Sequence record: OZ035757.1
Origin: Felixounavirus LF82P9
Strand: one strand, 5' to 3'
Length of the DNA: 64,000 nucleotides
Part shown: in pieces, positions 1-64,000 of the stretch
How positions within the stretch are numbered: the stretch's first letter is position 1
Layout: every line of letters begins with the position of its first letter
The notes under the pieces: generated by a model
Told to the model about the DNA's origin: nothing
Seen by the model: only the letters and a program-made list of their open reading frames with translations
The model's database searches: none
Program-made: the position numbers and the translations under genes

Positions 1-458
1 CGCTAGCTGTTAGTAACTTACCATCACACACCCATAGTTTCTCTGCTACCACTTCATCTTTTGATTATGGTACGAAGAACACTAATAGTACTGGTGGTCA
101 TACTCACTCTGTAAGTGGTACAACAAGTGCTGCTGGTAACCACGCCCACCACTTAGGTCTGCTATTGGTTAATGGTGGTGATGCTCAGTATGGTTACACA
201 ACTGTTAGCAACAGCAAGACAAGAACTCTTGACTGGCTTGACAGAAAAGACAATAAATTCCCTAACACTAACACAACTGGTAACCATACACATACATGGT
301 CTGGTACTACAAGCGGTGCTGGTGACCATTCCCACTCTGTAGGTATTGGTGCTCACAGCCACACAGTTAGTGGTAATACTGGTAGTACAGGTTCTGGTTC
401 AGCATTTAGTGTTACTAACCAGTTCTACAAGTTAATGGCTTGGGTAAGAACTGCTTAA
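1..458 (+). CDS. tail fibre protein, C-terminal part (5' end outside window)
   Basis: Frame open from nt 3 to stop at 458; six G-x-H-x-H-(S/T) repeats (SHTHS, GHTHS, NHAHH, NHTHT, DHSHS, AHSHT) as in phage fibre-tip HxH repeats. Confidence 0.55.
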
Positions 459-537
459 TCCCTTGTTGACTGATTGTTAAGATGGTGTTAATATTCTTTA
501 TGGGTATTCTCACCATCTTGGCTGATGAGGTGATTAA

Positions 538-732
538 ATGCCTACAATCCTAGCAATTCTTCTAAAAAATCTAGGTAGCTTCTTCTGGAAACTCATTTTA
601 TCCCTTCTAAGTGAATACATGATTGAGAAAGTGTTCTTTAAGCTTGCAAGATACCTTGCGAGTAAAACAGACACGCCTATTGATGATGAGTTCGTAGATA
701 ACTTAGAAAAAGCTTTTAAGGGGGAGAAATAA
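538..732 (+). CDS. small hydrophobic protein
   Basis: ORF track; hydrophobic N-terminal half (ILAILLKNLGSFFWKLILSLL); follows tail-fibre gene. Confidence 0.35.
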   Translation: MPTILAILLKNLGSFFWKLILSLLSEYMIEKVFFKLARYLASKTDTPIDDEFVDNLEKAFKGEK

Positions 733-1104
733 ATGAAGTGGCTAGAGGAAGCTTTTAAAAATAATATTGGTGCAATTGTAGTTGGTATTTTTAGTGTTAT
801 TGGGATGTATACCACTATGCAAGTTTCAAGTGGTAAGCAAGAAGTGTCTGTCACAACAAAGTTACAGCAGCTAGATAATTATTCCAAAAGTAACTATTCA
901 GCTATTCGTGATTTACAGTCTGACATGAGACTGATTCAGCTAGGGATGGAGAACCAGAAAGTTCAGTTAGAGAATGTTAAGGGTGAAAACGCAAAACTTA
1001 CCAAAACTCTTGATAAATTCTCTGACAGTGTGAACAATCTGGCTCAATCAGTATCAGCCCTCCAAGCTATTACTGAAAAGAACACAAAGAATACTGAAAA
1101 ATAA
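733..1104 (+). CDS. membrane-anchored coiled-coil protein (possible lysis or fibre-associated function)
   Basis: N-terminal TM segment (IGAIVVGIFSVIGMY) then heptad-rich region; start abuts upstream stop. Confidence 0.45.
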   Translation: MKWLEEAFKNNIGAIVVGIFSVIGMYTTMQVSSGKQEVSVTTKLQQLDNYSKSNYSAIRDLQSDMRLIQLGMENQKVQLENVKGENAKLTKTLDKFSDSVNNLAQSVSALQAITEKNTKNTEK

Positions 1105-1109
1105 AGTTT

Positions 1110-1137
1110 AAGGCTCCTTTTTACGGGAGCCTTTTTT
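1110..1137 (+). terminator. rho-independent terminator
   Basis: Stem aaggctcc/ggagcctt with 8-nt loop followed by TTTTTT; lies between convergent genes. Confidence 0.6.
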
Positions 1138-1140
1138 GTT

Positions 1141-2040
1141 TTACTTACCTACTGACAGAGGTGCTTCAATCTTCCCTGCATGTTGGTAGTTGTTAATTCC
1201 ACCAATAAAGTCACTTGCAGTAAGATGTTTTAAGTCACTTAAAGTGTTAAGCTGTACACCAATCTCAAAAGTAGGTGCATGAAACTCTTCATTGTTCATC
1301 AGTTCATAGACCTGCTTCATATGGTTATGATAAATCTGAGTATCTCCAAAGACACCTATCAAGTATCGTGGAGTGTATCCAGTCATCTTGCAAAGAACTT
1401 CCAGAATAAAACCATAAGATGCAATGTTAAACGGAAGTCCTAAAAAGGTGTCTACAGAACGTTGATACCATTGTAAGTCAACTTCACCTTCGTTAGTGAT
1501 ATAAATCTGAAACAGAACATGACAAGGTGCTAAAGCCATTGAGTTAGCTGCAATATCTGCTGCATTCCAAGCATTAACAAGCATGTAACGGTCTGTGATA
1601 TCACCTTTCATCTTCGTTACTAAGGTCTCTAACTGGTCTACAACACAACCATTATGACCTTCAAAGTTTCTCCACTGAACCCCGTAGATTCTCCCACCTG
1701 CATCCTCTAACCAATCTTGTTCAGAAGAATAGTTAGAGCTTAACCAGCGTTTAAAATCATCTGACCAGATAGTCCAGCGTTCCCCATCATTTTCACCCCA
1801 AGTACGGTAACGAAGTTCACCAAGCTTATTCTCACCGTTCAGGAACCATAAAGCTTCCCCAATAACTTGCCTTGTAAACACCTGTTTAGATGTTAAGAGT
1901 GGGAAACCAGTACGCATATCAAAACGAAACTGTGGTGGAGCAAATGCAGAGATAACATCTCCAGTTCTTGTAGTACGCAGTTCACCAACGGATAAAACAT
2001 GGTTCAGGATATTTTTGTAACTTGTATCTGCTTGTGACAT
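1141..2040 (-). CDS. thyA: thymidylate synthase
   Basis: 299 aa; ThyA-like N-terminus and length; adjacent to DHFR. Confidence 0.9.
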   Translation of the reverse strand: MSQADTSYKNILNHVLSVGELRTTRTGDVISAFAPPQFRFDMRTGFPLLTSKQVFTRQVIGEALWFLNGENKLGELRYRTWGENDGERWTIWSDDFKRWLSSNYSSEQDWLEDAGGRIYGVQWRNFEGHNGCVVDQLETLVTKMKGDITDRYMLVNAWNAADIAANSMALAPCHVLFQIYITNEGEVDLQWYQRSVDTFLGLPFNIASYGFILEVLCKMTGYTPRYLIGVFGDTQIYHNHMKQVYELMNNEEFHAPTFEIGVQLNTLSDLKHLTASDFIGGINNYQHAGKIEAPLSVGK

Positions 2041-2041
2041 A

Positions 2042-2587
2042 TCAAAAGTGTCCTTTTACTTGTGGAACATAAATTTCAAAGGTTGCTTTACCATCCTCTG
2101 ATGGTTTTGACTGTACCTTTGTAAATACACGGTTATCATACAGCTTCTCAAAGAAGTTTTCAAAAGGTAAATACACAGTGGCCTCTTCAGTAACTTTATG
2201 GAAAACTGTATGGAAAACTACACCAGCATATGGTAAAGCATTGACAAGGACACCTGCACCACCAATTACAAAGATATCTTCATCAATAGAGCTATCGAGA
2301 TACTTCAAAAATGCTCCAAAGGATTCTTTGCTGGCCTTAGCATACATTACCTCATCTTTGCCAAAGTCTATGCCTAAGTATGGTACAGAGTTTGTTAAGA
2401 TGAGGTTTGCACGTTCTGGTAAAGGTTTACTACCCAGAGTCTTGAAAGTCTCATTCCCCATCACTACTAAGTTGTTTTTAGTGAGTCTCTTAAACTCTTG
2501 CATGTCCTGTTTATGTCGAGGCCACGGCATACCAGTTGGAGTACCAAATTCACCGTTTTCACCACTTGCAAATATTAGCTTAATCAT
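2042..2587 (-). CDS. folA: dihydrofolate reductase
   Basis: 181 aa; MIKLIFA..GENGEFG..MPW N-terminus typical of DHFR; coupled to thyA. Confidence 0.85.
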   Translation of the reverse strand: MIKLIFASGENGEFGTPTGMPWPRHKQDMQEFKRLTKNNLVVMGNETFKTLGSKPLPERANLILTNSVPYLGIDFGKDEVMYAKASKESFGAFLKYLDSSIDEDIFVIGGAGVLVNALPYAGVVFHTVFHKVTEEATVYLPFENFFEKLYDNRVFTKVQSKPSEDGKATFEIYVPQVKGHF

Positions 2588-2844
2588 TTTGTAAACCCTT
2601 TCTTAATGAACCAGTTGATGACACTCTTCACAACTTTACTACGATGGTAGATAAAATGTGGAGAGGGTTGGTATGAACCATAAGCCCAGAAAGCGATAAT
2701 TTCATTACACCCTGTGCATCGGGTACTTTCTTCAGCAATATGACCGTTGACTATTTCACTTACCTCACCTTGTAAGTCTGTACACCCACAATGTGGACAT
2801 CGGATAGGTGTCCCATCAGACTCATAGCAGTGTTCAATTTTCAT
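2584..2844 (-). CDS. zinc-ribbon protein
   Basis: CPHCGC ... CTGC cysteine pairs; 4-nt overlap with DHFR start. Confidence 0.5.
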   Translation of the reverse strand: MKIEHCYESDGTPIRCPHCGCTDLQGEVSEIVNGHIAEESTRCTGCNEIIAFWAYGSYQPSPHFIYHRSKVVKSVINWFIKKGFTK

Positions 2845-3360
2845 TTATTTAACCTCAAAAACTGGCTCAAGAACCAATATAAAGTCTACACAGTCATCTT
2901 CTTCATCCAGAATACCATCAAAGTTCTTAGGAACGAAGTCGAAGAGGCTCATAACAAAACAGTCAGAAGTGACCTTGATAGTTCCTCCCATGTTCTCTAC
3001 AGTCAACACTGTACGACTTTCTTTTACCTCCCTCAGAAGATTACCCACAAAGTCATCTAAGAAGTACTTCATCAGTGACTTAAAACCTTTAGGGTAATCT
3101 GTACCAGAGTATGTTTCAATCTGAGGCACAAGCTTAACATTTATACTAGTCTTTGTTAAGAACGTGTTAGAGAACATGCTATCAGGTAACTTACAAACAG
3201 TCTTTCCAGTATCTTCATGTTCAATCTCAACAAAACCAGCTTCGTCGCCACATGTGACTATTTTAAAAGATGCTTCATTATCACCCTGTGAAGCCATAAA
3301 CTTTTTAAGCATCGTTTTAAGGAAATCTGCATGAGCATCTTGTAAGTAGATATCAATCAT
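2845..3360 (-). CDS. hypothetical protein
   Basis: ORF track; tandem packing on minus strand; no recognisable motif. Confidence 0.5.
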   Translation of the reverse strand: MIDIYLQDAHADFLKTMLKKFMASQGDNEASFKIVTCGDEAGFVEIEHEDTGKTVCKLPDSMFSNTFLTKTSINVKLVPQIETYSGTDYPKGFKSLMKYFLDDFVGNLLREVKESRTVLTVENMGGTIKVTSDCFVMSLFDFVPKNFDGILDEEDDCVDFILVLEPVFEVK

Positions 3361-3373
3361 AGTTAATCACCTA

Positions 3374-3733
3374 TTATGGGAACAGACACTTAATGTCGTC
3401 GTTTTTGAAAACAAAACTCGTGTAGTTATGACCGTCAACATCCAGCCAAACAGCCTGAACATCTACACCATCAAGATTCTGGTAAAGCTCTTTGATGAAG
3501 TGGTCTTTCACAATCTGACTGCTAGTTGTTTCCAGCTTAATGTTCGAGATTGCTGAACCTACAGCCATATAGCCCATGACACGTTTCTTCTCAGTATGCT
3601 TAATCTTACCATCTTTGTAAGCCATAATGAGATTGGAGAGAATCTTCACACCATAATACTTTTCAAGGTGAGTAGGTACACCATAAAAGCCTAATGCGAA
3701 GTTTTCAGAGTGGATAATGTTTTCACGTTTCAT
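3374..3733 (-). CDS. hypothetical protein
   Basis: ORF track; tandem packing; no recognisable motif. Confidence 0.5.
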   Translation of the reverse strand: MKRENIIHSENFALGFYGVPTHLEKYYGVKILSNLIMAYKDGKIKHTEKKRVMGYMAVGSAISNIKLETTSSQIVKDHFIKELYQNLDGVDVQAVWLDVDGHNYTSFVFKNDDIKCLFP

Positions 3734-3734
3734 A

Positions 3735-4064
3735 TTAATCTGCCAGCCTTAAATTGAAATTAACACCAAATTTTTCACATACTTCCAACATATACTCAAG
3801 GGAGACATTACCAGTGAGGTGGATTATGTTGGATACGCGAGCCTGAGAGATACCACAAATTTTAGCAACTTGCTCTTGAGAAAGACCTCTGGATTTAATC
3901 TCTTTCTTAAAACGGTGTGCAACGAAATCTCTCATTTCGTCTACATCCATTGGACAAACATAACTCTCCATTTCAGCCTCTCTGTCAGCCTCCCAATCAT
4001 CTTGTGGAGCATAAGGGTCAAAAACTTCATTCATCTTTCTTCTTCCGTTTACGTGAAGTGTCAA
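3735..4064 (-). CDS. helix-turn-helix DNA-binding protein
   Basis: C-terminal LSQEQVAKICGISQARVSNI resembles XRE-type HTH. Confidence 0.55.
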   Translation of the reverse strand: MTLHVNGRRKMNEVFDPYAPQDDWEADREAEMESYVCPMDVDEMRDFVAHRFKKEIKSRGLSQEQVAKICGISQARVSNIIHLTGNVSLEYMLEVCEKFGVNFNLRLAD

Positions 4065-4239
4065 TTAATGAATCTATGTTTGTAGCCCTAACCTTTTCAC
4101 GTTCATCGTTAAGATAATCATCAAGAGCCTTTTCAATCTGTGAATCATCTTGACAGATGACTGTAAATACTGTAAAGCCGTCTGTATCATCGACTATCTT
4201 ACCATAACCGCTTCTGGGATGTAACTTTTTAAGAGCCAT
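4027..4239 (-). CDS. hypothetical protein
   Basis: ORF track; overlaps downstream gene by 38 nt so start uncertain. Confidence 0.3.
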   Translation of the reverse strand: MALKKLHPRSGYGKIVDDTDGFTVFTVICQDDSQIEKALDDYLNDEREKVRATNIDSLIDTSRKRKKKDE

Positions 4240-4240
4240 A

Positions 4241-4624
4241 TCAAATACCTGTGCAGCTTCTGTTTTCTAAGAAATACTCAACACCATACATAGCTTTTTG
4301 CATCAAATCTTCTTTAAACTGGATACGATGATTTAGCATAGCCTGTACATCAATATCTTCATGGTGCTTCTCTTTAATGTTTGCAGATTGCAGGAAATAC
4401 TCTGCAAGAACACGATACTGATAGTCAGTTACTTTATCAGTCATCTCTGTCAAAGACTCTTCAGAGATTGGTTTAAGTAGCTCACCATTAGCTAGAGCAA
4501 CACCTTTAACAATCTGGCAAGTATCTTCTGGAACACCTGATAAGTCCACATTTGGAAGTTCTGTTGCATTAACTGGTAAATTCATTGCCATAACCATTGC
4601 AGCAGCTAATAAAACCTTTTTCAT
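4241..4624 (-). CDS. secreted protein with signal peptide
   Basis: MKKVLLAAAMVMAMNLPVNA signal-peptide-like N-terminus. Confidence 0.5.
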   Translation of the reverse strand: MKKVLLAAAMVMAMNLPVNATELPNVDLSGVPEDTCQIVKGVALANGELLKPISEESLTEMTDKVTDYQYRVLAEYFLQSANIKEKHHEDIDVQAMLNHRIQFKEDLMQKAMYGVEYFLENRSCTGI

Positions 4625-4740
4625 AATGACCTCAAAGTTATATTAAATTTTGTATTACATTGAGTATAAAAATAAGCTATAACACCTGACTTGTCAACAG
4701 ATTTTATAGCTTATTTGGCAGATTTTTTATAAGGCTACTG

Positions 4741-5100
4741 CCATCCTTCCATACCCTACCTTACCACACCCAACCATACCTAACCAAACTACACCATACA
4801 ATACCTTATTAAAAGACCCTCTTAAAGACCTTTTAAAAAGGTAAGTCTCATTTTAATGTAGCTGAGACTAACTACCCGCACCGAACCTCACCTGACCTGA
4901 CCGCGCCATACCTAACCGCGCTTTACCACACCTCACTTAAAAACCCTATGAGATACTCTATCGAATATAATTTAAAGACTCTTAAGTGATGTAATCGAAT
5001 TTTTATGTAGCTCCGATTAACTACCCGCACTTTACCAAACCTCACCCTACCCTACCAGACCTTACCTAACCGCGCCGTACCTCATTAAAAGACCCTCTTA
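4741..5100. repeat. composite intergenic element, copy A (C/A-skewed tracts plus conserved palindrome-hairpin core)
   Basis: C/A-rich tracts (taccNcacc-like) flank ~72-nt core containing palindrome ACCTTTTAAAAAGGT and hairpin agtctca/tgagact; core recurs almost identically at 6343-6416. Confidence 0.6.
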
Positions 5101-5133
5101 AAGACCTTTTAAAAAGGAGCCTCCGAAGAGGCT
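5101..5133 (-). terminator. rho-independent terminator (minus strand)
   Basis: On minus strand: stem agcctc/gaggct with 4-nt loop, then TTTTT; directly downstream of the gene ending at 5145. Confidence 0.55.
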
Positions 5134-5144
5134 ACCTAGTCAAC

Positions 5145-5585
5145 TTAGAAAGGTTTTCTACGTTGCTTGTTAATGTTAGCTTTCATAGCAGCTAAATGGT
5201 TTTGCTGTTCAATCAGTCGTGAACGTTCTTGATGACTAAGTGCCATAGTATTCACATTCTCAATCGCTTGAGTGGCTTGCTTTAAAGCACGACCAATCTT
5301 ACCAGACATTTTACGTTTTGCAATAGTTGCTTGATGCTTAGGTTCAACCACACGATAACCAACACCCATTGAAGCAACCAGATAAATCTTCTCTTCTTTA
5401 AGAAGCTTTTCAATAAACTTCTCAAGTCGGTTTAGACGTGTAAGTGCATAAGCCTTCATTTCATCTTCGTACTTAACAATGTCACCTTGATAAGTTGGCT
5501 TCACAATACCTAAGAAGGTGTCCATCTCAGAATGTGATACAGTGTCACCGTAACTAAACTTTGCTGCTAATGCTTTTGTATTCAT
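5145..5585 (-). CDS. hypothetical protein
   Basis: ORF track; no recognisable motif. Confidence 0.5.
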   Translation of the reverse strand: MNTKALAAKFSYGDTVSHSEMDTFLGIVKPTYQGDIVKYEDEMKAYALTRLNRLEKFIEKLLKEEKIYLVASMGVGYRVVEPKHQATIAKRKMSGKIGRALKQATQAIENVNTMALSHQERSRLIEQQNHLAAMKANINKQRRKPF

Positions 5586-5587
5586 AA

Positions 5588-6193
<606 letters not shown>

Positions 6194-6249
6194 TTAGTTG
6201 ATTGTTAAGTTGTTTGTAAAGAACCCTCAACAGAAGACTCTTTAGAAAC

Positions 6250-6516
6250 TTGGTAGATTTTTAACGTGGATACTACCATCCACCCATACCGTGCCACACC
6301 ACACCGGACCGTACCATGCCCAACCCTACTACACCAGACCTTATTAAAAGACCCTCTCCAAAGACCTTTTAAAAAGGTAAGTCTCATTTTAATGTAGCTG
6401 AGACTAACTACCCATACATTACCGCACCATATTATACCCTACCCCACCATACTTCACTGCACCGAGCCACGCATTACATCACTTAAAAACCCTTTTCAAA
6501 GACTCTTAAGTGATGC
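6250..6516. repeat. composite intergenic element, copy B
   Basis: Same architecture as 4741-5100: C/A-skewed tracts, near-identical 72-nt core (6343-6416), cacttaaaaaccc...ctcttaagtgatg block. Confidence 0.6.
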
Positions 6517-6729
6517 TGGTGAGTACCCGTTGGTTTATGATGCTCAGTATACTCACCAAATTTCCTATGTCAACAACTTTTATAAAAAAGTTCTGATAGC
6601 TATATGCGTCACGAAACAAAAGATTGTAAACAAGACACCCATTGCAAAAGATGTGTCCAAAAGCTTACTTGCAACGTATGACAATACAAAGACAACCAGT
6701 ATAAATAGAATGACTGTACTGAACATAGT

Positions 6730-7833
6730 TTACTCATAATCCCTAATAACTAGCCCTACAGGAAACTGTAAAGAACCTTTACGAGTCATCTTCTGGAACT
6801 GAACAGTTAAAGGTTTCCCGATAAACTCTTCAGGATGTTCAGCAAGATACTGTTTCTTCTCGTGTGTAGTTTTCCATGAAACATCTACAAAGACGTTAGG
6901 AAGAGTCTCTACAACGAACTTACCATGACCACGCTTATCGGTCTTTACACCAGTCACTTTAAACTCTTCAGTGTGCATCTTCTTGTGCTTAATCAAGAAG
7001 TATGAACGGTGACAACACTCATAGAAGGAGTCTTCAGAGATTGAACGGTACATTGCACCTTCAAACTTAGCTTCAACCCACTTATCATGAGCTTCATCAA
7101 ACTCTTCCCAAGAATTTACACGACGAGATTTAACAGGAACAACTTTACAGCCGTCTCTAAAGTCATTCAATGGTGAAGTCTCAATAATATCTCTACGCTC
7201 AGGCCACGTTTTAGTACTGTCACAGATATCATACCAGTAGAACTTAAGTAAGTGTCTGTCAGGATTGTCTTCATTTTTAATCATAGAGACAATATCTTCT
7301 AAGTCCCACCCATGAGCATAAATCTCACCATCAAATTCATCAACATCTTTATGGAGCCTCAACATTGCCATAATGTCAGGTATTAGCTCAGTAGGAATTT
7401 TATAAATAGTGTTCTCACGAGAATATGCTGTAAATACACTGCCAATACTCAAGTGTCTTGAAATTCTACAACGGACACCATCAAGTTTTGGTTGAGCATC
7501 AGCAGGGAACTTCAGATACTTTGCATGGCTAACCTTTGCAGCATCATGAGCAAGCTGTACACCTACCTTCTCAGTATTCTGTGCAGACTCTTTTGTGTAA
7601 GCATAACCTTTGCGGTCTACTTGCTTTTTATACTTAGCAGCAACTTCAAAGAGAGCTTGCTGTTCAGCATTACGCTCATTCTTTTTACCGATGTTTTTAG
7701 GTTCTGCTGTATACTCTTCAAACATCATCTTGCCATTTTCTTTACCGTAGGTTGTAATAACTTTGTCACCTACAGCAACACATGACCAGACGTTAAAAGA
7801 GCCGTCTTTATTTTGTTTGTACAGAATTGTCAT
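6730..7833 (-). CDS. ATP-dependent DNA ligase
   Basis: 367 aa; KLDGVRC matches ligase adenylation motif I (K-x-D-G). Confidence 0.75.
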   Translation of the reverse strand: MTILYKQNKDGSFNVWSCVAVGDKVITTYGKENGKMMFEEYTAEPKNIGKKNERNAEQQALFEVAAKYKKQVDRKGYAYTKESAQNTEKVGVQLAHDAAKVSHAKYLKFPADAQPKLDGVRCRISRHLSIGSVFTAYSRENTIYKIPTELIPDIMAMLRLHKDVDEFDGEIYAHGWDLEDIVSMIKNEDNPDRHLLKFYWYDICDSTKTWPERRDIIETSPLNDFRDGCKVVPVKSRRVNSWEEFDEAHDKWVEAKFEGAMYRSISEDSFYECCHRSYFLIKHKKMHTEEFKVTGVKTDKRGHGKFVVETLPNVFVDVSWKTTHEKKQYLAEHPEEFIGKPLTVQFQKMTRKGSLQFPVGLVIRDYE

Positions 7834-8036
7834 TTTCTCTTACCACCAATCTCTACGTCGATAACTTGAACATCGCCAGCAACATCAAACTTATGTATGA
7901 TGCTTTCCACAGTATAAGTCCAACCATCAATGCGAACCATCTCACCTTCTCGTGGAACTATTGGATTACGTTGAGCTACAGTTGTAGTGGAGTGAACAAC
8001 ATCATAACGATAGATATAGTTTACTAGGACTTCCAT
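7830..8036 (-). CDS. hypothetical protein
   Basis: ORF track ORF 7830-8135, start moved to internal Met to avoid overlap with 8047-8307. Confidence 0.35.
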   Translation of the reverse strand: MEVLVNYIYRYDVVHSTTTVAQRNPIVPREGEMVRIDGWTYTVESIIHKFDVAGDVQVIDVEIGGKRK

Positions 8037-8046
8037 CGTGAAAACC

Positions 8047-8307
8047 TCACTCAATAACCGTAGTATGTGATTGTCCATTTTTGCCATAGCTGTAAGATGT
8101 TGTTGTTTGAGAGTTTGGACATCTGACAACAACAATATCTCTGCTTATAGCATCACCATGTAACTTGTATACTCTGCAATCTTGCATCTCTGGTGGGAGG
8201 CTATAAGAAGCATTTTTATCTTCATAAGAAGGGTTGCAGCCAGATAGAAAAATAACACCAAGCGCAATTACCACTTTCCACATAACACTACTCCTATTAC
8301 TGTTCAC
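8047..8307 (-). CDS. small lipoprotein
   Basis: Signal peptide ending in lipobox FLSGC; ~65-aa mature part with 3 Cys. Confidence 0.55.
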   Translation of the reverse strand: MNSNRSSVMWKVVIALGVIFLSGCNPSYEDKNASYSLPPEMQDCRVYKLHGDAISRDIVVVRCPNSQTTTSYSYGKNGQSHTTVIE

Positions 8308-8539
8308 GATGTTCTACTTCTCTGTACGTTCGTTGATAGTATATAATAAGCTGTGCTAACTCGTTGCTTTTAACATCTGAACGTAGCAGTTGCCAATCAA
8401 AACCTTTACCGACTCTTCCATATAAACTAAACAGTTTTACTTTGCGTTTCATTTTGGTATACCAATACTCAGAAGTCAATATTAATACGTTCGCCCTTAA
8501 GGACTCCAGTACGGTCTCTTGCAATCTTGCCGTCAACAA
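8297..8539 (-). CDS. hypothetical protein
   Basis: ORF track; no recognisable motif. Confidence 0.35.
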   Translation of the reverse strand: MLTARLQETVLESLRANVLILTSEYWYTKMKRKVKLFSLYGRVGKGFDWQLLRSDVKSNELAQLIIYYQRTYREVEHREQ

Positions 8540-8696
8540 TAAGGATATGTGCAGCCCTTAAAGAGTCACTATTAAAAGCTTTTACGAACTTACTAGGCAT
8601 CACTACAATGGGCATCTCCTGAATCAACTCTGGAGTATAGCAATTGTCGTGAAGTTGCTGAATAACGTCTGCAAGTGTCATTTTTGATGTCTCCAA
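8469..8696 (-). CDS. hypothetical protein
   Basis: ORF track; overlaps neighbour so start uncertain. Confidence 0.3.
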   Translation of the reverse strand: METSKMTLADVIQQLHDNCYTPELIQEMPIVVMPSKFVKAFNSDSLRAAHILIVDGKIARDRTGVLKGERINIDF

Positions 8697-8887
8697 TACT
8701 CAATGTCAATAAGTTCTTGTGCAATGCTTTTAAGGTTACCTTTCAAGAAAACCTTCTCAGAACCTGAAAGAGATGAATTGTCAATTAACCTGTTCATTCT
8801 CTCAAACAACTTCTGCTTACGATTTTTGATAGTCTCCTTTGAAGCACCTTTCATCATTGCTGCATGGGTTCTTCCACGATGGCTCAT
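8678..8887 (-). CDS. hypothetical basic protein
   Basis: ORF track; Lys/Arg-rich. Confidence 0.35.
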   Translation of the reverse strand: MSHRGRTHAAMMKGASKETIKNRKQKLFERMNRLIDNSSLSGSEKVFLKGNLKSIAQELIDIEYWRHQK

Positions 8888-8938
8888 AATCCCTCCTATA
8901 CAAGATGTAGTATAAGGTACTCTTCCCTGAGCACCTTG

Positions 8939-9454
8939 TCAACTTAGTTTTGCAAACTCTCCGTGGAGTTTAATAGCAGCTTCACAGTAAGCTTTATGGG
9001 CTTCTTCTTCCGTTGTGTATGTTCCTATATGTATAGTCTTGCCGTTATGGTTAATCTGGGCTATCCACTTACCAGACTTGCTTCTACTTGTACCTTTTAA
9101 GTTTTTTGATGTTCTAGGTTGTCTCCTATTAGACATGTTCTGTTCTTTTGTGGCCTCTCTTAGATTGTCCCAAGCGTTATTCAAACCATCTCCATCTTTG
9201 TGGTCAATGTGTTTGTCAGGCCACTTACCTGTCATCCAGAACCAAGCAATTCGGTGATTGCCTGTCCTGTATCCTAAAATCTGTGTGTGTATATACACAC
9301 CAGACCTTGTGCGCTTAATTGCTCCGGCTTGGCTTCCAATAACCACCCTACTACTATGTGGAGGTCTGCCAATCCATGTTAAGACCCCTGTTTCGGGGTC
9401 ATAATCTAACCAAGACTTTAACTGTTCATGTGTGAATCCACAATCTCTCATCAA
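8939..9454 (-). CDS. HNH homing endonuclease with AP2-like DNA-binding tail
   Basis: HIDHKDGDGLNNAWDNL HNH core plus C-terminal GKW..NGKTIHIGTYTTEEEA..HGEFA; overlaps 3' end of the polymerase gene by 4 nt. Confidence 0.8.
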   Translation of the reverse strand: MMRDCGFTHEQLKSWLDYDPETGVLTWIGRPPHSSRVVIGSQAGAIKRTRSGVYIHTQILGYRTGNHRIAWFWMTGKWPDKHIDHKDGDGLNNAWDNLREATKEQNMSNRRQPRTSKNLKGTSRSKSGKWIAQINHNGKTIHIGTYTTEEEAHKAYCEAAIKLHGEFAKLS

Positions 9455-12180
9455 TGCACCTCATACCAGCTTTTACCAACCTTACCAGTACCTGTAACAA
9501 GTGTTTCTTTCTTAAGACCTAAGTTTTTAGAAGCTTGTCCATAATACCAGTCAGTAACTGCTTTCACCTCTGCTGTCATACTTTCTGGACATTCCCAGCT
9601 TGTTTCATCGTGATATGCGCAGAGCAAACGAGCACCAATAGCTGGTTGACGACCATTCAACTTCATCAAACCTTCGTCAATCATACGACGACAAGCAAGG
9701 TTGATTGCCTCATTTTGAATCTGAGCCTCTGAACCCATCAAAAGGTAGTTCAACAGTTTGTGTGGAGATTTACACCACAACCAAGCTCCAGCAACCTTTA
9801 CGAAGCCCCCTTTAGAGATTGCAGCGGTCTTACCAAACACCTCTTCAAGTGCCTTTTTAGTTGCTTTGTAGTCAGCTTCCAAGTTATCTAATAGTTTCTT
9901 AATCTTTGGCAAACGCACAAAGTAAGTCTGTTTAGTTAATGCGCCTTCCTGAGTAGTTGCAGCTTTAATCGTCTTAGCAAACTTCTCATCCCCTGCACCG
10001 AACAGTAGTGCATAGATACCATTCTTAGCTTTCTTACGACCTTTGCTAATCTCATGGAGAAGATTCTCATCCTGAGTAGCTCGACAAGTCAAGATATCCT
10101 GCTCATCGTTCAAGCTAAAGTAGATACTGTTCAGTGTATGTGCATCAGTCCCTGAATAAACAACGTACAGGTCATTCTCAGAGTCATAGCGAAGGTACTT
10201 ATCAATCTCTGGGTTGAGGTACTCATCAAAATGTTTACAGTAATAACGTCCATCTTCTTGACGAATAAACTCAATCTCTTCTTTACCTTGTGTTACCGCT
10301 TTGGTGAACTCTTTATCACCCATAAAGTTACAAAGTAGAACTAACTGGGCTGAGTTCATATCAACAGAGACTACGTTGGTTCCCTCTTCACAAATCCACA
10401 CTGCCCTCATTGGTTCTCCATAGACAGCAGCACCAGACGGTACGTTCACAATACCATACTGTGTCATACGTCCAGTTGAAGTACCAAACACCATTGCACC
10501 AGCACTAAGGCGACCATCAGGACGAATCTGGTTCAACCAACCTTTTTCATCATCCTTTGAGTTCTCAATAGTTCTGCGTCGGTGCATCAAAGTATAGTAC
10601 TTAGCAATCTTCTGTCCAAGCTCACCTTCAATCGTATCATAAGATGATTCAGTAAGTTTTGGTGAAGTACGGATTAAGCAAGGCTCAAGCAAATCTGTGT
10701 ACTTCTTCACAGACCAGTTATGCTCAATGTACTGAACACCTTCATGTTCAACATAACTTAAACCACAACGTTCTACCATCTCCTGCCACTTAGGATGTTT
10801 TGTAATCATCTTTTTATTGTCTTTGAAACGACAAACTTTGACAGGGCGGCCGTCTGAGTCTTTCTTGTAGTTCCAGTCATCTGGAATCCAACCAACTGAT
10901 TTCAAGTAGTCTTTAACAACTGCTACCTGAGTCATACGAGAAACTTCAAACTCAATTGGTGTATATGGTGCATCAATCAAACCTGTGTAGCGACTTGACT
11001 CAAGTTCAAAGTGGTTAACAACGTGGCTGTTATAGTACTTCACAGTTTTGACTGTTTTTACTGGCTTCCAGTCTTTGCATTTCTTACCAATCTTTGCATT
11101 CAACTCATTGCAAATTGCACGAGCATCCTTCATTGCTACAAAGCCTTCCTTGTACTCTTCCCCAGTTACAGAGTTGGTTGGTGTATAGCAATTCCTCTTT
11201 TCAATGTTAAAAATCTTTGTAGTTGGCTTACCAAATGGCTTGATTTCGTATGTCTGCATCTCACCGTTACGCACCTGTTGACGGTACTTCGTCTTAGGAT
11301 ACTTGGTAATTCTTTTCAGTCCATCTGCATGACCAAATGCTTCAACATACTCATTCCAAGCTTTTGCAAACTCTTCTCCAGTAACTTTACCTTTGGTCTT
11401 AATAGTTGGAGGTAGATGTGGTTCAACCTCTGAAGCAAGCTCATTAGTCAACTTGTCAAGTTCCTTTACATGGAACTCCATAAGCTCTTTATCAGCTTTC
11501 CAGCCATTGATAGCTTGTTGACTCATCCAAAAAGATGTTTCTTTAGCTCGCATGTAGGTTTCATAAGTATCTATGCCACACTTCTTAAGCTTGAGATATT
11601 CATTATCAAGTGCCCGTTTAGTTTTGGCGTTAATACGGATATCTTCTACAACACGAGTGAAGATTTCTGCATTCCACACACCCCAATGTTCAATCTCTGG
11701 TTTACGAACACCGACACGAGCACCCCATGCAGCCAAACCATGAGCACCTTTATAACCCTTTGGAGTTGGTCTATCCATCCACTGAACACGAGACTGGATA
11801 AGAGAATCCTGAAAGAAATTACTCCACGGTTTACACTTTGGATTATCAAAGTTCCATAAATCAGGTGCAATGTGATTGAAAACCCACCAGTCATAACCGA
11901 GACCGTTATGGATGCAAAGACGTTTTGCCTTTAACGCAAACTCAATACCTTCACGTAAGCCACCCTTAATGTACTTGGTATACTTGTGACCGAGGATAGG
12001 CTCATCTGTAAAGACCCATACAGGCGGCTCTTCATCGTCAGATTTATAGTCTGCGAAAGCCATTACGTGCACTTTAGTGAACTCAAGGAGTAAACCATCA
12101 GTTTCTGTATCACCAACTAAATGTAAGTTTTTAAAATCTACGTTTTCCATTTTTACTCCCTCTAAAATCATTAACCTCAT
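9451..12180 (-). CDS. DNA polymerase, family A (T7-like)
   Basis: 909 aa; DTETDG exonuclease motif, Pol I motifs (VDMNSAQL, YALLFGAGDEK, AYHDETSWE) alignable to T7 gp5. Confidence 0.9.
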   Translation of the reverse strand: MRLMILEGVKMENVDFKNLHLVGDTETDGLLLEFTKVHVMAFADYKSDDEEPPVWVFTDEPILGHKYTKYIKGGLREGIEFALKAKRLCIHNGLGYDWWVFNHIAPDLWNFDNPKCKPWSNFFQDSLIQSRVQWMDRPTPKGYKGAHGLAAWGARVGVRKPEIEHWGVWNAEIFTRVVEDIRINAKTKRALDNEYLKLKKCGIDTYETYMRAKETSFWMSQQAINGWKADKELMEFHVKELDKLTNELASEVEPHLPPTIKTKGKVTGEEFAKAWNEYVEAFGHADGLKRITKYPKTKYRQQVRNGEMQTYEIKPFGKPTTKIFNIEKRNCYTPTNSVTGEEYKEGFVAMKDARAICNELNAKIGKKCKDWKPVKTVKTVKYYNSHVVNHFELESSRYTGLIDAPYTPIEFEVSRMTQVAVVKDYLKSVGWIPDDWNYKKDSDGRPVKVCRFKDNKKMITKHPKWQEMVERCGLSYVEHEGVQYIEHNWSVKKYTDLLEPCLIRTSPKLTESSYDTIEGELGQKIAKYYTLMHRRRTIENSKDDEKGWLNQIRPDGRLSAGAMVFGTSTGRMTQYGIVNVPSGAAVYGEPMRAVWICEEGTNVVSVDMNSAQLVLLCNFMGDKEFTKAVTQGKEEIEFIRQEDGRYYCKHFDEYLNPEIDKYLRYDSENDLYVVYSGTDAHTLNSIYFSLNDEQDILTCRATQDENLLHEISKGRKKAKNGIYALLFGAGDEKFAKTIKAATTQEGALTKQTYFVRLPKIKKLLDNLEADYKATKKALEEVFGKTAAISKGGFVKVAGAWLWCKSPHKLLNYLLMGSEAQIQNEAINLACRRMIDEGLMKLNGRQPAIGARLLCAYHDETSWECPESMTAEVKAVTDWYYGQASKNLGLKKETLVTGTGKVGKSWYEVH

Positions 12181-12210
12181 ACATTACTGCAAAAAATTAT
12201 AAAAAGCAAG

Positions 12211-12240
12211 TTGACAATGCACTTGACAAGGTGTTAATCT
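12211..12240 (+). promoter_or_regulatory. sigma70-like early promoter (tandem TTGACA boxes)
   Basis: gTTGACAatgcacTTGACAAGGTG then TGtTAATCT; same 29-nt module at 56156; in divergent intergenic region. Confidence 0.4.
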
Positions 12241-12407
12241 TTGCGAAGTGGGTTTTTACTTAAAAGGTTACTTAACAGTTTAACTATACAGATACTTTAA
12301 AACTCTTAAAAGATTATTTAATAGCTTTTAAAAAGCTTTAAAGTATAACGTATAGAATACGTTAAGATAAAAGATTAAAACTTAATAGTTACTTAAAAGA
12401 GGCTTAC

Positions 12408-12830
12408 ATGCAGAAAATGTTTGTTCACCCAGACATAGCTGACTTTGTTAGAGCTTTGCAGAAGTTGGAAGAACTTGACATTGCTGCTCAACGGGAATAT
12501 GCTCACCATCACAGGAGAATGGTTGATATACAACATGAAATAGAGTTGTCTGAAGACTATGAAGATGACTTAAAATGCTCTGTATTTGAGCATATGAAAG
12601 ATGTTGCTACAGCGAGACGTAAAGCTAAAGACACAGTTGCTTTACTAGATTCTCTTAAAAAGAGGTTGCAAAGTGGTACAGACCTGTGTAATCTAGCATC
12701 ACTGATTAACGATGTTGAAACTTCTTGGGATAGGCACTATTATCCACGTTCTGAAAAGACACTTGACTTTTCTTCATCCGAAAACTTAAAATGTTCTAGA
12801 AAGAAACTTAACCAACTGAGAGAGAAATAA
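12408..12830 (+). CDS. hypothetical protein
   Basis: ORF track; first gene of plus-strand block. Confidence 0.5.
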   Translation: MQKMFVHPDIADFVRALQKLEELDIAAQREYAHHHRRMVDIQHEIELSEDYEDDLKCSVFEHMKDVATARRKAKDTVALLDSLKKRLQSGTDLCNLASLINDVETSWDRHYYPRSEKTLDFSSSENLKCSRKKLNQLREK

Positions 12831-12831
12831 T

Positions 12832-13644
12832 ATGAATATCAATGTAGAACAAATGCTTGAAGAAAAAGGTATTGACGAAGCATTCTTAATCAATGCCGTA
12901 GAAAGCATGGCTATGATTCTTCGTGGAAACAACTATACAGAACAGTTTATGCCTGCAAGCTATAACCTGCCTAAAGACAAGTCTGATAACGGTGCTTTTG
13001 CAGAACAGGTTAATATGATGCTGTGTGACAAAACACTTGCTTTAGCATCTATTGTTGTAGGTGTTGATGCTCTTGCAGAGTTCATTTTTTATGAGATGCA
13101 GAAAAATGACTATATTGCCATGACCTCTGAAGAAAAAGACTCGCTACTGCTCTTAGGTTATGATGAGCTAGTTAACCTGTTAATTTCGTCAACGAGTGCT
13201 GTTATGGCTGCTCTTGAGAAGCGAATGGAAGAGAAGCTGTCACGATATGAAAAGCTTGATTGGGGTGTAGAAGAGTTAAACCCACGAATCAAAGAGATTA
13301 TCCAGCAAACCAAAGATTCTTTGGAAGAAGCTGTGAAAAATGATTCTGTAGCTGACATAGAGCCACTTCAGGTGAAAGTTGCATTGATGATTCCAGCCAT
13401 CTCCACGATGATGAATATCGTTGCACTAATCCAGCTTTCACAGATGATGGGCACAAGCATTGAGTTCATTGAGAGTATGACTGGTGGTGTGAGTATGCAA
13501 GCAATCAATGATGTTCTGGTGAGCATTGGTGCTTCAATCATTGAAGAGAAGCTGCGCATTAACTTTGGTGATGATTTTGTGAAGCAAATCTCAGCTATGG
13601 CTGAAAAAGAGTATTCACAGACTAATACTGACCAACTGCACTAA
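12832..13644 (+). CDS. hypothetical protein
   Basis: ORF track; 270 aa; no recognisable motif. Confidence 0.5.
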   Translation: MNINVEQMLEEKGIDEAFLINAVESMAMILRGNNYTEQFMPASYNLPKDKSDNGAFAEQVNMMLCDKTLALASIVVGVDALAEFIFYEMQKNDYIAMTSEEKDSLLLLGYDELVNLLISSTSAVMAALEKRMEEKLSRYEKLDWGVEELNPRIKEIIQQTKDSLEEAVKNDSVADIEPLQVKVALMIPAISTMMNIVALIQLSQMMGTSIEFIESMTGGVSMQAINDVLVSIGASIIEEKLRINFGDDFVKQISAMAEKEYSQTNTDQLH

Positions 13645-13662
13645 GTCTTTATAAACCTTACA

Positions 13663-13686
13663 AGCCTCCTTAGTTGGGGGCTTTTT
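13663..13686 (+). terminator. rho-independent terminator
   Basis: Stem agcctcc/gggggct then TTTTT. Confidence 0.5.
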
Positions 13687-13705
13687 AGTAATTAAGGGAG
13701 ATAGA

Positions 13706-14449
13706 ATGAGTAATATTATCGCATTTACTGGAAAGGCACGTTCTGGAAAAGACACCTCATGTTCTATTGTTAAGAATATCCTAGAAGATGAGTATGGCTA
13801 CAATGTTGCAGTAATGGCCTATGCAGACAACCTTAAACTCTCTGCATCAAGGATATTTGACTTGACTTGGAATGACCTGTACGGTGAAACTAAAGAGACT
13901 CCACAGGTTTTTGATTTATCATACTCTGAACTGATGTTCAAGGTCACAGAAGCTATGGAGTTTACCTTCAGAGGCGAACGTTATCATACGGACTTCAAAC
14001 TCATGTCAGAGTTAACCGGACGATTAATTATGGAACTAAAGAAGGTTGCTAAACCGACTCTATTAACACGTCTGGGATTTAGTAAAAAGTATAAATTTTC
14101 ATCAAGACAGATTCAACAGATTTGGGGTACTGAAGTTATCCGTAAAGTTATGGGTGACAAATTCTGGGCTAAAGACCTCGAAAAACGAATGGTAAATTTC
14201 TTTGACGTTTGCTCACTTAAGAATCAGGACGGTGTTGTTTTAATCAGTGACTTAAGGTTTGACTCTGAAGCTGAGTGGCTGAGCAGATTTGCACACCAAA
14301 CTATTGAAGTAAAAAGAGACAATGTGGATAAGGTTTCGTCACATGTTTCAGAAAATGGGATTTCTACCAAATATGCGCGTGACATTATTCATAATAATGG
14401 TACTCTTGCAGACCTTGAAAGCAAGTTAAGAGCCATCATTAAAGTTTAA
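13706..14449 (+). CDS. deoxynucleoside monophosphate kinase (T4 gp1-like)
   Basis: N-terminal IIAFTGKARSGKDT P-loop resembles T4 dNMP kinase. Confidence 0.65.
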   Translation: MSNIIAFTGKARSGKDTSCSIVKNILEDEYGYNVAVMAYADNLKLSASRIFDLTWNDLYGETKETPQVFDLSYSELMFKVTEAMEFTFRGERYHTDFKLMSELTGRLIMELKKVAKPTLLTRLGFSKKYKFSSRQIQQIWGTEVIRKVMGDKFWAKDLEKRMVNFFDVCSLKNQDGVVLISDLRFDSEAEWLSRFAHQTIEVKRDNVDKVSSHVSENGISTKYARDIIHNNGTLADLESKLRAIIKV

Positions 14450-14457
14450 AAGAGAGA

Positions 14458-14658
14458 ATGAAGATGAGAGTAAAAGACAATTTTAAAGTTATTGACCACC
14501 GTTTAGTGGAACTCTCATCTCTTTCCAATGAGGTAATGATTGAACGTCTTAAGAGAGTTGAATCACGAAGGAAAGAGATTGCAGATGAAATTCATGAACT
14601 GGACAAGATTGAAAAGGGATTGAAGGAAGAACTACAACGAAGAGGTGCTAATGTCTAA
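14458..14658 (+). CDS. hypothetical coiled-coil protein
   Basis: ORF track; charged heptad-like sequence. Confidence 0.4.
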   Translation: MKMRVKDNFKVIDHRLVELSSLSNEVMIERLKRVESRRKEIADEIHELDKIEKGLKEELQRRGANV

Positions 14659-16636
14659 AGGTCGTAAATTGAAAGAGGCTGGTCAGTTTGTTGGTCATTG
14701 CGCATGTCCACGTTGTGGTTCATCAGATGCTGGTTCAATCTATCATCATGACGATGGTTCTTATTCAATGACTTGCTTTAGTTGTAACAAAGGTTTCCCA
14801 GAGTGGGATTTTGATAAAGGACAAATCGTGAGCACTTATTCTACTGGTTCAGACAATAAAAACCGTACTTTCCGTGGAATGGATTTAGACGATGTGAAAG
14901 AAAACCTTGAAGCGATGGACTTGAAAGACAGGAAGATTCCTGCAAAAGTTCTTGAGCGTTTGGGTATCAAGGTTGACATTGACAGCGATGGTGAAATTGA
15001 CGCGCATTTCTACCCAACTTACAAACGCAATGAAGATGGCAAGCTAGAGCATGTTGGATACCGTGTTCGTCACCGTTACCCAGAAGACCATCCAAAAGAG
15101 CACCTACGAGGTAAGTTAAAAGACTTTTCTGGTGGTGTTGGAGACATTAAAGGTGAACTGGCAATGTTCGGTTCATGGATTGCTCCAGAAGGTGGTAACC
15201 GTCTATTCATCTGGGAAGGTGAGATGGAATGTGCGACAGCAATCTATATGACTTCTCTTGCGATTAAGGACAAATCTCGTCGTAAGAATTACTGTCACGT
15301 ATCTGTTCCATCAGGTGCAAACATCAAGTCTATCAAGGATAACTATCAGTACATTACATCATTTGATGAGATTTACTTGTGCTTTGATAACGATGAAGCA
15401 GGTGCTAAAGCCACTAAAGAGGCTGCTGGTATCCTACCTATTGAGAAGGTTCGTTTATTCCAGTATCCAGAAGGTGTAAAAGACCTTAACGAATGGTGGA
15501 CAAAGTTCTATAAAGAAAAAGATACAGTTCTGGAAGGATTTAAGCAGCGTATCTACAATGCACCCCGTTACTGCCCTGCTGGTATCAAGAACTTCGCAGA
15601 TGGTTTTGAGGCAATGAAGAATCGTGGTCAGATTCCATTGATTCCTTTCCCAGAATCTTTCGGAGATTTGAACAGGCTGACTTATGGTGGTTACGGTTTA
15701 GGTGAGATTACAACTATTGCAGCACCATCTTCAGTAGGTAAGTCAGCTTACACTCGTGAGATGATTTACTCAGCTTGGAAAGAAACTGATTATAATATCG
15801 GTGTAATTCCTGTAGAAGATACCTATGAAGAGTTGATGGAGATGCTCTGTGCAATCCACCTGAGCAAGCAGATTTCTGAGATTCCTTATGACGAACGTGA
15901 TTGGGATGAATTGAAGAAGGCACACGCAGAACTGTCTAAAGGTCGTCGTATCCACATCGTTGACCATCAAGGGGCAATTGACCAAGATAACTTGCTGGAG
16001 TTTGTTGACTATCTTGTTAACAGCTTAGACTGTAAGATTATTATTCTTGACCCTATTACGTTGGCTCTGTCACGTTCAGATACGGATGAAGAGGAAGTTT
16101 TATCTGAGCTATTGCGTCGTTGCAAACGCTACCAGTATGCACAGGTGAACGTCTGTCACGTTCGTAAGAGTGCAGGTGGTCAGAAGGCTAACTCCGAAGG
16201 TGGAGATATCTCTGAAGAGGATATTAAAGGTTCTGGTGCGTATTTCCAGATTTCTATGAACAACATTCTGTTAATGCGTAACAAGGTTGACCCAGACCCT
16301 GTTAAGAAAAACTTGACAAAAATCAAGTTAACTAAATGCCGTCGTCACGGTAAGTCAACAGGTATTGCTGGTCATACTTGGTACAATCCAGATACAGGAC
16401 GTCTCATTAAAGCCTCTGGTTGTGGAGTTGACATTGATGGTGCAGCAGAAAATATTCGCCAACAGTTTGGTATTGGTGAAGCTGAAGACCATTACGATGA
16501 CTCTTTGCCACATTATGAGGATGAAGTGTTTGACCGTGAGACTGGTGAAGTCTATACTGAAGAGCAGCGTCAAAGCTCAACGATTCCACCTGTATTAAGT
16601 GAGGATGCAGATGACTGCCCGTTCGAAACTGAGTGA
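14645..16636 (+). CDS. DNA primase-helicase
   Basis: N-terminal Cys4 zinc-binding (CPRCG ... CFSCN) plus central Walker A (APSSVGKS), DnaB/gp4-like. Confidence 0.8.
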   Translation: MLMSKGRKLKEAGQFVGHCACPRCGSSDAGSIYHHDDGSYSMTCFSCNKGFPEWDFDKGQIVSTYSTGSDNKNRTFRGMDLDDVKENLEAMDLKDRKIPAKVLERLGIKVDIDSDGEIDAHFYPTYKRNEDGKLEHVGYRVRHRYPEDHPKEHLRGKLKDFSGGVGDIKGELAMFGSWIAPEGGNRLFIWEGEMECATAIYMTSLAIKDKSRRKNYCHVSVPSGANIKSIKDNYQYITSFDEIYLCFDNDEAGAKATKEAAGILPIEKVRLFQYPEGVKDLNEWWTKFYKEKDTVLEGFKQRIYNAPRYCPAGIKNFADGFEAMKNRGQIPLIPFPESFGDLNRLTYGGYGLGEITTIAAPSSVGKSAYTREMIYSAWKETDYNIGVIPVEDTYEELMEMLCAIHLSKQISEIPYDERDWDELKKAHAELSKGRRIHIVDHQGAIDQDNLLEFVDYLVNSLDCKIIILDPITLALSRSDTDEEEVLSELLRRCKRYQYAQVNVCHVRKSAGGQKANSEGGDISEEDIKGSGAYFQISMNNILLMRNKVDPDPVKKNLTKIKLTKCRRHGKSTGIAGHTWYNPDTGRLIKASGCGVDIDGAAENIRQQFGIGEAEDHYDDSLPHYEDEVFDRETGEVYTEEQRQSSTIPPVLSEDADDCPFETE

Positions 16637-16892
16637 TAGCTATAAAAGAGAGGGGTTCACACCCTTCTTTGAAGAAAAAAGTTTAAATAAATTTCATGAA
16701 GAGTGTTTGACAAAGATTGATAGGTTCTATAGAATGCTCCACATGAAATGCGATGGAGAAGTTGAAATAGAACAACAGTTCCATCAAAGTATGATTACAG
16801 TCATCATTACACTGCCTCAGCATAATATTGGTTGGCTGTTTATAATGAAAGAAAATGTGTTTGAATATCAAGTATATCGGAGAATATCATGA
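16599..16892 (+). CDS. hypothetical protein
   Basis: ORF track; overlaps helicase 3' end. Confidence 0.3.
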   Translation: MRMQMTARSKLSDSYKREGFTPFFEEKSLNKFHEECLTKIDRFYRMLHMKCDGEVEIEQQFHQSMITVIITLPQHNIGWLFIMKENVFEYQVYRRIS

Positions 16893-17038
16893 AACACTCT
16901 AAAGCATTTGAAAAAGTTTTTGGGGATTCCTTAAAAGCCACTGCTGGAAAACCAGCAAAATACTATGAAGAAAAACGTGTAAGAACTGGAAAAACTGCAC
17001 GTAAAGCAGCTTCTAAAGATAAGCACAACTTCCAGTAA
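16889..17038 (+). CDS. small basic protein (49 aa)
   Basis: ATGA start/stop overlap with upstream ORF; below ORF-track size cut-off. Confidence 0.3.
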   Translation: MKHSKAFEKVFGDSLKATAGKPAKYYEEKRVRTGKTARKAASKDKHNFQ

Positions 17039-17110
17039 TTAGTATTTGACAATAGAGTATCAACAAATTAGAATTGGTACTCTTCATAAATTGAGATAGA
17101 GGTTTAAATA

Positions 17111-17968
17111 ATGTCTAAAGTTGTTAAAATGAAAGCTCCGGTAGAGAAGTACAACGGTACTGAACGTCAAACTCTGCGTTACCTGCTGAAAGATGTCTGG
17201 TTTTATTACCTGAACACTTCACCACGTCCGGGTAAAGGTAAATCTATTGACAAGAAATTCCCAGGAAAAGATTGTAACTACAGCGTATCAATTCTGGCAG
17301 AAGACGGTAACAAACTCTTTAAAGAGTTTACTAAGTCTAAGAAGAACCCAGAGGGTTGGGATAAAGTTACTACTGAAGCAGTTGATGCAGATGACTTCGA
17401 AGAGAAGTTTGGCTGCAAACCACCATTTGAAGCAGACACTTACTACATCTTGAAAGTAAGTCGTGCAGCAGCTTATAAAGATGGTGCTGTATGGACAGCT
17501 AAACAGTCATTCCCTGTAATGCTGATTGAAGAAGTGAATGGTAAGCGTGTAGCTGTTAAGCAGCCGATGAAGAAAATCAAAGCTCAAGCATCTGATAAAC
17601 ATGAAGATGACAAGAACTATGATGTAATTCATCCAGATATCGCAGTTGGTAACGGTTCTTTTGGTAGTGTGATTCTTTCTACTCACTTCTACACTTTTGA
17701 GAACAATGTTCTGACAAAACCTATTCAGGAACAGTTTATCATCGATACCCTTGTACCTTACACTGGTGGTAACGGTGCTAATGGTGAACCTGAACTGGAT
17801 GAAGATGAACTGGCTATGCTTGGTCTTGATGGTGTCGAAGATAACGGTGAAATCACTGAAGAAGACGCAACAGACCATAAATCTTCGAATGATTCTGATG
17901 ATGGTGATGATGAAGATTTGCCAGACCCAGATGACGAAGAAGATGAAGACTTCGATACAGAAGACTAA
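17111..17968 (+). CDS. single-stranded DNA-binding protein-like
   Basis: Highly acidic C-terminal tail (DDEDLPDPDDEEDEDFDTED) typical of phage SSBs; sits among replication genes. Confidence 0.5.
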   Translation: MSKVVKMKAPVEKYNGTERQTLRYLLKDVWFYYLNTSPRPGKGKSIDKKFPGKDCNYSVSILAEDGNKLFKEFTKSKKNPEGWDKVTTEAVDADDFEEKFGCKPPFEADTYYILKVSRAAAYKDGAVWTAKQSFPVMLIEEVNGKRVAVKQPMKKIKAQASDKHEDDKNYDVIHPDIAVGNGSFGSVILSTHFYTFENNVLTKPIQEQFIIDTLVPYTGGNGANGEPELDEDELAMLGLDGVEDNGEITEEDATDHKSSNDSDDGDDEDLPDPDDEEDEDFDTED

Positions 17969-17986
17969 TCTCTAAAAGTTACTTTA

Positions 17987-18014
17987 AAGCCCTGTACTTA
18001 GTATGGGGCTTTTT
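17987..18014 (+). terminator. rho-independent terminator
   Basis: Stem aagccc/gggctt then TTTTT. Confidence 0.5.
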
Positions 18015-18030
18015 CATATGGAGAGCCATA

Positions 18031-19071
18031 ATGGAGAAGTACACATTAACAAAACTTCCCGATTCAGTTACACATGTTTTTATTGACTCTGACAGCATTG
18101 CCTATAAAGGTGCTTGTGTAGTTGAGAAAGCAAAATATAAATACGTCAATAAACTCACAACAGAAGAATCTGAACCATTTGACAATGCGAAAGATGCTGC
18201 AAGATGGTTAGCAGACCAGAGAATCCTTGTGGAAGAACTTGGCCTGACATTTGATGAAGATGAATGGGAAAGACAGACTTGGAAAGAAGCTAAGAGTGAA
18301 AAAGAAGCTATCATGGCTACTCAACAGGTGCTTCAGGAATGGCTTAAGATTGTTGGTAAAGAAAGAACTTGGGTAGGTTATTTAACAGAGAAAGGTGTGC
18401 ATAAACATAAAGACATTAAAGGTCTTGAGCACCAATATCAAGGTAACCGTAAAGATGCTGTCACACCAACACACTTAGTCGCTTGTCGTGAATACCTTCT
18501 GTCAAGACCAGAGTTCAAACTCTTAAAGGGAGGATTCGAAGCCGATTCAATCGTAATTGCTAAAGCTGAAAAGATGGGTAAGAAAGCTGCTCTTATGAGT
18601 ATTGACAAAGACCTTCGACAAGCTGAAGGAACTTATTGTATTGATATGACTTATGAAAAATCACCACTAATTTTTATTGCTGATAATAATGTTGGTGATA
18701 TCTGGGATTGTCCTATCAAATCAAAACCAAAAGCTGCAAAAACAGTTGGTGTAGGTTTTAAATTCTTGTGTTATCAGGCTGTTGCTGGAGACAATGCAGA
18801 CAACTACTTCGGCCTAAAAGGGGCTGGTAAAGTAGCTGTGATGAATGCTTTAGATGGTAAAGAGACCTACAAAGAGTGTCTTGATGCTATCTATGAACTT
18901 TATGCTAAAAAAGACTCTTATACCTATGTGTCATGGGATGGACAGACTATTACCAAAACACCATTAGAGTTAATGGAACAGCATTTCTGGATAGCGTATC
19001 AAGAGAGAAATCCAAAAGATAATTTCTCTTTTAAGAAATATAATTGGGAGCCGTGTATGAATGAAGATTAA
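18031..19071 (+). CDS. 5'-3' exonuclease / RNase H (FEN family)
   Basis: VFIDSDSIAYKG and GDNADNYFGLKGAG resemble T4 RNase H motifs. Confidence 0.75.
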   Translation: MEKYTLTKLPDSVTHVFIDSDSIAYKGACVVEKAKYKYVNKLTTEESEPFDNAKDAARWLADQRILVEELGLTFDEDEWERQTWKEAKSEKEAIMATQQVLQEWLKIVGKERTWVGYLTEKGVHKHKDIKGLEHQYQGNRKDAVTPTHLVACREYLLSRPEFKLLKGGFEADSIVIAKAEKMGKKAALMSIDKDLRQAEGTYCIDMTYEKSPLIFIADNNVGDIWDCPIKSKPKAAKTVGVGFKFLCYQAVAGDNADNYFGLKGAGKVAVMNALDGKETYKECLDAIYELYAKKDSYTYVSWDGQTITKTPLELMEQHFWIAYQERNPKDNFSFKKYNWEPCMNED

Positions 19072-19558
19072 AGGATTTGGCAATTGCCCTACCTATGGTC
19101 ATTGGGTATCTTTATGTGGGGAAGTTGACCCCACTAAACATTTCGGCTTTGTCTATTTAGTACACTGTAAGAAGACTGGACAATATTATATTGGAAAGAA
19201 ACAGCTTAACAGTGTGACCAAAAGAAAAGTTGCTGGGAAGACTCGGAAGAAGGTAGTCACTAAGGAAAGTGATTGGATGACTTACGAAACCTCTTCTGAG
19301 TATATTAAAAAAGATATTGAGAGCTTTGGAAAAGAATTTTTTGACTTTTACATTATCCAAACCTACTACACAAAAGGTGGCCTAGTCTATGGTGAAGCAA
19401 ACCTTCAACATAAATTCGATGTAATGACAAAAAGGATTGACTCGAAGCTCAGACTCTTCTACAATGCCAATATTGCAGCAATTAAGTTTATTACTAAAGA
19501 AACTTATGAAGATGCTGAAAAAAGAATCCATAAGGTAATGAAAGCAAATTGTGCTTGA
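19061..19558 (+). CDS. GIY-YIG homing endonuclease
   Basis: FGFVYLVHCKKTGQYYIGKK matches GIY-x10-YIG. Confidence 0.65.
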   Translation: MKIKGFGNCPTYGHWVSLCGEVDPTKHFGFVYLVHCKKTGQYYIGKKQLNSVTKRKVAGKTRKKVVTKESDWMTYETSSEYIKKDIESFGKEFFDFYIIQTYYTKGGLVYGEANLQHKFDVMTKRIDSKLRLFYNANIAAIKFITKETYEDAEKRIHKVMKANCA

Positions 19559-19564
19559 TAACTA

Positions 19565-19810
19565 TTGAGAGAGAATAAAATGTTTAACAAAAGTAAAGCT
19601 GTGAGTCATGTAGCAAAAGTTGACAGTAAGATTGAAGAACTTGAGCGCATTCTTGCAAATGCTAGAGAGTCAATAATTAAAGAAGTTGAAGCTGTTGAAT
19701 CACAAATGCAGCATCTAATGCTTAAACGCCAAGAGCTACGTGAGCATCTGGAATATATTGAAACACGAGAGCTAAAGGTTAACAGATTTTTAAGGAGTCC
19801 AAATGTTTAA
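19565..19810 (+). CDS. hypothetical coiled-coil protein
   Basis: ORF track. Confidence 0.4.
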   Translation: MRENKMFNKSKAVSHVAKVDSKIEELERILANARESIIKEVEAVESQMQHLMLKRQELREHLEYIETRELKVNRFLRSPNV

Positions 19811-20558
19811 CTCAAGAGAAGCAGTAAAAAACTGGAATCTTCGTTGTGGAAACACTCAAAAGCAACCTTACAGTGATGAGTATTGGGAATCTTTAAAATC
19901 CCAGTCTCTGTGTATGCTGGAAGAAGCAAAAGAGCTTGTAAAAGCAATTGAAGAGAAAGACCCCATTGAGACACTGGATGCTCAGGCAGATTTGCAATAT
20001 GTTCTTGACGGTTTGATTTACCTGTCACAACATGACCATAACGGTGCTATGAAAGCTGTTTGCCGTAATAATGACCTGAAGTACACAGATGACTATGAAG
20101 AAGCTTTAAAACGTCTTGCAGATATTGAGAAGCGTACTGGTCAAGAGTGTATTATCAGAATGTCAGTAGTTGATGGTAAAGAGTGGTATGCCATTGTTCG
20201 TGCAGCAGATGGGAAGATTATGAAGCAATCGAATCTCCCTAAAGTACAGCTTGGTGAATACATTGTAGAACTTGAAAGCCAAGAACTTTTTGTGGTAGTA
20301 TCTGAGACATGCGTTATCTGCAAAGGTATTGTAGATAGTTTAAAGGATTTGGGTGTAGATGGTTTTGTAGAAGTTAATCCAATTACCTCTAAAGCAGATA
20401 AAGACTTCTGTAAAGAGAATGGACTATGGATTGCAGATATTGTCTATTATGATGGTGAGCAGTTCCATGTAACCTCATACCCGAAACTGAATTATGATGC
20501 TAATAACCTGAAGTGCTGGTTAAAAGGGGTTGGTTATAATGGATTCACAGAACATTAA
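19803..20558 (+). CDS. MazG-like nucleotide pyrophosphohydrolase domain protein
   Basis: N-terminal EEAKELVKAIEE...DAQADLQYVLDGL resembles MazG E-x-x-E ... D motif. Confidence 0.45.
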   Translation: MFNSREAVKNWNLRCGNTQKQPYSDEYWESLKSQSLCMLEEAKELVKAIEEKDPIETLDAQADLQYVLDGLIYLSQHDHNGAMKAVCRNNDLKYTDDYEEALKRLADIEKRTGQECIIRMSVVDGKEWYAIVRAADGKIMKQSNLPKVQLGEYIVELESQELFVVVSETCVICKGIVDSLKDLGVDGFVEVNPITSKADKDFCKENGLWIADIVYYDGEQFHVTSYPKLNYDANNLKCWLKGVGYNGFTEH

Positions 20559-20862
20559 TAAAGAGGGTGTGGCTCAGAAGAGCCACTTCTCAAACTACAA
20601 TATTTCTATGACGGTGTTCATGAATGACCCGTTACTAGAAAAATATGGTGAGACTCCAGATACACTTCTGGACAATGAACAAGTTTTAAAAGCAGTCCTG
20701 TACAAATATGGGATTGATATTGAGAAAGAATATTCCTTTGAAATCTGCCAACACAGGAATACTTTCGGTAAAGTTGTGATGGCTCCACTCTTTATGGGTG
20801 TAGAAAGGACTGACTATAGTTGGTTATATCTAAAAAGAAACTTGGAGAAATACCGTGTCTAA
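20530..20862 (+). CDS. hypothetical protein
   Basis: ORF track. Confidence 0.4.
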   Translation: MVIMDSQNINKEGVAQKSHFSNYNISMTVFMNDPLLEKYGETPDTLLDNEQVLKAVLYKYGIDIEKEYSFEICQHRNTFGKVVMAPLFMGVERTDYSWLYLKRNLEKYRV

Positions 20863-21193
20863 AGCAAAAAAGCTATCTTATGATGATATTGTCTCAGGTG
20901 CTAAGTTAGGCGTTGACAGCCTCGGACAAGATGTTAAGCACGGGGACACAGTTATGTACTGTGATGACCGAAGAGGTAGAAGTGCAATCTTGTTTGGAAG
21001 AATTGTTTGCAAGATGCGAGGCAATTACGTTGTTGCAGACATGGATGTGAACGTTACACAAAAACTTGAAACACTTATGGATGATAATACATCATCATGG
21101 TTCTCCCTGAATTGTATGCACACTTCTTCAGTCACAAAAGTAAGTGATAAGTTTTACGATATGTGGCAGAATGAGCAAATTTTCAAGATTTAA
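20855..21193 (+). CDS. hypothetical protein
   Basis: ORF track. Confidence 0.45.
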   Translation: MSKAKKLSYDDIVSGAKLGVDSLGQDVKHGDTVMYCDDRRGRSAILFGRIVCKMRGNYVVADMDVNVTQKLETLMDDNTSSWFSLNCMHTSSVTKVSDKFYDMWQNEQIFKI

Positions 21194-21199
21194 ACTAGG

Positions 21200-21221
21200 G
21201 AGCCTCTTCGGAGGCTCTTTT
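21200..21221 (+). terminator. rho-independent terminator
   Basis: Stem gagcctc/gaggctc with UUCG loop then TTTT. Confidence 0.6.
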
Positions 21222-21239
21222 CATCTGTAGGATTCAAAA

Positions 21240-23474
21240 ATGATTAAGACAATTAAAAAATCAAACGGTACAGTAGTAAGCTTTGACCCAGAAAGACTGA
21301 ATAAGTGGGCATCATGGGCAGATAAACGTGGAATTATCTGGTCAGAAGTCACTATGGAAGCTATGAAACGTGTCTATGAGGGTTGCACTACAAAAGAGAT
21401 GCACCAAGCCATGATTGATGTTTGTGTTGATAAACAAACTCAAGAGTACTCAGATATGGCTGGACGACTGCTTTTGGGTATTATCTACAAAGAAGCCTTT
21501 GGAGGCTTTACTAAGGTTCCTACGCTGATTACCTTCGTTAAAAATATGGAGAGAGCAGGACTTTGGGAGAAGATGGACTATTCACAGGAAGAGCTTGAAT
21601 ATCTGCAAGGTTACATCGTACACTCAAAAGATATCTCTTACGGCTATGCAGTATTGAAACAGTTTAGGGACAAGTATGGTATCCGTGATATTAAAACGGG
21701 AAGACTTTTTGAGTCACCACAATTTATGTTTATGGGTATGGCTATGAAAGCCTTTGAGAAGCAACCAAAGCACCGTAGACTGCAAGATGTTATCAAGCTG
21801 TACACTTACCTATCTGACCTGAAGATTAACGCTCCTACGCCTTATTTAAACGGTTTGAGGGCAACTAAATCAGGTTATGCGTCATGCTGCTTGATTAAGG
21901 CAAACGATACTGCTGAATCACTTGGTATTGCTGCAAAGGTTGCTTATGATATGACTACAAAGCAAGCTGGTATTGGTATGCTGATGGAGACACGTACTAT
22001 TGGTGATGGTATCCGTCAAAATACTATTGAGCACATGGGTAAGCTACCTTATTACAAGCTTGTACGTTCATCTGTAGAGGCAAATAAACAGAAGAGTCGT
22101 GGTGGTTCAGCTAATAACTTCTACACTGCTCTAGACCCGCAGATTGAAGATTTACTGCGTTTGAAGCACCCTACAACGGTTCCTTCTAAACGTATTAATG
22201 AGATGGACTACTCATTCGGCACAAACGATTATTTCTGGCAGTGTGTTCAGTATGATACAGATTGGTTGCTATTCTCTTACAAAGATGCACCAAAACTCTA
22301 TGACATGTTCTACACAGCATCTGCTGATGAGTTTGCTATGGCAGTTGGTCACGCAGTACATTCAGGAGTTAAGCACAGACGAGTCAAGGCTCGTGAAATT
22401 GCTAAGCTGTTTATTCAACAGCGTTATGCTACAGGTCGTGTGTATCCATTCTTCACTAACAACGCAAACACACATACACCATTTAAAGAGCCTTTGAAGA
22501 TGTCAAATCTTTGTATGGAAATTGTGTTGCCAGTGTACGGCTTTGAGAAAGAGACAGACCTTTACAGAGATGATGCTGTGAAAGAGGATGGTGAGGTAGC
22601 TCTTTGCTTCCTAGCTAGTTTGGTTGCAGGGAGAATTTCAGAAGATGAATACGCTGACGTTGCTTATTATGCTCTTGCAATGGTTGACTCCGTTATTGAC
22701 CTTATGGATTATCCGTATCCGTCGATGCGTAACCATGTTCAGAAGCGTCGTTCTGTTGGTATTGGCCTTACAAATGTGGCTCATTACCTTGCGAAGAACT
22801 ACGTGAACTACTCTTCACGAGCAGGTAAAACGAAACTTCATGAACTGGCAGAGATGCACTCTTACTATCTGCATGAAGCCTCTCTGAGACTTGCTAAAGA
22901 GCGTGGCGTTCCAGAGTACATGAAGTTCACTAAGTATCCTGAAGGCTGGGTTCCTCCAAAGACAGCTAACAAGAAGATTGATGAAAAGCATGATGCAAAA
23001 CTACGATATGATTGGGATGACTTAGCACAACGTATCAAAGAAAATGGTGGAATCCGAAACTCTGTATTAGAAGCTTACATGCCTAATGAGAGTTCTTCAC
23101 TAGCAACTAATACGACAAATGGCTTGTACCCAATTCGTGACTTTATTTTAACTAAAAAGTCTGCAACTGGTAACGTGCTGTTTATTGTTCCAGATTATGA
23201 AGAGTTGAAGTATGTATATGAAATTGCTTGGGGTATTGACACCTTTGACCTGATTGATTGTTATGCAATTGTTCAAAAGTTCACTGGTCAAGCTATCTCT
23301 TCAGATTTCTATGTTGACTATGCAAAGTCTAAGAAGGTATCATTGGCTCAAGCTTTGAAGTACATGATTTATGCTAACTCGGTAGGTATGAAAACCATGT
23401 ACTACCTTAACAGTCGCATTGGTGTAGGTAAATCTGCACTGCAAGATGCTTATTGCGAGGGTTGTGGTGTTTAG
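21240..23474 (+). CDS. nrdA: ribonucleotide reductase class Ia large subunit
   Basis: 744 aa; N-terminal ATP-cone-like region; followed by nrdB. Confidence 0.9.
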   Translation: MIKTIKKSNGTVVSFDPERLNKWASWADKRGIIWSEVTMEAMKRVYEGCTTKEMHQAMIDVCVDKQTQEYSDMAGRLLLGIIYKEAFGGFTKVPTLITFVKNMERAGLWEKMDYSQEELEYLQGYIVHSKDISYGYAVLKQFRDKYGIRDIKTGRLFESPQFMFMGMAMKAFEKQPKHRRLQDVIKLYTYLSDLKINAPTPYLNGLRATKSGYASCCLIKANDTAESLGIAAKVAYDMTTKQAGIGMLMETRTIGDGIRQNTIEHMGKLPYYKLVRSSVEANKQKSRGGSANNFYTALDPQIEDLLRLKHPTTVPSKRINEMDYSFGTNDYFWQCVQYDTDWLLFSYKDAPKLYDMFYTASADEFAMAVGHAVHSGVKHRRVKAREIAKLFIQQRYATGRVYPFFTNNANTHTPFKEPLKMSNLCMEIVLPVYGFEKETDLYRDDAVKEDGEVALCFLASLVAGRISEDEYADVAYYALAMVDSVIDLMDYPYPSMRNHVQKRRSVGIGLTNVAHYLAKNYVNYSSRAGKTKLHELAEMHSYYLHEASLRLAKERGVPEYMKFTKYPEGWVPPKTANKKIDEKHDAKLRYDWDDLAQRIKENGGIRNSVLEAYMPNESSSLATNTTNGLYPIRDFILTKKSATGNVLFIVPDYEELKYVYEIAWGIDTFDLIDCYAIVQKFTGQAISSDFYVDYAKSKKVSLAQALKYMIYANSVGMKTMYYLNSRIGVGKSALQDAYCEGCGV

Positions 23475-23529
23475 TTTTAACAACTATGAGGGTCGTAAAA
23501 GACCCTCTAAAAATAACTTTGGAGAGACC

Positions 23530-23787
23530 ATGAAAGATTTAATAGAAAAACATGAGCGACCAATATACTTGCTCTACAAACCCCGCAAAACATTGTACTA
23601 TGTGAGCAGCACAGGTATCATGATAAAGCAGAATGATGACTTATGGGTCACCGGAGCCTCTTACATCTCTACAGCAGATGGTAAAATCTACGCAAGACCT
23701 TATGAAATGTTTAACAAAGAAAATTGGGAAGTTTTAGACAGAAAACAAGCCTTAGAAATGATAAAGAAAGGAGAAATCACGCTATGA
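23530..23787 (+). CDS. hypothetical protein
   Basis: ORF 23446-23787 trimmed to internal Met after nrdA stop. Confidence 0.35.
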   Translation: MKDLIEKHERPIYLLYKPRKTLYYVSSTGIMIKQNDDLWVTGASYISTADGKIYARPYEMFNKENWEVLDRKQALEMIKKGEITL

Positions 23788-24857
23788 TTAACCAGCACCC
23801 AATCTTTTTAGGTGGTGAGAGAAAAACTTTTGACTCACTCAATAAGCACTACCCAAAAATCTTTGAACTTTATAAACAACAAAAAGCACAAGACTGGTCA
23901 GAAGATGAGTTCCCTTTTGAACAATCACGTCTTGATTTTGAGAGTGTCCCAGCATCAATGTCAGGTGTAATGCTTGAGATTCTTAAGTGGCAATGGGAAG
24001 CAGATACTCAAGTTGCTAAGAGCTTGGCATTTGCCTTTGCACCATTTATCTCTGATGACATCTATGCAACTGCAATTATGAAGCAGTCTGAGATTGAAAA
24101 CCTACATGCTCTTACTTACTCAGAGATTGTAAGGCAATGTATTAAAAACCCTGAAACAATCTTAGATGAGATTAACCAGAATGTTGCTGTACAAGACCGA
24201 TTAAAAACTGTGAATCGTGTTCTTGAAGAATTACTGGATGAAGGCATAAACTATCGTCTCAGTTATGTGCGTGACTCACTTCTGGACAAAGACCCTTTAC
24301 ACTTCCATAAAGTGATTCTGAAAGGGCTGTTTGCAGTGACTGCACTTGAAGGTATATCTTTTATGGCATCCTTTGCATGTACTTTTGCACTTGATGCTCA
24401 AGATAAATTTCAGGGTATTGCTCAAGCTGTCCAGAAAATTATGCTTGATGAAATCCTTCACACTAAAATTGATATTGAAGTTTTAAAAGAAACTTTAAGA
24501 GATGATGAGTGGCAGAAAGCTTTTCAACAAATTCTTCCAGAGATTAAAGTAATCTTAGATGAAGTAGTTGAAAGTGAAGAGAAATGGTCGTATTATATCT
24601 TCTCCGAAGGACGTGCTGTAGTTGGCTTAAATACAAAGCTTCTTCATGAGTGGGTTTACTATAATGCTGCCCCACTGTATGATATGTTTGGCATTCCCAG
24701 AGATTTTGTAGCTCCTAAAGAACCACCTTTGAAGTACATGATTAAGAAGATGGAAATTGATAAAGAGCAGAATGCTAATCAGGAGCAACAGAACGGTGCG
24801 TACCTGTTGAATACTGTTGTAGATGATTTGAATAGTGGATTTTTAGAGGTTCCTTAA
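23784..24857 (+). CDS. nrdB: ribonucleotide reductase class Ia small subunit
   Basis: Start set at MINQHPIFLGG (RBS aaggag upstream); length and context fit NrdB. Confidence 0.85.
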   Translation: MINQHPIFLGGERKTFDSLNKHYPKIFELYKQQKAQDWSEDEFPFEQSRLDFESVPASMSGVMLEILKWQWEADTQVAKSLAFAFAPFISDDIYATAIMKQSEIENLHALTYSEIVRQCIKNPETILDEINQNVAVQDRLKTVNRVLEELLDEGINYRLSYVRDSLLDKDPLHFHKVILKGLFAVTALEGISFMASFACTFALDAQDKFQGIAQAVQKIMLDEILHTKIDIEVLKETLRDDEWQKAFQQILPEIKVILDEVVESEEKWSYYIFSEGRAVVGLNTKLLHEWVYYNAAPLYDMFGIPRDFVAPKEPPLKYMIKKMEIDKEQNANQEQQNGAYLLNTVVDDLNSGFLEVP

Positions 24858-25099
24858 TGACTTATGTAATTTACTCCAAAACTGGATGCCCTCAGTGTGA
24901 GACTGCAAAGAATTTTGCAAAAGCTCGTGGTATTGACCATGTTGTGAGAATGTTAGGGCAGGACTATGAACTATCAGACCTGATGGATATTGCACAGATG
25001 CCAGTGCGTCAGATGCCATTCATCATGAAAACTGATGGGCAAAACCTAAAGCCTGTTGGAACGCTACAGAATTTTATGGCAGAGGTGAATAATGCTTAA
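24857..25099 (+). CDS. glutaredoxin/NrdH-like redoxin
   Basis: 80 aa with CPQC active-site motif; coupled to nrdB. Confidence 0.7.
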   Translation: MTYVIYSKTGCPQCETAKNFAKARGIDHVVRMLGQDYELSDLMDIAQMPVRQMPFIMKTDGQNLKPVGTLQNFMAEVNNA

Positions 25100-25298
25100 A
25101 CGCCTTTGGGAAGGTTTGGTTGTTGATGCACCAGCTATTGTGATTGGTATGCTTATTGTTAACCTATTTACTGACTTTGAACAAGGTTCATTGTTTGGAG
25201 CTATGTTACTATGGGTTATCTTCGAAATATTAGAGATACAGTTAGGTATCACTGAAAAACTAAGAGAACTCTTTTCGAAGTTTTCTAAAAAGATTTAA
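25092..25298 (+). CDS. small membrane protein
   Basis: ORF track; two hydrophobic segments. Confidence 0.35.
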   Translation: MLKRLWEGLVVDAPAIVIGMLIVNLFTDFEQGSLFGAMLLWVIFEILEIQLGITEKLRELFSKFSKKI

Positions 25299-25306
25299 AA
25301 TGAAAG

Positions 25307-25327
25307 GGTCTCTTCGGAGACCTTTTT
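25307..25327 (+). terminator. rho-independent terminator
   Basis: Stem ggtctc/gagacc with UUCG loop then TTTTT. Confidence 0.6.
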
Positions 25328-25346
25328 AGCATGTAAAGGGGCAATA

Positions 25347-27491
25347 ATGAACAAAGTACAGATTATTAAAAAGAACGGCTCACTTGAAGAACCTGATATC
25401 AAAAAAGTTTTAGCAGCAGTCACAAAGTCAGCTAACAGAGTTGGTTATAAAGAGCTTCCACCAGATGTTACTCAAGCTCTTGAGTCAGCATTTATGAGGA
25501 TTCTGGTAAAGTCCACTAAGCAGAATAATTTGCTAATTTCTGTAAATGATATTCACAGTATTGTTGAAGGTGCTTTGGCAGAAGTTAATCACGAGATTTA
25601 TGAGTCTTACTCAACATACAGAAATTACCGTAAAGAGGTTGCTCAAAATTGGGATGAACTCTACCAGAAGACTAAAGATACACTCTTCTTAGGTGACCGT
25701 GAAAATGCTAACTTTGACAGCAGTTTAATTTCTACGAAAGGTTCAATTATCCGTGGTTACCTGACTAAAGAAATCTTTAAACAGTACCATTTAACACCAG
25801 AGGAACTTGAAGCCATTGAAAAAGGATTTATCTATATCCATGATTTAAGAGACCTAATTTTTGGTGGTATCAACTGTTGCCTGTTTGACATTGGTAAAGT
25901 CCTGAAAGGTGGCTTTGAAATGTCTGGCATCGAATATTGTGAACCAAAGTCTGTACTGTCGGCCTTACAGGTTATAGGTGACGTAGTTCTTTCAGCAACT
26001 GCACAGCAATTTGGTGGTTTTACTTTAGCAGAGATTGATAAGGTACTCATACCGTATGCTAAGAAGTCTCTACGCTATCATGCTGAGAAAGCAGCATCTT
26101 ATGGTATTCCTAAAGAACATTACCACAATTATGTCATGGAGCAGCTACAGATTGAACTGACTCAAGGTTTCCAGTCACTTGAAATGAAACTAAACACTGT
26201 ACCTTGTAGTCGTGGGGATTTTGCATTTACAACTTTAACATTTGGGTTGCTCGACTCAGATATGTCTAATGAAGACAACCGACTACAATACATGATTGCA
26301 AGTACTCTCCTAGATGTTCGTATGAATGGACAAGGTAAGAGCAAGAAGCCTGTTGTATTCCCTAAACTGGTTTATATTTATGACCAGAAGAGACATAATG
26401 AGAATATCTGTCAAGGCCACCTGTACAGTAAAGCTATAGAGTGTTGCTCTAAAGCGATGTATCCAGATTTCTTAAGTGTATCTGGTCATGGTGCTGTAGC
26501 AGAGGCTTTTGAGCGTTCTGGCAAGGTTATTTCGCCGATGGGTTGCCGAGCGTTCTTATCTCCGTATCTTAACGAGAATGGGGAAGAGTTCTACGTTGGT
26601 CGTGCTAACATTGGTGCTGTATCTTTGAACTTACCAATGATTTACCAGTATTCTAAAGAGAATGGTTTAGATTTCTGGAAAGAGCTTGATAAGTACCTAG
26701 AGATGATTCGCAGCTTCCACAAGAAACGCTACGAAATGATTGCTAATATGCCAGCAAGTTCTAACCCTCTTGCATTCACACAAGGTGGTCTGTACAAAGG
26801 GACTAAGAAACCTACTGACAAGGTTGGTTGGGATATCGTGAAGTCCTTCACAGCTTCTTTTGGGGTTACTGCTCTTGATGAACTGTCTGTTCTTGCTGAA
26901 GGTAAACGACTTCATGAAGTTGGAAGATATAGTTTTGCATACGATGTTCTGGAATACATCAACATGAAAACTGAAGAGTTTAAGAACGAAGATGGCTTCT
27001 TGTATGCGGTATATGGTACTCCAGCAGAATCACTTTGTGGAACTCAGTTAAAACAGTTCAGAGATATGTTTGGCGTTATTAAAGGTGTCTCTGACAAGGA
27101 ATACTTTACAAACAGTTTCCATATGAATGTTGCAGCAGACATCTCACCATTTGAGAAGCAGGACTTAGAAGAGCCATTCTTCCATATCTGTAGAGGTGGC
27201 AGAATCCAGTATGTAAGGGTAGCTAACCCAGAAAACTTAACAGCACTTAAAAGTTGTATTACCAGAGGGATGTTGAAGGGTTTTTATCAGGGACTTAACT
27301 TTGACTTAGCAATCTGTGAACATTGTGGTAACAGACCAAAGGCTGATGTTGAAGAATGTGAGGTTTGCCATTCACATGATATCTCTGTGATTAACAGGGT
27401 GTGCGGGTATCTTGGGTGGACCAAGATTAAAGGTGAATCCCGAATGAACGATGCAAAAATCGCTGAGATTCGTGATAGAGTCTCTATGTAA
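25347..27491 (+). CDS. nrdD: anaerobic ribonucleoside-triphosphate reductase
   Basis: 714 aa; C-terminal Cys cluster (CEHCG ... CEVCH) and glycyl-radical motif RVCGYLG. Confidence 0.9.
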   Translation: MNKVQIIKKNGSLEEPDIKKVLAAVTKSANRVGYKELPPDVTQALESAFMRILVKSTKQNNLLISVNDIHSIVEGALAEVNHEIYESYSTYRNYRKEVAQNWDELYQKTKDTLFLGDRENANFDSSLISTKGSIIRGYLTKEIFKQYHLTPEELEAIEKGFIYIHDLRDLIFGGINCCLFDIGKVLKGGFEMSGIEYCEPKSVLSALQVIGDVVLSATAQQFGGFTLAEIDKVLIPYAKKSLRYHAEKAASYGIPKEHYHNYVMEQLQIELTQGFQSLEMKLNTVPCSRGDFAFTTLTFGLLDSDMSNEDNRLQYMIASTLLDVRMNGQGKSKKPVVFPKLVYIYDQKRHNENICQGHLYSKAIECCSKAMYPDFLSVSGHGAVAEAFERSGKVISPMGCRAFLSPYLNENGEEFYVGRANIGAVSLNLPMIYQYSKENGLDFWKELDKYLEMIRSFHKKRYEMIANMPASSNPLAFTQGGLYKGTKKPTDKVGWDIVKSFTASFGVTALDELSVLAEGKRLHEVGRYSFAYDVLEYINMKTEEFKNEDGFLYAVYGTPAESLCGTQLKQFRDMFGVIKGVSDKEYFTNSFHMNVAADISPFEKQDLEEPFFHICRGGRIQYVRVANPENLTALKSCITRGMLKGFYQGLNFDLAICEHCGNRPKADVEECEVCHSHDISVINRVCGYLGWTKIKGESRMNDAKIAEIRDRVSM

Positions 27492-27494
27492 AAC

Positions 27495-27539
27495 TTGACA
27501 AGGTGATGTGGGTCTTGATAGGCTTACATCACCTTTTTT
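27495..27539 (+). promoter_or_regulatory. TTGACA-containing module overlapping terminator hairpin
   Basis: acTTGACAAGGTG then 18 nt then TAGGCT; same span forms stem ggtgatgt/acatcacc followed by TTTTTT, so promoter and terminator signals overlap. Confidence 0.4.
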
Positions 27540-27645
27540 ATTGGATGTTAGATATGGCAGAGAGTATTATTGGGTTGTTCATAGGTTCTGTCTTACTAGG
27601 GTTCTTTTTAGGACTCTCTTATTGTGAATTGAAAGGTAAGTTAAA

Positions 27646-27846
27646 ATGTTTAAGATATCAAAAGCGTTGATATACATACTCCATATTCTAGTCTTCTTCT
27701 TTGGGGTTAGTGTTATGGTATGGGGTTTTTCAGACCCACAATGGGGTTTCTCATATCATGGTCAGATGGATTTATGGTCATGCTTCAAACCATTTTTAGG
27801 GTTAGTCATAGCATTCAGTGCATTACCAACTAAGGTGAAATTATGA
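27646..27846 (+). CDS. small membrane protein
   Basis: ORF track; hydrophobic. Confidence 0.35.
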   Translation: MFKISKALIYILHILVFFFGVSVMVWGFSDPQWGFSYHGQMDLWSCFKPFLGLVIAFSALPTKVKL

Positions 27847-28238
27847 TTAAGTTGAGCCAAAAACAGTTAGAGTGGATTAAAGATTATGCCTTAGAGTGTG
27901 GCTCTTGTGAAAAGAATCACGTAAGATACTCAACATTCCACACGGTCTTCACATTGTATATCGGCGACAATGTTCTAAGTGATTCTGTAGAAGATGGTGT
28001 AGCATTGCCTAATGAATTGCTTGACAAATTAGCTGTAGTCACTGGAACTTGGTCTGAAGAAGATGGTCACGAACTATCTGATGATGTTGTCTTCTACAGT
28101 CTTGAAAACATCATGAATCCAGAGTACATTATGCTAATGACTTGCGCACAAGATTGTGTACCATTACAAAACTTCATTAAAGAGCACTGTGAAGAATTTA
28201 TTACTAAACAGGTTCCTTGTCAGGTGGTGTTTGAATGA
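27843..28238 (+). CDS. hypothetical protein
   Basis: ORF track. Confidence 0.4.
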   Translation: MIKLSQKQLEWIKDYALECGSCEKNHVRYSTFHTVFTLYIGDNVLSDSVEDGVALPNELLDKLAVVTGTWSEEDGHELSDDVVFYSLENIMNPEYIMLMTCAQDCVPLQNFIKEHCEEFITKQVPCQVVFE

Positions 28239-28534
28239 GTAAAACAATTCGAAGAAAAGGTTTAAAGAACGTTCATGGACTTTATGAGTGGAGAAATGAG
28301 GTACGTAACAGAGAAAATGCTTCAGATGTCTACTTCCATTCTGATATGATGTCCAGAAAAGGTGGCTCTTATGACTTTACAAGTCAGCCTTGTAGAGAGA
28401 TTAAGAAGGCTACTAAACGTCTTACAAGAACACAAATAAGGCAGCTTTCTAAGACATCCTTCTTAGATGAAGACTTTGACATTGACAGTAAGTCTCCGAA
28501 GAAAGCTGCTAAGAACACTTATATGTATTGGTGA
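28235..28534 (+). CDS. hypothetical protein
   Basis: ORF track. Confidence 0.4.
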   Translation: MSKTIRRKGLKNVHGLYEWRNEVRNRENASDVYFHSDMMSRKGGSYDFTSQPCREIKKATKRLTRTQIRQLSKTSFLDEDFDIDSKSPKKAAKNTYMYW

Positions 28535-28543
28535 GGTAACTGG

Positions 28544-29029
28544 ATGAATTACATGGAGATTCGACCATTTGACACAGCTAATGGTGAAGGGGTTCGTGTA
28601 AGCCTCTTCGTAGCTGGTTGTAAGCATCACTGTGAAGGCTGCTTTAACAGGGAGTCTTGGAAGTTTAATGCTGGTAAAGTATTTACTTATGCAAACCTCT
28701 ACGGCATCATTAAGCTAATGGATGATGAGGCCATCAGTGGGTTGTCAATACTTGGTGGGGAGCCTCTGGATGATAGAAACATTCAAGAGGTCACCAACAT
28801 ATGCAAGCGTATTAAAACTGTTTATCCAGAAAAGTCTATATGGCTTTGGACAGGTTTTCAACTGCACGAAAAAATCCACTTAGATGTGATGAAATATGTT
28901 GACGTGGTGATTGATGGTAAGTATGATTCATCTAAACCAACAGTTAAACCATATCGTGGTTCTGATAACCAAAACCTCTGGAGAAAAGAGTATGGGTGGC
29001 AAGGTGATTGCCAATGGCGAGCAGAATGA
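28544..29029 (+). CDS. nrdG: anaerobic RNR activating protein (radical SAM)
   Basis: CKHHCEGC radical-SAM cysteine motif near N-terminus. Confidence 0.85.
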   Translation: MNYMEIRPFDTANGEGVRVSLFVAGCKHHCEGCFNRESWKFNAGKVFTYANLYGIIKLMDDEAISGLSILGGEPLDDRNIQEVTNICKRIKTVYPEKSIWLWTGFQLHEKIHLDVMKYVDVVIDGKYDSSKPTVKPYRGSDNQNLWRKEYGWQGDCQWRAE

Positions 29030-29267
29030 TTATTCTGGTAAGTGGACTTATGACATCAACAAGTTAGATGCCTGGATGATTTATACGAGAGAAAAATTTG
29101 GTGCACGTTCATTATGTGCTCTTGCAACGATGGTGAAGAACGTTACCTTTGAAATTCATGAATCAGATAAGTTTGGAGACTTCTACAGGATTCAAAACAT
29201 CAGAGAAGGTATAACTCCAATCGGTATCACTGAAGAAGAACTTCATAAGTTCTGTATTAAACTTTAA
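28992..29267 (+). CDS. hypothetical protein
   Basis: ORF 28911-29267 trimmed to internal Met; still overlaps nrdG 3' end. Confidence 0.3.
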   Translation: MGGKVIANGEQNDYSGKWTYDINKLDAWMIYTREKFGARSLCALATMVKNVTFEIHESDKFGDFYRIQNIREGITPIGITEEELHKFCIKL

Positions 29268-29548
29268 TGAGAGAGACTAAAATGGGAATTTTAGGCAATA
29301 TTAAAGCTGGCTTTTTGAAGGCACTGGCAAAAGCAGCAGCAATCATTTCTATGACTGGGAAGCAGGTTGGTGTAGATGCTTCAGCAATTGCACAGGTTCT
29401 TGCAAGCCAAATTGAACAGCAGCCTTACATCTACGTAGGCCGTGGCAAAGGTGGTAAGAAACAAGCACATCGACCAACTGGTGCAGCAGCAATTAAACGT
29501 GCAGCTAAAAAAGCTCGTAACCGTAAACATAACAAGAAGGCTAAATAA
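29267..29548 (+). CDS. basic protein
   Basis: Lys/Arg-rich C-terminus. Confidence 0.4.
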   Translation: MRETKMGILGNIKAGFLKALAKAAAIISMTGKQVGVDASAIAQVLASQIEQQPYIYVGRGKGGKKQAHRPTGAAAIKRAAKKARNRKHNKKAK

Positions 29549-29550
29549 TC

Positions 29551-29871
29551 ATGAGCAAAGTTTATAACACTCGTAAATTACAGATTTTCGTACTGTGCCA
29601 GTTTATGGCTAAAGAGCATAATTACTACTATTGTGGTACAGGGTTCATTAGTGACAATGACGGTTCATATCTACCATTCAAAGAGGCTGTAAAACTCTTC
29701 AATGAAGAGAAAAGCTCTAAGAAAGATATTGAAAAGGTTAAGCTAACCTACAGCAAGAAAGATAAGAAGATTATCTGCCTAGATAACTTTGTAAAAGTTA
29801 CTGGAGAAGCAAAAGAGTTTATGGATGAGAGTGAGATTTCATTCACAAGCATCTTGAAAGTAGCTCAGTAA
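29551..29871 (+). CDS. hypothetical protein
   Basis: ORF track. Confidence 0.45.
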   Translation: MSKVYNTRKLQIFVLCQFMAKEHNYYYCGTGFISDNDGSYLPFKEAVKLFNEEKSSKKDIEKVKLTYSKKDKKIICLDNFVKVTGEAKEFMDESEISFTSILKVAQ

Positions 29872-29884
29872 ACAGATACTATAA

Positions 29885-29908
29885 GGGAACTGTAAAGGTT
29901 CCCTTTTT
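29885..29908 (+). terminator. rho-independent terminator
   Basis: Stem gggaac/gttccc then TTTTT. Confidence 0.55.
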
Positions 29909-29922
29909 ATTTTGGAGATAAT

Positions 29923-30438
29923 ATGTATCTGTCAAATCTAAAACGTTCGGCTGCAATGTCAGTTCTAAGACTAAGCTTTGAGGAACGTCAAGAGTTCATT
30001 GACTCCCACCAATACGACCCTTCTAACTCAAATCACATGATTCTCTGGAATCGTGATAACTTCCGTGAAAGAGCACTTGTCCGTTATTACCCACACTACA
30101 CAATAGATAACCTGTATGAATGGTGTGTCGTGAAGAACACTATTGCAACACTGAACAATCTTTGCAGGTATACAGGTAAGCAAACATTCACATTAGGCCA
30201 CCACAAGCCTGTTACAAAAGGTGGTGAACATCACTGTGCGAACTGGTTTATCCAAACTAAAGCTGATAACCAGAAGCAAGGAGATAGACTCCTAAGCATC
30301 CCTAAGATGACCTATGAAGAGCAAGAGAAATATATCAAAAATAATATGCCAGATGTGCTTGACAACAACTATACAGATTTGGCAATATCTCTCCTGTTGA
30401 AGTTCGAGACAGTTTATAGGGCAACTTACAATGGCTAA
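29923..30438 (+). CDS. HNH endonuclease-like protein
   Basis: LGHHKPVTKGGEHHCANW ... N..K resembles HNH motif. Confidence 0.5.
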   Translation: MYLSNLKRSAAMSVLRLSFEERQEFIDSHQYDPSNSNHMILWNRDNFRERALVRYYPHYTIDNLYEWCVVKNTIATLNNLCRYTGKQTFTLGHHKPVTKGGEHHCANWFIQTKADNQKQGDRLLSIPKMTYEEQEKYIKNNMPDVLDNNYTDLAISLLLKFETVYRATYNG

Positions 30439-30709
30439 AGAGAAGTGGGAGATTTTACCACTAGTTAGTGAGGGTGGCAATGGTTGTGAAATGTACATGA
30501 TACGTGGTCATGTTCCAGAACCAATTGCACTTGAGATGATAAACAATTTTACAGATGGTTCTTACAAAGACTTAGGAGAACCAACTGTCAAGCAACAATG
30601 GGTTAAACCTGTACCAGACAGCACAGGTAACTGTAGTGTACTTTATCACGTTGTAGACCCTGTAAAATGCAAATCTGCAATGGCAGTAACAAACGTAACT
30701 TTTGATTGA
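30431..30709 (+). CDS. hypothetical protein
   Basis: ORF track. Confidence 0.4.
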   Translation: MAKEKWEILPLVSEGGNGCEMYMIRGHVPEPIALEMINNFTDGSYKDLGEPTVKQQWVKPVPDSTGNCSVLYHVVDPVKCKSAMAVTNVTFD

Positions 30710-31602
30710 GAGAGAAAACTATGAAAACATCTATCCGTGTTACAGTTCATTCACCAACTAAAGGAACTCATGAAGAAGAGTTTAACATCATCCAATTCCC
30801 TTCTGGTGAGATTGGTGGAAACTTTTCACCAGAGTTTGTTGATTTTACTGCTTATGCAGCATCATCTATCAACAATGTGATTATGATTGTAAAAGGTTAT
30901 GATAAAGATACATTGTTTGCTGTGGCACTTGCTAAAGAGGCGGTGGACAACTTAGTTCCTCATAAGTTTGCTATGAAGACCATTATCTTTTACTATTTGC
31001 CAAATGCACGTTATGACCGTCACATGTTTAAAGGTGATGCAGCAGCTTTGAAAGTGTTTGCACAACAGGTTAATGCAATGGGTTTTGATGCAGTCTGTGC
31101 AGTTGACCCTCACAGCTATGTACCAGATAACCTGTTTAACTGCTTCCAGAGTATTCCTCAAAAGGAAATTGCAGTCCACTATGCAAATGACCCACTAGTT
31201 GATTACTTAGTAGCCCCAGATGCAGGTGCTGCTAAGAAGATTGCAGAGACTGCTAAAGAGGTGGATAAGCCATACATCACAATGTCTAAAGTACGTAACC
31301 TTAAGACTGGTGAAATTACTGGTATGCGAATCCTTGATGATGTTGATTTGACAGATAAAACCGTCATGATTCTGGATGATATTTGTGATGGAGGACGGAC
31401 CTTCATAGAAGCAGCTAAACATCTTCGTGAAGCAGGTGCAAAACGCGTGGAACTCTATGTAACACATGGTATCTTCTCTAAAGATGTTGAAAACCTTCTT
31501 GACAATGGTATTGACCACATCTACACTACAAACTCTTTAGGGGAAGCTAAAGACCGTGGCTTAACACATTATGGTCAAGTTACTGTAGCAAATTTGGACT
31601 AG
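30706..31602 (+). CDS. prs: ribose-phosphate pyrophosphokinase (PRPP synthetase)
   Basis: VMILDDICDGGRTF PRPP-binding signature. Confidence 0.85.
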   Translation: MREKTMKTSIRVTVHSPTKGTHEEEFNIIQFPSGEIGGNFSPEFVDFTAYAASSINNVIMIVKGYDKDTLFAVALAKEAVDNLVPHKFAMKTIIFYYLPNARYDRHMFKGDAAALKVFAQQVNAMGFDAVCAVDPHSYVPDNLFNCFQSIPQKEIAVHYANDPLVDYLVAPDAGAAKKIAETAKEVDKPYITMSKVRNLKTGEITGMRILDDVDLTDKTVMILDDICDGGRTFIEAAKHLREAGAKRVELYVTHGIFSKDVENLLDNGIDHIYTTNSLGEAKDRGLTHYGQVTVANLD

Positions 31603-31610
31603 GTAACAGT

Positions 31611-32102
31611 ATGAATAAGGGTTATTTTGAAAAATACCTAATATATGAACCAGATACAGGTTTATTAATTTGGAGAGTAACCCTTTGCAGTACCGCTATT
31701 GCTGGTAATGTGGCTGGCACAAGGTCTAAAAAGGGTTATATCCAAGTCCAGATAAATAAGAAGAGGTACTATGCACATAATATTGCATGGATTATGTCTG
31801 GTGGTGAGATACCAAGTGGATATGAGATAGACCACATAGACCTTGATAAAGCTAATAATAAGTTGGAGAACTTAAGACTTAGCACAAAGTCACAAAATCA
31901 GAGGAATAGAGGTATACACAAGAATAATAAAACTGGTGTGAAGGGTGTAAGTTTTTGTAAACAAACAGGTCTTTACAAAGCAAGAGTCATGCTTTACCAT
32001 AAAGAATACTTTTGTGGAAGATTTAAAACGGTAGAAGAAGCAAAAGAAGCTGTAATTAAAAAGCGAATAGAACTTCATGGTGAGTTTGCAAGACATAACT
32101 AA
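31611..32102 (+). CDS. HNH homing endonuclease with AP2-like tail
   Basis: EIDHIDLDKANNKLENL HNH core plus C-terminal AP2-like segment; paralogous to 8939-9454; inserted between prs and nadV. Confidence 0.8.
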   Translation: MNKGYFEKYLIYEPDTGLLIWRVTLCSTAIAGNVAGTRSKKGYIQVQINKKRYYAHNIAWIMSGGEIPSGYEIDHIDLDKANNKLENLRLSTKSQNQRNRGIHKNNKTGVKGVSFCKQTGLYKARVMLYHKEYFCGRFKTVEEAKEAVIKKRIELHGEFARHN

Positions 32103-32117
32103 GAGAGAGATATAAAT

Positions 32118-33899
32118 ATGAGTAAGTCACTTTACGCAGTACCAGCAGGTCTTAATGCAGATGCTTACAAGGCATCACATATATATCAGTATCCAGATGC
32201 TACACAGTATCTTATGTTGAACCTGACACCACGTAGTGATAAATGGTTTAACAGCCCTTTAGCAATTGATGGTGTAGTTGCTTTTGGTATTCAACGTTTT
32301 GTTAAAGACTACCTAATAGACCACTGGAACGCCACCTTCTTCGAACGTGACAAAAAAGAAGCAATTGACGAAATCTTAGAAGTCATGAACGGTGTTCTGG
32401 GTAAAGATGCTATTGGTCGAGAGCATTGGGAAGCACTTCATGACTTAGGTTATCTACCAGTTGAAGTATACGCTGTAGAAGAAGGCACAGTTGTCCCTAT
32501 GCGTGTACCAATGATTGTCTTCCAGAACACTGTTTCAGGTTTCCATTGGGTAGCGGGGTATCTGGAAGATGCTTTCTCTGCTGAGATTTGGAAGGCTTGT
32601 ACCATTGCAACTATTGCATTGCACTACAAACGTATCTGTAAGAAGTGGGCTGACCTTACTTGTGACAACGACTTGCATTTACCTTATCAGTGCCATGACT
32701 TTGCTATGCGTGGTATGTCCGGCTTTACTGATGACGCATTTAACGCTGTAGGCCACTTAACCAGCTTTAAAGGAACTGATAGCTTCCCTGCTGTGTATAC
32801 GGCTAAACGAATCTATGGACAGTCCTACCCAATCTCTGATATTGGTAGCTCTGTACCAGCCACTGAGCACTCTGTAATGTGTGCAAACATTGCTTGGGAA
32901 GGTGGTAATGAGTTGATTGAAGAAGAAAGACGCTTTAAAGGTGAGTTACAAACCTTCCGTCGTTTCTTAACAGAAACTTACCCAACTGGTATTGCAAGTA
33001 TTGTTTCAGACACTTATAACTTCTGGAGAACTGTGTCAGAAATTTTACCAGCACTTCGTAAAGAAATTATGGAACGTGATGGCAAACTGGTAATTCGTCC
33101 TGACTCTGGAGACCCTGTACATATTGTCACAGGTTATAAAGCAATCCACTTAGAATGTGCTAAAAAGGCTTATTACGAACACTTAAGCAAGCTTGAAGCC
33201 AGCGACACAATGTTGAATGCTGTTCTGAACATGAAGCTTGAAAACATAAATTATGGTATTGCTGGATGGCTACTGTCAGAAGGCTACGAAATGGTTGTTG
33301 ACAGAGAAGACTTTGAAGTTGCTGATACAGTGCTGTTGAAAAACGCTTATATGGTTGGTTCTGCAAACGTTGTAACACGTCCTGTAGCTGAGATTGATGG
33401 AGCTATTAAGACACTGTACAACATCTTTGGGGGAACTATTAACTCTAAAGGATTTAAGGTACTGGATGAGCATATAGGACTTATCTATGGTGACTCTATC
33501 ACGCTGGAACGTGCAAACGAAATCCTGAAGCGTCTGTATGAAATGGGTTTTGCAAGCTCTAACGTAGTGTTTGGCGTAGGTTCTTACACTTACCAGTACA
33601 TGACTCGTGACACCTTTGCATTTGCTGTCAAAGCAACTCTTGCAAGCATTGGTGGTAAAGAGATTATGCTTGCAAAAGACCCTAAAACAGATAGTGGTGT
33701 TAAGAAATCTGCCTTTGGTGGTGTAGCACCTATGTGGGATGGTGACAAGCTGAAAGCCGTAGATGGCTATGGATTCCAGAGTTTTGCAGATGTACTTGAC
33801 CACCCAGCTTGTGCCTTACGTTTAGTCTTTAGTGACTCTGAGCAGTTCGGTTACACAACTCTTGGGGATATTCGAAATAATATTGACAAGCAGCTTTAA
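32118..33899 (+). CDS. nadV: nicotinamide phosphoribosyltransferase
   Basis: N-terminal ADAYKASHIYQYP resembles NAMPT family; 593 aa is longer than typical. Confidence 0.8.
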   Translation: MSKSLYAVPAGLNADAYKASHIYQYPDATQYLMLNLTPRSDKWFNSPLAIDGVVAFGIQRFVKDYLIDHWNATFFERDKKEAIDEILEVMNGVLGKDAIGREHWEALHDLGYLPVEVYAVEEGTVVPMRVPMIVFQNTVSGFHWVAGYLEDAFSAEIWKACTIATIALHYKRICKKWADLTCDNDLHLPYQCHDFAMRGMSGFTDDAFNAVGHLTSFKGTDSFPAVYTAKRIYGQSYPISDIGSSVPATEHSVMCANIAWEGGNELIEEERRFKGELQTFRRFLTETYPTGIASIVSDTYNFWRTVSEILPALRKEIMERDGKLVIRPDSGDPVHIVTGYKAIHLECAKKAYYEHLSKLEASDTMLNAVLNMKLENINYGIAGWLLSEGYEMVVDREDFEVADTVLLKNAYMVGSANVVTRPVAEIDGAIKTLYNIFGGTINSKGFKVLDEHIGLIYGDSITLERANEILKRLYEMGFASSNVVFGVGSYTYQYMTRDTFAFAVKATLASIGGKEIMLAKDPKTDSGVKKSAFGGVAPMWDGDKLKAVDGYGFQSFADVLDHPACALRLVFSDSEQFGYTTLGDIRNNIDKQL

Positions 33900-33914
33900 A
33901 AGTATATGATAAGA

Positions 33915-33935
33915 GGCTCCTACGGGAGCCTTTTT
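33915..33935 (+). terminator. rho-independent terminator
   Basis: Stem ggctcc/ggagcc then TTTTT. Confidence 0.55.
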
Positions 33936-33952
33936 AATTTCTGGAGAAAACT

Positions 33953-34288
33953 ATGAAAATCAAAGAGATGAACATCAACATTGTCTTAGAAGAACGTTGG
34001 GAGAACATCAAGAAGCCTGAAGATGGTCATAAGTTCCTTAACAAAATCTTGGTAGCAGCTAAAGAAGAACTGACTGGCAAGGTCGCAGCAGCAATCACAA
34101 TAAAGGTCTGCGTAAAAGGTCTTCCGCAACATCACCAATTTGCACTTGACGAGTTTAAAGAGAGCTTCTACAATCCAAACAAACAGATGCTTGAAAGTAA
34201 CTTTGCAGTGTCTACAAGTATTGTCCATGACAGAAGCTTTATCCTTTACAAGAATATGAGAGGTGAGTCATGCAAGCATATTGGATAG
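33953..34288 (+). CDS. hypothetical protein
   Basis: ORF track. Confidence 0.45.
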   Translation: MKIKEMNINIVLEERWENIKKPEDGHKFLNKILVAAKEELTGKVAAAITIKVCVKGLPQHHQFALDEFKESFYNPNKQMLESNFAVSTSIVHDRSFILYKNMRGESCKHIG

Positions 34289-34446
34289 AAATTTTACTGT
34301 CACTTGGTAGTGTAGCAGTATTTGTTTACCTCCTTTGTAAGTACTTTGCAGAGCACAAAAAATGTGACTACTGTAATGGAGAGGGGTACATAAGGGCAGG
34401 ATGTTGCCCTATGTGTGGTGGTTCTGGTAAAATGTTTAATAAGTAA
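34270..34446 (+). CDS. small membrane zinc-ribbon protein (58 aa)
   Basis: Read by eye: hydrophobic N-terminus then CDYC ... CPMCG; below ORF-track cut-off. Confidence 0.3.
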   Translation: MQAYWIEILLSLGSVAVFVYLLCKYFAEHKKCDYCNGEGYIRAGCCPMCGGSGKMFNK

Positions 34447-34474
34447 TTTAACAGTAAACTGAGAGGAAAGTATT

Positions 34475-36841
34475 ATGCGCATGGTAAACGACCACGCAGA
34501 AGTGATTAAGAGTTCAACTTCTTTAGAGACGTCTCAAGCACAGATTACAATGACACCTGAAATGTTCAGCCTTTTGAGTTCTGGTGTATATACCTTTAAA
34601 GAAAGGGCAGTGATTCGTGAACTGTCATGTAACGCAGTAGATGCTCAGAAAGAAGCTGGAAAAGAGAATATTCCGTTCCATGTGCATTTACCTACTCGTT
34701 TTGAGCCTTACTTTGAAGTCCGTGATTTTGGAACTGGATTGACTCATGATAAAGTTATGAGTTTGTACCTAAACTACGGGGCTTCTACGAAGAATGACTC
34801 TAATGATTACATTGGTGCAATGGGTATCGGCTCAAAATCTCCATTTGCAATTGCTCAGTCATTCACAGTATCTAGCTATGTTGACGGTGTTGTTAATAAG
34901 TACTCAGTTTACCTTGAGAATGGTATCCCTCAAGTAACTAAGCTTACTACCAACCCAACAAAGGAACCTAATGGCTTAGCTGTACGTGTAGCAGTTGCTG
35001 ACCATCGTATCTCAAAATTCTTTGAAGAAGCTGGTCACGTATACTCATACTTTGCTGTAAAACCAGAAAGCAATATCGAGTATGACGATGTATTAGCAGA
35101 TATGAACGTCATTGCCCGTGAAGAAGGTGTTTATGATGCTATGATTCATAAGCAAAGCTGGCGTTCTAGTGGCAACAGGACAGATTTTAATGTGGTAATG
35201 GGTAATATTGCCTACCCAGTTAATATGGAAGCATTACTTGGTGATGATTTCTTCAAAGTCTTGCCAGAATTTTTCCGTAGGAGCGTAGACCTTGTAAACA
35301 TCTACATGCCTATTGGTTCAGTGGCTATTGCAGCTTCTCGTGAAGCATTGCAGATGAATGATACGACAAAAAATGCCATCATTGAGGCTACCAAAAAGAT
35401 AACTGAAGCAATTACAAGGGATGTTATCAAGAAAGTTAACAGCCAACCTACACTCATGGATGCTGCACAGGCTTATGCTGAGTTACGTTTGAACTCACGA
35501 GAGATGTTTAATGCTGTGTGTCCAAAGCTAGAGTGGGGAGGCGTTAAGCTTGATTCTCTGGAAGAAGAATTACTAAACATTCGTCGTGGGATTATCTACG
35601 CAGAAGACGGCTCAGTCATTTATGAACGTGACGGCAAAGGCAATATTAAGGTTGACAGCAAAGGAAACAATATCCCTAAAGTTGACTACCTATACAATCC
35701 AGTTGCTTATGTCAAGTTCAACTCTTTAGAGAGTAAGATTCGTGCAACAGCACTTTCCTACACTCAAGAGGCAAGTATGTTCAATATCTTTGGTGCAATG
35801 CGTAAAAGTCAAATTGAACAGTTTTTGTTTGTTATTAATGACCGTCGCAATAAAAACGGTACTGAGAAGACTGTAGGCCGCAATCAGATTCTGCGTGGTG
35901 CATGTCGAGACTACGCCAGTGAGTCCAGTCTGTTTCACAGATATAATGGCATTGTGTTTGTATTCTCGACTGAAAAAGAGTTAGATGATTTAATCAATCT
36001 ACACAAACTTGATAAAAGCTTGTTAAAGATTGTGAAAATGTCTGATAAGGAGCACCATTACCAGCGTAAAGAAGCTGTAAGAGGTGTTGTAAAACTCTGG
36101 AAAGCTGTTCCAGCAGAAGGTGTAGCTTCCTATAAAGAGGTTTCAGAAGACTTTGATACAATTGAAGAGCCTCAGCTTTACATTAAGGCAGTTGGTGACA
36201 CAGTTGATGGCGAATGTTTTTGCTCATCTCCAGAAGATGTAGCCAAGTCAGTTGCTAATGTTACAGGGAAGACAGTCTATGTTTTCCGAAAAGCAAATTG
36301 GAAAAAGATACCAGAAGACTGGATTGAAGTAGATGAGAAACTCTTGAACGATAGCTTAACTGATGTTCATTGGATTAATCATAACAGGTATATGACACGT
36401 ATCTATATGAATGGTGTCCTTGACCTTACAAGCAGTTGGATTATTGCCAGAAACTTTACGTTCAATAACAGGAAGATTTCTCGTGGCTATTGCTATTCAC
36501 GGGATACAAACAAAACTATCTTCCTAGAAGGTAATGAAGAGGCTGTAGAGGCAATGTTTGGTAAAATCCAGTATGTTGCTGCACCATTTGCATACACTTA
36601 CACTATTAGTGTGTTGAAAACTTTGAAAGATTGTCTTGACAACGATACAAAGCTCTACAAGAAAATTAAGAAAGCTGGTGACCGTATGGTTATTAAGGTG
36701 ACAAACTACCTTTCAAAAAGAAAACAAGAAAACTTCTTGCTTTCCCATTTAGATTGGAATAAAGTGTCACCCATCGAAGTGAGTAAGTTCTTAGGTTTTG
36801 ATGTGAAGTGTGTTCCAGAAGGAACTACAGTTTACGATTAA
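34475..36841 (+). CDS. rIIA: rIIA protector from prophage-induced early lysis
   Basis: 788 aa; N-terminal ATPase-like block (RAVIRELSCNAVDA, EVRDFGTGLT, SNDYIGAMGIGSKSPF) alignable to T4 rIIA. Confidence 0.9.
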   Translation: MRMVNDHAEVIKSSTSLETSQAQITMTPEMFSLLSSGVYTFKERAVIRELSCNAVDAQKEAGKENIPFHVHLPTRFEPYFEVRDFGTGLTHDKVMSLYLNYGASTKNDSNDYIGAMGIGSKSPFAIAQSFTVSSYVDGVVNKYSVYLENGIPQVTKLTTNPTKEPNGLAVRVAVADHRISKFFEEAGHVYSYFAVKPESNIEYDDVLADMNVIAREEGVYDAMIHKQSWRSSGNRTDFNVVMGNIAYPVNMEALLGDDFFKVLPEFFRRSVDLVNIYMPIGSVAIAASREALQMNDTTKNAIIEATKKITEAITRDVIKKVNSQPTLMDAAQAYAELRLNSREMFNAVCPKLEWGGVKLDSLEEELLNIRRGIIYAEDGSVIYERDGKGNIKVDSKGNNIPKVDYLYNPVAYVKFNSLESKIRATALSYTQEASMFNIFGAMRKSQIEQFLFVINDRRNKNGTEKTVGRNQILRGACRDYASESSLFHRYNGIVFVFSTEKELDDLINLHKLDKSLLKIVKMSDKEHHYQRKEAVRGVVKLWKAVPAEGVASYKEVSEDFDTIEEPQLYIKAVGDTVDGECFCSSPEDVAKSVANVTGKTVYVFRKANWKKIPEDWIEVDEKLLNDSLTDVHWINHNRYMTRIYMNGVLDLTSSWIIARNFTFNNRKISRGYCYSRDTNKTIFLEGNEEAVEAMFGKIQYVAAPFAYTYTISVLKTLKDCLDNDTKLYKKIKKAGDRMVIKVTNYLSKRKQENFLLSHLDWNKVSPIEVSKFLGFDVKCVPEGTTVYD

Positions 36842-36846
36842 AGTGT

Positions 36847-36876
36847 TTGACAAGGGGCTTCAAAGCCCCTTAGAAT
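36847..36876 (+). promoter_or_regulatory. sigma70-like promoter for rIIB
   Basis: TTGACA, 18-nt spacer containing hairpin ggggct/agcccc, then TAGAAT. Confidence 0.5.
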
Positions 36877-36920
36877 ATCCTCACAAAATGATTTATTAAC
36901 TAACAAGAGAGAGTAATAAG

Positions 36921-38030
36921 ATGACTACTAAAACTAAAGCACAGATTGACGCAGAAATTTACAAACTGGTTAAAGAAGGTAAGCTGACTAAAACAGCTAT
37001 TGCACAGAAATTTAATACTTCAACCCGTTCAGTCGGTCGTGCTGTAGAGCGTCATGAAGCAACATTAAAAGGGAATAAGAAGGTAACTTCTACACCAGCT
37101 ACGAAGACTTTGAAGCAAGTTGCTAAGACCTTTAAAAAGAAAGCTGACAAACCAGTTGAAAAGGTTGTTAAAGATTCTGTACAGAAAGCTCCAGTAAATA
37201 AACTGCACGAAGCTATGCAGAAAGATGACAAGATTGAGTACATGATTACTGGTGACTCTGTAATTATGACTTACGGTTCAGAATCTGAAATTGTTGAGTC
37301 TACTCATCCGAACTATCAAGAGATTGTAGTTCATGTTGTGAAAGGTGAGTTCAAGAAAGCCTTTGAACTGATGAACATTCGTAAGTCTATCGAAAACTTC
37401 ACGCAGGGAGCTATCACAATCAAAGGCGACAAACTATTCTACGGTGCTGTTGAGATGCGTTCTACTCTGGTTGACCGTATTCTTCACATGATGAAGGCTG
37501 GAGATAAAGGTTTCGAACGCCTTGTGATGTTCTTCGAAAAACTGATGGAAAACCCATCTAAAGATTCCGTAGAACAACTTTGGGGCTTCGTATCTCACCT
37601 TGATGTTGAAATTGATGAAGAAGGCTACATCATTGGTTGGAAGAAAGTATCTACTCGTGAAGGCAAGCTGGTTGACTCCCACACCTACAGAGTACCTAAT
37701 GATTTGGGTAACATTGTAGAAATGCCACGTTGGATGGTTGATAATAACCGTAACGTGACTTGCTCTCAAGGTCTTCATGTTGGTGCTTGGGATTATGTTC
37801 GTTGTTTCTCAGGTGATACAATTCTGAAGGTTCGTGTCCATCCACGAGACGTTGTATCCGTACCAACTGATTACAACGATATGAAGATGCGCTCGTCTCG
37901 TTATGAAGTTGCAGCAATCGTTGATAATCAACGTAAAGTGCTGAAAGCATGGGATGGCAAGACTGAAGCTTTACATGTCATCGTTGGTACTGCTGGAGAA
38001 CTTATCTCCCAACGTAAACGTGAAATCTAA
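36921..38030 (+). CDS. rIIB: rIIB protein
   Basis: GDKLFYGAVEMRSTLVDRIL, ENPSKDS and HPRDVVSVPTDYNDMKMR match conserved T4 rIIB blocks. Confidence 0.9.
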   Translation: MTTKTKAQIDAEIYKLVKEGKLTKTAIAQKFNTSTRSVGRAVERHEATLKGNKKVTSTPATKTLKQVAKTFKKKADKPVEKVVKDSVQKAPVNKLHEAMQKDDKIEYMITGDSVIMTYGSESEIVESTHPNYQEIVVHVVKGEFKKAFELMNIRKSIENFTQGAITIKGDKLFYGAVEMRSTLVDRILHMMKAGDKGFERLVMFFEKLMENPSKDSVEQLWGFVSHLDVEIDEEGYIIGWKKVSTREGKLVDSHTYRVPNDLGNIVEMPRWMVDNNRNVTCSQGLHVGAWDYVRCFSGDTILKVRVHPRDVVSVPTDYNDMKMRSSRYEVAAIVDNQRKVLKAWDGKTEALHVIVGTAGELISQRKREI

Positions 38031-38046
38031 TAAGTAATTTCTTAAA

Positions 38047-38069
38047 AGGCTGCTTCGGCGGCCTTTTTT
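38047..38069 (+). terminator. rho-independent terminator
   Basis: Stem ggctgc/gcggcc with UUCG loop then TTTTTT. Confidence 0.6.
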
Positions 38070-38130
38070 ATTTGTATTTTGTGCAGAGTGCTGTATAATT
38101 GTTGTCACGATAAACTAAACAGGAGAACCA

Positions 38131-38679
38131 ATGAAGAAATTGATTCTAGGTTTGTGCTTAATGTTTACAGCACACTTATCTTATGCAGTTGACTGCCCAG
38201 AGCTATCAATTAGCCAAAAAGTAAACATGTTAAAAGCTTACCAGTATGGTGAGAATAACATGGGTAAAGGTTGGGGTATCACTCTAGCTGCTATAGCCTT
38301 ACAAGAGTCAGAGTTAGGTCTGAAGGTAGAGAATAAAAAGACACATGATTATGGTATTTTCCAGAATCACTTGAAGACTGTTGTAAAGCGTAACAAAATT
38401 AGTCCTAATGTGGCTAAAAAGAAACTCTTAAAAGACTTTGACTATGCTGCAAAGGAAACGCACAAAGAACTTGAATTTTGGACAAAGGTGCATGGTCAGC
38501 CAAAGTCAAAGAAGACTTTACAAAAAGTTTTAGCATCATATAATGCTGGGTATTCGTACAGAATCCCTAAAGCTAAGAAATATTCTCAAGATGTCTATAA
38601 CAACATGAAAGTCATCGCTCAATGTGAATTTGCAACAAACATTTCTAAGGTAAACCATGAAAAAATTAAGAAAGTCTGA
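38131..38679 (+). CDS. secreted lytic transglycosylase-like protein
   Basis: Signal peptide; ALQESELG, DYGIFQ and SYNAGYS resemble SLT-domain motifs. Confidence 0.5.
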   Translation: MKKLILGLCLMFTAHLSYAVDCPELSISQKVNMLKAYQYGENNMGKGWGITLAAIALQESELGLKVENKKTHDYGIFQNHLKTVVKRNKISPNVAKKKLLKDFDYAAKETHKELEFWTKVHGQPKSKKTLQKVLASYNAGYSYRIPKAKKYSQDVYNNMKVIAQCEFATNISKVNHEKIKKV

Positions 38680-39352
38680 TGAAGTCCTGTGTCATGCTTA
38701 TGACTTGCATCCTCATGAGTTTGGTCTTGATTCCTGTGTATGGACTCCAGAACAGTGCAGGGATTTTGAAGACACAGCAAGAGAAGTTGTATGTTCACTT
38801 GAAGAGTTCCACACATCAGAGCCAATTGTGAATGTTGTAGATAAAGAGACTGGACAAACTATAGGGGTAAGTCGTGATAGTTTAGTCATAGTCAATAAAG
38901 ACCTTGTAGAAAAAGGTAACCTCATCTTAGCAGATATTGATGGTGTTCTTACAAATTTTAATCACGAAGATTGCTCAACGGAATTGACTGATGGGTCATT
39001 CTCACAGTACACTAATCTTCTTGACTCTGTAAGAGCAAAACCAACGTATGTTTTTAGTATTATTGATGCAATTGCTAATCATGCTGCCATTGGACTCTTG
39101 ACAGCGAGAGGTGAATCTCAGAGAATACCTACTGAGATGTTTTTAAGGCATAACATAGAGCATGACTACATGCTTTTTATGCGTGGTTTTGGGACTAACT
39201 CTATAAGTGCAGAAAGTTTGAAAGTGAGGATGATTCAGTCTTGCATTCTGCCTTACTTTAATATAGTATGTTTTATAGAAGACACAGAGAAGAATGTGCA
39301 GAAGGTGAACAGAATACTTCCACACATCAAAACCATGTTAGTTAAACATTGA
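38657..39352 (+). CDS. HAD-like hydrolase domain protein
   Basis: LILADIDGVLT resembles HAD motif I; start uncertain (overlaps upstream gene). Confidence 0.35.
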   Translation: MKKLRKSDEVLCHAYDLHPHEFGLDSCVWTPEQCRDFEDTAREVVCSLEEFHTSEPIVNVVDKETGQTIGVSRDSLVIVNKDLVEKGNLILADIDGVLTNFNHEDCSTELTDGSFSQYTNLLDSVRAKPTYVFSIIDAIANHAAIGLLTARGESQRIPTEMFLRHNIEHDYMLFMRGFGTNSISAESLKVRMIQSCILPYFNIVCFIEDTEKNVQKVNRILPHIKTMLVKH

Positions 39353-39362
39353 GAGAAAACTT

Positions 39363-39827
39363 ATGAACAATATCATTACGGTAGCACTGGACGTTACGGC
39401 AAACAAATCTGAAGTAGTTCGTAAAATGATTCAAGGTAACTTTGAAGGTAAAATTTTCCGTGCTGTTAATGTAAAAGCTGATGGCAGCATTCGTGAATAT
39501 CGTGCATTGTTGAACGTTAAGAAGCACGTAAAAGGTGTTGGTTCAACGACTGCACACAAAGAAAACCTGATGACTATCTATGATATGGGTAAGGCTTCAG
39601 AGTTAGGTGCTGAAGGTATCGTTAAAGAAGGTGCTCCGTATCGCTCTTTCAATCTGGAAACTACCCTTATGCTTTCCTTTACAAGTGGTTCCAAAACAAT
39701 CACTTATCTCTTTACTGATGCTGCAACGGTATCTGCTATTAAGGATAGCACTGTCAAAGCTGGCGTAGTTGCTGCTGCAAAAGCTTCTTCGATGGCTGCG
39801 AATATCCTTGCTAAAGTCCTCGGTTAA
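39363..39827 (+). CDS. hypothetical protein
   Basis: ORF track; followed by terminator. Confidence 0.5.
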   Translation: MNNIITVALDVTANKSEVVRKMIQGNFEGKIFRAVNVKADGSIREYRALLNVKKHVKGVGSTTAHKENLMTIYDMGKASELGAEGIVKEGAPYRSFNLETTLMLSFTSGSKTITYLFTDAATVSAIKDSTVKAGVVAAAKASSMAANILAKVLG

Positions 39828-39838
39828 GGTTAAGATAC

Positions 39839-39860
39839 AGGCTCCTTCGGGAGCCTTTTT
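39839..39860 (+). terminator. rho-independent terminator
   Basis: Stem aggctcc/ggagcct with UUCG loop then TTTTT. Confidence 0.6.
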
Positions 39861-39879
39861 CATTTCAGGAGATTGTTAA

Positions 39880-40227
39880 ATGACATTTAAAGAGTTCTGT
39901 CAAGCTACTTTCATAATTGTTTTCTTAGTTGGGACAGGTGTCTGGGGAGGATACTCTTACAGAGACTACCAAGTTGCTGAAACTGAGCTAAATAATGAGA
40001 AACTAATAAGTGTTGCCAAAGATGCTTATCAGGAAGGTTTAGCCACACTCAGCACCAATTACAAAAATGATTTGAAAGATGTGCTTGCTAAGAATAAGCA
40101 CACAAAAGAGGTACTAACGTATGAAAAAACTAAGCCAGAGTTTTATAATGTTTGTGTTACTGATAATTATGTCAGGGTGTTCAACGAACAAAGTGAACAG
40201 TACATTCAAAAACTCCCAAGTAAGTGA
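39880..40227 (+). CDS. candidate i-spanin
   Basis: N-terminal TM (FIIVFLVGTGVWGGY) then coiled-coil-like region; overlapped out-of-frame by a lipoprotein ORF. Confidence 0.4.
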   Translation: MTFKEFCQATFIIVFLVGTGVWGGYSYRDYQVAETELNNEKLISVAKDAYQEGLATLSTNYKNDLKDVLAKNKHTKEVLTYEKTKPEFYNVCVTDNYVRVFNEQSEQYIQKLPSK

Positions 40228-40387
40228 GAGTGATAAGTACACTCAAGAAGATTCAAGATTTACTATCAAAGGTAATACTGGTAGTGATGTGGCAGCAGCC
40301 CTTGAGTTCTATCGTGATGGATTTTACCAGTGCACAATCAAAGCTAATAACCTTATTGATATGATTTTATTAGGGAATAAGCAGTAA
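40121..40387 (+). CDS. candidate o-spanin lipoprotein
   Basis: Signal peptide with lipobox-like IMSGC; starts inside 39880-40227 in another frame; GAGG RBS upstream. Confidence 0.4.
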   Translation: MKKLSQSFIMFVLLIIMSGCSTNKVNSTFKNSQVSESDKYTQEDSRFTIKGNTGSDVAAALEFYRDGFYQCTIKANNLIDMILLGNKQ

Positions 40388-40659
40388 TGACACAAAGTAA
40401 TGATGAAACTTTCTACACAGAAGGTTACTTACTTCTACCGAGACCGAAAGATACTTACATGAGGATTGATTTCTTACCTACGATTATGGATAATGTAATG
40501 TGTCACATCTTTATGCAAGGTATCACAGCACAGCTTAAGCATGTTGGTAAAGAGTGCAAAATAAAGGTTGACACTCATCCAGAAATCAAAGAGAATCACT
40601 ACACATGGTTCTTACCAGACTCTAAAGAAATCTTAGCAGTTCTCAAAACGAGGAAGTAA
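40387..40659 (+). CDS. hypothetical protein
   Basis: ORF track. Confidence 0.45.
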   Translation: MTQSNDETFYTEGYLLLPRPKDTYMRIDFLPTIMDNVMCHIFMQGITAQLKHVGKECKIKVDTHPEIKENHYTWFLPDSKEILAVLKTRK

Positions 40660-40661
40660 CT

Positions 40662-40988
40662 ATGCAGATTAATGGAAGAGACTTTGTAGCCGTTTACTAC
40701 GAGAAAGGTAAAGAAGTTGGCGTAGCGCAAGTATCTTATGGCAATGGTGGGTGGCTATATGGAACAATCGCAGTAGTTGGAACGAGAAGTGATACAAAAA
40801 CTTTTAAAGATTGTGTTGACCTTCTTGAAGAATCCATTCAGAATCATTGGTGTCTGATATGGATGACTGACAACGAAGTGATAGAACGCTTCAAAAAGAT
40901 TGATATCAACATTGATAGTATTGAGCATGTTGATTTATATGAGCTAACTGAGAAGGTAAATTATGAGAGTAATTCTAGCCAGAGATAA
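40662..40988 (+). CDS. hypothetical protein
   Basis: ORF track. Confidence 0.45.
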   Translation: MQINGRDFVAVYYEKGKEVGVAQVSYGNGGWLYGTIAVVGTRSDTKTFKDCVDLLEESIQNHWCLIWMTDNEVIERFKKIDINIDSIEHVDLYELTEKVNYESNSSQR

Positions 40989-41190
40989 AAAGACACGGAA
41001 ACTCGTCCGGTCAGCAGTATTCATTGGAAGAAATGAAGTCATCCCGTTTACAGCAAACGATGTGATAGCCTACAGGAAAAACTTAGTATTTAGTGATTGC
41101 TTGCGTGGCTTCATCTCCCAACCATTGGAAGACTTTAAAAGCCGTTGTGGTAAAGGTATCATCATTCAAGAGGCAATTATCAATGGCTGA
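40963..41190 (+). CDS. hypothetical protein
   Basis: ORF track. Confidence 0.35.
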   Translation: MRVILARDKKTRKLVRSAVFIGRNEVIPFTANDVIAYRKNLVFSDCLRGFISQPLEDFKSRCGKGIIIQEAIING

Positions 41191-41383
41191 CTTCTGCAAA
41201 GACTGTTCTATAGAAATGTTTGGACGTGATACAGGTGACTTAAAAGGTCTTATCACTGAAGATGACTTTAAAGCTGGTTATGCAATGCCAGTAATCTGTG
41301 AAGGTTGTGGATGTATCTGGGTAGACCATGAGGGGCAACGTGTAAAACCTTCAGAAGATAAAGAATCTTGGGAGAGATGTTAA
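41183..41383 (+). CDS. small zinc-ribbon protein
   Basis: ORF 41093-41383 trimmed to internal Met; CKDC ... CEGCGC. Confidence 0.35.
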   Translation: MADFCKDCSIEMFGRDTGDLKGLITEDDFKAGYAMPVICEGCGCIWVDHEGQRVKPSEDKESWERC

Positions 41384-42169
41384 ATGGGTATTGTAAAAAT
41401 AATCAATGGTGATATCTTTGCCGCATTTGATAAAGGTAAGTTTGACATCATCGGTCACGGTTGCAACTGTATGAATTTAATGGGTGCAGGTATCGCTGAC
41501 AAGATTTCTAAACTTTACCCAAAAGCATATGAAACCGATACAGAAGTTTATCTATATGCAGGTGGTATAGGACACAAACCCTGTGAAAATTTACTGGGTA
41601 ATTTCTCTGTAGCGCGTTTAAAACAAGGTCGTATAGCTAACCTTTACACTCAGCTTAAGACTGGTAAAGATGCCCGATACAGTGCTTTAGAGTCATCTTT
41701 GAAACAGCTTAACAGATACTGTGAAGTCAATCAGTTGAAGAAAGTCGGGTTACCTATGATTGGTGCAGGTATCGGTGGGCTAGACCCTCAAGCCGTCACA
41801 GTTATCATTAATCAGGTGATGAAGAGTGTAGATGTTTATCTATATGTCTATGAAGGAGAGATGTACCACAAGTTACGCTCAGGTTGGAAGAACTACTGTG
41901 AACCAGAATACTTTGCAGGTGTAGTTGTGTTCACGGATAATGCAGTTACCCTCTTCAGACGAAGAAAAGGTAAGATACATCAAAGTAACCCTCCGGTTGA
42001 AAAGATGTCTCTAAGTAACGCTCTAGTTACCCACCTGTCGAAGAGCAATCACAGGATTGCAGTAACATTTGGCAGTGATGCAGATACTTACATCTATGCA
42101 AGAACTGATGAGGATATCGAGACAGTTTTCTCTTCGCCAGAAGTTACCTTCTTAGACGCAAAGAGCTAA
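41384..42169 (+). CDS. macro-domain-like protein (ADP-ribose binding/processing)
   Basis: N-terminal IVKIINGDIF...DIIGHGCNCMNLMGAGIA resembles macro-domain glycine-rich motif; C-terminal ~100 aa unassigned. Confidence 0.5.
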   Translation: MGIVKIINGDIFAAFDKGKFDIIGHGCNCMNLMGAGIADKISKLYPKAYETDTEVYLYAGGIGHKPCENLLGNFSVARLKQGRIANLYTQLKTGKDARYSALESSLKQLNRYCEVNQLKKVGLPMIGAGIGGLDPQAVTVIINQVMKSVDVYLYVYEGEMYHKLRSGWKNYCEPEYFAGVVVFTDNAVTLFRRRKGKIHQSNPPVEKMSLSNALVTHLSKSNHRIAVTFGSDADTYIYARTDEDIETVFSSPEVTFLDAKS

Positions 42170-42241
42170 GAAACTTCGTAGGGTATTCACAATAGACTAA
42201 GCCTTTCTTATCTGGTAAATTTTTCAGGTAAGGAGGGCTTT

Positions 42242-42421
42242 TTCATTTCAGAATTGTGCAGGTATATCTCTGTAGAGAAATCTGTAGAGAGAATTTTGAA
42301 CTCCAAAGAGAAAATTCATTTTCAAACTGTGCAGGTAATCTCCAAAGAGCTTTTTCATTTTCAAAACGTGCAGACCCCGCTCAGGTCGGGCAAGAAAAAT
42401 CATTTTAGAATTGTGCAGGTA
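42242..42421. repeat. four direct repeats of ttcatttTcaaaNtgtgcaggta plus tandem atctgtagaga
   Basis: Copies ending near 42265, 42337, 42373, 42421; two copies embedded in ~40-bp tandem unit ctccaaagag-N-ttcattttcaaa-N-gtgcag. Confidence 0.6.
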
Positions 42422-42440
42422 GGTTTTTATAGACAGCCAG

Positions 42441-42476
42441 CCCAACCCCTCTCCCCCTCTTACTCCCCCTCTCCCC
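42441..42476. repeat. C-tract array (G-quadruplex-prone on minus strand)
   Basis: CCC, CCCC, CCCCC, CCCCC, CCCC runs with 2-6 nt spacers in an AT-rich genome. Confidence 0.5.
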
Positions 42477-42597
42477 AAAAGTCAATAGAAAAATTTGTAG
42501 CGGATTGAAAAATAATTCTTGATTTGCGTTCTGTTTTGTGGTAGTCGTGCGCACCCGTTTCATTACAGTTTTGCCAAAAATATTTTTAAAATTTTTA

Positions 42598-42626
42598 TTG
42601 ACTCTTTGAACGTGGTTATCTAATAT
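42598..42626 (+). promoter_or_regulatory. sigma70-like promoter
   Basis: TTGACT, 17-nt spacer, TAATAT; heads the small-ORF array. Confidence 0.55.
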
Positions 42627-42636
42627 TTACATCAAC

Positions 42637-42657
42637 GGGGAGGGAATGACCTTCCCC
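42637..42657 (+). promoter_or_regulatory. conserved intercistronic hairpin, family A (copy 1)
   Basis: ggggagggAATGAccttcccc followed by actaaataaa and RBS context taaactggagattcaaaaATG; copies at 45252, 45849, 46179. Confidence 0.55.
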
Positions 42658-42689
42658 ACTAAATAAAATCCTAAACTGGAGATTCAAAA

Positions 42690-42878
42690 ATGGCATCAAG
42701 AAAAATTAAAGTTGGCGATGAGGTTAACATTAAGCACGAATACTCTTACAAAATGCTAACTATACGCTCTTATAAGGTTTATCAGGTGGAAGCTATCCAC
42801 AAAGATAATACTTTTTCCTTAAAAGGGTATAGCGAACGTTTCCCTGCTGAACTCTTTGAGAAATGGAGCGCGAAATAA
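42690..42878 (+). CDS. small hypothetical protein
   Basis: ORF track; own hairpin-RBS cassette. Confidence 0.45.
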   Translation: MASRKIKVGDEVNIKHEYSYKMLTIRSYKVYQVEAIHKDNTFSLKGYSERFPAELFEKWSAK

Positions 42879-43084
42879 TGCTTTACAGTCGTGAATTGAT
42901 GGTTACAACTAACGTTAACACAAAGGTAAAACGTTTTTACATGCAAATTTGTGGCGTATGGTCCAGAATATCAGAAGCCGACTATTGCAACTATGTAGAA
43001 ACGGCTATTAATTCTAATTGCTACCTTACAAGAAACACTAAGAAATTTACAAGGCAGACAGCGATTTACTACTACGACAAATAA
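42878..43084 (+). CDS. small hypothetical protein
   Basis: Start set at TAATG overlap with upstream stop. Confidence 0.4.
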   Translation: MLYSRELMVTTNVNTKVKRFYMQICGVWSRISEADYCNYVETAINSNCYLTRNTKKFTRQTAIYYYDK

Positions 43085-43096
43085 AGTACTTTACAG

Positions 43097-43125
43097 GGGG
43101 CTTAAAAGCTGATATCTTAAGCCCC
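43097..43125 (+). promoter_or_regulatory. conserved intercistronic hairpin, family B (copy 1)
   Basis: ggggcttaa/ttaagcccc stem then agataaagagctttac; copies at 43569, 43916, 44518 with compensatory changes. Confidence 0.55.
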
Positions 43126-43172
43126 AGATAAAGAGCTTTACTAAATTAACCCTTAAACTAGGAGATTCAAAA

Positions 43173-43556
43173 ATGGCTTATCGTGCACCGAAATTCATCA
43201 ACAAAGACAACTTCCGCAACGCACTGGAGAAGTCACTTGATGAAAAATTTAACGGCAAATTGATTGTTGTTCACGCATTCAATTTTAAGTATGATATTAA
43301 CGGGAATAAAATCAACCATTACACGGCAACCATGTTAGATGGTACACTATCAAGTGAAAAAGCTGTACTGAATGCACTTGCAGGACGTGGTAAAAACCTG
43401 ATAAGATGCGATAAGAGACGTTATCAGGGTGGCGCATATGGTTATGATGATGCTGTTTATCATCTTGAAAATATGGGCTATTCAGTGGAAAAAGCTGGAG
43501 TATCTCAAATAATCGGCAGCGATGGTTATGTAACTATCTTCAAAATTAACAAATAA
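43173..43556 (+). CDS. hypothetical protein
   Basis: ORF track; cassette gene. Confidence 0.5.
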   Translation: MAYRAPKFINKDNFRNALEKSLDEKFNGKLIVVHAFNFKYDINGNKINHYTATMLDGTLSSEKAVLNALAGRGKNLIRCDKRRYQGGAYGYDDAVYHLENMGYSVEKAGVSQIIGSDGYVTIFKINK

Positions 43557-43568
43557 AGTACTTTACAA

Positions 43569-43597
43569 GGGGCTTATAGTTCGATAAAGTAAGCCCC
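43569..43597 (+). promoter_or_regulatory. family B hairpin (copy 2)
   Basis: ggggctta/taagcccc then agataaagagctttac. Confidence 0.5.
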
Positions 43598-43642
43598 AGA
43601 TAAAGAGCTTTACCACTAAATCCTAAATTGGAGAACTTAAAA

Positions 43643-43900
43643 ATGGCTATTATCAAAAACGTTGTAATTACCGCAAAGACTCGTGATGACGCTCGTATCA
43701 TGGCTAAAAAGTTATGCGGGAAAGTGGTTGACAACGGGAAACAGTCTGCCGTAAGATGGGGCGTAAAGGCTGATAAACAGTTAAACCTAAAACGCAGTTC
43801 AAATAACCTTTTTAAAGGTGTAAAAACACTCGGTAAAGTGAATGTTTTCACTAAACAAGGTTACAAAATGCACTTATCATTAACTGGCAATTTAATCTGA
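43643..43900 (+). CDS. small hypothetical protein
   Basis: Start moved to MAIIKNV behind ggag RBS. Confidence 0.45.
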   Translation: MAIIKNVVITAKTRDDARIMAKKLCGKVVDNGKQSAVRWGVKADKQLNLKRSSNNLFKGVKTLGKVNVFTKQGYKMHLSLTGNLI

Positions 43901-43915
43901 TAAAGTACTTTACAA

Positions 43916-43944
43916 GGGGCTTAAAAGTTGATATCTTAAGCCCC
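43916..43944 (+). promoter_or_regulatory. family B hairpin (copy 3)
   Basis: ggggcttaa/ttaagcccc then agataaagagctttac. Confidence 0.5.
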
Positions 43945-43988
43945 AGATAAAGAGCTTTACTACTAAGTCCTAAACTGGAGATTCAAAA

Positions 43989-44501
43989 ATGAAAACTGTA
44001 GACGCTACCTTTGAAGTTGTAAAAGAAAAATTCACTATTATTTATGAAGCTGTCAATTGCTTTGAAGCAAGCCATAATCTTGATAATTGGGAGTTTACAG
44101 ACACCCATCAGGGCGGCGTGACTATTAAAAACCCCAACTGTCAGCGTAATGATTTTAAATATGCAATCCCTTTGCATTACAGCCTTAAACAGCTTTCAAG
44201 TGACTATGCAAAACAAGGCCGGGAAAATCCATCAAAAGAGGCTTACACAAGCTTACAGAAAGAATTAGAAAGAGATTTAGAGGCTTCAGAATACAACCTT
44301 GCCGCGAAAGTTGTCGATGCAAATGGTCAAACAATTTTAGACAGTTTTTATATTGGCTACGCTTTTGATTGGTGCTATAGTGACGGCGATGATTTAGAGG
44401 ATAGACTAAAAGAAGAGGTGAACAATTCAGACGCAGAATCTGAAGTATTAGAACGTTTGGAATCACTAAAAGATTCAGTGATGAATATCTTTAAGAACTA
44501 A
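43989..44501 (+). CDS. hypothetical protein
   Basis: ORF track; cassette gene. Confidence 0.5.
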   Translation: MKTVDATFEVVKEKFTIIYEAVNCFEASHNLDNWEFTDTHQGGVTIKNPNCQRNDFKYAIPLHYSLKQLSSDYAKQGRENPSKEAYTSLQKELERDLEASEYNLAAKVVDANGQTILDSFYIGYAFDWCYSDGDDLEDRLKEEVNNSDAESEVLERLESLKDSVMNIFKN

Positions 44502-44517
44502 ATAGATTTCTTTACAC

Positions 44518-44545
44518 GGGGTTATCAAGCTGGTAGGATAGCCCC
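44518..44545 (+). promoter_or_regulatory. family B hairpin (copy 4)
   Basis: ggggttatc/gatagcccc (compensatory variant) then agataaagag. Confidence 0.5.
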
Positions 44546-44593
44546 AGATAAAGAGATTTATCAAATAAAGCCCTTAAACTAGGAGATTCTAAA

Positions 44594-44890
44594 ATGAAAT
44601 TATCAAATCAAGTGCGTGAAAATCTAAGCAAATTACTCAACAAAATTGATTTCATTGAAACATCAAGGAATAATCATGATGTTATGGAATGGTTACACGG
44701 CAAAATAAAAGGCCGTCGTGTAGTGATTTGCTTATGGAACAGTTGCAGGGAGTATAAAAAACCTGTATTGCAAGTTAATATCTATGATGATACTTTTAAA
44801 AGTCCTGTAAAGTCTAAAAGCGATTTATTAGAATCCTATGAGATAACTGTAAATGGCAAAGTATCACGTAAAGAGGAAACACCATGTTAA
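44594..44890 (+). CDS. hypothetical protein
   Basis: ORF track; cassette gene. Confidence 0.45.
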   Translation: MKLSNQVRENLSKLLNKIDFIETSRNNHDVMEWLHGKIKGRRVVICLWNSCREYKKPVLQVNIYDDTFKSPVKSKSDLLESYEITVNGKVSRKEETPC

Positions 44891-45216
44891 TGACTGGTAT
44901 CACTGCAATCATTGCCATTTTCGCGCTATATAAGGCATATAAAGCCTATAATCTAGCAAATAAGGCAATCACACAGCAGGTTAGTAATAGCCTTGTAGAA
45001 AGCTTTCTAGGGCGCCTCAGTGATGAGCAAATAAAGCGGCTAGAGATGAGCTTCAGATATAAAGCGAAAACCTATCAGATAAGTGACATCTTCAAAGATA
45101 ATTTTCAGTTAGTTGATGATTATAATTCTCTGATAAATGCTTTAAATGTCAGTGACTTAAAAGACTACTACGCTGTAATTGTTCAAGAATTGAGCAAACG
45201 AAAACAAAACTGTTGA
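44884..45216 (+). CDS. hypothetical membrane protein
   Basis: N-terminal hydrophobic segment. Confidence 0.45.
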   Translation: MLMTGITAIIAIFALYKAYKAYNLANKAITQQVSNSLVESFLGRLSDEQIKRLEMSFRYKAKTYQISDIFKDNFQLVDDYNSLINALNVSDLKDYYAVIVQELSKRKQNC

Positions 45217-45251
45217 CACTGGTTTTTAGATAGATTAAATTACACATCAAC

Positions 45252-45272
45252 GGGGAGGGAATGACCTTCCCC
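45252..45272 (+). promoter_or_regulatory. family A hairpin (copy 2)
   Basis: Identical ggggagggaatgaccttcccc 53 nt upstream of ATG. Confidence 0.55.
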
Positions 45273-45304
45273 ACTAAATAAAGTCCTAAACTGGAGATTC
45301 TAAA

Positions 45305-45835
45305 ATGAACAAATTTCAAGCTATCAACTTCATTCGTTCAAATGCTGTAATGTCTAAGCCTGTAAAAGATACATATGAATTTCGTTGTAATGGGGTACAC
45401 TTTGCAACCATCACTAAGTCAGAAAACGGGGCTTATTATGTACATCGTCGTAATGTTGCAACCGTTGTAGTCTCTCACTTTATGCAAGCTGTAGCGGAAT
45501 TATTACCGTTATTCTTAGAGATTTACTTAGATGAGTGTAAAAACGTTCACAACCACGTTAAAAACCTTTTAAACGGTTATAAAATGGCTTATGAACGTTC
45601 TATCAAGTCACTAAACAAGTTTTACAATGCACCTGCAAATACTGTTTCAATGGCTTATGATGTAAACGGTGAGTTAGTTAGTCTCTTTAAAGTGGAAGAA
45701 ATTAAACTGTATAATCTACGTCCTAGTGGTTACTCTAAGACTCTTGGTGAAGGTTTAACGTTCAATATCAAGAACTTAGAAAAAACTTTAAAAGATATTG
45801 AAAAAGATATTGACGAGACAATAAAAAGTCTGTAA
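45305..45835 (+). CDS. hypothetical protein
   Basis: ORF track; cassette gene. Confidence 0.5.
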   Translation: MNKFQAINFIRSNAVMSKPVKDTYEFRCNGVHFATITKSENGAYYVHRRNVATVVVSHFMQAVAELLPLFLEIYLDECKNVHNHVKNLLNGYKMAYERSIKSLNKFYNAPANTVSMAYDVNGELVSLFKVEEIKLYNLRPSGYSKTLGEGLTFNIKNLEKTLKDIEKDIDETIKSL

Positions 45836-45848
45836 ATTGTCAATCAAC

Positions 45849-45869
45849 GGGGAGGGAATGACCTTCCCC
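45849..45869 (+). promoter_or_regulatory. family A hairpin (copy 3)
   Basis: Identical hairpin 53 nt upstream of ATG. Confidence 0.55.
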
Positions 45870-45901
45870 ACTAAATAAAGTCCTAAACTGGAGTTATCAA
45901 G

Positions 45902-46165
45902 ATGGAAAACGTAGAATTAACCACACTTTTACAAATTGCAACTGACAAAGAAGATGTAGCACTGTTTCACCGTATCGAAAGCGATTTATTCAATGGTGAA
46001 ATCATCAAAGAATCTTATGAAGTTGTCGGATTCAAAGATGGTAAAGCGTTTGGCTTTTTTGACCTCGACAAAGGCAACGCTGTCACAAAGTATGATGTCG
46101 TATCTTGTGAGATTCTTACAAAATACAACGAAAAAAGGCTTGCAACATACGCCAATATGCAGTAA
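45902..46165 (+). CDS. small hypothetical protein
   Basis: ORF track; cassette gene. Confidence 0.45.
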   Translation: MENVELTTLLQIATDKEDVALFHRIESDLFNGEIIKESYEVVGFKDGKAFGFFDLDKGNAVTKYDVVSCEILTKYNEKRLATYANMQ

Positions 46166-46178
46166 ATTACTAATCAAC

Positions 46179-46197
46179 GGGAGGCGATAACCTCCCC
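46179..46197 (+). promoter_or_regulatory. family A hairpin (variant copy 4)
   Basis: gggagg-cgataa-cctccc then actaaataaaa. Confidence 0.45.
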
Positions 46198-46231
46198 ACT
46201 AAATAAAACCCTTAAACTAGGAGATTCAAAA

Positions 46232-46480
46232 ATGGCAACTATCCGCGCTACTGTCAATGCCTATGGCTGTTATACTCTGGACGTTAAATTCGATATTGGT
46301 GGAACTGATGAGTGTTTTTCATTAGTGAAGACAGTTATCAAACAAGTTATTCCAGATTATAACCCTACTGATGACTTCTGGAAAGATGCTGTAAAAGAGG
46401 CATTAAACGACGAGCATCACTATCATTACTGGGGTGACTTGATTGTTTCCCTGTACTACAATAAACAAGGTTACAACTAA
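46232..46480 (+). CDS. small hypothetical protein
   Basis: ORF track; last gene of plus-strand block. Confidence 0.45.
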   Translation: MATIRATVNAYGCYTLDVKFDIGGTDECFSLVKTVIKQVIPDYNPTDDFWKDAVKEALNDEHHYHYWGDLIVSLYYNKQGYN

Positions 46481-46490
46481 TCGACGCAAC

Positions 46491-46543
46491 GGGGCTAAAT
46501 AGCCCCAGATACCTCAACAGCCCCTGTTTAAAGGGGCTTTTTT
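46491..46543 (+). terminator. tandem-hairpin rho-independent terminator
   Basis: ggggct-aaat-agcccc, then agcccct/aggggct followed by TTTTTT. Confidence 0.6.
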
Positions 46544-46545
46544 AC

Positions 46546-48162
46546 GTCTATTGAATCCTTATACAATCCCTTTCCAGAATCTTATCAGACCTTAAAAGCA
46601 ATAACTCTATAGTCTACTCTATAACCTCTTATCAAATCAACTTAAATAAAAGCCAATAACCCCCAGAAAGGGGATGGCCCATTTAAACGCTCTATAAAGC
46701 TCTATAACAGCCTTATCAACCTAACTTAAGGGATTGCATTAACCAACCTTAAAAAGCTCTTTACAGGGCTTTATAGAGACTTAAAAGAATCTTATAAGGG
46801 TGTAAGCTTTATTATCTCATTAGTATTCTTGTGAATATCTAAACAACCCCTTGATAGTCACTAAAAAGTATGTTATAGGGGCTTTAAAGTTACTTTGAAG
46901 TAGCTTAAAAGTTACGTAAAAGAGGCTATAAAGTTACGTAAATGCTAGCCCCCTTAACATTTTCTTAACAATTTCTTAACAAACCCTACATAGTTATGCT
47001 TTTAAGGCACTTGTTAGCAACTTGTTAGCCCCTTGTTAAATCTCTGTTACAACCATGTAAAAGCCTTGTAAGAACCTTTGACATAGCCTTAAAAGCTCCT
47101 GTAAAGCCCTATAAAGAGGTATCTGTACAGTTGGGGGATAGATACTAGGAAGAGGCTTAAAAGAGCTTATAAAGAGCTATAGAGAGCTTTTAAGAGGTAT
47201 GTTTAAGGAATCACTAAGAAAGCAAAGGGAACGATAAGAAAAGAGTAGTGACCATGTTAATAGCTTGTTAAAAAGATTAAACACTTGTTAGAAACTTATT
47301 AATTATCTTAACAAAATAACTCTTCAAAATTAACTTGTTAGCTCTTGTTAGTCATCTGTTAAGATTCTGTAAAGCCTATGTATCAACTGTTAAGAAACTG
47401 TTAAGCTCTTGTTAGTTCTGTTAAGAATCTGTTAAGACCTTTGAAGAGTTGTTAAGAAGATGTGAGAACTGTTAAGAGATTGTTAAGGATATTTTAAAAT
47501 TTTGCAAAGTACTTGTAAGGGAGCTGTTAAGGGCTACCAAGCAGATATACATCTTCTACAGATATTTTTCAGTTCCTTCAGAGACCCTAAAAAATAACTT
47601 GATAGTCCTATTTTATAAAAATTTTAAGATTCTGAATAATTACCTATACAGCCTTTTAAAAATACAGGTAATAACAGGCTTATAAGATACCTTGTTAGTA
47701 CCGTGTTAGACCTTGTGAGATAAGGTCTGTAAAGATATTCCTGTTAAGTTTGTTAAAACAGTCTATATAGAGGCTTAGTAATACCTAGTGAACACCTATA
47801 GAGAGTGTCATAGCTAACCTAGAGATTAAGAGGTGTATAGGAGCTTCTAAGAGGATGTAGAGAGATGGTTAAGGTGATTGTATAGGTTGTTAAGAGGGCT
47901 TGTTAGAAGAGTGTTTAGATGGCTATTTAGAAGGGCTATACAGAGGGCTATTAAGACCACTAGATAGTTACTAAGATACTATATAGTACTATATAACTAT
48001 ATAGAGAGTAAGATTAAGAAGGTTGTTAAGAAGGATAGATATTTTATTCACATATGATGGTGACCCAGAGGTTGGGACAACCGATAAAATTTTATAAAAA
48101 ATATAAATTTCGTAAATTTTACTCAATAAAAAGCCCCCAATTAAGGAGGCTCTTAAGATATT
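46546..48162. repeat. ORF-free repeat array (candidate protein-binding array, origin or packaging region)
   Basis: No ORF of 60 aa or more on either strand; many copies of (C)TGTTA(A)G in both orientations, phased at ~10-12 bp around 47385-47530; second family CTATAAAG. Confidence 0.6.
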
Positions 48163-48786
48163 TTAAATCAGTGTTTCCAGAACTGTCTTCAGTGATGACT
48201 TGGTTGTCTGATAAAAATGAGTAAAACCATTGTTGTTATCGAATATCTGCATCATGATATCATCACCCTTGATTGGGTAAACTCGGATATCATAGTGAAA
48301 ACCATTAAAGATACAAGAGCCATTACAGAATGCACTAAAGTCATCAACTGAGATATACTCTTCATGTCCTGTGATTTTTATACAAACGCCTTTACTCGGT
48401 CTCTTAGGGTTGATATCTTCCATAATAGACATACTCTGTCCACCAAGAGATACCATAGTGACCACTTTACGGTTCTTCTGTCTAAAGTACATTTTAACTT
48501 TCTGTAAAGTGTCTTCATAGAACGGGTAAGACCTTTCTACAAAGATTCCTTCAAGTGGCTCTTTACCATTTTCAACTTCTCTGTTATGCCGTACTGCAAA
48601 GATAATTTGTTCGAACCAGTCAAGATTTTCTTCGGAGAGTGCTTCTCGAACATCACTCCAGTCAAGTACTAGGTAGTTACCTTCAACTTCTTTTAAGTTA
48701 TCTTTTTCCATAGATATCACACCATTATCGTAAAACTTGATATTCTGGTACTGCGAATTTATTACTATTGTTCTTGATGAGGTCAT
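48163..48786 (-). CDS. hypothetical protein
   Basis: ORF track; 207 aa; start may be internal Met given 62-nt overlap. Confidence 0.5.
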   Translation of the reverse strand: MTSSRTIVINSQYQNIKFYDNGVISMEKDNLKEVEGNYLVLDWSDVREALSEENLDWFEQIIFAVRHNREVENGKEPLEGIFVERSYPFYEDTLQKVKMYFRQKNRKVVTMVSLGGQSMSIMEDINPKRPSKGVCIKITGHEEYISVDDFSAFCNGSCIFNGFHYDIRVYPIKGDDIMMQIFDNNNGFTHFYQTTKSSLKTVLETLI

Positions 48787-49189
48787 CCTCTGAAACTAAA
48801 AATGTAATACCACATAAGTGTCTGTAACGACTATCATACTCGAATATCTTAAACAGATATTTACCATCATGATAAACCTGTTGCACTTCACCTTCTGCAA
48901 CAATCTCGCCTGTAATAAAATTTTTTAGTTTATACACATTACCAACCTTAGGTACTGTTTTCATCTCAGGCTCTTTTAGTGCTACACCTATTTTTACATC
49001 ACCGAGTAAATGAGAACTCTCAAAAGCTACGTGTTTCATATAGGCTTCTGAGCATTCCCAAATAAAACAATGTACAAGAACCTTAGCAGCATGTCTTGAG
49101 CAGTTCAACTTATCACAAATTTCTGTGTACATCTCATCTTTAGTAGAATTGTCAAGCATTGCTCTTTGTACTATCTCTTTAACCTTCAT
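48725..49189 (-). CDS. hypothetical protein
   Basis: ORF track; Cys-rich. Confidence 0.45.
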   Translation of the reverse strand: MKVKEIVQRAMLDNSTKDEMYTEICDKLNCSRHAAKVLVHCFIWECSEAYMKHVAFESSHLLGDVKIGVALKEPEMKTVPKVGNVYKLKNFITGEIVAEGEVQQVYHDGKYLFKIFEYDSRYRHLCGITFLVSEDDLIKNNSNKFAVPEYQVLR

Positions 49190-49601
49190 AAGCTCTCCGA
49201 ATAACCCTATTAAGCATCTCTAAAGTCAGCTTTCCAGATTCTAAATGTGGCATAACAAGCTTTAAAGCTTTTTCAACATCATGCACAACATCTATTATAC
49301 CTTCTGCATAGGCTTCCACAAGGATATCTTTTACACCGATATAGCCTTCATTGATAATGATTTGCATATCAAAATCTTCTGATTGCTTGTTTAACTTACC
49401 TCTCCAATACCCATCAGCATTAAAAGATATCACTTCACACTCTTTAAAATCCATATCATCTGCATGGAATGGAGTAATTATTGTGCATTGGATTGGGTAC
49501 TCTACACCAGTGGTGTCAACATCAAAGACCTTCACAGAAGTAAGTGGTTTCTTTGTTTTAGAGCAGTAAACTGTCAATCTTTTACCAATAAGCTCTTTCA
49601 T
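49179..49601 (-). CDS. hypothetical protein
   Basis: ORF track. Confidence 0.5.
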   Translation of the reverse strand: MKELIGKRLTVYCSKTKKPLTSVKVFDVDTTGVEYPIQCTIITPFHADDMDFKECEVISFNADGYWRGKLNKQSEDFDMQIIINEGYIGVKDILVEAYAEGIIDVVHDVEKALKLVMPHLESGKLTLEMLNRVIRRAYEG

Positions 49602-49654
49602 TTCGCTACCTTCTAAGTTCTATAAAGGGGCTATCAAGTAACCCCCTCAAGTTA

Positions 49655-49879
49655 CTACTCAGACTTTTCAGTCTTCTTATCGGATTTCTTGCTAGTCTTC
49701 TTCTCAGCTTTCTGCTCAGGTTCCTTCTCAGAAGTTGCCTTGATAACCATATCAAGAAGTTCTGATAAGTCACTCTTCAGAAGCGTTACAGGCTGCTCAT
49801 TATAGAAGTTTTTGTCAAGATAAACTTTAAACTCTTCTATAGAAGGAAATCCAAAAATTGGTACAGGTGTCTTAATCAT
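49655..49879 (-). CDS. small charged protein
   Basis: ORF track; Lys/Glu-rich C-terminus. Confidence 0.4.
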   Translation of the reverse strand: MIKTPVPIFGFPSIEEFKVYLDKNFYNEQPVTLLKSDLSELLDMVIKATSEKEPEQKAEKKTSKKSDKKTEKSE

Positions 49880-49955
49880 TACTTAGTCTCTCCATAGGCA
49901 TCTTTTAAGATTGCCTTGTTAATCATTTCAGCGATTGCAAAACGAACACATACAG

Positions 49956-50489
49956 CTATAATTGTAGGTTGCATTCTTTACTTACCTCTTCAAGTTTAAC
50001 CTCAGAGTCCTTAAGTCGTTTCTTATGAACTCTGAATATCATTAGTGAGATGATGATACCAACTAAAGGAGCAGTATACAAGTACCAGATATCATGTAGC
50101 TTTGCAGTAATCTGTGTAATGGTCAAGTCTTGAGCTATGTAGCTGATTGCTGATACGGCTAGTAATGTTGCTAAGAAGAAAACCAGTATCATAACAATAT
50201 TCAGACAACCTCTGGCGTGGTATTCATGCTTAATGCACTTATTCTTCTCTTCAACAACCCTGTTGTAGTCATTTGTAAAGTCTCTGTAGAAAGCTTTCAA
50301 GTATTCTTGAGTGTAGCCTTCAAAGCAACCTGTACCGTACCAATAATCACCACCAAAATGTGCTATGATACCGGTATCTCCATTCGGTTTGGTTACTCTA
50401 AGAGAAGTATGATGACCAGTCTTCTGGTAATCTATTTTGTATCTTTCTTCGTAAATCATTTCCCAACCCCTCTCAATCGTTTGTTCCAC
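49956..50489 (-). CDS. membrane protein
   Basis: Two hydrophobic helices in C-terminal half. Confidence 0.45.
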   Translation of the reverse strand: MEQTIERGWEMIYEERYKIDYQKTGHHTSLRVTKPNGDTGIIAHFGGDYWYGTGCFEGYTQEYLKAFYRDFTNDYNRVVEEKNKCIKHEYHARGCLNIVMILVFFLATLLAVSAISYIAQDLTITQITAKLHDIWYLYTAPLVGIIISLMIFRVHKKRLKDSEVKLEEVSKECNLQL

Positions 50490-50674
50490 TCAAGGTCAAC
50501 AAGCCTTTGCAGGACTTTCCCTCTAGGTGTTACACCTTTTAAATCTGCATCGTAGCAACGGTAAAAGTCACCTTCAGCGTGTTTACCATAGCATTTTCTG
50601 ATATTCTGGCTCCTACGATACTGCTCTAACAGGGATAGTTTGTAGTAATCTTCAACTGTAGTTAACTTTTTCAT
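50456..50674 (-). CDS. hypothetical protein
   Basis: ORF track. Confidence 0.4.
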   Translation of the reverse strand: MKKLTTVEDYYKLSLLEQYRRSQNIRKCYGKHAEGDFYRCYDADLKGVTPRGKVLQRLVDLEWNKRLRGVGK

Positions 50675-51216
50675 TCTTTCACCATAGCATTTCTGAACTG
50701 GCGTTGTGTTTCTCTTGTAATTTCGTTTGGAGTAAACCCTGCTTTTAGCATATCTCTGAAAAGAACTTCTAAATGGTTCCTCTCAATGATGTAAATAGCA
50801 TTCTGAGTAGCTGTTTTACGCTCCTTCAGGTCACTACTAAGCTCTTCGCACTTACTGGTAAGCTCTGTGTCAACTTTCTTATAGACTGGCATAACATGTG
50901 CGTAGCAACCTTTATTAGTCTCCATGAAAAATTTAAAAGATTCTTCAGAGTCCTTTAGAGCAATCCCTATAAAGTTTTTGTAAGCACCTGTGAAAGATAA
51001 TGACTCAATCTCAGCAGTTGAGTATACAGTCCCTGCACACAGTCTTGCAGAAGTACTAAATGTGTGGTTTGGTGTTGTGTCAAAGTCTAAGTTCTTCAGT
51101 GGTCGGAAATAAACTGTACCGTTGTGTGAGATGTGTGTTACAACAGCCTCAACACTCTTTGAAGGATTCTGTTTAACATACAAAATGATTTTATCGTGTT
51201 CTTTCACTTTAGCCAT
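50671..51216 (-). CDS. hypothetical protein
   Basis: ORF track. Confidence 0.5.
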   Translation of the reverse strand: MAKVKEHDKIILYVKQNPSKSVEAVVTHISHNGTVYFRPLKNLDFDTTPNHTFSTSARLCAGTVYSTAEIESLSFTGAYKNFIGIALKDSEESFKFFMETNKGCYAHVMPVYKKVDTELTSKCEELSSDLKERKTATQNAIYIIERNHLEVLFRDMLKAGFTPNEITRETQRQFRNAMVKE

Positions 51217-51288
51217 ATCTACTCTCCAGAAACTAAAAAGGGAACTACCTCTCGATAGCTCCCATCATAATCAATATTATATACTCGG

Positions 51289-51870
51289 TCAAGAGTATTT
51301 TTTAGGCAGTAATGCACTGCGCTTGTTACTCTCTTCACTCAACAATGCAATGAAATCATCACTTTTACCTTTCCACGGGCTGAATGAAGGGATATGTTCA
51401 CGGATAGCCTCGATAACCGTCTTAAGTGCCGTGTTCTTCATCCACCAATCAGAATCTGCTGATGCTACCACGTAGTATCCACCGTCATCAGTTAAAATTG
51501 GCTCTGAAATACATGGTGAAATCAAAGTGGTGATGATTGAACCATTGTTCATGTAGTATGTGCGCTTCATAACCTTTTCAAGAAGCTTGTGAAGGTCACC
51601 AAACAGTGTTACAAGTTCTTTGTGGTCGATGTCTTTTTCGAGATTTGCTCGGTACTTCAATAGTGCAGCATCAACCTCTCTGTCATTAAACTTGAAGTAC
51701 TGGACTTCATCAACAAGGCAAACACTGATATTGTTAACATTCATAGTCAACTTGCAAACTTTTGCAGGAGAGTTGATACTTGGTTGAAAAAGTGCAATAC
51801 ACCCTTCAATGTTTCCAAAATGTTGGACTAGTGTTACTTGTGGAGTGATATTCTGTTGCTCTTCGGACAT
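51289..51870 (-). CDS. hypothetical protein
   Basis: ORF track. Confidence 0.5.
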   Translation of the reverse strand: MSEEQQNITPQVTLVQHFGNIEGCIALFQPSINSPAKVCKLTMNVNNISVCLVDEVQYFKFNDREVDAALLKYRANLEKDIDHKELVTLFGDLHKLLEKVMKRTYYMNNGSIITTLISPCISEPILTDDGGYYVVASADSDWWMKNTALKTVIEAIREHIPSFSPWKGKSDDFIALLSEESNKRSALLPKKYS

Positions 51871-52214
51871 TACAGTTTCCTCATTAAATACTTTTTAAGT
51901 TGTGTGTTAGGTTTCTCAAAAACTTCTATAGAAGATATCTTAACAGCTTCACCACGCATACCTGTATGTTTGAATATGTAGTACTCTAACATCCCTATGT
52001 ACTTTGCTGGTAAGTCATGCTTGACATACACCGTCACAGAATCTTCAAATTCAACGACCTTTGTACCATCTTTGTAGTTAAACTCTTTAGGATGGTTGTA
52101 GTTATCTATGTCGTACATTAAAAAGAGTCTTTTACGTTGTAAGTCAAGCTTATTTGTTAAAGACTCTTTGATATCTGAGAAGTTTTTGTACACTGTGACA
52201 TGGAGCTTACTCAT
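51870..52214 (-). CDS. hypothetical protein
   Basis: ORF track. Confidence 0.5.
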   Translation of the reverse strand: MSKLHVTVYKNFSDIKESLTNKLDLQRKRLFLMYDIDNYNHPKEFNYKDGTKVVEFEDSVTVYVKHDLPAKYIGMLEYYIFKHTGMRGEAVKISSIEVFEKPNTQLKKYLMRKL

Positions 52215-52500
52215 CGTTAAACTCTCTGACGAAGAAATAGTTGACTTTGTTATTACCTACCATAAGGTCAAAGCAGGTATTCTCAAAAGGTTTGTTGTAG
52301 GCATCATATGAAACATATGAGTCAGCTACTTGTTTAGTATTGAGCTTTTTACTTGATGGGTTTAAGAGGCCACCATATAGCTTCTTGATAGCCTCTTCTA
52401 CAACAGACCAGATAATTTCGTCAGTAATTTCTTCGTACAGGTCAAGTTCACGCTCTAGTGAGAAGTCACAAATAGGGAAAACAACCTGTACTTTACTCAT
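52207..52500 (-). CDS. hypothetical protein
   Basis: ORF track. Confidence 0.45.
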   Translation of the reverse strand: MSKVQVVFPICDFSLERELDLYEEITDEIIWSVVEEAIKKLYGGLLNPSSKKLNTKQVADSYVSYDAYNKPFENTCFDLMVGNNKVNYFFVREFNDE

Positions 52501-52889
52501 TAACGAATAACCTGTGAGACTTGAATTGCTTCAGTTACTGACAAATCACCTACTTTCTCTTCTTTGATAAAAGTGAAGGTGAGTTCAACAGGCTCTTGCT
52601 CTTCTTGCTCAACTGGAATGCCATTAAGCTCATCGCGGATTGATTGAGTTGTCCAGTCTTCTCCACCATCTGGATAATGGATGGCGTAACGAGGAAACTC
52701 CATATCATACCAGCCAAATACAGGGCAACCATCTTCATCATCTCGCATTCTGCGAAGGGTGCTACCTGAGCCTGTAAAGCGAAGACTAATATTCCCATTA
52801 CACTCAAAAATCACTGCGTCGGCAAGTCCAGCATCTTCTCGACCATCATGTCCAAAAGTGTCAACTTTTACTTGAATCTCTTTATTCAT
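52500..52889 (-). CDS. hypothetical protein
   Basis: ORF track. Confidence 0.5.
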   Translation of the reverse strand: MNKEIQVKVDTFGHDGREDAGLADAVIFECNGNISLRFTGSGSTLRRMRDDEDGCPVFGWYDMEFPRYAIHYPDGGEDWTTQSIRDELNGIPVEQEEQEPVELTFTFIKEEKVGDLSVTEAIQVSQVIR

Positions 52890-53280
52890 AAAAACCTCTC
52901 TCTGCTTGTTCGATTTTTGCTCTTAAAACTTCACAACGTTCTATGTGATATCTGGCCTCATGCTCATGTGTTGCCAAAGTCCTTTCAAGAACTGTTTTAT
53001 AGTAACTCGCAAGCTGCTCTCTTGTCAAGGGGTGTTCTGAAATAATATCAAGGCCACTTTCCCCTAGAGTATTAAACTGCCCGTGTTCATTTACATGGTA
53101 AGTCTCAAACTTGAACAGGCCGTTGTTAGCAGATTCAATAGGTGAGAGTTCAGCCAACTCAACAGTGAACATTGTGTGTACCCTATCACCAATTGTGACA
53201 ATGTTACTCCCAATGATTCTCACCATTGAGCCATTACGAGTGTACTTAAAAGTCCCAACATCATCAGCCCAAAGTTTCAT
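52882..53280 (-). CDS. hypothetical protein
   Basis: ORF track. Confidence 0.5.
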   Translation of the reverse strand: MKLWADDVGTFKYTRNGSMVRIIGSNIVTIGDRVHTMFTVELAELSPIESANNGLFKFETYHVNEHGQFNTLGESGLDIISEHPLTREQLASYYKTVLERTLATHEHEARYHIERCEVLRAKIEQAERGFYE

Positions 53281-53290
53281 AGTTTTCTCC

Positions 53291-53322
53291 TTAGAAAATA
53301 AAAAAGGCTCCCGAAGGAGCCT
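53291..53322 (-). terminator. rho-independent terminator (minus strand)
   Basis: Minus strand: stem aggctcc/ggagcct, 4-nt loop, then TTTTTATTTT; downstream of endolysin gene. Confidence 0.6.
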
Positions 53323-53331
53323 ATGAAGATA

Positions 53332-53796
53332 TTACTTTGGATATACACTGTCAAGATAAATGTCAGCTTCCATTCTACGTCTGTTTTTCAGGCCGTTTGA
53401 AGTGACCTTCTTACCTTTGACTGTGACCTTGTTCCACCACTGCATAGCTTCTGCACAACCAACCTTATTACCAGCATTGTGGCGCTTGATAAATGTGGAG
53501 TCCTGCATAGCCGTGATACCAATGTTGTATGTTTCACTTACAAGTGCATCAAACTCATTCTGAGAAGTTGGAACCTTGATAGCTTTGTTAACTGCTGCAA
53601 CGAATTTTTCAACATCTGCAAGAAGATACTGTTCAGCTTGTTCAGCCGTAATTTTCATACCCATCTTAACAGGCTTCCCACCAATACGGATTGTTCCATA
53701 CCCAATTGTGGGGATTCCAGCAGAATCTTCGTAAGCCTCTAGCTTAAGACCTTCAAAGAACTTAATAGCTTCTAAACCTTTTCTTGAGAGTTGCAT
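53332..53796 (-). CDS. endolysin, T4-lysozyme-type muramidase
   Basis: EGLKLEAYEDSAGIPTIGYGT matches the T4 lysozyme family catalytic block. Confidence 0.85.
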   Translation of the reverse strand: MQLSRKGLEAIKFFEGLKLEAYEDSAGIPTIGYGTIRIGGKPVKMGMKITAEQAEQYLLADVEKFVAAVNKAIKVPTSQNEFDALVSETYNIGITAMQDSTFIKRHNAGNKVGCAEAMQWWNKVTVKGKKVTSNGLKNRRRMEADIYLDSVYPK

Positions 53797-54680
53797 TATG
53801 CCTCCCCTGCTGGATTAACTGTAACTGTTGCCGCATTAGATGTTACAGAGCCGCCTGCACCAGTCACTACACAAGTGTAGCTTCCTGCATCAGCGGTGGT
53901 TGCACCTTCTTTGGTGTAAGTTGCAGTAGTTGCATCGAGGATGTCTTCCTCACCTTTCTTCCACTGGTAACCTGTCGCACCTGTTGCCACAACATTCAGC
54001 GTTAAGGTATCACCTTCAGTGATTTCTTGATTGGTTGGTTGCTGAGTGATTACCGGAAGTGCGTTCACAGTCACTGTTGCTGCATCTGAGGTAACACTTG
54101 TTCCACCCTCTCCAGATACAACACAAGTGTATGAACCAGCGTCAGAAGGTGCTACTGACTGTTTTGTGTAAGTTGCAGAATTGGCACTAGGGATATCCTC
54201 ACCATCCTTCTTCCACTGATATCCAGTGGCGTTAGTTGCTAGAATGCTTAGAGTAAGTGTGCCACCCTCTTTGACTGTTTGACCTGTTGGTTGCTGAGTA
54301 ATTGCTGGTGGCTTAATAGCATCCTTCAACTTAGCATTCAACATTGAGAACGGCTTAACTCTTGCCAACCATTCACAGTAAATTGTGTCAACATCTTTAC
54401 CATTGATGATTGCATACTGCAAATCCATGAAGAAATCAGCAGTTCTCATCTGTGCACCAACACTGTAAAGGAGTTCATCACTAAAAGGAACTTTGTAGTC
54501 TGGTTTGTAGTCAAACTTCTCAACTTCTGCAATATCAGCTTCAGGCCAATATGAACTATAGGTAAGTGGTAAAATAGCCTCTTGATATGTTCTAAAATCA
54601 TATCTCTTACCAGCCTTTACATTTGCAATGAAACCCTTCACAAACTCTTTGAAGTCTGGGTAAGTCTTTGCTTTAATCAT
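53796..54680 (-). CDS. protein with N-terminal conserved domain and two Ig-like repeats
   Basis: Two ~85-aa repeats each ending GSYTCVV..G...VTS..ATVTVN (Ig-like); N-terminal ~120 aa paralogous to 54677-55048. Confidence 0.5.
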   Translation of the reverse strand: MIKAKTYPDFKEFVKGFIANVKAGKRYDFRTYQEAILPLTYSSYWPEADIAEVEKFDYKPDYKVPFSDELLYSVGAQMRTADFFMDLQYAIINGKDVDTIYCEWLARVKPFSMLNAKLKDAIKPPAITQQPTGQTVKEGGTLTLSILATNATGYQWKKDGEDIPSANSATYTKQSVAPSDAGSYTCVVSGEGGTSVTSDAATVTVNALPVITQQPTNQEITEGDTLTLNVVATGATGYQWKKGEEDILDATTATYTKEGATTADAGSYTCVVTGAGGSVTSNAATVTVNPAGEA

Positions 54681-55048
54681 TTCTTTTTAGCCTCTAAATG
54701 TGCGTTTAGTCTAAAATAACCTTTGTGATGCGGAGATACATCACCAACAACAATACCTTTAACCTTATAGCCTTTACCAATTACATACTGGATATCCATA
54801 AGGAATCTCCCAAGACCAACAATATGGAACATTGGGTATAATAGGTTCTCAGAATCTGGAATATTGATTTCAGGTTTGTAGGTACGTTGTTTGCTTGTTG
54901 GTGTAATATCTTCTTCAGGCCATTTACTGAGTCTCCATGTCAAAGGTGTTGGGATAACATCATTAAGGTTGTACCTTTCACCATTTTGCACGGAATTGAT
55001 ATAGGATTGTAGGAAGCAATAAAAGTCTTTTGCACTCTTAGCTTTCAT
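54677..55048 (-). CDS. paralogue of N-terminal domain of 53796-54680
   Basis: Shared blocks (KAK..DF..F...YI..V..G.RY, WPE.DI, YKP, LLY, FLMD.QY.I). Confidence 0.5.
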   Translation of the reverse strand: MKAKSAKDFYCFLQSYINSVQNGERYNLNDVIPTPLTWRLSKWPEEDITPTSKQRTYKPEINIPDSENLLYPMFHIVGLGRFLMDIQYVIGKGYKVKGIVVGDVSPHHKGYFRLNAHLEAKKK

Positions 55049-55059
55049 TAAATATCCTT

Positions 55060-55087
55060 ATAAATAGTTAAAGGGGCATCAGCCCCT
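55060..55087 (-). terminator. possible terminator (minus strand)
   Basis: Stem aggggc/gcccct with 4-nt loop; weak A/T tract. Confidence 0.35.
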
Positions 55088-55095
55088 ATTCACAC

Positions 55096-55686
55096 TTAAG
55101 CTTTGGTCTTAAGTAGGTTCTTAAGTTTTTTAAGATTCATACTCTCATCAAACTTAAAACCAAATCCATTGACATAATCAATGAACTCGGATTTCTTACT
55201 GAGTGACAATGCGTAACTCATATCAAAGTTCTTACTTGTTTCTGCGTCTGGACTAGAGTTCACATCAAATGAAATTTCCGTAGGCTCTTGCTTACTTTTT
55301 CTCATATTATCAACCAACAAACATGTATAGTTTGCTGGATAGAAATTTACACTACCATCAACGTAGCTGTACTTATTATTATGGATAAGGTTGGAAAATA
55401 CCTTAAGGAATGTTTCTGAGTCGTGGCAAACAAGTTTGAATTGGCTGCTCTCTCCAAGCGCAACTAATGAGTACGGACTTTCACTATCAAAGTCATAATT
55501 TTGATTCGATGCCGTTACTGTTACACGCATCAAGTTATTAGCAATAGTCTTCTGTTTAAAAGAATTTTGAACATAGTGAAGACCTCTATCACACTGATTG
55601 ACTAGCTCTTTAAGCAGGTCATTTGCATATGGTGAATTAATTGATACAGAGCCATCACTATTGTAATTAAAACTTACTGTTAACAT
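55096..55686 (-). CDS. hypothetical protein
   Basis: ORF track. Confidence 0.5.
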   Translation of the reverse strand: MLTVSFNYNSDGSVSINSPYANDLLKELVNQCDRGLHYVQNSFKQKTIANNLMRVTVTASNQNYDFDSESPYSLVALGESSQFKLVCHDSETFLKVFSNLIHNNKYSYVDGSVNFYPANYTCLLVDNMRKSKQEPTEISFDVNSSPDAETSKNFDMSYALSLSKKSEFIDYVNGFGFKFDESMNLKKLKNLLKTKA

Positions 55687-55913
55687 TTTTCAGTTCTCCT
55701 GCGGTTTATAATTTTGCTGCAATAGAGAAACGAAGTAAACTCACTGGAAGAAACCATTAAGTGTTGTTCACTAGATTGAGCCATTGCCCTGAAATACATT
55801 CCAGTCAAAGCATCATAGTGACTATTCTTTCCAATTGAGGTTATATAGCCATGACTCTTTGCAGTTTGATATAAATCTATAATATCTGCGATTTCTAATT
55901 GGGAACTACACAT
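55680..55913 (-). CDS. hypothetical protein
   Basis: ORF track. Confidence 0.4.
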   Translation of the reverse strand: MCSSQLEIADIIDLYQTAKSHGYITSIGKNSHYDALTGMYFRAMAQSSEQHLMVSSSEFTSFLYCSKIINRRRTEKC

Positions 55914-56077
55914 AGATAATCCTCTTGTCTTCTGTAATTTTGAAAGAACAGGTACAGACCAATTTCAGAGGATGAATAGTAGAGTAACTCTACCCTTTTT
56001 GATTCCTTACAGTGATTGGTATTTTTACCTTTCTTCGGGTTGTTTGATTTTCTCATTAAGTCTCCTTTGTAGAACAA
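55895..56077 (-). CDS. hypothetical protein
   Basis: ORF track; first gene of minus block. Confidence 0.3.
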   Translation of the reverse strand: MFYKGDLMRKSNNPKKGKNTNHCKESKRVELLYYSSSEIGLYLFFQNYRRQEDYLCVVPN

Positions 56078-56155
56078 GGCAGACCTACAGCTTTAAGTAA
56101 GATGGTACAGTAATCCATACAACAAGTCAAGAACTATTGCAAGTTAAAAAAGTTG

Positions 56156-56184
56156 TTGACAAAGTACTTGACAAGGTGTAGGCT
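56156..56184 (+). promoter_or_regulatory. sigma70-like early promoter (tandem TTGACA boxes)
   Basis: gTTGACAaagtacTTGACAAGGTG then TAGGCT; same module at 12211; divergent intergenic region with inverted repeat AGATATC-N6-GATATCT downstream. Confidence 0.45.
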
Positions 56185-56305
56185 TATAAATACTTAGAAG
56201 ATAACTTAAAAGGTTCCTCTAAAAAGGCTATTTAAACAGATATCTTTCTGGATATCTATCTTTTATCTTAAAAGCCTTTTAAGAGGTCTTATAAGAGGCA
56301 TACCA

Positions 56306-56677
56306 ATGAAAAACAGAACAAACAAAGGCCAGTTTAAAAAAGGCCAGTCTGGAAACCCATCTGGAAGACCAAAAGGCTCTCGTAACAAAAGTTCACTCGT
56401 AAAAGCTCAACTGACCATTGATAATTCTGCTGAGTTCGCTGCAAAGCTGTTTGAGGCGATTGTTACAAGGGACGCGGCTAAGCTTGCAGAGTTCGGGTTA
56501 AACACAGATGACGTAACCATCAAGAGTATGATTGAGGTCGGTAAAACTATCTTTACTCACTCAGCAGGTGAGATGAAAGCACTTGCAGCAGACACTAAGA
56601 AGACTCCTGAGAATGGTGGTCAACAACAGACAGATAACAAACCAACGTTCTCTGCTGTAGCGACTCTTAAAAAATAA
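56306..56677 (+). CDS. basic protein with AT-hook-like N-terminus
   Basis: KGQSGNPSGRPKGSRNK motif near N-terminus. Confidence 0.45.
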   Translation: MKNRTNKGQFKKGQSGNPSGRPKGSRNKSSLVKAQLTIDNSAEFAAKLFEAIVTRDAAKLAEFGLNTDDVTIKSMIEVGKTIFTHSAGEMKALAADTKKTPENGGQQQTDNKPTFSAVATLKK

Positions 56678-56758
56678 TTTTAAAAGGTGTTGACAGACTC
56701 TACAAAGTTGCTCTAAAGTCTGTCACATCAAACAACAAATGAGAGAAGAGAGTAAAAT

Positions 56759-58174
56759 ATGAGCGAATTATTTAAACATGCGCACCTTCATGCAGGTCGA
56801 ACTGAAAATGGTGCTGTAAACCATACTTCATCAATGTCTGCTCTTGTGGACTTTTACAAAGCTGCTGGTTCTAGCCGTAGCAATGTAGAAATCTTACCAG
56901 ACTTGTTCTACAAAGCTTTGCATGAGGATGTTGATGTTGCAGTTCGTATTTTACTGCATATGCGAGATGTACGAGAAGGTATGGGTGAGCGTAAAGCTTT
57001 CCGAACTGTTTTACTTCAAGCGATTGAAGATAAAGTTCTAGAGTCTACACAGGTTCTTCGCATTATGGATAAGATTGCAGAGCTTGGTCGCTTTGATGAT
57101 TTCAAAATCTTCGTGGGTACTCGTTTCGAGACAGATGCCTTCAAGCATTTAGAAGCAGCATTACTAGACCCTGCAACAGCAGGTTTGGCAGCTAAGTGGT
57201 TACCACGAGTCAAACCACGTCATAAGCAGTTTGTAAAACGTTTCTGCAAGTTTGCCAACTTGAGTGAGAAAGAGTACCGCACACTGTTGTCTGCACTATC
57301 TGATACAGTTGAGCAAAAAATCTCTGCTAATGAGTTTGGTAAGATTGACTACAGTAAGATTCCTTCACTTGCTGCTGCACGTTACCAAAAACTGTTTAAC
57401 CGTAAAGATGGAGAGCGTTACAAAGCTTACATCGAGTCCTTATCAAAAGGTGAGACTAAGATTAACGCTGGTGCTGTTTACCCATACGATGTGATTAAAT
57501 CTGTCAAGTATGGTAATGCAGATGTTGCTAATGAGCAGTGGAAAGCACTACCAAACTGGATGGCAGAAGGTGAAAACATCTTGTGTATGTCTGATGTATC
57601 AAGTTCAATGTCTTGGGTGAATTTTGGCTCCATTACTGCTCTGGATATTGGTGTATCACTTGCCTTGTATGTAGCAGAACGCAATACAGGTTGCTTTAAG
57701 AATGAGTTAATGGTTTATTCAACAAACCCTCACTTCATCGAACTGAGTGGTGATTTACGAAACCGTCATCGTCAGGTGATGCGACACGTTGAATATGGCT
57801 CAACTAACTTACAAGCAGCTTTTGACCGCATTCTTGAAACAGGTAAAAGAAACAACTTGACTCAGAAAGATATGCCAAGTAAGCTTATCATCTTCTCCGA
57901 TATGGAGTTCAATCAGGTTGATGGAGCTAACGGTCGTACAAACTTTGAAGCAATTCAGAGTAAGTACAAAAAAGCTGGATATGAGATGCCACAACTGGTA
58001 TTCTGGTACTTAGCAAACCGTAATGGTACTTGCGAAGTATCTGTTAAGGATAACGGTGTAGCAATGGTATCAGGGTTCTCTCCAGCCACTTTAAAAGCTC
58101 TGCTTGGTGGTGAGAAGTTTGACCCAATCAGTGTAATGCTCAAAGCAGTAATGATTGACCGTTATATCTGGTAA
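56759..58174 (+). CDS. vWA-domain protein with large N-terminal helical domain (Ro60/TROVE-like architecture)
   Basis: C-terminal region has MIDAS-like D-x-S-x-S (CMSDVSSSM), downstream T and D (LIIFSDMEF); ~280-aa N-terminal domain; directly upstream of tRNA array. Confidence 0.5.
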   Translation: MSELFKHAHLHAGRTENGAVNHTSSMSALVDFYKAAGSSRSNVEILPDLFYKALHEDVDVAVRILLHMRDVREGMGERKAFRTVLLQAIEDKVLESTQVLRIMDKIAELGRFDDFKIFVGTRFETDAFKHLEAALLDPATAGLAAKWLPRVKPRHKQFVKRFCKFANLSEKEYRTLLSALSDTVEQKISANEFGKIDYSKIPSLAAARYQKLFNRKDGERYKAYIESLSKGETKINAGAVYPYDVIKSVKYGNADVANEQWKALPNWMAEGENILCMSDVSSSMSWVNFGSITALDIGVSLALYVAERNTGCFKNELMVYSTNPHFIELSGDLRNRHRQVMRHVEYGSTNLQAAFDRILETGKRNNLTQKDMPSKLIIFSDMEFNQVDGANGRTNFEAIQSKYKKAGYEMPQLVFWYLANRNGTCEVSVKDNGVAMVSGFSPATLKALLGGEKFDPISVMLKAVMIDRYIW

Positions 58175-58192
58175 AAAGTTTTAAAAAGGGTA

Positions 58193-58221
58193 TTGACAAT
58201 GTGTTTAATACCCTTTAATAT
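58193..58221 (+). promoter_or_regulatory. sigma70-like promoter overlapping hairpin
   Basis: TTGACA, 17-nt spacer, TAATAT; -35 lies in loop of stem aagggtatt/aataccctt. Confidence 0.5.
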
Positions 58222-58339
58222 GTTCTACATAGAAGCGAAATGAGAGCTTTTCTAAGATACTGAAAAATATTTTAAAAAAGTTCTTGACAACCACTAAAAA
58301 ATAATGTTAAAGTGGTTACATAGAGTTTGAAAAGTTTAT

Positions 58340-58416
58340 CTCTGTTTAGCTCAGCTTGGTAGAGCGTTCCGTTTGGGGCGGTAAGGCCGGAGGTTCAAGT
58401 CCTCCAACAGAGACCA
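58340..58416 (+). tRNA. tRNA-Pro(TGG)
   Basis: Cloverleaf; acceptor ctctgtt/aacagag; anticodon loop ttTGGgg; T-loop TTCAAGT; CCA encoded. Confidence 0.75.
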
Positions 58417-58423
58417 AATTAAT

Positions 58424-58501
58424 GTTCCAGTAGACAAAATGGTAAAGTCACCACTCTTTCAAAGTGGATATCTGAGGGTTCAAATCCCTTCTGGAACGCC
58501 A
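58424..58501 (+). tRNA. tRNA-Glu(TTC)
   Basis: Acceptor gttccag/ctggaac; anticodon loop ctTTCaa; T-loop TTCAAAT; CCA encoded. Confidence 0.8.
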
Positions 58502-58508
58502 GTTTTGA

Positions 58509-58581
58509 CAGAAGACCAATTACAGCAAACTTAATCTTATTCATCTGAAGGTAAATCGGACAAAGAAGAGATTTGGTCTGG
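58509..58581 (+). other. box-bounded spacer element E1 (candidate small structured RNA)
   Basis: 5' box CAGAAGACCaaTTACAGCAAA, 3' box tGGTCTGGt; AGACC/GGTCT can pair; family recurs at 58676, 59133, 59220. Confidence 0.4.
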
Positions 58582-58592
58582 TCATTAAGAAT

Positions 58593-58669
58593 TGCGGGTA
58601 TAGAGAAAGGGCGTCTCACATGTCTCATTAGCATGGTATCGGCAGGTTCGACTCCTGCACCCGCCTCCA
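58593..58669 (+). tRNA. tRNA-Met-like(CAT), atypical
   Basis: Anticodon loop ctCATta; T-loop TTCGACT; CCA encoded; 1:72 mismatch (U-C) and extra nt before D-stem. Confidence 0.5.
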
Positions 58670-58675
58670 AATTTA

Positions 58676-58741
58676 CAGAAGACCGTTTACAGCAAAATTG
58701 AATGAAATTTTTAGCGGAAAAAATTGAAAGATACGGTCTGG
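58676..58741 (+). other. box-bounded spacer element E2
   Basis: 5' box CAGAAGACCgtTTACAGCAAA, 3' box cGGTCTGGt. Confidence 0.4.
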
Positions 58742-58754
58742 TAATACTAAACAT

Positions 58755-58831
58755 GGTTAGGAAGCACATAAGGTATGTGCGGTCGCCTGTTAAGCGAATG
58801 GCACAGGGTTCGAATCCCTGACTAACCGCCA
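58755..58831 (+). tRNA. tRNA-Asn(GTT)
   Basis: Anticodon loop ctGTTaa; T-loop TTCGAAT; CCA encoded. Confidence 0.8.
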
Positions 58832-58900
58832 AATTTAGGAGAGAAGCGATTGCTCACCGATTTGTAAGGTGCAAGTCCTTAGCCTGAATAGAAATTAAAT

Positions 58901-58988
58901 GTGTCGTTATCCCGTAGATGGTAGCGGTGGGGACTGTAAATCCCTTGTCATTGAGACTCGGTAGGTTCGACTCCTACACGGCACACCA
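58901..58988 (+). tRNA. tRNA-Tyr(GTA)
   Basis: Anticodon loop ctGTAaa; long variable arm; T-loop TTCGACT; CCA encoded. Confidence 0.8.
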
Positions 58989-58993
58989 ATAAA

Positions 58994-59071
58994 GGTTATG
59001 TAGTTTAATTTGGTTAAAATACTCCCCTGTCACGGGAGATGATGAGGGTTCAAATCCCTTCGTAACCGCCA
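58994..59071 (+). tRNA. tRNA-Asp(GTC)
   Basis: Anticodon loop ctGTCac; T-loop TTCAAAT; CCA encoded. Confidence 0.8.
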
Positions 59072-59132
59072 ATTTTGAGAGGGCTATTTAGCCCCTCCCT
59101 TAAAGGGTTCTTACGAGTATCCTTTAAAGGAG

Positions 59133-59206
59133 CAGAAGACCAAATACAGCAAGAACGTATGAAATTTCAAGCCAATTTAATTTTGAAAATTTAAAACTTG
59201 GTCTGG
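59133..59206 (+). other. box-bounded spacer element E3
   Basis: 5' box CAGAAGACCaaaTACAGCAAg, 3' box tGGTCTGGc. Confidence 0.4.
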
Positions 59207-59219
59207 CTCAACAAATTTA

Positions 59220-59351
59220 CAGAAGACCGTTTACAGCAAAACTTAAACAATCTATTTCTCCGGTAAAGAAAAGGCGAAGGTTCGATTCCTTCACTCGGCA
59301 GAGGTCGAGTTGGTGTAATGGTAGCACTTAAGATGATAAACAACGGTCTGG
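59220..59351 (+). other. box-bounded spacer element E4 (contains tRNA-fragment-like segments)
   Basis: 5' box CAGAAGACCgtTTACAGCAAA, 3' box cGGTCTGGt; interior holds T-arm plus 3'-acceptor-like segment without a matching 5' acceptor. Confidence 0.4.
59276..59300 (+). pseudogene. tRNA 3'-half-like remnant (T-arm only)
   Basis: gaagg-TTCGATT-ccttc followed by actcggc; no complementary 5' acceptor strand found within 200 nt upstream. Confidence 0.35.
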
Positions 59352-59500
59352 TAATTATCTTTGTAGATAAGTTATTAAGCTTACCTGTGAGTATGCGACC
59401 ACAAAGGGTGAAAGGGTAAATTCTAGATTTAAACCCAAAAAGGCACATCGCTACAGACCTTAAGCAAGTCTGGGTAGCTTATCTACAAAGATAATTTAAT

Positions 59501-59576
59501 GGAAGTGTAGCAGAATGGTGATGCGGCAGACTTTTAATCTGACAGGCGATGGGTTCGAATCCCTCCACTTCTACCA
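59501..59576 (+). tRNA. tRNA-Lys(TTT)
   Basis: Anticodon loop ctTTTaa; T-loop TTCGAAT; CCA encoded. Confidence 0.8.
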
Positions 59577-59581
59577 AAAAT

Positions 59582-59658
59582 GGTTCAGTCGCAGATAAGG
59601 TAATGCAAGGGTTTCATAAGCCCTATGAATGTGGGTTCGATTCCCACCTGAACCTCCA
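59582..59658 (+). tRNA. tRNA-Met(CAT) (or Ile-lysidine type)
   Basis: Anticodon loop ttCATaa; T-loop TTCGATT; CCA encoded. Confidence 0.75.
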
Positions 59659-59659
59659 A

Positions 59660-59735
59660 GCTGGTATAGTTAAGAAGGTTATAACACTCCCCTGATAAGG
59701 GAACATCGGTGGTTCGATTCCACCTACCAGTACCA
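59660..59735 (+). tRNA. tRNA-Ile(GAT)
   Basis: Anticodon loop ctGATaa; T-loop TTCGATT; CCA encoded. Confidence 0.8.
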
Positions 59736-59750
59736 ATTTCAATAAAGTTG

Positions 59751-59779
59751 TTGACATTGAGATGTGACTACTTTATAGT
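59751..59779 (+). promoter_or_regulatory. sigma70-like promoter inside tRNA array
   Basis: TTGACA, 17-nt spacer, TATAGT. Confidence 0.55.
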
Positions 59780-60010
59780 AACCTTAGTTTTCGTTGCGTA
59801 GCGTCTATTTTGCAAATTTAAAATAAATGCAAACGACAATGTTTTTCTGGCAGTAGCTTGATAGGCTAAACACCAGTGAGGTCTTCCAATCCCTCATCAA
59901 AGAATTTGGCGTACTAGCCCACGGTATGATTAATAAGGTGGGCAACATTCTAAAGGGTATCCCTTATGGGGCTTGGCTTAAATGCAATAAGTACCCTTTA
60001 AAATGTTAAT

Positions 60011-60087
60011 GCACCCTTAGTTCAATTGGATAGAGCAACGGTCTTCTAAATCGTTAGTTACAGGTTCGAATCCTGTAGGGTGTACCA
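60011..60087 (+). tRNA. tRNA-Arg(TCT)
   Basis: Anticodon loop ctTCTaa; T-loop TTCGAAT; CCA encoded. Confidence 0.8.
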
Positions 60088-60229
60088 AATAGTTAGCAGA
60101 TTGCTTAGACGACCTTATCGGGTCTCCGTGTAAGGAGGTGGTCTGTATCTCATGTTTTCCAGAACATGTAAATAATCTGAGAAGGGGCTTGACAGTGTTG
60201 AGATAATACGGTAAGCTTCGAATTGTAGT

Positions 60230-60312
60230 GTGGGACGATGTTAAGACTCTAAGGCATGAGCAACGGCCTCCAAAACCGTTTCAAAGGGGTTCAACTCCTC
60301 CGTCCCATGCCA
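60230..60312 (+). tRNA. tRNA-Trp-like(CCA), atypical
   Basis: Acceptor gtgggac/gtcccat and T-loop TTCAACT clear; anticodon loop ctCCAaa; ~8 extra nt between acceptor and D-stem. Confidence 0.4.
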
Positions 60313-60325
60313 AAGTCTTATTAGG

Positions 60326-60413
60326 GGTAGGTAGCGGCTAATGGCAGCCAAACAGTCTTGAAAACTGTTGCCACTGTAGAGATACGGTGAGGGTTCGACT
60401 CCTTTACTTACCG
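60326..60413 (+). tRNA. tRNA-Ser(TGA)
   Basis: Anticodon loop ctTGAaa; long variable arm; T-loop TTCGACT; CCA not encoded. Confidence 0.8.
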
Positions 60414-60671
60414 CCTAATAAGATTTTACACCGTCCATGCTTGCTCGCATTTTCGGTTTATCCCTCGTGTATTGTCGTACACACTGATAAAGCACCTAGT
60501 AGGTGTCACGGAGAAGAGATAATATCAAGCTCTCCAAAGGTTCTAGTCACCGGATTAAACAAGACTATGCAAAGACCTTTTTAGGTCTTTTTAGAGGGCT
60601 TCTAAGGTTATTACAGCTTGTTGTGGAACCTTGTTGCTTAGGTTCTTAGAAGTTCTCTAAAAAGATTTAAT

Positions 60672-60749
60672 GGGAGATTGACGGTAATTGGTAAACCTAC
60701 CATCCTTAGAAGTTGGTGTTTGAGGGTTCGAATCCCTTGTCTCCTACCA
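60672..60749 (+). tRNA. tRNA with anticodon TAG (Leu by anticodon), short variable arm
   Basis: Acceptor gggagat/gtctcct; anticodon loop ctTAGaa; T-loop TTCGAAT; CCA encoded; A73; anticodon stem has one mismatch. Confidence 0.5.
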
Positions 60750-60756
60750 AATTAAT

Positions 60757-60832
60757 GCAGGTGTAGCAAAATGGTTATGCGGCTGACTCTTAATCAGTAA
60801 GACGATGGGTTCAATTCCCTCCACCTGTACCA
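60757..60832 (+). tRNA. tRNA-Lys(CTT)
   Basis: Anticodon loop ctCTTaa; near-paralogue of tRNA-Lys(TTT); CCA encoded. Confidence 0.75.
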
Positions 60833-60838
60833 AAAAAT

Positions 60839-60914
60839 GGGGTCATAGTTTATATGGTTAAAATTCGAGTTTTGCAAACTTGGGAACTGAGTTCAATTCT
60901 CAGTGACTCCACCA
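60839..60914 (+). tRNA. tRNA-Ala(TGC)
   Basis: Anticodon loop ttTGCaa; G3-U70 wobble pair in acceptor stem; CCA encoded. Confidence 0.8.
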
Positions 60915-60920
60915 ATTAGT

Positions 60921-60995
60921 GCATCCATAGTTTAAACGGGAAAATTACAGTCTTCCAAACTGAGGTTGAGGGTTCGATTCCCTCTGGATGCTCCA
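60921..60995 (+). tRNA. tRNA-Gly(TCC)
   Basis: Anticodon loop ctTCCaa; T-loop TTCGATT; CCA encoded. Confidence 0.8.
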
Positions 60996-61002
60996 AATTA
61001 AT

Positions 61003-61078
61003 GCTCCTATCGTATAATTGGCTATTACGGTTGCCTTGTAAGCAACTTATCAGGGTTCGAATCCTTGTGGGAGCACCA
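61003..61078 (+). tRNA. tRNA-Thr(TGT)
   Basis: Anticodon loop ctTGTaa; perfect anticodon stem; CCA encoded. Confidence 0.8.
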
Positions 61079-61174
61079 ATTCAGAGGTCAAGTGAAAGAC
61101 CGCTTTGAGTCAACTGAAGACCGTAACAAATTCCACGGAGTTGAGTTAGCGGCACAACTTCAGACCTCTTTCAC

Positions 61175-61249
61175 ACTCGCTTAGTTTATATGGTAAAACA
61201 CCACCCTTACAAGATGAAGAAAAAGGTTCAAGTCCTTTAGTGAGTACCA
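61175..61249 (+). tRNA. tRNA-Val-like(TAC)
   Basis: Acceptor, D and T arms good; anticodon loop ctTACaa but anticodon stem only 3 of 5 pairs. Confidence 0.5.
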
Positions 61250-61250
61250 T

Positions 61251-61328
61251 GTTCCAGTATCCCAATTGGCAGAGGATGCAAGCTCAAACCTTGTATTAGT
61301 GACGGTTCGAATCCGTCTTGGAACACCA
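61251..61328 (+). tRNA. tRNA with anticodon CAA (Leu by anticodon), short variable arm
   Basis: Anticodon loop ctCAAac; 3-bp D-stem with long D-loop; 6-nt variable region; A73; CCA encoded. Confidence 0.55.
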
Positions 61329-61333
61329 ATTTT

Positions 61334-61409
61334 GCAGGATTAGTTCAAATGGATAGAGCAACAGTCTACGAAGCTGTTAATAGGGGTTCGAACCCCTTAT
61401 CCTGCACCA
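61334..61409 (+). tRNA. tRNA-Arg(ACG)
   Basis: Anticodon loop ctACGaa; T-loop TTCGAAC; CCA encoded. Confidence 0.8.
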
Positions 61410-61427
61410 GATAAGCAAGAGGAATTT

Positions 61428-61670
61428 ATGCAAACATTAATCGTCGTTGAACATGAAAATTCCAATAGTATTGAGTTTGTAAGGGTTCCCACTATAGATA
61501 CCCACATTTTCTTAAAAGTCGGATGGGAATGCGACCCAATAAAAGTAGAAAGATTTATTGGTCATTGCTTTGGTGGAAGACAACTTAAAAGTGTCAATTT
61601 TGAGACAATGTTACCAGAAAGCTCAGAAACAAGTAATAATGCTTACCTCCTTACGAGGGTTAGACAATGA
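61428..61670 (+). CDS. hypothetical protein inside tRNA array
   Basis: ORF track; starts 18 nt after tRNA-Arg. Confidence 0.4.
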   Translation: MQTLIVVEHENSNSIEFVRVPTIDTHIFLKVGWECDPIKVERFIGHCFGGRQLKSVNFETMLPESSETSNNAYLLTRVRQ

Positions 61671-62224
61671 GATACTTAAAATATGCTTCATGGATTTTCT
61701 TAGCTTTGCTAGAACCACTTGCAGCAATACTAGCAGTTATCTTAGCACCTTTTGTAGTTCCATTCTACAGTGAGAAGAAAGGACACTTACCTTTCGGGTT
61801 CAGATGGATGGAGACATATGACAACCCAATTGATGGTGATGAAGGTCACGTTAAAAGATGGGCTAATATCAGATGGATTGGTAAACTAGGTGTCTACATG
61901 CAAAGAGTCGGATGGCTCTGGAGAAACAAAGCTTATAACTTCTCTTACCATGTATTAGGAAGAGATGTAAAAGATGTTACTAAGTGGAAAGGTAATATCA
62001 ACGTAAGTTCTGACCCTGAAGATAATCAGACAGGTTATCTCCTAATGTGGAACAGTAATGCTTGGGGATTATTCGCTTTTATCCCATCAATTAAAATCTT
62101 TGGTAAACAATTTTACTGGAGAATTTATATTGGATGGAAACTAAAAAGTGTTGTCCCAGAAGAAAGAGCATTCTCAAGGGAAAGAGTTATGTTGGCATTC
62201 TTTATTCATCCACTGAGAAAGTAA
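61667..62224 (+). CDS. Trp-rich membrane protein inside tRNA array
   Basis: N-terminal TM (WIFLALLEPLAAILAVILAPFVV); ATGA overlap with upstream ORF. Confidence 0.45.
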   Translation: MRYLKYASWIFLALLEPLAAILAVILAPFVVPFYSEKKGHLPFGFRWMETYDNPIDGDEGHVKRWANIRWIGKLGVYMQRVGWLWRNKAYNFSYHVLGRDVKDVTKWKGNINVSSDPEDNQTGYLLMWNSNAWGLFAFIPSIKIFGKQFYWRIYIGWKLKSVVPEERAFSRERVMLAFFIHPLRK

Positions 62225-62232
62225 AGATTTAA

Positions 62233-62308
62233 AGGGGATTAGTTTACAAGGTTAAAACCTCGGTCTTTGAAATCGAAGAAGTTGGTTCAATTCCAACATC
62301 CCCCGCCA
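62233..62308 (+). tRNA. tRNA-Gln(TTG)
   Basis: Anticodon loop ctTTGaa; T-loop TTCAATT; A1-C72 mismatch; CCA encoded. Confidence 0.75.
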
Positions 62309-62310
62309 AT

Positions 62311-62389
62311 GCTCCATTACTCCAATTGGCAGAGAGGCCAGACTTAAAATCTGTGTTATGTATCGGTTCGAATCCGATATGGAGTACCA
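62311..62389 (+). tRNA. tRNA with anticodon TAA (Leu by anticodon), short variable arm
   Basis: Anticodon loop ctTAAaa; D-arm paralogous to the CAA tRNA; A73; CCA encoded. Confidence 0.55.
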
Positions 62390-62394
62390 AATTT

Positions 62395-62470
62395 AGCGGC
62401 ATAGCATAACTGGCAATGCAGCAGTCTCTGAAGCTGTCTTATTAAGGTTCAAATCCTTATGCCGCTGCCA
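62395..62470 (+). tRNA. tRNA-Gln(CTG)
   Basis: Anticodon loop ctCTGaa; T-loop TTCAAAT; CCA encoded. Confidence 0.8.
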
Positions 62471-62501
62471 CTTCTAAGGATTCTTACGAGAGTCCTTAAA
62501 T

Positions 62502-62577
62502 GTGGCCTTATCATAAATGGTAATGACCCATGCTGTGAACATGGTCTATACGGGTTCAAATCCCGTAGGTCACCCCA
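62502..62577 (+). tRNA. tRNA-His(GTG)
   Basis: Anticodon loop ctGTGaa; perfect anticodon stem; C73; CCA encoded. Confidence 0.8.
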
Positions 62578-62582
62578 ATTTA

Positions 62583-62659
62583 TAGTCCAAGTAGCTTATA
62601 TGGTTAAAGCGCGTGTCTGAAAAACATGAGAAGAGGGTTCAAATCCCACTGGACTACCA
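62583..62659 (+). tRNA. tRNA-Phe(GAA)
   Basis: Anticodon loop ctGAAaa; D-arm ta-gctt...aagc; acceptor register ambiguous by 2 nt. Confidence 0.65.
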
Positions 62660-62675
62660 ATTTCAAAGGTGCTTA

Positions 62676-63410
62676 ATGAAAGAGATGACAGAACAAGGTA
62701 AGGAGATTTTCAATCTCTTAAAAACCGGTAAAGGGTTTTCTAACCCCCTTATTACTGGTGCAGCAGTTCTCGGTGGAACCGTAGCTGCCTCTACATCACT
62801 TGTAAGCTCTATTAGCTCTGTATCAGACCCTGCAGTAAAGGATAAGCTTGTTGCTGCTGGACTTACAACAGTTCTGCTTAACAGCTTTACCACGAGTCTG
62901 ACAAGCACTACATCAACTACCAAAACACTAACAGATTACGGTCAAAAGTCCATTGATGAGTTTTCATCACGTATGCAGGTAGCAAAAGGTTACTCTAATG
63001 TTATGGGTGCAGCAGGTGAACAAGTTGGCTGTACACCATTTAGTGGTATTATGGGTGTTGCTACAGAGTATGGTCAAAAAGCTATTGATACGATTAACAG
63101 TGCACTAGATAGTGTTAATGGTGTGTTAAGTGACTTACAAGATGCTATTGACAAAGGTCTTGATACTATTTCTGATTTAGCTGAGCAAGCTGTTAGTAAG
63201 ATTAATGAAGGTATTTCAAAAATTACAGCTTATGCAGATGAAGTTGTGCAGATGATTGAAGAAGAAGCTGCTCTTATTGCAGAGTACCTTAAAACGAATA
63301 TCAATGGGTTCTTAGCAGGTATCTTACCAGACTGGTTTGATGATGCTTGTAAAACTGGTGTAATTGACACTATTGCAACACCAGAAATGAAGAACGCATT
63401 ACAGAAATAA
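62676..63410 (+). CDS. Ser/Thr-rich membrane protein inside tRNA array
   Basis: ORF 62613-63410 trimmed to Met after tRNA-Phe; hydrophobic segment then S/T-rich tract; stop 2 nt before tRNA-Ser. Confidence 0.45.
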   Translation: MKEMTEQGKEIFNLLKTGKGFSNPLITGAAVLGGTVAASTSLVSSISSVSDPAVKDKLVAAGLTTVLLNSFTTSLTSTTSTTKTLTDYGQKSIDEFSSRMQVAKGYSNVMGAAGEQVGCTPFSGIMGVATEYGQKAIDTINSALDSVNGVLSDLQDAIDKGLDTISDLAEQAVSKINEGISKITAYADEVVQMIEEEAALIAEYLKTNINGFLAGILPDWFDDACKTGVIDTIATPEMKNALQK

Positions 63411-63412
63411 AT

Positions 63413-63505
63413 GGAAGATTAACCCTAAAAGGTAAGGGAGCAGTTTGCTAAACTGCCAGTAGCTGAGAAATCGGTGTACCAGTTCAAGTCTGGTATCTTC
63501 CTCCA
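63413..63505 (+). tRNA. tRNA-Ser(GCT)
   Basis: Anticodon loop ttGCTaa; long variable arm; perfect acceptor ggaagat/atcttcc; CCA encoded. Confidence 0.85.
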
Positions 63506-63509
63506 ATTT

Positions 63510-63585
63510 GAATCCGTGACAGAAATGGCTATGTGCCTGTCTGCAAAACAGGTTTATAAGGGTTCGAGTCCCTTCGGATTCTCCA
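63510..63585 (+). tRNA. tRNA-Cys(GCA)
   Basis: Anticodon loop ctGCAaa; perfect anticodon stem; CCA encoded. Confidence 0.85.
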
Positions 63586-63621
63586 ATTTATTTTACTCTC
63601 TCTCAATTAAAATAATAATAA

Positions 63622-63681
63622 TGCCCTGCTATAAGTATTCTTCCTTTCGCTACCGAAGAGTATTTTTAGACAGGGCTTTTT
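63622..63681 (+). terminator. rho-independent terminator closing tRNA array
   Basis: Long imperfect hairpin closed by gccctg/cagggc then TTTTTT. Confidence 0.6.
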
Positions 63682-63807
63682 TACAGAGTTATACTTTATA
63701 AGAAGCCTTATACAGTATGTCTCTGACGTACATTGTGGTTTCTCCTTGACGGTCTCTGTACCGTCTTTTTTAAGGGGAAACATGATTAACTATTTGGAGA
63801 AAACATA

Positions 63808-64000
63808 ATGAGCGAGACCATTTATAAAGAACTTTATGAAGCTAATAAGAAGCTAGAATTTATGCAGAATACTATCATGGCAATTGCAGACAGATTGTCT
63901 GTAGCAACAGGTATTGATATTAAAGAAGCATCTATGGATGCACTTCTTGATGCTGTTGATGCAAAGTTCGAAGTTAAGAAAGAAGAGACTGCTACAGACT
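63808..64000 (+). CDS. hypothetical protein, N-terminal part (3' end outside window)
   Basis: ATG at 63808 behind GGAG RBS; frame open to window end. Confidence 0.4.
   Translation, partial: MSETIYKELYEANKKLEFMQNTIMAIADRLSVATGIDIKEASMDALLDAVDAKFEVKKEETATD

What the first reader, a model, noticed from the sequence alone, without database searches (positions are those of the whole stretch)
46546..48162. 1.6-kb ORF-free phased repeat array between convergent gene blocks
In a genome where genes are otherwise packed with overlaps or gaps of a few nt, about 1.6 kb carries no ORF of 60 aa or more on either strand. It lies between the tandem-hairpin terminator of the plus-strand block (46491-46543) and the 3' end of the minus-strand block (48163). 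By eye it holds roughly two to three dozen copies of an octamer family (C)TGTTA(A)G in both orientations (for example cttgttag, ctgttaag, ttgttaaga, and reverse-complement ttcttaaca). In the run around 47385-47530 the copies recur every ~10-12 bp, i.e. on one face of the helix. A second family (G)CTATAAAG / CTATAGAG is concentrated at 46690-46900 and 47100-47200, and tandem ACTATATA units sit near 47970-48000. Helically phased iterated sites are the signature of an array bound cooperatively by a sequence-specific protein. Candidates: replication origin with iterons, packaging or partition-like site, or a landing pad for a phage regulator. A long structured non-coding RNA is the alternative.
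Basis: seen in the sequence. Interest (0 to 1): 0.8.

Follow-up and report, generated by a model that had tools for sequence, protein, structure and literature searches.

The report
Phage genome ends inside repeat array
The 1.6-kb gene-free repeat array is real. It is the place where the two physical ends of this Felix O1-type phage chromosome meet, and it contains the ~590-bp terminal repeat, so it is most likely a DNA-packaging and end-processing region rather than a replication origin.

Summary
Window 46546-48162 has no ORF and consists of about 60 degenerate 10-12-bp units with core yCTGTTAAGa / CTTWWAAG. TGTTA[AG] occurs 25 times on the + strand against about 2 expected, and lag-11 autocorrelation is 0.405 against 0.27 (z = 11).

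The window comes from a Felixounavirus, and 255 phage records carry the same region. Records opened at experimentally inferred termini (Pr103Blw, HP1 and at least 7 others, plus at least 11 Kolesnikvirus records) place the short direct terminal repeat (DTR) inside the array, at window 46948-47538. The array is therefore the collapsed concatemer junction, laid out as right-end non-coding arm | DTR | left-end non-coding arm.

Conserved features:
- The DTR edges fall on conserved boxes. The longest invariant run across three genera, AGGGCTACC|AAGCAGATATACA, straddles the right edge.
- Unit polarity flips about 40 bp inside the left edge in all ten phages compared.
- Indels between phages are whole units (11, 12 or 22 nt).

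Negative results: no Rfam family, no excess of DnaA boxes or promoters, and no unusual predicted curvature.

Best reading: a cis-acting packaging and terminus-processing platform, comparable in layout to the CCTAAAG arrays at the T7 ends. A DUF5681 protein (56306-56677) is a candidate small terminase. The DTR is already known for this genus. The array architecture appears undescribed in the held library. Interest is moderate.

The parts
46491..46543 (+). Tandem hairpins ending the plus-strand gene block. In the virion this is the last transcription stop before the right chromosome end.
   Evidence: Sequence. Hairpin plus T-run at 46519-46538. Annotated as a rho-independent terminator in ASO1A.
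46546..46947 (.). Right-end unique non-coding arm, with 10-11-bp phased CTTWWAAG / TTGATAAG-type units. All 11 PWM hits here are called on the minus strand, but the units are near-palindromic, so the polarity call is weak in this arm.
   Evidence: Aligns to the 457 bp that precede the right DTR copy of Pr103Blw.
46659..46675 (-). Terminator-like hairpin on the minus strand (ATCCCCTTTCTGGGGGT plus a T-rich tail). It would stop leftward read-through across a concatemer junction.
46932..46962 (.). Left DTR-edge box GTTACGTAAATGCTA|GCCCCCTTAACATT. The virion left end maps to 46948.
   Evidence: Record base 1 of Pr103Blw, HP1, CRP22, NBEco005 and NBSal004 aligns to 46948. TAGCCCCCTT is kept in 3 genera. 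The homologous TTA|GCCACTTTTACATTTCGTTAACAA is where Kolesnikvirus records begin.
46948..47538 (.). Direct terminal repeat, 591 bp, present once here because the assembly is collapsed. It has the highest unit density: 34 units, 5.8 per 100 bp.
   Evidence: No second copy exists elsewhere in the window.
46953..46982 (-). Three CTTAACAATTT units (reverse orientation of TGTTAAG) at the left edge of the DTR.
   Evidence: (D16).
46986..46998 (.). Invariant CTACATAGTTATG at the point where unit polarity flips from minus to plus.
   Evidence: Left of 46990 the counts are 0 plus / 14 minus; right of it 39 plus / 7 minus (Fisher p = 7e-9).
47009..47078 (+). Five to six 11-bp units of CTTGTTAGC / CTTGTAAG type.
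   Evidence: (D3).
47082..47200 (.). Sub-array of CTTAAAAG / CTGTAAAG / CTATAAAG / CTATAGAG units with 10-bp period.
   Evidence: (D4, D9).
47332..47490 (+). Densest run: 13 units of (C/T)TGTTA(A)G at 9-11-bp or 20-bp spacing.
   Evidence: (D2, D5). This part is still recognisable in Erwinia phage phiEa21-4.
47488..47509 (.). AT-rich box GATATTTTAAAATTTTGCAAAG, invariant at 21 of its 22 positions (47498 varies), 30 bp inside the right DTR edge.
   Evidence: two invariant runs, 47488-47497 and 47499-47509. Largely kept in phiEa21-4.
47530..47551 (.). Right DTR-edge box AGGGCTACC|AAGCAGATATACA. The virion right end maps to 47538. This is the longest invariant run across Felixounavirus, Mooglevirus and Suspvirus.
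   Evidence: Kolesnikvirus records end at the same AAGCAGATATACA box.
47539..48162 (.). Left-end unique non-coding arm: 11-bp units, then a 12-bp-period sub-array (47800-47990), ACTATATAG tandem units (47977-48005) and AT-rich boxes.
48082..48133 (.). The only 40-bp stretch with at least 90% A+T in the 64-kb window. It resembles the ATTTTATAAAAATTTT box at 47610-47625.
   Evidence: (D15).
48134..48148 (-). Terminator-like hairpin ending the minus-strand gene block.
   Evidence: Annotated as a terminator in ASO1A.
56306..56677 (+). Candidate trans-acting partner lying outside the array: a 123-aa DUF5681 protein with a basic GNPSGRPKG arm. It is a possible small terminase.
   Evidence: Pfam PF18932, E = 2.3e-14. 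In two unrelated metagenomic phages a DUF5681 gene overlaps the start of the large terminase gene. The structure model is poor and gave no significant fold match.

Best explanation
The ORF-free array is the concatemer junction of a Felix O1-type (Ounavirinae) phage genome.

In the virion the DNA is linear and starts at window 46948. It ends at 47538 after one genome length, so the 591 bp at 46948-47538 are present at both ends as a short direct terminal repeat (DTR). In this assembly the two copies are collapsed into one. The layout is therefore: right-end non-coding arm (46546-46947), DTR, left-end non-coding arm (47539-48162).

I propose that the ~60 phased units are cis-acting sites that load a phage protein cooperatively along one face of underwound DNA. 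The most likely protein is the terminase recognition subunit, for which the DUF5681 protein at 56306-56677 is a candidate. In this model the complex positions the terminase nuclease on the two conserved edge boxes:
- GTTACGTAAATGCTA|GCCCCC at the left edge
- AGGGCTACC|AAGCAGATATACA at the right edge

The DTR between the two cuts is then duplicated by strand-displacement synthesis, as in the T7 model, so that every packaged chromosome gets a copy at each end.

Shown here: the array, its phasing and polarity, its conservation, and the position of the termini and DTR (by homology).
Inferred: that the units are protein-binding sites, which protein binds them, and the cutting and duplication steps.
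For: Identity of the region:
- The window is a Felixounavirus. 255 records match the region, and 185 of them cover at least 80% of the query.
- Pr103Blw (MW481326) is deposited with an annotated 'short direct terminal repeat' at 1-581 and 87841-88421. The DTR was determined with PhageTerm (PMC8303462). Its two ends align to window 46948 and 47538.
- Mooglevirus HP1 has annotated repeats at 1-570 and 88766-89335, which fall in the same alignment columns.
- Seven further records from other submissions open or close exactly on the same bases: ECP2307, SPJ41, CRP22, NBEco005, NBSal004, MET-P1-301 and NJ12. Draft contigs also break there (SPT-1).
- In Kolesnikvirus at least 8 records end, and 3 begin, at the homologous boxes.
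- Ro111lw has a reported 613-bp DTR (PMC6454146).

Cis-acting character:
- The edge boxes are the most conserved part of the region; the 22-nt invariant run straddles the right edge.
- Unit density peaks inside the DTR.
- The minus-to-plus polarity pattern is the same in all 10 phages from 4 genera.
- Indels are whole units of 11, 12, 22, 24-25 or 32-33 nt, so phase is preserved.
- TGTTAAG-type units are essentially confined to this locus within the 64 kb.

Precedents:
- T7 carries 12 (C/A)CTAAAG units at 13-bp spacing directly after its 160-bp terminal repeat.
- Twort-like phages have 12-bp inverted repeats at the borders of their terminal repeats (PMC7596081).

Candidate protein: DUF5681 genes sit in the small-terminase position in unrelated phages.
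Against: - The termini are placed by homology, not from reads of this phage.
- Nothing here shows protein binding.
- The inverted similarity between the two edges (TGCTAGCCCCCTTAACA and TGTTAAGGGCTACCA) is no better than 14% of random pairs of 40-mers taken within the array. Symmetric recognition of the two edges is therefore unproven.
- The DUF5681-terminase link rests on gene order in only two metagenomic phages. No depositor names this protein a terminase. The AlphaFold model is weak (pLDDT 68) and has no significant fold match. Those unrelated phages have no comparable array beside the gene.
- The function of the analogous T7 arrays is, to my knowledge, itself unsettled.
- CTTWWAAG-type units also occur in the leaders downstream of two strong promoters, at 12250-12400 and 56190-56300. 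Part of the motif family may therefore serve another protein or purpose.
Confidence: 0.6

Rival explanations
1. The array is a replication origin. The iterated units are iterons for a phage initiator, and the AT-rich stretch at 48082-48133 is the unwinding element. The genome ends merely happen to lie in the same gene-free zone.
For: - Many phased direct repeats.
- The only 40-bp stretch with at least 90% A+T in the window lies in the left-end arm.
- The cumulative GC-skew maximum lies here.
- Replication genes are present in the window: DNA polymerase at 9451-12180 and primase/helicase at 14645-16636.
Against: - The GC-skew turn coincides with the switch of transcription direction, which explains it without an origin.
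- DnaA boxes are not enriched (91 found, 93 expected).
- No initiator-like gene is adjacent; all flanking genes are of unknown function with no Rep-type domain.
- About 60 units over 1.6 kb is far more than known iteron origins carry (my own knowledge).
- The strongest conservation sits at the DTR edges, not at an AT-rich/iteron junction.
Confidence: 0.12
2. The units have no sequence-specific function. The genome ends need a non-coding buffer, and replication slippage or unequal recombination in that buffer has generated a satellite-like array. Only the two edge boxes matter.
For: - Indels between phages are whole units.
- DTR length varies from about 563 to 694 bp within the genus and is about 440 bp in Kolesnikvirus.
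- Predicted intrinsic curvature is unremarkable (mean 11.8 degrees against 10.8 window-wide).
- A related family's DTR (Pakpunavirus Adele) has no array and even carries a gene.
Against: - Individual units and the polarity switch are kept in register across genera that are only about 76-78% identical here.
- The architecture persists in Kolesnikvirus even though the right-arm unit has changed to CTTCTAAG.
- Period and phase are maintained over 1.6 kb.
- Neutral satellites normally homogenise or decay rather than keep about 60 diverged units in fixed positions (my own knowledge).
Confidence: 0.15
3. The units bind a phage or host DNA-coating or regulatory protein unrelated to terminase. Possible roles are protecting the injected ends from exonucleases, silencing or insulating the junction, or controlling ejection, comparable to the repeat-rich injection-stop region of T5.
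For: - Related CTTWWAAG units recur with 11-bp phasing in the leaders after the two strongest promoter-like sites in the window, at 12250-12400 and 56190-56300. The motif family is therefore not exclusive to the ends.
- The ends are the first and last DNA to pass the portal (general knowledge).
- An HTH protein (3735-4064, HTH_3, E = 5e-10) is encoded in the window.
Against: - The TGTTAAG sub-family is confined to the junction and is densest inside the DTR.
- No Chi sites and no excess of IHF-consensus sites.
- No experimental hint of two-step injection in this group was found in the papers I read.
Confidence: 0.1
4. The region is transcribed into a long structured non-coding RNA, or it is a decayed gene.
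For: The + strand of 46546-47538 folds somewhat better than shuffles (z = -2.4 from only 20 shuffles), because of the opposed unit orientations.
Against: - Terminators face the region from both sides, and promoter-like sites are at chance level (13 found, 9.6 +/- 3.3 expected).
- No Rfam family matches, apart from one hit below threshold outside the array.
- No gene is present in curated relatives of four genera.
- Stops are dense in all six frames.
Confidence: 0.03

Closest known systems
Bacteriophage T7/T3 concatemer junction: 160-bp terminal repeat flanked by the short-repeat arrays SRL and SRR
   Same: - Non-permuted linear genome with a short DTR.
- A non-coding zone at both ends.
- Arrays of a short A/T-rich ...TAAAG-type unit at regular spacing next to, and partly within, the repeat. 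In T7 the units sit at 175-355 with 13-bp spacing and lag-13 autocorrelation of 0.54, and there are three more inside the terminal repeat.
- The DTR must be duplicated during packaging (PMC10438801).
   Different: - No sequence homology and a different virus family.
- Here there are about 60 units rather than about 15, with a period of 10-12 bp rather than 13.
- The DTR itself is the densest part of the array.
- Unit polarity flips near one edge.
- No phage RNA polymerase promoters flank the junction.
- Both terminal gene blocks are transcribed towards the ends rather than inwards.
Short DTRs already reported for Felix O1-like phages (PhageTerm; GenBank repeat_region features)
   Same: This is the same element. 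Pr103Blw has a 581-bp DTR, Ro111lw 613 bp and HP1 570 bp, and all map onto window 46948-47538.
   Different: The reports I read give only the length of the DTR. None describes the phased unit array, its polarity switch, the conserved edge boxes or the 1.6-kb gene-free junction.
Twort-like (Herelleviridae) long terminal repeats bordered by 12-bp inverted repeats
   Same: Conserved short boxes mark the borders of the terminal repeat (PMC7596081).
   Different: - Those repeats are about 8 kb long and carry genes.
- Their border boxes are perfect inverted repeats. Here the inverted similarity of the two edges is not above chance.
Iterated-site packaging signals: P1 pac hexamers, SPP1 pacL/pacR, lambda cosB R-sites, and the DR2 12-bp array in the herpesvirus 'a' sequence (from my own knowledge)
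   Same: Several short repeats flank a terminase cut site and serve, or are thought to serve, as a cooperative protein-binding platform. Herpesvirus terminal 'a' repeats also contain tandem 12-bp units.
   Different: - Those sites have 3-7 repeats, except the herpesvirus case.
- They belong to headful or cos systems.
- P1 regulation uses GATC methylation, whereas GATC is completely absent here.
Plasmid R1 parC centromere (ten 11-bp iterons bound by ParR) and iteron-type replication origins (from my own knowledge)
   Same: 11-bp direct repeats on one helical face that are bound cooperatively.
   Different: - No ParM/ParR or Rep-type gene lies beside the array.
- A virulent phage has no obvious need for partition.
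- The array is about six times larger than parC.

Membership tests
Short direct terminal repeat (T7-type, non-permuted) genome end | The same sequence is present at both ends of the virion DNA. | tested here: met
   Met by homology. In Pr103Blw bases 1-581 are identical to bases 87841-88421. HP1 has annotated repeats at 1-570 and 88766-89335. Both map to window 46948-47538. This was not measured on this phage's own DNA.
Short direct terminal repeat (T7-type, non-permuted) genome end | Fixed, sequence-defined termini that are reproducible between isolates. | tested here: met
   At least 9 records in Felixounavirus and Mooglevirus, and at least 11 in Kolesnikvirus, open or close on the homologous bases. 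The edge boxes are invariant across 3 genera.
Short direct terminal repeat (T7-type, non-permuted) genome end | A single repeat copy at the junction of a collapsed assembly or concatemer, flanked by the unique sequence of both ends. | tested here: met
   The window aligns continuously to the right-end unique sequence, then the DTR, then the left-end unique sequence of Pr103Blw. No 20-mer of the DTR occurs elsewhere in the window.
Short direct terminal repeat (T7-type, non-permuted) genome end | Doubled read depth over the repeat and read-start pile-ups at both edges for this very phage. | not testable with these tools
   No reads are available.
T7-like terminal short-repeat arrays (SRL/SRR) | Regularly spaced short units directly adjoining the terminal repeat. 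| tested here: met
   Units abut both edges and fill the DTR. The T7 layout was verified.
T7-like terminal short-repeat arrays (SRL/SRR) | Sequence homology or common descent with the T7 arrays. | tested here: not met
   BLAST hits of the array are confined to Ounavirinae. The core and the period both differ. This is an analogue, not a member.
Iteron-type replication origin | Iterated direct repeats. | tested here: met
Iteron-type replication origin | An adjacent initiator gene and/or host DnaA boxes. | tested here: not met
   DnaA boxes are at chance level. Flanking genes are of unknown function with no Rep-type domains.
Iteron-type replication origin | An AT-rich unwinding element next to the iterons. 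| tested here: inconclusive
   The stretch 48082-48133 is at least 90% A+T and unique in the window. However, it adjoins a terminator T-run and lies 500 bp from the densest units.
Iteron-type replication origin | Replication initiates here. | not testable with these tools
   This needs marker-frequency data or 2-D gels.
ParR/parC-type partition centromere | Partner partition genes (ParM/ParA and ParR/ParB) adjacent to the repeats. | tested here: not met
   No such domains were found in the ten flanking proteins or in the Pfam scans. The 'StbAB binding site' note in record KhF2 refers to an 11-bp repeat elsewhere, inside a gene, not to this array.
Known RNA family | A match to a curated covariance model. 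| tested here: not met
   No Rfam match lies within the array at E <= 1, and there are no tRNA genes there.
Small terminase (for the DUF5681 protein at 56306-56677) | The gene lies immediately upstream of the large terminase gene. | tested here: inconclusive
   This holds for DUF5681 genes in two unrelated metagenomic phages. In this phage group the gene is separated from terL by the tRNA cluster.
Small terminase (for the DUF5681 protein at 56306-56677) | A small-terminase fold, or sequence similarity to a solved small terminase. | tested here: inconclusive
   No PDB sequence hit. The model has pLDDT 68 and pTM 0.37. All Foldseek matches have E > 2, and the small terminases among them are only insignificant helical-hairpin hits.

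The most novel reading that the evidence does not exclude
The whole 1.6-kb junction is a single polar protein-loading device. About 60 helically phased sites, whose orientation flips about 40 bp inside the left DTR edge, are coated by an oligomerising DUF5681-type small terminase. The direction of the filament tells the nuclease which edge box to cut on which strand, so the array controls both packaging initiation and duplication of the terminal repeat. If true, this would be a packaging-signal architecture unlike the compact pac and cos sites known so far. It would also assign a function to DUF5681 and give a tractable model for how short terminal repeats are made in myoviruses.
Probability: 0.2. 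Interest if true: 0.6.

Novelty: new member of a known kind. Interest (0 to 1): 0.38.

Why it matters
How terminases recognise concatemer junctions and duplicate short terminal repeats is understood mechanistically only for T7-like podoviruses, and incompletely even there.

Felix O1-type phages are widely used for Salmonella and E. coli typing, biocontrol and therapy. Many of their genome records are opened arbitrarily: most omit the DTR, and some automated annotations call spurious small ORFs inside this region.

The practical gains are:
- The gene-free array can be recognised as the genome ends, with precise conserved edge boxes. This gives an immediate rule for orienting and annotating these genomes.
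- It defines where engineered insertions should be avoided.
- It provides a large, naturally variable set of units (hundreds of genomes, with whole-unit indels) for testing what a packaging platform needs.

It also suggests a concrete function to test for the DUF5681 family.

Tried and rejected
1. Intrinsic DNA curvature. A wedge-model calculation, with parameters recalled from Bolshoy/Trifonov, gave a mean of 11.8 degrees in the array against 10.8 window-wide. Static bending does not explain the phasing.
2. Known RNA or tRNA. No Rfam hit and no tRNA lie in the region. The RNA fold z-score is only -2.4.
3. Origin markers. DnaA boxes are at chance level, and Chi, GATC and IHF consensus sites are absent or at chance.
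4. Promoters inside the array. 13 were found against 9.6 +/- 3.3 expected.
5. Symmetric edge recognition. The inverted similarity of the two DTR edges scores 10, and 14% of random 40-mer pairs from within the array reach that score. I dropped it as evidence.
6. DUF5681 as small terminase by structure. There is no PDB sequence hit, the AlphaFold2 model is low-confidence and Foldseek found nothing significant. Public names give no function (PMC8954984). Only gene order in two unrelated phages supports the idea, and there is no similar array beside those genes.
7. Generality beyond Ounavirinae. The 1165-bp DTR of Pakpunavirus Adele has no periodic array and contains a gene.
8. The 'StbAB binding site' annotation in phage KhF2 turned out to mark an 11-bp repeat inside a gene 6 kb away, not this array.
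9. Erwinia phage Fifi318 is said to be opened according to PhageTerm, but it begins upstream of terL and has no terminal duplication in the record. I treated this as an annotation convention. Eleven other Kolesnikvirus records open or close at the array.
10. Literature. The Felix O1 genome paper and the genome reports I read do not describe the array.
Full report
**What is in the sequence.**
Window 46546-48162 has no ORF of 60 aa or more on either strand. Each of the six frames holds 40-51 stop codons against about 33 expected. The region lies between a hairpin plus T-run that ends the plus-strand block (46519-46538) and a terminator-like hairpin that ends the minus-strand block (48148-48134).

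TGTTA[AG] occurs 25 times on the + strand and 4 times on the - strand. The mean of 500 dinucleotide-preserving shuffles is 2.0 (maximum 8), and the rest of the window holds 1.5 per 1617 bp. CTTGTTAG and CTGTTAAG each occur 8 times against no more than 0.2 expected.

The phasing is real and wider than reported. Base autocorrelation peaks at lag 11 (0.405 against 0.27, z = 11), with harmonics at 21-22 and 32. No other 1.6-kb chunk of the window approaches this. The local period is 10 bp at 46600-46720, 11 bp at 46720-47600 and 12 bp at 47800-47990.

An iteratively refined 11-nt weight matrix (consensus yCTGTTAAGa, which also accommodates CTTWWAAG variants) places about 60 non-overlapping units.

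**What the window is.**
The region matches 255 phage records, of which 185 cover at least 80% of the query. All but one are phages of enterobacteria; the classified records fetched are Ounavirinae, and the best hit is 94.5% identical (Escherichia phage ULIM3). Curated records leave the region without genes and annotate terminators on both sides (ASO1A). Others mark small 'repeat_region' features (fjerdesal). Automated pipelines call spurious ORFs of 29-45 aa (Sl26). The Felix O1 genome paper does not discuss the region (PMC3185647).

**The key result: the array contains the chromosome ends.**
When the hits are ranked to their weak end, several records match only part of the array, and the match starts at base 1 of the record. 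One of them is Escherichia phage vB_EcoM-Pr103Blw (MW481326). It is deposited with 'short direct terminal repeat' features at 1-581 and 87841-88421, which its authors determined with PhageTerm (PMC8303462).

The two copies are identical. The left end aligns to window 46948 onward, and the right end aligns up to window 47538.

Using window 46948-47538 as a query, further records open or close exactly on its first or last base and carry two copies. These are ECP2307 (592 bp), SPJ41 (613), CRP22 (579), NBEco005 (651), NBSal004 (694), MET-P1-301, NJ12, and the Mooglevirus HP1 (570 bp, annotated repeat_region). In a ten-genome alignment, the independently annotated Pr103Blw and HP1 repeats begin and end in the same columns.

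In Kolesnikvirus (Erwinia phages) at least eight records end, and three begin, at the homologous positions. This gives a DTR of about 440 bp. A 613-bp DTR is also published for the Felix O1-like phage Ro111lw (PMC6454146).

The window holds only one copy of this sequence. It aligns continuously to right-end unique sequence, then the DTR, then left-end unique sequence. That is what a collapsed short-read assembly of a DTR phage looks like (PMC10438801).

The '1.6-kb ORF-free array between convergent gene blocks' is therefore the concatemer junction:
- right-end non-coding arm, 46546-46947
- DTR, 46948-47538
- left-end non-coding arm, 47539-48162

**Anatomy and conservation.**
Unit density is highest inside the DTR: 34 units, or 5.8 per 100 bp, against 2.4-2.7 per 100 bp in the arms.

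Unit polarity is organised. Left of about 46990, all 14 calls are on the minus strand. Right of it, 39 of 46 are on the plus strand (Fisher p = 7e-9). The flip sits at an invariant CTACATAGTTATG (46986-46998), about 40 bp inside the left DTR edge. The same minus-then-plus pattern appears in all ten genomes from four genera. One caveat applies: units in the right-end arm are near-palindromic (CTTAAAAG), so their strand call is weak. The three CTTAACA units at 46953-46982 are unambiguous.

Both DTR edges are conserved boxes.
- The left edge is ...GTTACGTAAATGCTA|GCCCCCTTAACATT.
- The right edge is AGGGCTACC|AAGCAGATATACA. This is the longest run invariant across Felixounavirus, Mooglevirus and Suspvirus, and it is still recognisable in Kolesnikvirus.

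An AT-rich box, GATATTTTAAAATTTTGCAAAG, lies 30 bp inside the right edge and is invariant at 21 of its 22 positions.

Length differences between phages come in whole units of 11, 12, 22, 24-25 or 32-33 nt. This explains the variable DTR length while keeping the phase.

In Kolesnikvirus the right-arm unit has become CTTCTAAG, but the layout is retained.

**What it is not.**
- Not a known RNA. No Rfam family or tRNA lies in the array. Promoter-like sites are at chance level. The RNA folding z-score is a modest -2.4.
- No origin markers. DnaA boxes are at chance level. Chi and GATC are absent, and the IHF consensus occurs once. The flanking genes are small proteins of unknown function with no replication-initiator or partition domains.
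- Not intrinsically curved. A rough wedge-model calculation predicts no unusual curvature, so the phasing is better explained by protein binding than by static bending.
- Not a general feature of related DTR myoviruses. The 1165-bp DTR of Pakpunavirus Adele has no such array, so the array is a feature of Ounavirinae.

**Mechanism proposed.**
Shown here: the array, its phase, its polarity, its conservation, and the position of the termini and DTR (by homology).

Inferred: the units are cooperative binding sites that assemble the packaging machinery at the junction and position the nuclease on the two edge boxes. The DTR between the cuts is then duplicated by strand displacement, as proposed for T7.

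An 11-bp period matches the helical repeat of underwound DNA rather than relaxed B-DNA (my own knowledge). This is consistent with DNA wrapped on an oligomer.

A candidate partner is the 123-aa DUF5681 protein at 56306-56677 (Pfam E = 2.3e-14). It has an invariant basic K-G-x3-N-x2-GRP-x-G arm. In two unrelated metagenomic phages the DUF5681 gene overlaps the start of the large terminase gene, which is the classical small-terminase position. In STGO-35-1 it is the last gene before terL in a genome opened at terL (PMC8954984).

This link is weak. There is no PDB hit. The structure model is poor, and Foldseek found nothing significant. No depositor annotates the protein as a terminase. Those unrelated phages have no comparable arrays beside the gene.

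The apparent inverted symmetry of the two edges is not above chance within this repeat-rich sequence, so I do not rely on it.

**Comparison with known systems.**
The closest analogue is the T7 end. I checked in the T7 record that 12 (C/A)CTAAAG units at 13-bp spacing follow the 160-bp terminal repeat, with further copies inside it and before the right copy.

Twort-like phages mark the borders of their terminal repeats with 12-bp inverted repeats (PMC7596081).

The P1, SPP1 and lambda packaging sites, and the herpesvirus 'a' sequence, also use iterated short sites (my own knowledge).

The present case shares the logic of these systems but not their sequence or descent. It differs in scale (about 60 units over 1.6 kb), in the DTR being the densest part, in the polarity flip, and in both terminal gene blocks being transcribed towards the ends.

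**Novelty and score.**
The existence of a ~0.6-kb DTR in this genus is already public. The organised array around it, the edge boxes and the polarity switch were not described in any paper I could find in the held library. The finding is a new, larger member of a known kind of element (a terminal-repeat junction with short-repeat arrays), not a new category. It is useful for annotation and as a model for DTR packaging, and it yields a testable function for DUF5681. Interest is 0.38.

**Confidence.**
- About 0.9 that this is the genome-end/DTR junction.
- About 0.45 that the units are a terminase-loading platform.
- About 0.25 that DUF5681 is the binder.
- The overall figure of 0.6 is for the combined statement as worded.

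Noticed in passing
window 1-64000: The tetranucleotide GATC does not occur at all in the 64-kb window. 186 +/- 14 occurrences are expected from dinucleotide-preserving shuffles. This is complete avoidance of the Dam/MboI/Sau3AI-type site.
   Followed up: partly
window 56306-56677: This 123-aa protein belongs to DUF5681 (E = 2.3e-14). In two unrelated metagenomic phages the DUF5681 gene overlaps the start of the large terminase gene, which suggests the family may be a small terminase. Structure prediction and fold search were uninformative.
   Followed up: partly
window 4625-5144: A second ORF-free stretch. It holds two copies of a ~121-bp unit (4721-4841 and 4997-5117, 71% identical). Each copy contains C/A-rich ACCTnACC-type repeats at 15-bp spacing, followed by a hairpin-like 'gtagctgagactaactac' segment. 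Its function is unknown.
   Followed up: partly
window 12205-12400 and 56140-56300: Both divergent intergenic regions carry near-identical twin -35-like elements (TTGACAatgcacTTGACAAGGTG and TTGACAaagtacTTGACAAGGTG). Each is followed by a leader filled with CTTAAAAG / CTTATAAG / CTTTTAAG units at about 11-bp spacing, related to the units of the terminal array.
   Followed up: partly
window 48082-48133: The only 40-bp stretch with at least 90% A+T in the whole window. It lies in the left-end non-coding arm and resembles the conserved ATTTTATAAAAATTTT box at 47610-47625.
   Followed up: partly
window 58340-63585: A cluster of 26 tRNA genes on the + strand, interrupted by a few small ORFs. This is typical of Felix O1-like phages.
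   Followed up: no
L022/L023 (Erwinia phage Fifi318, PQ051114): The record is described in its paper as opened according to PhageTerm. It actually begins 1.3 kb upstream of terL and has no terminal duplication, and its repeat array sits internally at 75767-77173. Eleven other Kolesnikvirus records open or close at the array instead.
   Followed up: yes
L014 (phage KhF2, KT184314) locus 10358-10368: The depositor annotated an 11-bp 'direct repeat sequence2 possible binding site of StbAB' inside a gene about 6 kb from the array. It is unrelated to the terminal array.
   Followed up: partly
window 56759-58174: A 471-aa protein immediately after the DUF5681 gene carries DUF2828 and DUF7788 domains. 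Its function is unknown.
   Followed up: no

Follow-up and report, generated by a model that had tools for sequence, protein, structure and literature searches.

Two overlapping minus-strand genes beside the endolysin gene of Felixounavirus LF82P9 very probably encode a Hoc-like capsid decoration protein, Hex-Dec, together with an adjoining ancient duplicate of its capsid-binding domain (CapBD) alone, a possible accessory at the time of assembly. The DNA analyzed was a stretch of 64,000 nucleotides from this Felix O1-like myophage (OZ035757.1; hereafter, the window). The identity of Hex-Dec is already known, as two 2025 cryo-EM studies settled it. What is new here is the CapBD-only paralogue coupled to Hex-Dec, a small unreported detail. 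An earlier note on the window, made from the sequence without database searches, had pointed out two adjacent minus-strand genes between positions 53796 and 55048, an N-terminal domain of ~120 amino acids (aa) shared by their products, and two Ig-like repeats of ~85 aa in the longer product. The genes lie exactly there (Table 1), and both the shared domain and the repeats proved to be far beyond chance.

Table 1. Features of the Hex-Dec locus in the window
Feature	Position	Strand	Homologues or basis of assignment
Intrinsic-terminator-like hairpin and T run, 3' of endolysin	53305..53322	minus	AGGCTCCTTCGGGAGCCT then TTTTTATTTT
Endolysin, GH24 phage lysozyme, final gene of transcription unit	53332..53796	minus	PF00959 (E = 6.7e-41); PHROG 7
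TAATG overlap, Hex-Dec stop/endolysin start	53796..53800	minus	Read from sequence
Hex-Dec, 294 aa	53796..54680	minus	Felix O1 gp36, Bas63 Hex-Dec, Sf14 gp20 homologue; PHROG 3995
Ig-like domain 2, residues 209-294, conserved terminal unit	53799..54056	minus	Pfam I-set, best stretch 209-283
Ig-like domain 1, residues 125-208	54057..54308	minus	Pfam Ig_3/Ig_2/I-set
CapBD of Hex-Dec, residues 1-122	54315..54680	minus	Alignment to solved Bas63 CapBD
ATGA overlap, paralogue stop/Hex-Dec start	54677..54680	minus	Read from sequence; translational coupling
CapBD-only paralogue, 123 aa	54677..55048	minus	Felix O1 ORF37, Sf14 gp21, bas63_0125 homologue; PHROG 4463
Conserved 196-aa gene, always upstream of the pair	55096..55686	minus	PHROG 4034; Felix O1 ORF38

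Gene order and transcription unit

The neighbor that the earlier note had called an endolysin is indeed a phage lysozyme. The pair adjoins it because all three genes form one transcription unit, as evidenced by the overlapping start and stop codons and by the terminator that follows the lysin gene; the endolysin has no functional link to the pair. Gene order around the pair and the endolysin is conserved throughout the Ounavirinae. The order 196-aa gene, paralogue, Hex-Dec, endolysin is common to Felix O1, Bas63, and the window, and Hex-Dec lies directly 5' of the endolysin in Felix O1, Sf14, Bas63, Mordin, mistaenkt, M7, and an uncultured scaffold. A proper ribosome-binding site stands in front of the paralogue. 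The 196-aa gene has a dN/dS of 0.08, and the product of its Felix O1 homologue, ORF38, is not in the virion proteome list of that phage. Scanning for consensus promoters gave a result no better than that obtained with shuffled sequence, and our search of the literature for a Felixounavirus transcriptome or additional virion proteomes found nothing relevant.

The longer gene encodes a Hex-Dec homologue

Judged by its homologues, the 294-aa product is a Hoc-like Hex-Dec capsid decoration protein. Searches with phmmer against the PDB matched it to 9ncf_S (E = 7.9e-246) and 9c2d_S (E = 6e-168), and its match to PHROG 3995 had an E value of 8.5e-171. The CapBD differs from the solved Bas63 CapBD (PDB 9NCF) at 4 of 122 residues (~97% identity), and the gene has the same length and gene order as Felix O1 ORF36 (294 aa, beside lysin gp35), whose product, gp36, likewise carries two Ig domains. 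Cryo-EM of Bas63 and Sf14 revealed the CapBD as a monomer at the center of 60 edge hexamers of a T=9 head (PMC12609058, PMC11821841). Arg79 and Arg107 of Sf14 gp20 form salt bridges with an aspartate in the major capsid protein (PMC11821841). Both arginines are present in the Hex-Dec of the window and are invariant in an alignment of 15 homologues (A4), and the dN/dS of the Hex-Dec CapBD is 0.04. Mass spectrometry identified Felix O1 gp36 as a virion component (14 peptides, 44% coverage; PMC3185647), and Sf14 gp20 was also detected in virions by this method. On the strength of these near-identical homologues, the Hex-Dec of the window is predicted to bind capsid hexamers: its CapBD would insert as a monomer into the centers of edge hexamers and would be held there by the Arg79 and Arg107 salt bridges.

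How widely does this anchor occur? Neither the PDB, nor BFVD, nor 1.84 billion representative sequences yielded a CapBD relative outside the Ounavirinae. An exhaustive CapBD profile search for distant relatives returned 13 representatives, one of which (P0104) was a spurious repeat protein, and the P0097 scan of viral_contigs gave no match. In a comparison made to look for an internal duplication of the domain, hhalign paired its two lobes, L1 and L2, only weakly, although the register was as expected (P = 0.005, probability 7.5%). In the AlphaFold2 (AF2) model of full-length Hex-Dec, the CapBD was poorly predicted from a shallow, near-identical alignment (pLDDT of 30 to 50), and the model was therefore used for the Ig region only.

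The C-terminal repeats are I-set Ig domains

Both C-terminal repeats of the 294-aa protein (84 to 86 aa) are genuine I-set Ig domains. The two repeats are 67% identical in protein and 65% identical in DNA, and the TLTL, GSYTCVV, and ATVTVN motifs, which correspond to the pattern that the earlier note had quoted, occur in both. A repeat search at the DNA level did not detect them because their identity there is only ~65%. Profile search, which had been proposed as a check, and structure prediction agreed on the Ig fold. The Pfam families Ig_3 (E = 1.8e-22, two stretches), Ig_2, and I-set scored above their gathering cutoffs, AF2 modeled the region with a pLDDT of ~95 over residues 123 to 290, and Foldseek matched this model to tandem I-set/C2 Ig modules (E = 1e-13 to 1e-15).

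Phage EcoM2 has a three-Ig variant whose Ig1 shares 99% identity with that of the window. Ig2 is 94% identical to the last Ig domain in three-Ig variants, and Ig4 of Bas63 is nearly identical to it. The Ig domains would form a flexible fiber extending from the head. By analogy with T4 Hoc, they would most likely serve to bind glycans, mucus, or cell surfaces weakly, or else to aggregate virions.

The short gene carries only a copy of the CapBD

An ancient tandem duplication gave rise to the short gene, which encodes nothing beyond a CapBD. Its product shares the fold of the Hex-Dec CapBD, and the two genes are translationally coupled. A BLASTP alignment of 101 residues between the short protein and Hex-Dec showed 38% identity (E = 7e-16), and profile alignment lengthened the homology to ~120 residues, with 35 columns conserved across both families. 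The protein ends immediately after the CapBD. In the PDB, its only sequence matches were 9ncf_S and 9c2d_S (E about 1e-11). The same two capsid-binding chains were the only Foldseek matches (TM 0.65, probability 1.0) to its AF2 model, which is of moderate confidence (pLDDT of 75.5); structure prediction of the shared N-terminal domain was a further check that had been proposed.

Of 252 Ounavirinae records, 232 have the paralogue. It evolves under purifying selection: its dN/dS is 0.12 for the whole gene and drops to 0.07 in the C-terminal half, compared to 0.085 for the lysin. Its family comprises 51 clusters of 88 to 124 aa (122 to 124 aa for full-length members); none of these clusters has a Pfam domain, and the length is too short for an Ig unit. 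In a tree, the paralogues cluster separately from the Hex-Dec CapBDs. An uncultured lineage retains the tandem layout even though its paralogue is just 45 to 48% identical, whereas the Hex-Dec CapBDs are 57% identical across the same split. One viable lineage (REP8, fBSPA4, CECAV_041, and P54) carries the same decayed paralogue pseudogene.

What separates the two families? Across 45 clusters of the paralogue family, R79 is replaced by Gly (fixed) and R107 by Gln or His, and a total of 41 fixed family-specific differences from Hex-Dec are found at the surface and in the core. The window proteins also differ in charge, with a pI of 9.4 for the paralogue versus 5.5 for the Hex-Dec CapBD. Charge complementarity as a general argument for an electrostatic partner was rejected because the pI within the paralogue family spans about 5.2 to 9.3.

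The paralogue and the virion

Is the paralogue a part of the particle? Felix O1 gp37 is not on the virion mass spectrometry list, yet that list does include proteins as small as 9.7 and 11.7 kDa (PMC3185647). As far as the main text of the VpaE1 study indicates, the 22 virion proteins of that phage do not include ORF40. Both of these proteomes are older ones. Non-structural mass spectrometry matches do not appear in the Sf14 supplements. Although the paralogue is present in the genomes of both Bas63 and Sf14 (bas63_0125 and gp21, respectively), it goes unmentioned in the two structure papers (PMC12609058, PMC11821841). It is not modeled in either capsid, and the maps are without density on the remaining hexamers; these maps are icosahedrally averaged, and a monomer on a true threefold hexamer would be smeared. 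These observations hint that the paralogue may be absent from virions.

The tail tips of Bas63 and Sf14 also show a trimeric density, rich in helices, to which no protein is assigned. This density was counted against the reading of the paralogue.

Comparison with known decoration proteins

Hex-Dec of Bas63 (9NCF chain S) occupies the same position as that of the window and shares with it the CapBD, both arginines, Ig1, and the terminal Ig unit. It has four Ig units compared to two in the window, and the difference consists of whole internal units. Sf14 gp20 (PDB 9C2D/9C3A chain S; Mooglevirus) has a homologous CapBD, which sits as a monomer at the center of the hexamers beside the pentons, and three Ig domains that are 56 to 69% identical to the units of the window. 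A CapBD-only gene, gp21, adjoins gp20, as in the window.

T4 Hoc resembles Hex-Dec in being a monomer at the hexamer center with an outward string of Ig-like domains. The resemblance extends to being non-essential and to having a gene apart from the main cluster of head genes. In Hoc, the C terminus attaches to the capsid, whereas in Hex-Dec the order is reversed and the binding domain is N-terminal. The capsid-binding domains of the two proteins have distinct topology and minimal sequence similarity (PMC12609058), and no T4 Hoc chain is among the PDB sequence matches listed for Hex-Dec. Hex-Dec is not a member of the T4 Hoc family.

T5 pb10 also combines a capsid-binding domain at the N terminus with a C-terminal Ig-like domain at hexamer centers, and its Ig domain is detectably similar to those of Hex-Dec (5lxk_A, E = 2.3e-12). 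However, its capsid-binding domain is unrelated, it has a single Ig domain, and it has no known anchor-only paralogue. In Kolesnikvirus (Erwinia phage M7 and the phiEa21-4 group), a protein (gp008 in M7) with a homologous CapBD (P0099, profile E = 2.3e-10) is encoded directly upstream of the endolysin, as in the window. Its display domain is an Ig domain of the Big_2 type and not I-set, and M7 has no CapBD-only paralogue between gp009 and gp008.

Possible functions of the paralogue

What, then, might an anchor without Ig domains do? The paralogue is co-translated with Hex-Dec and keeps the fold, with the anchoring arginines and many surface positions replaced and no display domain attached. 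That it is always retained beside Hex-Dec and coupled to it suggests a linked role. Our preferred reading, which we offer tentatively, is that the paralogue could be a non-structural accessory in head assembly or in the loading of Hex-Dec, at most transiently or weakly bound and dispensable for plaques. It would act on coat-protein hexamers or on Hex-Dec itself. A more specific and doubtful version is that of an anchor without cargo, which would occupy Hex-Dec-free hexamers (the 20 threefold hexamers, or those of the procapsid) or Hex-Dec and thereby set the number of Ig fibers per head. The earlier note had assigned its candidate roles to the pair jointly. A decoration role stands for Hex-Dec; the paralogue is without display domains, known coat contacts, or detection in virions.

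We regard it as rather unlikely that the paralogue reuses the CapBD scaffold for a non-capsid target, be it a host or a phage protein. There is precedent for such a switch in Psu of phage P4, a capsid-decoration protein that is also an inhibitor of Rho. The fixed differences from Hex-Dec, with the loss of both anchoring arginines, the faster evolution of the paralogue than of the Hex-Dec CapBD, and its absence from the virion lists would all suit a new partner. However, no domain, motif, or structural match to another function was found, and in every lineage having the paralogue it is strictly retained beside Hex-Dec and coupled to it.

It is improbable that the paralogue is a second hexamer-center decoration protein, present on the 20 threefold hexamers or in sub-stoichiometric amounts and missed so far. 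The paralogue retains the full CapBD fold, is co-expressed with Hex-Dec, and is most strongly conserved in the half that bears the capsid contacts of Hex-Dec. Its altered contacts could suit the different Asp221 geometry reported at true threefold hexamers (PMC11821841), and icosahedral averaging would blur a monomer on the threefold axis. Nevertheless, neither cryo-EM study found density on the threefold hexamers, Felix O1 gp37 is missing from a shotgun proteome that caught smaller, lower-copy proteins, the VpaE1 homologue is likewise missing from the virion proteins given in the main text of that study, and the natural null lineages are viable.

Two further readings are very improbable. One, raised in the earlier note, gives the pair a targeting role, toward the cell wall or carbohydrates, in the service of the neighboring endolysin or of a depolymerase. 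In its favor, the pair directly adjoins the lysozyme gene, the stop and start codons overlap, and Ig-like domains are able to bind glycans. This proposal did not survive, as Hex-Dec is a virion component located on the capsid hexamers of two relatives with solved structures, the endolysin is complete in itself as a GH24 lysozyme, and searches of Pfam and PHROG gave neither protein a catalytic, peptidoglycan-binding, or membrane domain. The other is that the short gene is a decaying, functionless remnant of a duplication, as its pseudogenization in one lineage might suggest; against this stand its low dN/dS, an intact open reading frame of 122 to 124 aa across lineages diverged to 45% identity, its ribosome-binding site, and its coupling to Hex-Dec.

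The database label, by which both genes would be tail proteins, is almost certainly wrong: GenBank and UniRef use the name "tail protein," PHROG 3995 is in the category "tail," and the Ig domains also match the C termini of major tail proteins, but the name goes back to Felix O1 gp36, whose naming had no structural evidence behind it, the solved position at the capsid hexamer center refutes it for Hex-Dec, and the Bas63 study explicitly calls it a mis-annotation (PMC12609058). Of the capsid or tail decoration that the earlier note had also considered, the capsid part is thus borne out by the 9NCF and 9C2D homologues and by gp36 in virions, and the tail part falls, since cryo-EM places the protein on the head.

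Implications

The "tail protein" of hundreds of Felix O1-like genomes should be corrected to a Hoc-like capsid decoration protein. If the paralogue competes for hexamer sites or prepares them, it would bear on how the copy number of a display protein is controlled per head, and on the use of the Hex-Dec anchor for phage display on therapeutic phages of the Felix O1 type. Natural null mutants of the paralogue exist for comparison. An anchor without cargo, if this doubtful version is true, would be an undescribed regulation of capsid decoration, conserved in Felixounavirus, Mooglevirus, Suspvirus, and an uncultured relative.

Capsid position and family of the 294-aa protein

In a sequence search of the PDB, the 294-aa protein matched 9NCF chain S ("Immunoglobulin-like domain protein"; E = 7.9e-246) and 9C2D/9C3A chain S ("Putative tail protein"; E = 6e-168). 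The former belongs to the icosahedral capsid reconstruction of Escherichia phage Bas63, a Felixounavirus (PMC12609058), and the latter to that of Shigella phage Sf14, a Mooglevirus (PMC11821841). The two proteins, Hex-Dec in Bas63 and gp20 in Sf14, are both described as a Hoc-like decoration protein, whose capsid-binding domain at the N-terminus (CapBD; ~118-122 residues) occupies the hexamer centre as a monomer. Binding is limited to the 60 facet-edge hexamers, which adjoin the pentons of the T=9 capsid, and the Ig-like domains are flexible and unseen in the maps (PMC12609058, PMC11821841). In Sf14 gp20, Arg79 and Arg107 are salt-bridged to Asp221 on three subunits of the coat protein (PMC11821841). 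Both arginines are kept in the LF82P9 protein and are invariant in 15 homologues, and its CapBD differs from that of Bas63 at 4 of 122 positions. Judged by sequence, the 294-aa protein belongs in the Ounavirinae Hex-Dec family, showing every defining feature that sequence can test. Identity and location are established experimentally in near-identical relatives and, by homology, would hold for LF82P9.

In Felix O1 the same 294-aa gene is ORF36, adjoining lysin ORF35. Whole-phage shotgun mass spectrometry detected its product in virions (14 peptides, 44% coverage), where it was named "tail protein" without structural evidence (PMC3185647). The label has propagated to most genomes and to PHROG 3995, and the Bas63 authors call it a mis-annotation (PMC12609058). 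The earlier note had proposed capsid or tail decoration; the first was right for the long gene, since its homologues (9NCF chain S, 9C2D/9C3A chain S) sit on capsids. A tail protein, as the inherited label would have it, is scarcely credible for a protein whose homologue is located at capsid hexamer centres. The Hex-Dec part of the finding is not new, having been reported in two 2025 structural papers and a proteome of 2010.

In the way it works Hex-Dec resembles T4 Hoc and T5 pb10, yet it belongs to neither family. Its domain order is reversed relative to T4 Hoc, and its anchor domain, restricted to Ounavirinae, is unrelated in sequence to the Hoc and pb10 anchors.

Variation in the number of Ig units

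The C-terminal part of Hex-Dec comprises two repeats of 84-86 aa with 67% mutual identity. The earlier note had read them as Ig-like and suggested an HMM search, which bore this out: Ig_3 (E = 1.8e-22), Ig_2 and I-set matched above the Pfam gathering thresholds. AlphaFold2 modeled the repeats with a pLDDT of ~95, and their Foldseek matches were tandem I-set/C2 Ig modules (MALT1, Robo, MuSK, titin; E = 1e-13 to 1e-15). Hoc-like roles of the Ig fibre, in adhesion or aggregation, have been put forward as proposals (PMC11821841, PMC12609058).

Hex-Dec homologues carry one to four Ig units, with lengths of 210, 294-297, 372-378 or 460 residues. In variants with three, the first unit matches the window's first (Ig1) at 99% identity and the last matches its second (Ig2) at 94%, with an additional unit in the middle; where there is a single unit, it is nearest to Ig2. 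These identities indicate that length varies by in-register gain or loss of whole Ig units, a variation noted too from structure predictions (PMC12609058).

Gene order and transcriptional setting

The 3-kb region around the pair shares 95-97% DNA identity with many Felixounavirus phages of Escherichia, Salmonella and Shigella, among them ASO1A, momo and VpaE1. G+C content in the window is ~39%, and its gene order is that of Felix O1.

Features at and near the Hex-Dec locus (window coordinates)
Feature	Position	Strand	Description
Unknown-function gene g196	55096-55686	-	196 aa ORF, PHROG 4034
Small hairpin	55064-55086	-	GGGGC-TGAT-GCCCC then TTTAA
CapBD-only paralogue	54677-55048	-	123 aa ORF
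Hex-Dec	53796-54680	-	294 aa ORF
Endolysin	53332-53796	-	154 aa ORF; PF00959 lysozyme, E = 6.7e-41
471-aa protein gene	56759-58174	+	
tRNA genes	58340-63585	+	26 genes (ARAGORN)

The four minus-strand ORFs run consecutively. Hex-Dec overlaps both of its neighbours: its start codon with the stop of the paralogue (ATGA), and its stop with the start of the lysin gene (TAATG). A strong terminator-like hairpin lies 3' of the lysin gene. The order g196, paralogue, Hex-Dec, endolysin is kept in Felix O1, Sf14, Bas63, Mordin and mistaenkt and on an uncultured 87-kb scaffold; Erwinia phage M7 (genus Kolesnikvirus) has the same order without the paralogue.

Does this position imply a function in lysis? 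The earlier note was correct that an endolysin adjoins the pair, and from this adjacency a cell-wall or lysis role had been considered. No peptidoglycan-binding, catalytic or membrane domain was found in either protein. Together with the overlapping codons and the conserved order, this makes a lysis role for the pair most improbable; the adjacency is one of shared transcription and translation. A promoter scan at the locus was uninformative, and a literature search for a transcriptome found none. The major capsid protein gene is absent from the window, so the decoration gene lies apart from the head gene module. T4 hoc is likewise located away from its head gene module.

Every Ounavirinae genus examined has the g196 gene directly upstream of the Hex-Dec locus, even Kolesnikvirus with its missing paralogue. 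The dN/dS of g196 is 0.08, and its product is missing from the virion proteome of Felix O1. The small hairpin between g196 and the paralogue is conserved and is kept even in a lineage with a pseudogene paralogue; the Mordin record has a terminator annotated between the corresponding genes. It may be a partial terminator or an RNA-stability element. The tRNA array lies directly downstream of the gene for the 471-aa protein, annotated in relatives as 'RNA-binding protein' or DUF2828 (pfam11443); this striking pairing is typical of Felix O1-like phages.

An ancient, anchor-only copy of Hex-Dec

The two adjacent genes are tandem paralogues with a common N-terminal domain, as first noticed from the sequence: the proteins share 38% identity over 101 residues (E = 7e-16), and family-level alignment extends the similarity to ~120 residues and shows 35 columns that both families conserve. 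The paralogue (PHROG 4463, "unknown function") has no Pfam match, and its only PDB sequence matches are two Hex-Dec chains (E ~1e-11). Structure prediction, also suggested earlier, agreed. An AlphaFold2 model (mixed alignment, pLDDT 75.5, pTM 0.75) matched by Foldseek only the solved CapBD chains 9ncf_S and 9c2d_S in the PDB (E ~2.5e-5, TM 0.65; next match, E ~1) and only Ounavirinae proteins in BFVD. As modeled, the paralogue is a complete CapBD with nothing beyond it.

An exhaustive CapBD profile search of 1.84 billion representative proteins returned just 13 matches. Among them were Kolesnikvirus proteins with a Big_2-type Ig on the same anchor, two further proteins in which other Ig-like sequence follows the anchor, and another protein with a lysine-rich tail. 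The anchor appears to be a platform whose displayed domain has been swapped. Among these anchor proteins (Erwinia phage M7 gp008, P0099-P0103), annotation confirms the Kolesnikvirus arrangement; the Ig-like sequence or lysine-rich tail in other Ounavirinae-like lineages is read from sequence only.

The paralogue was found in 232 of 252 Ounavirinae records, including both solved phages (Sf14 gp21, bas63_0125), with 83-99% identity within Felixounavirus and 74-77% in Mooglevirus and Suspvirus. On the uncultured scaffold, a 122-aa paralogue (P0097) adjoins a 298-aa Hex-Dec (P0098). In a neighbour-joining tree, the paralogues, including P0097, formed one clade and the Hex-Dec CapBDs, including P0098, another, which places the duplication before the split from the uncultured lineage. 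By Nei-Gojobori over 10 phages, paralogue dN/dS was 0.12 for the whole gene, 0.18 for its first half and 0.07 for its second; the Hex-Dec CapBD gave 0.04, Ig1 0.20 and the lysin 0.085. These ratios indicate that the paralogue is under purifying selection.

Forty-one positions are fixed differently between the two families. Arg79 has become an invariant Gly in the paralogues and Arg107 a Gln or His. Of the features that define a decoration protein of the Hex-Dec family, the paralogue keeps the anchor fold and lacks two, the Arg contacts and the display domain. Charge complementarity of the paralogue was also considered and dropped because pI is not conserved across its family.

Virion data and possible roles of the paralogue

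The paralogue of Felix O1 (gp37) is not in the virion protein list, though proteins of 9.7 and 11.7 kDa were detected (PMC3185647). The 22 virion proteins of VpaE1 are defined in the text of its report as those of Felix O1 without gp23 and with gp54, gp58 and gp68 added; going by that definition, ORF40 (the paralogue) lies outside them. No density is reported on the remaining hexamers of the Bas63 and Sf14 capsids, although icosahedral averaging would smear a monomer on a true threefold hexamer, and neither paper mentions the paralogue gene (PMC12609058, PMC11821841). Both virions have a helix-rich trimeric density at the tail tip, around the puncture apparatus, without an assigned protein (PMC12609058); some virion component is thus still unnamed.

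In about 19 of the 252 records, Hex-Dec alone gives a match. Four of these were examined: REP8, fBSPA4, vB_CECAV_041 and P54, which come from the USA, India, Spain and China. In each, the paralogue has decayed to a pseudogene with a common start-codon loss (ATG -> ATA) and internal deletion of ~220 nt, overlaid by later private indels. For these four, this amounts to one old loss in a lineage still successfully isolated. The paralogue is dispensable for plaque formation. Two records call for comment: PV390658.1 (vB_EcoM_P54) is an 88-kb Felix O1-like genome with the taxonomy line Straboviridae/Tequatrovirus, and GU169904.1 (147-kb 'Staphylococcus phage SA1') contains Felix O1-like sequence with the Hex-Dec locus at 98% identity, which suggests a chimeric or contaminated assembly.

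What, then, might the paralogue do? The intact CapBD fold, strict coupling to Hex-Dec, purifying selection, lost coat contacts, absence from virion lists and dispensability are together best fitted, tentatively, by a non-structural or transiently bound accessory factor that would act during head assembly or Hex-Dec loading. Of the two main rivals, a new non-capsid target, compatible with the replaced arginines, is rather doubtful. Less probable again is that the paralogue is a genuine second decoration protein, seated on the 20 threefold hexamers; there averaging could hide a monomer, and the lack of density in both capsid studies and the virion lists speak against it. A decaying remnant, which the pseudogene lineage would recall, is very unlikely for a gene under purifying selection.

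The paralogue, as an ancient, selected, anchor-only Hex-Dec copy absent from virion data, is the only unreported element found here, and we regard it as a modest lead, for which REP8, fBSPA4, vB_CECAV_041 and P54 are ready-made natural knock-outs.
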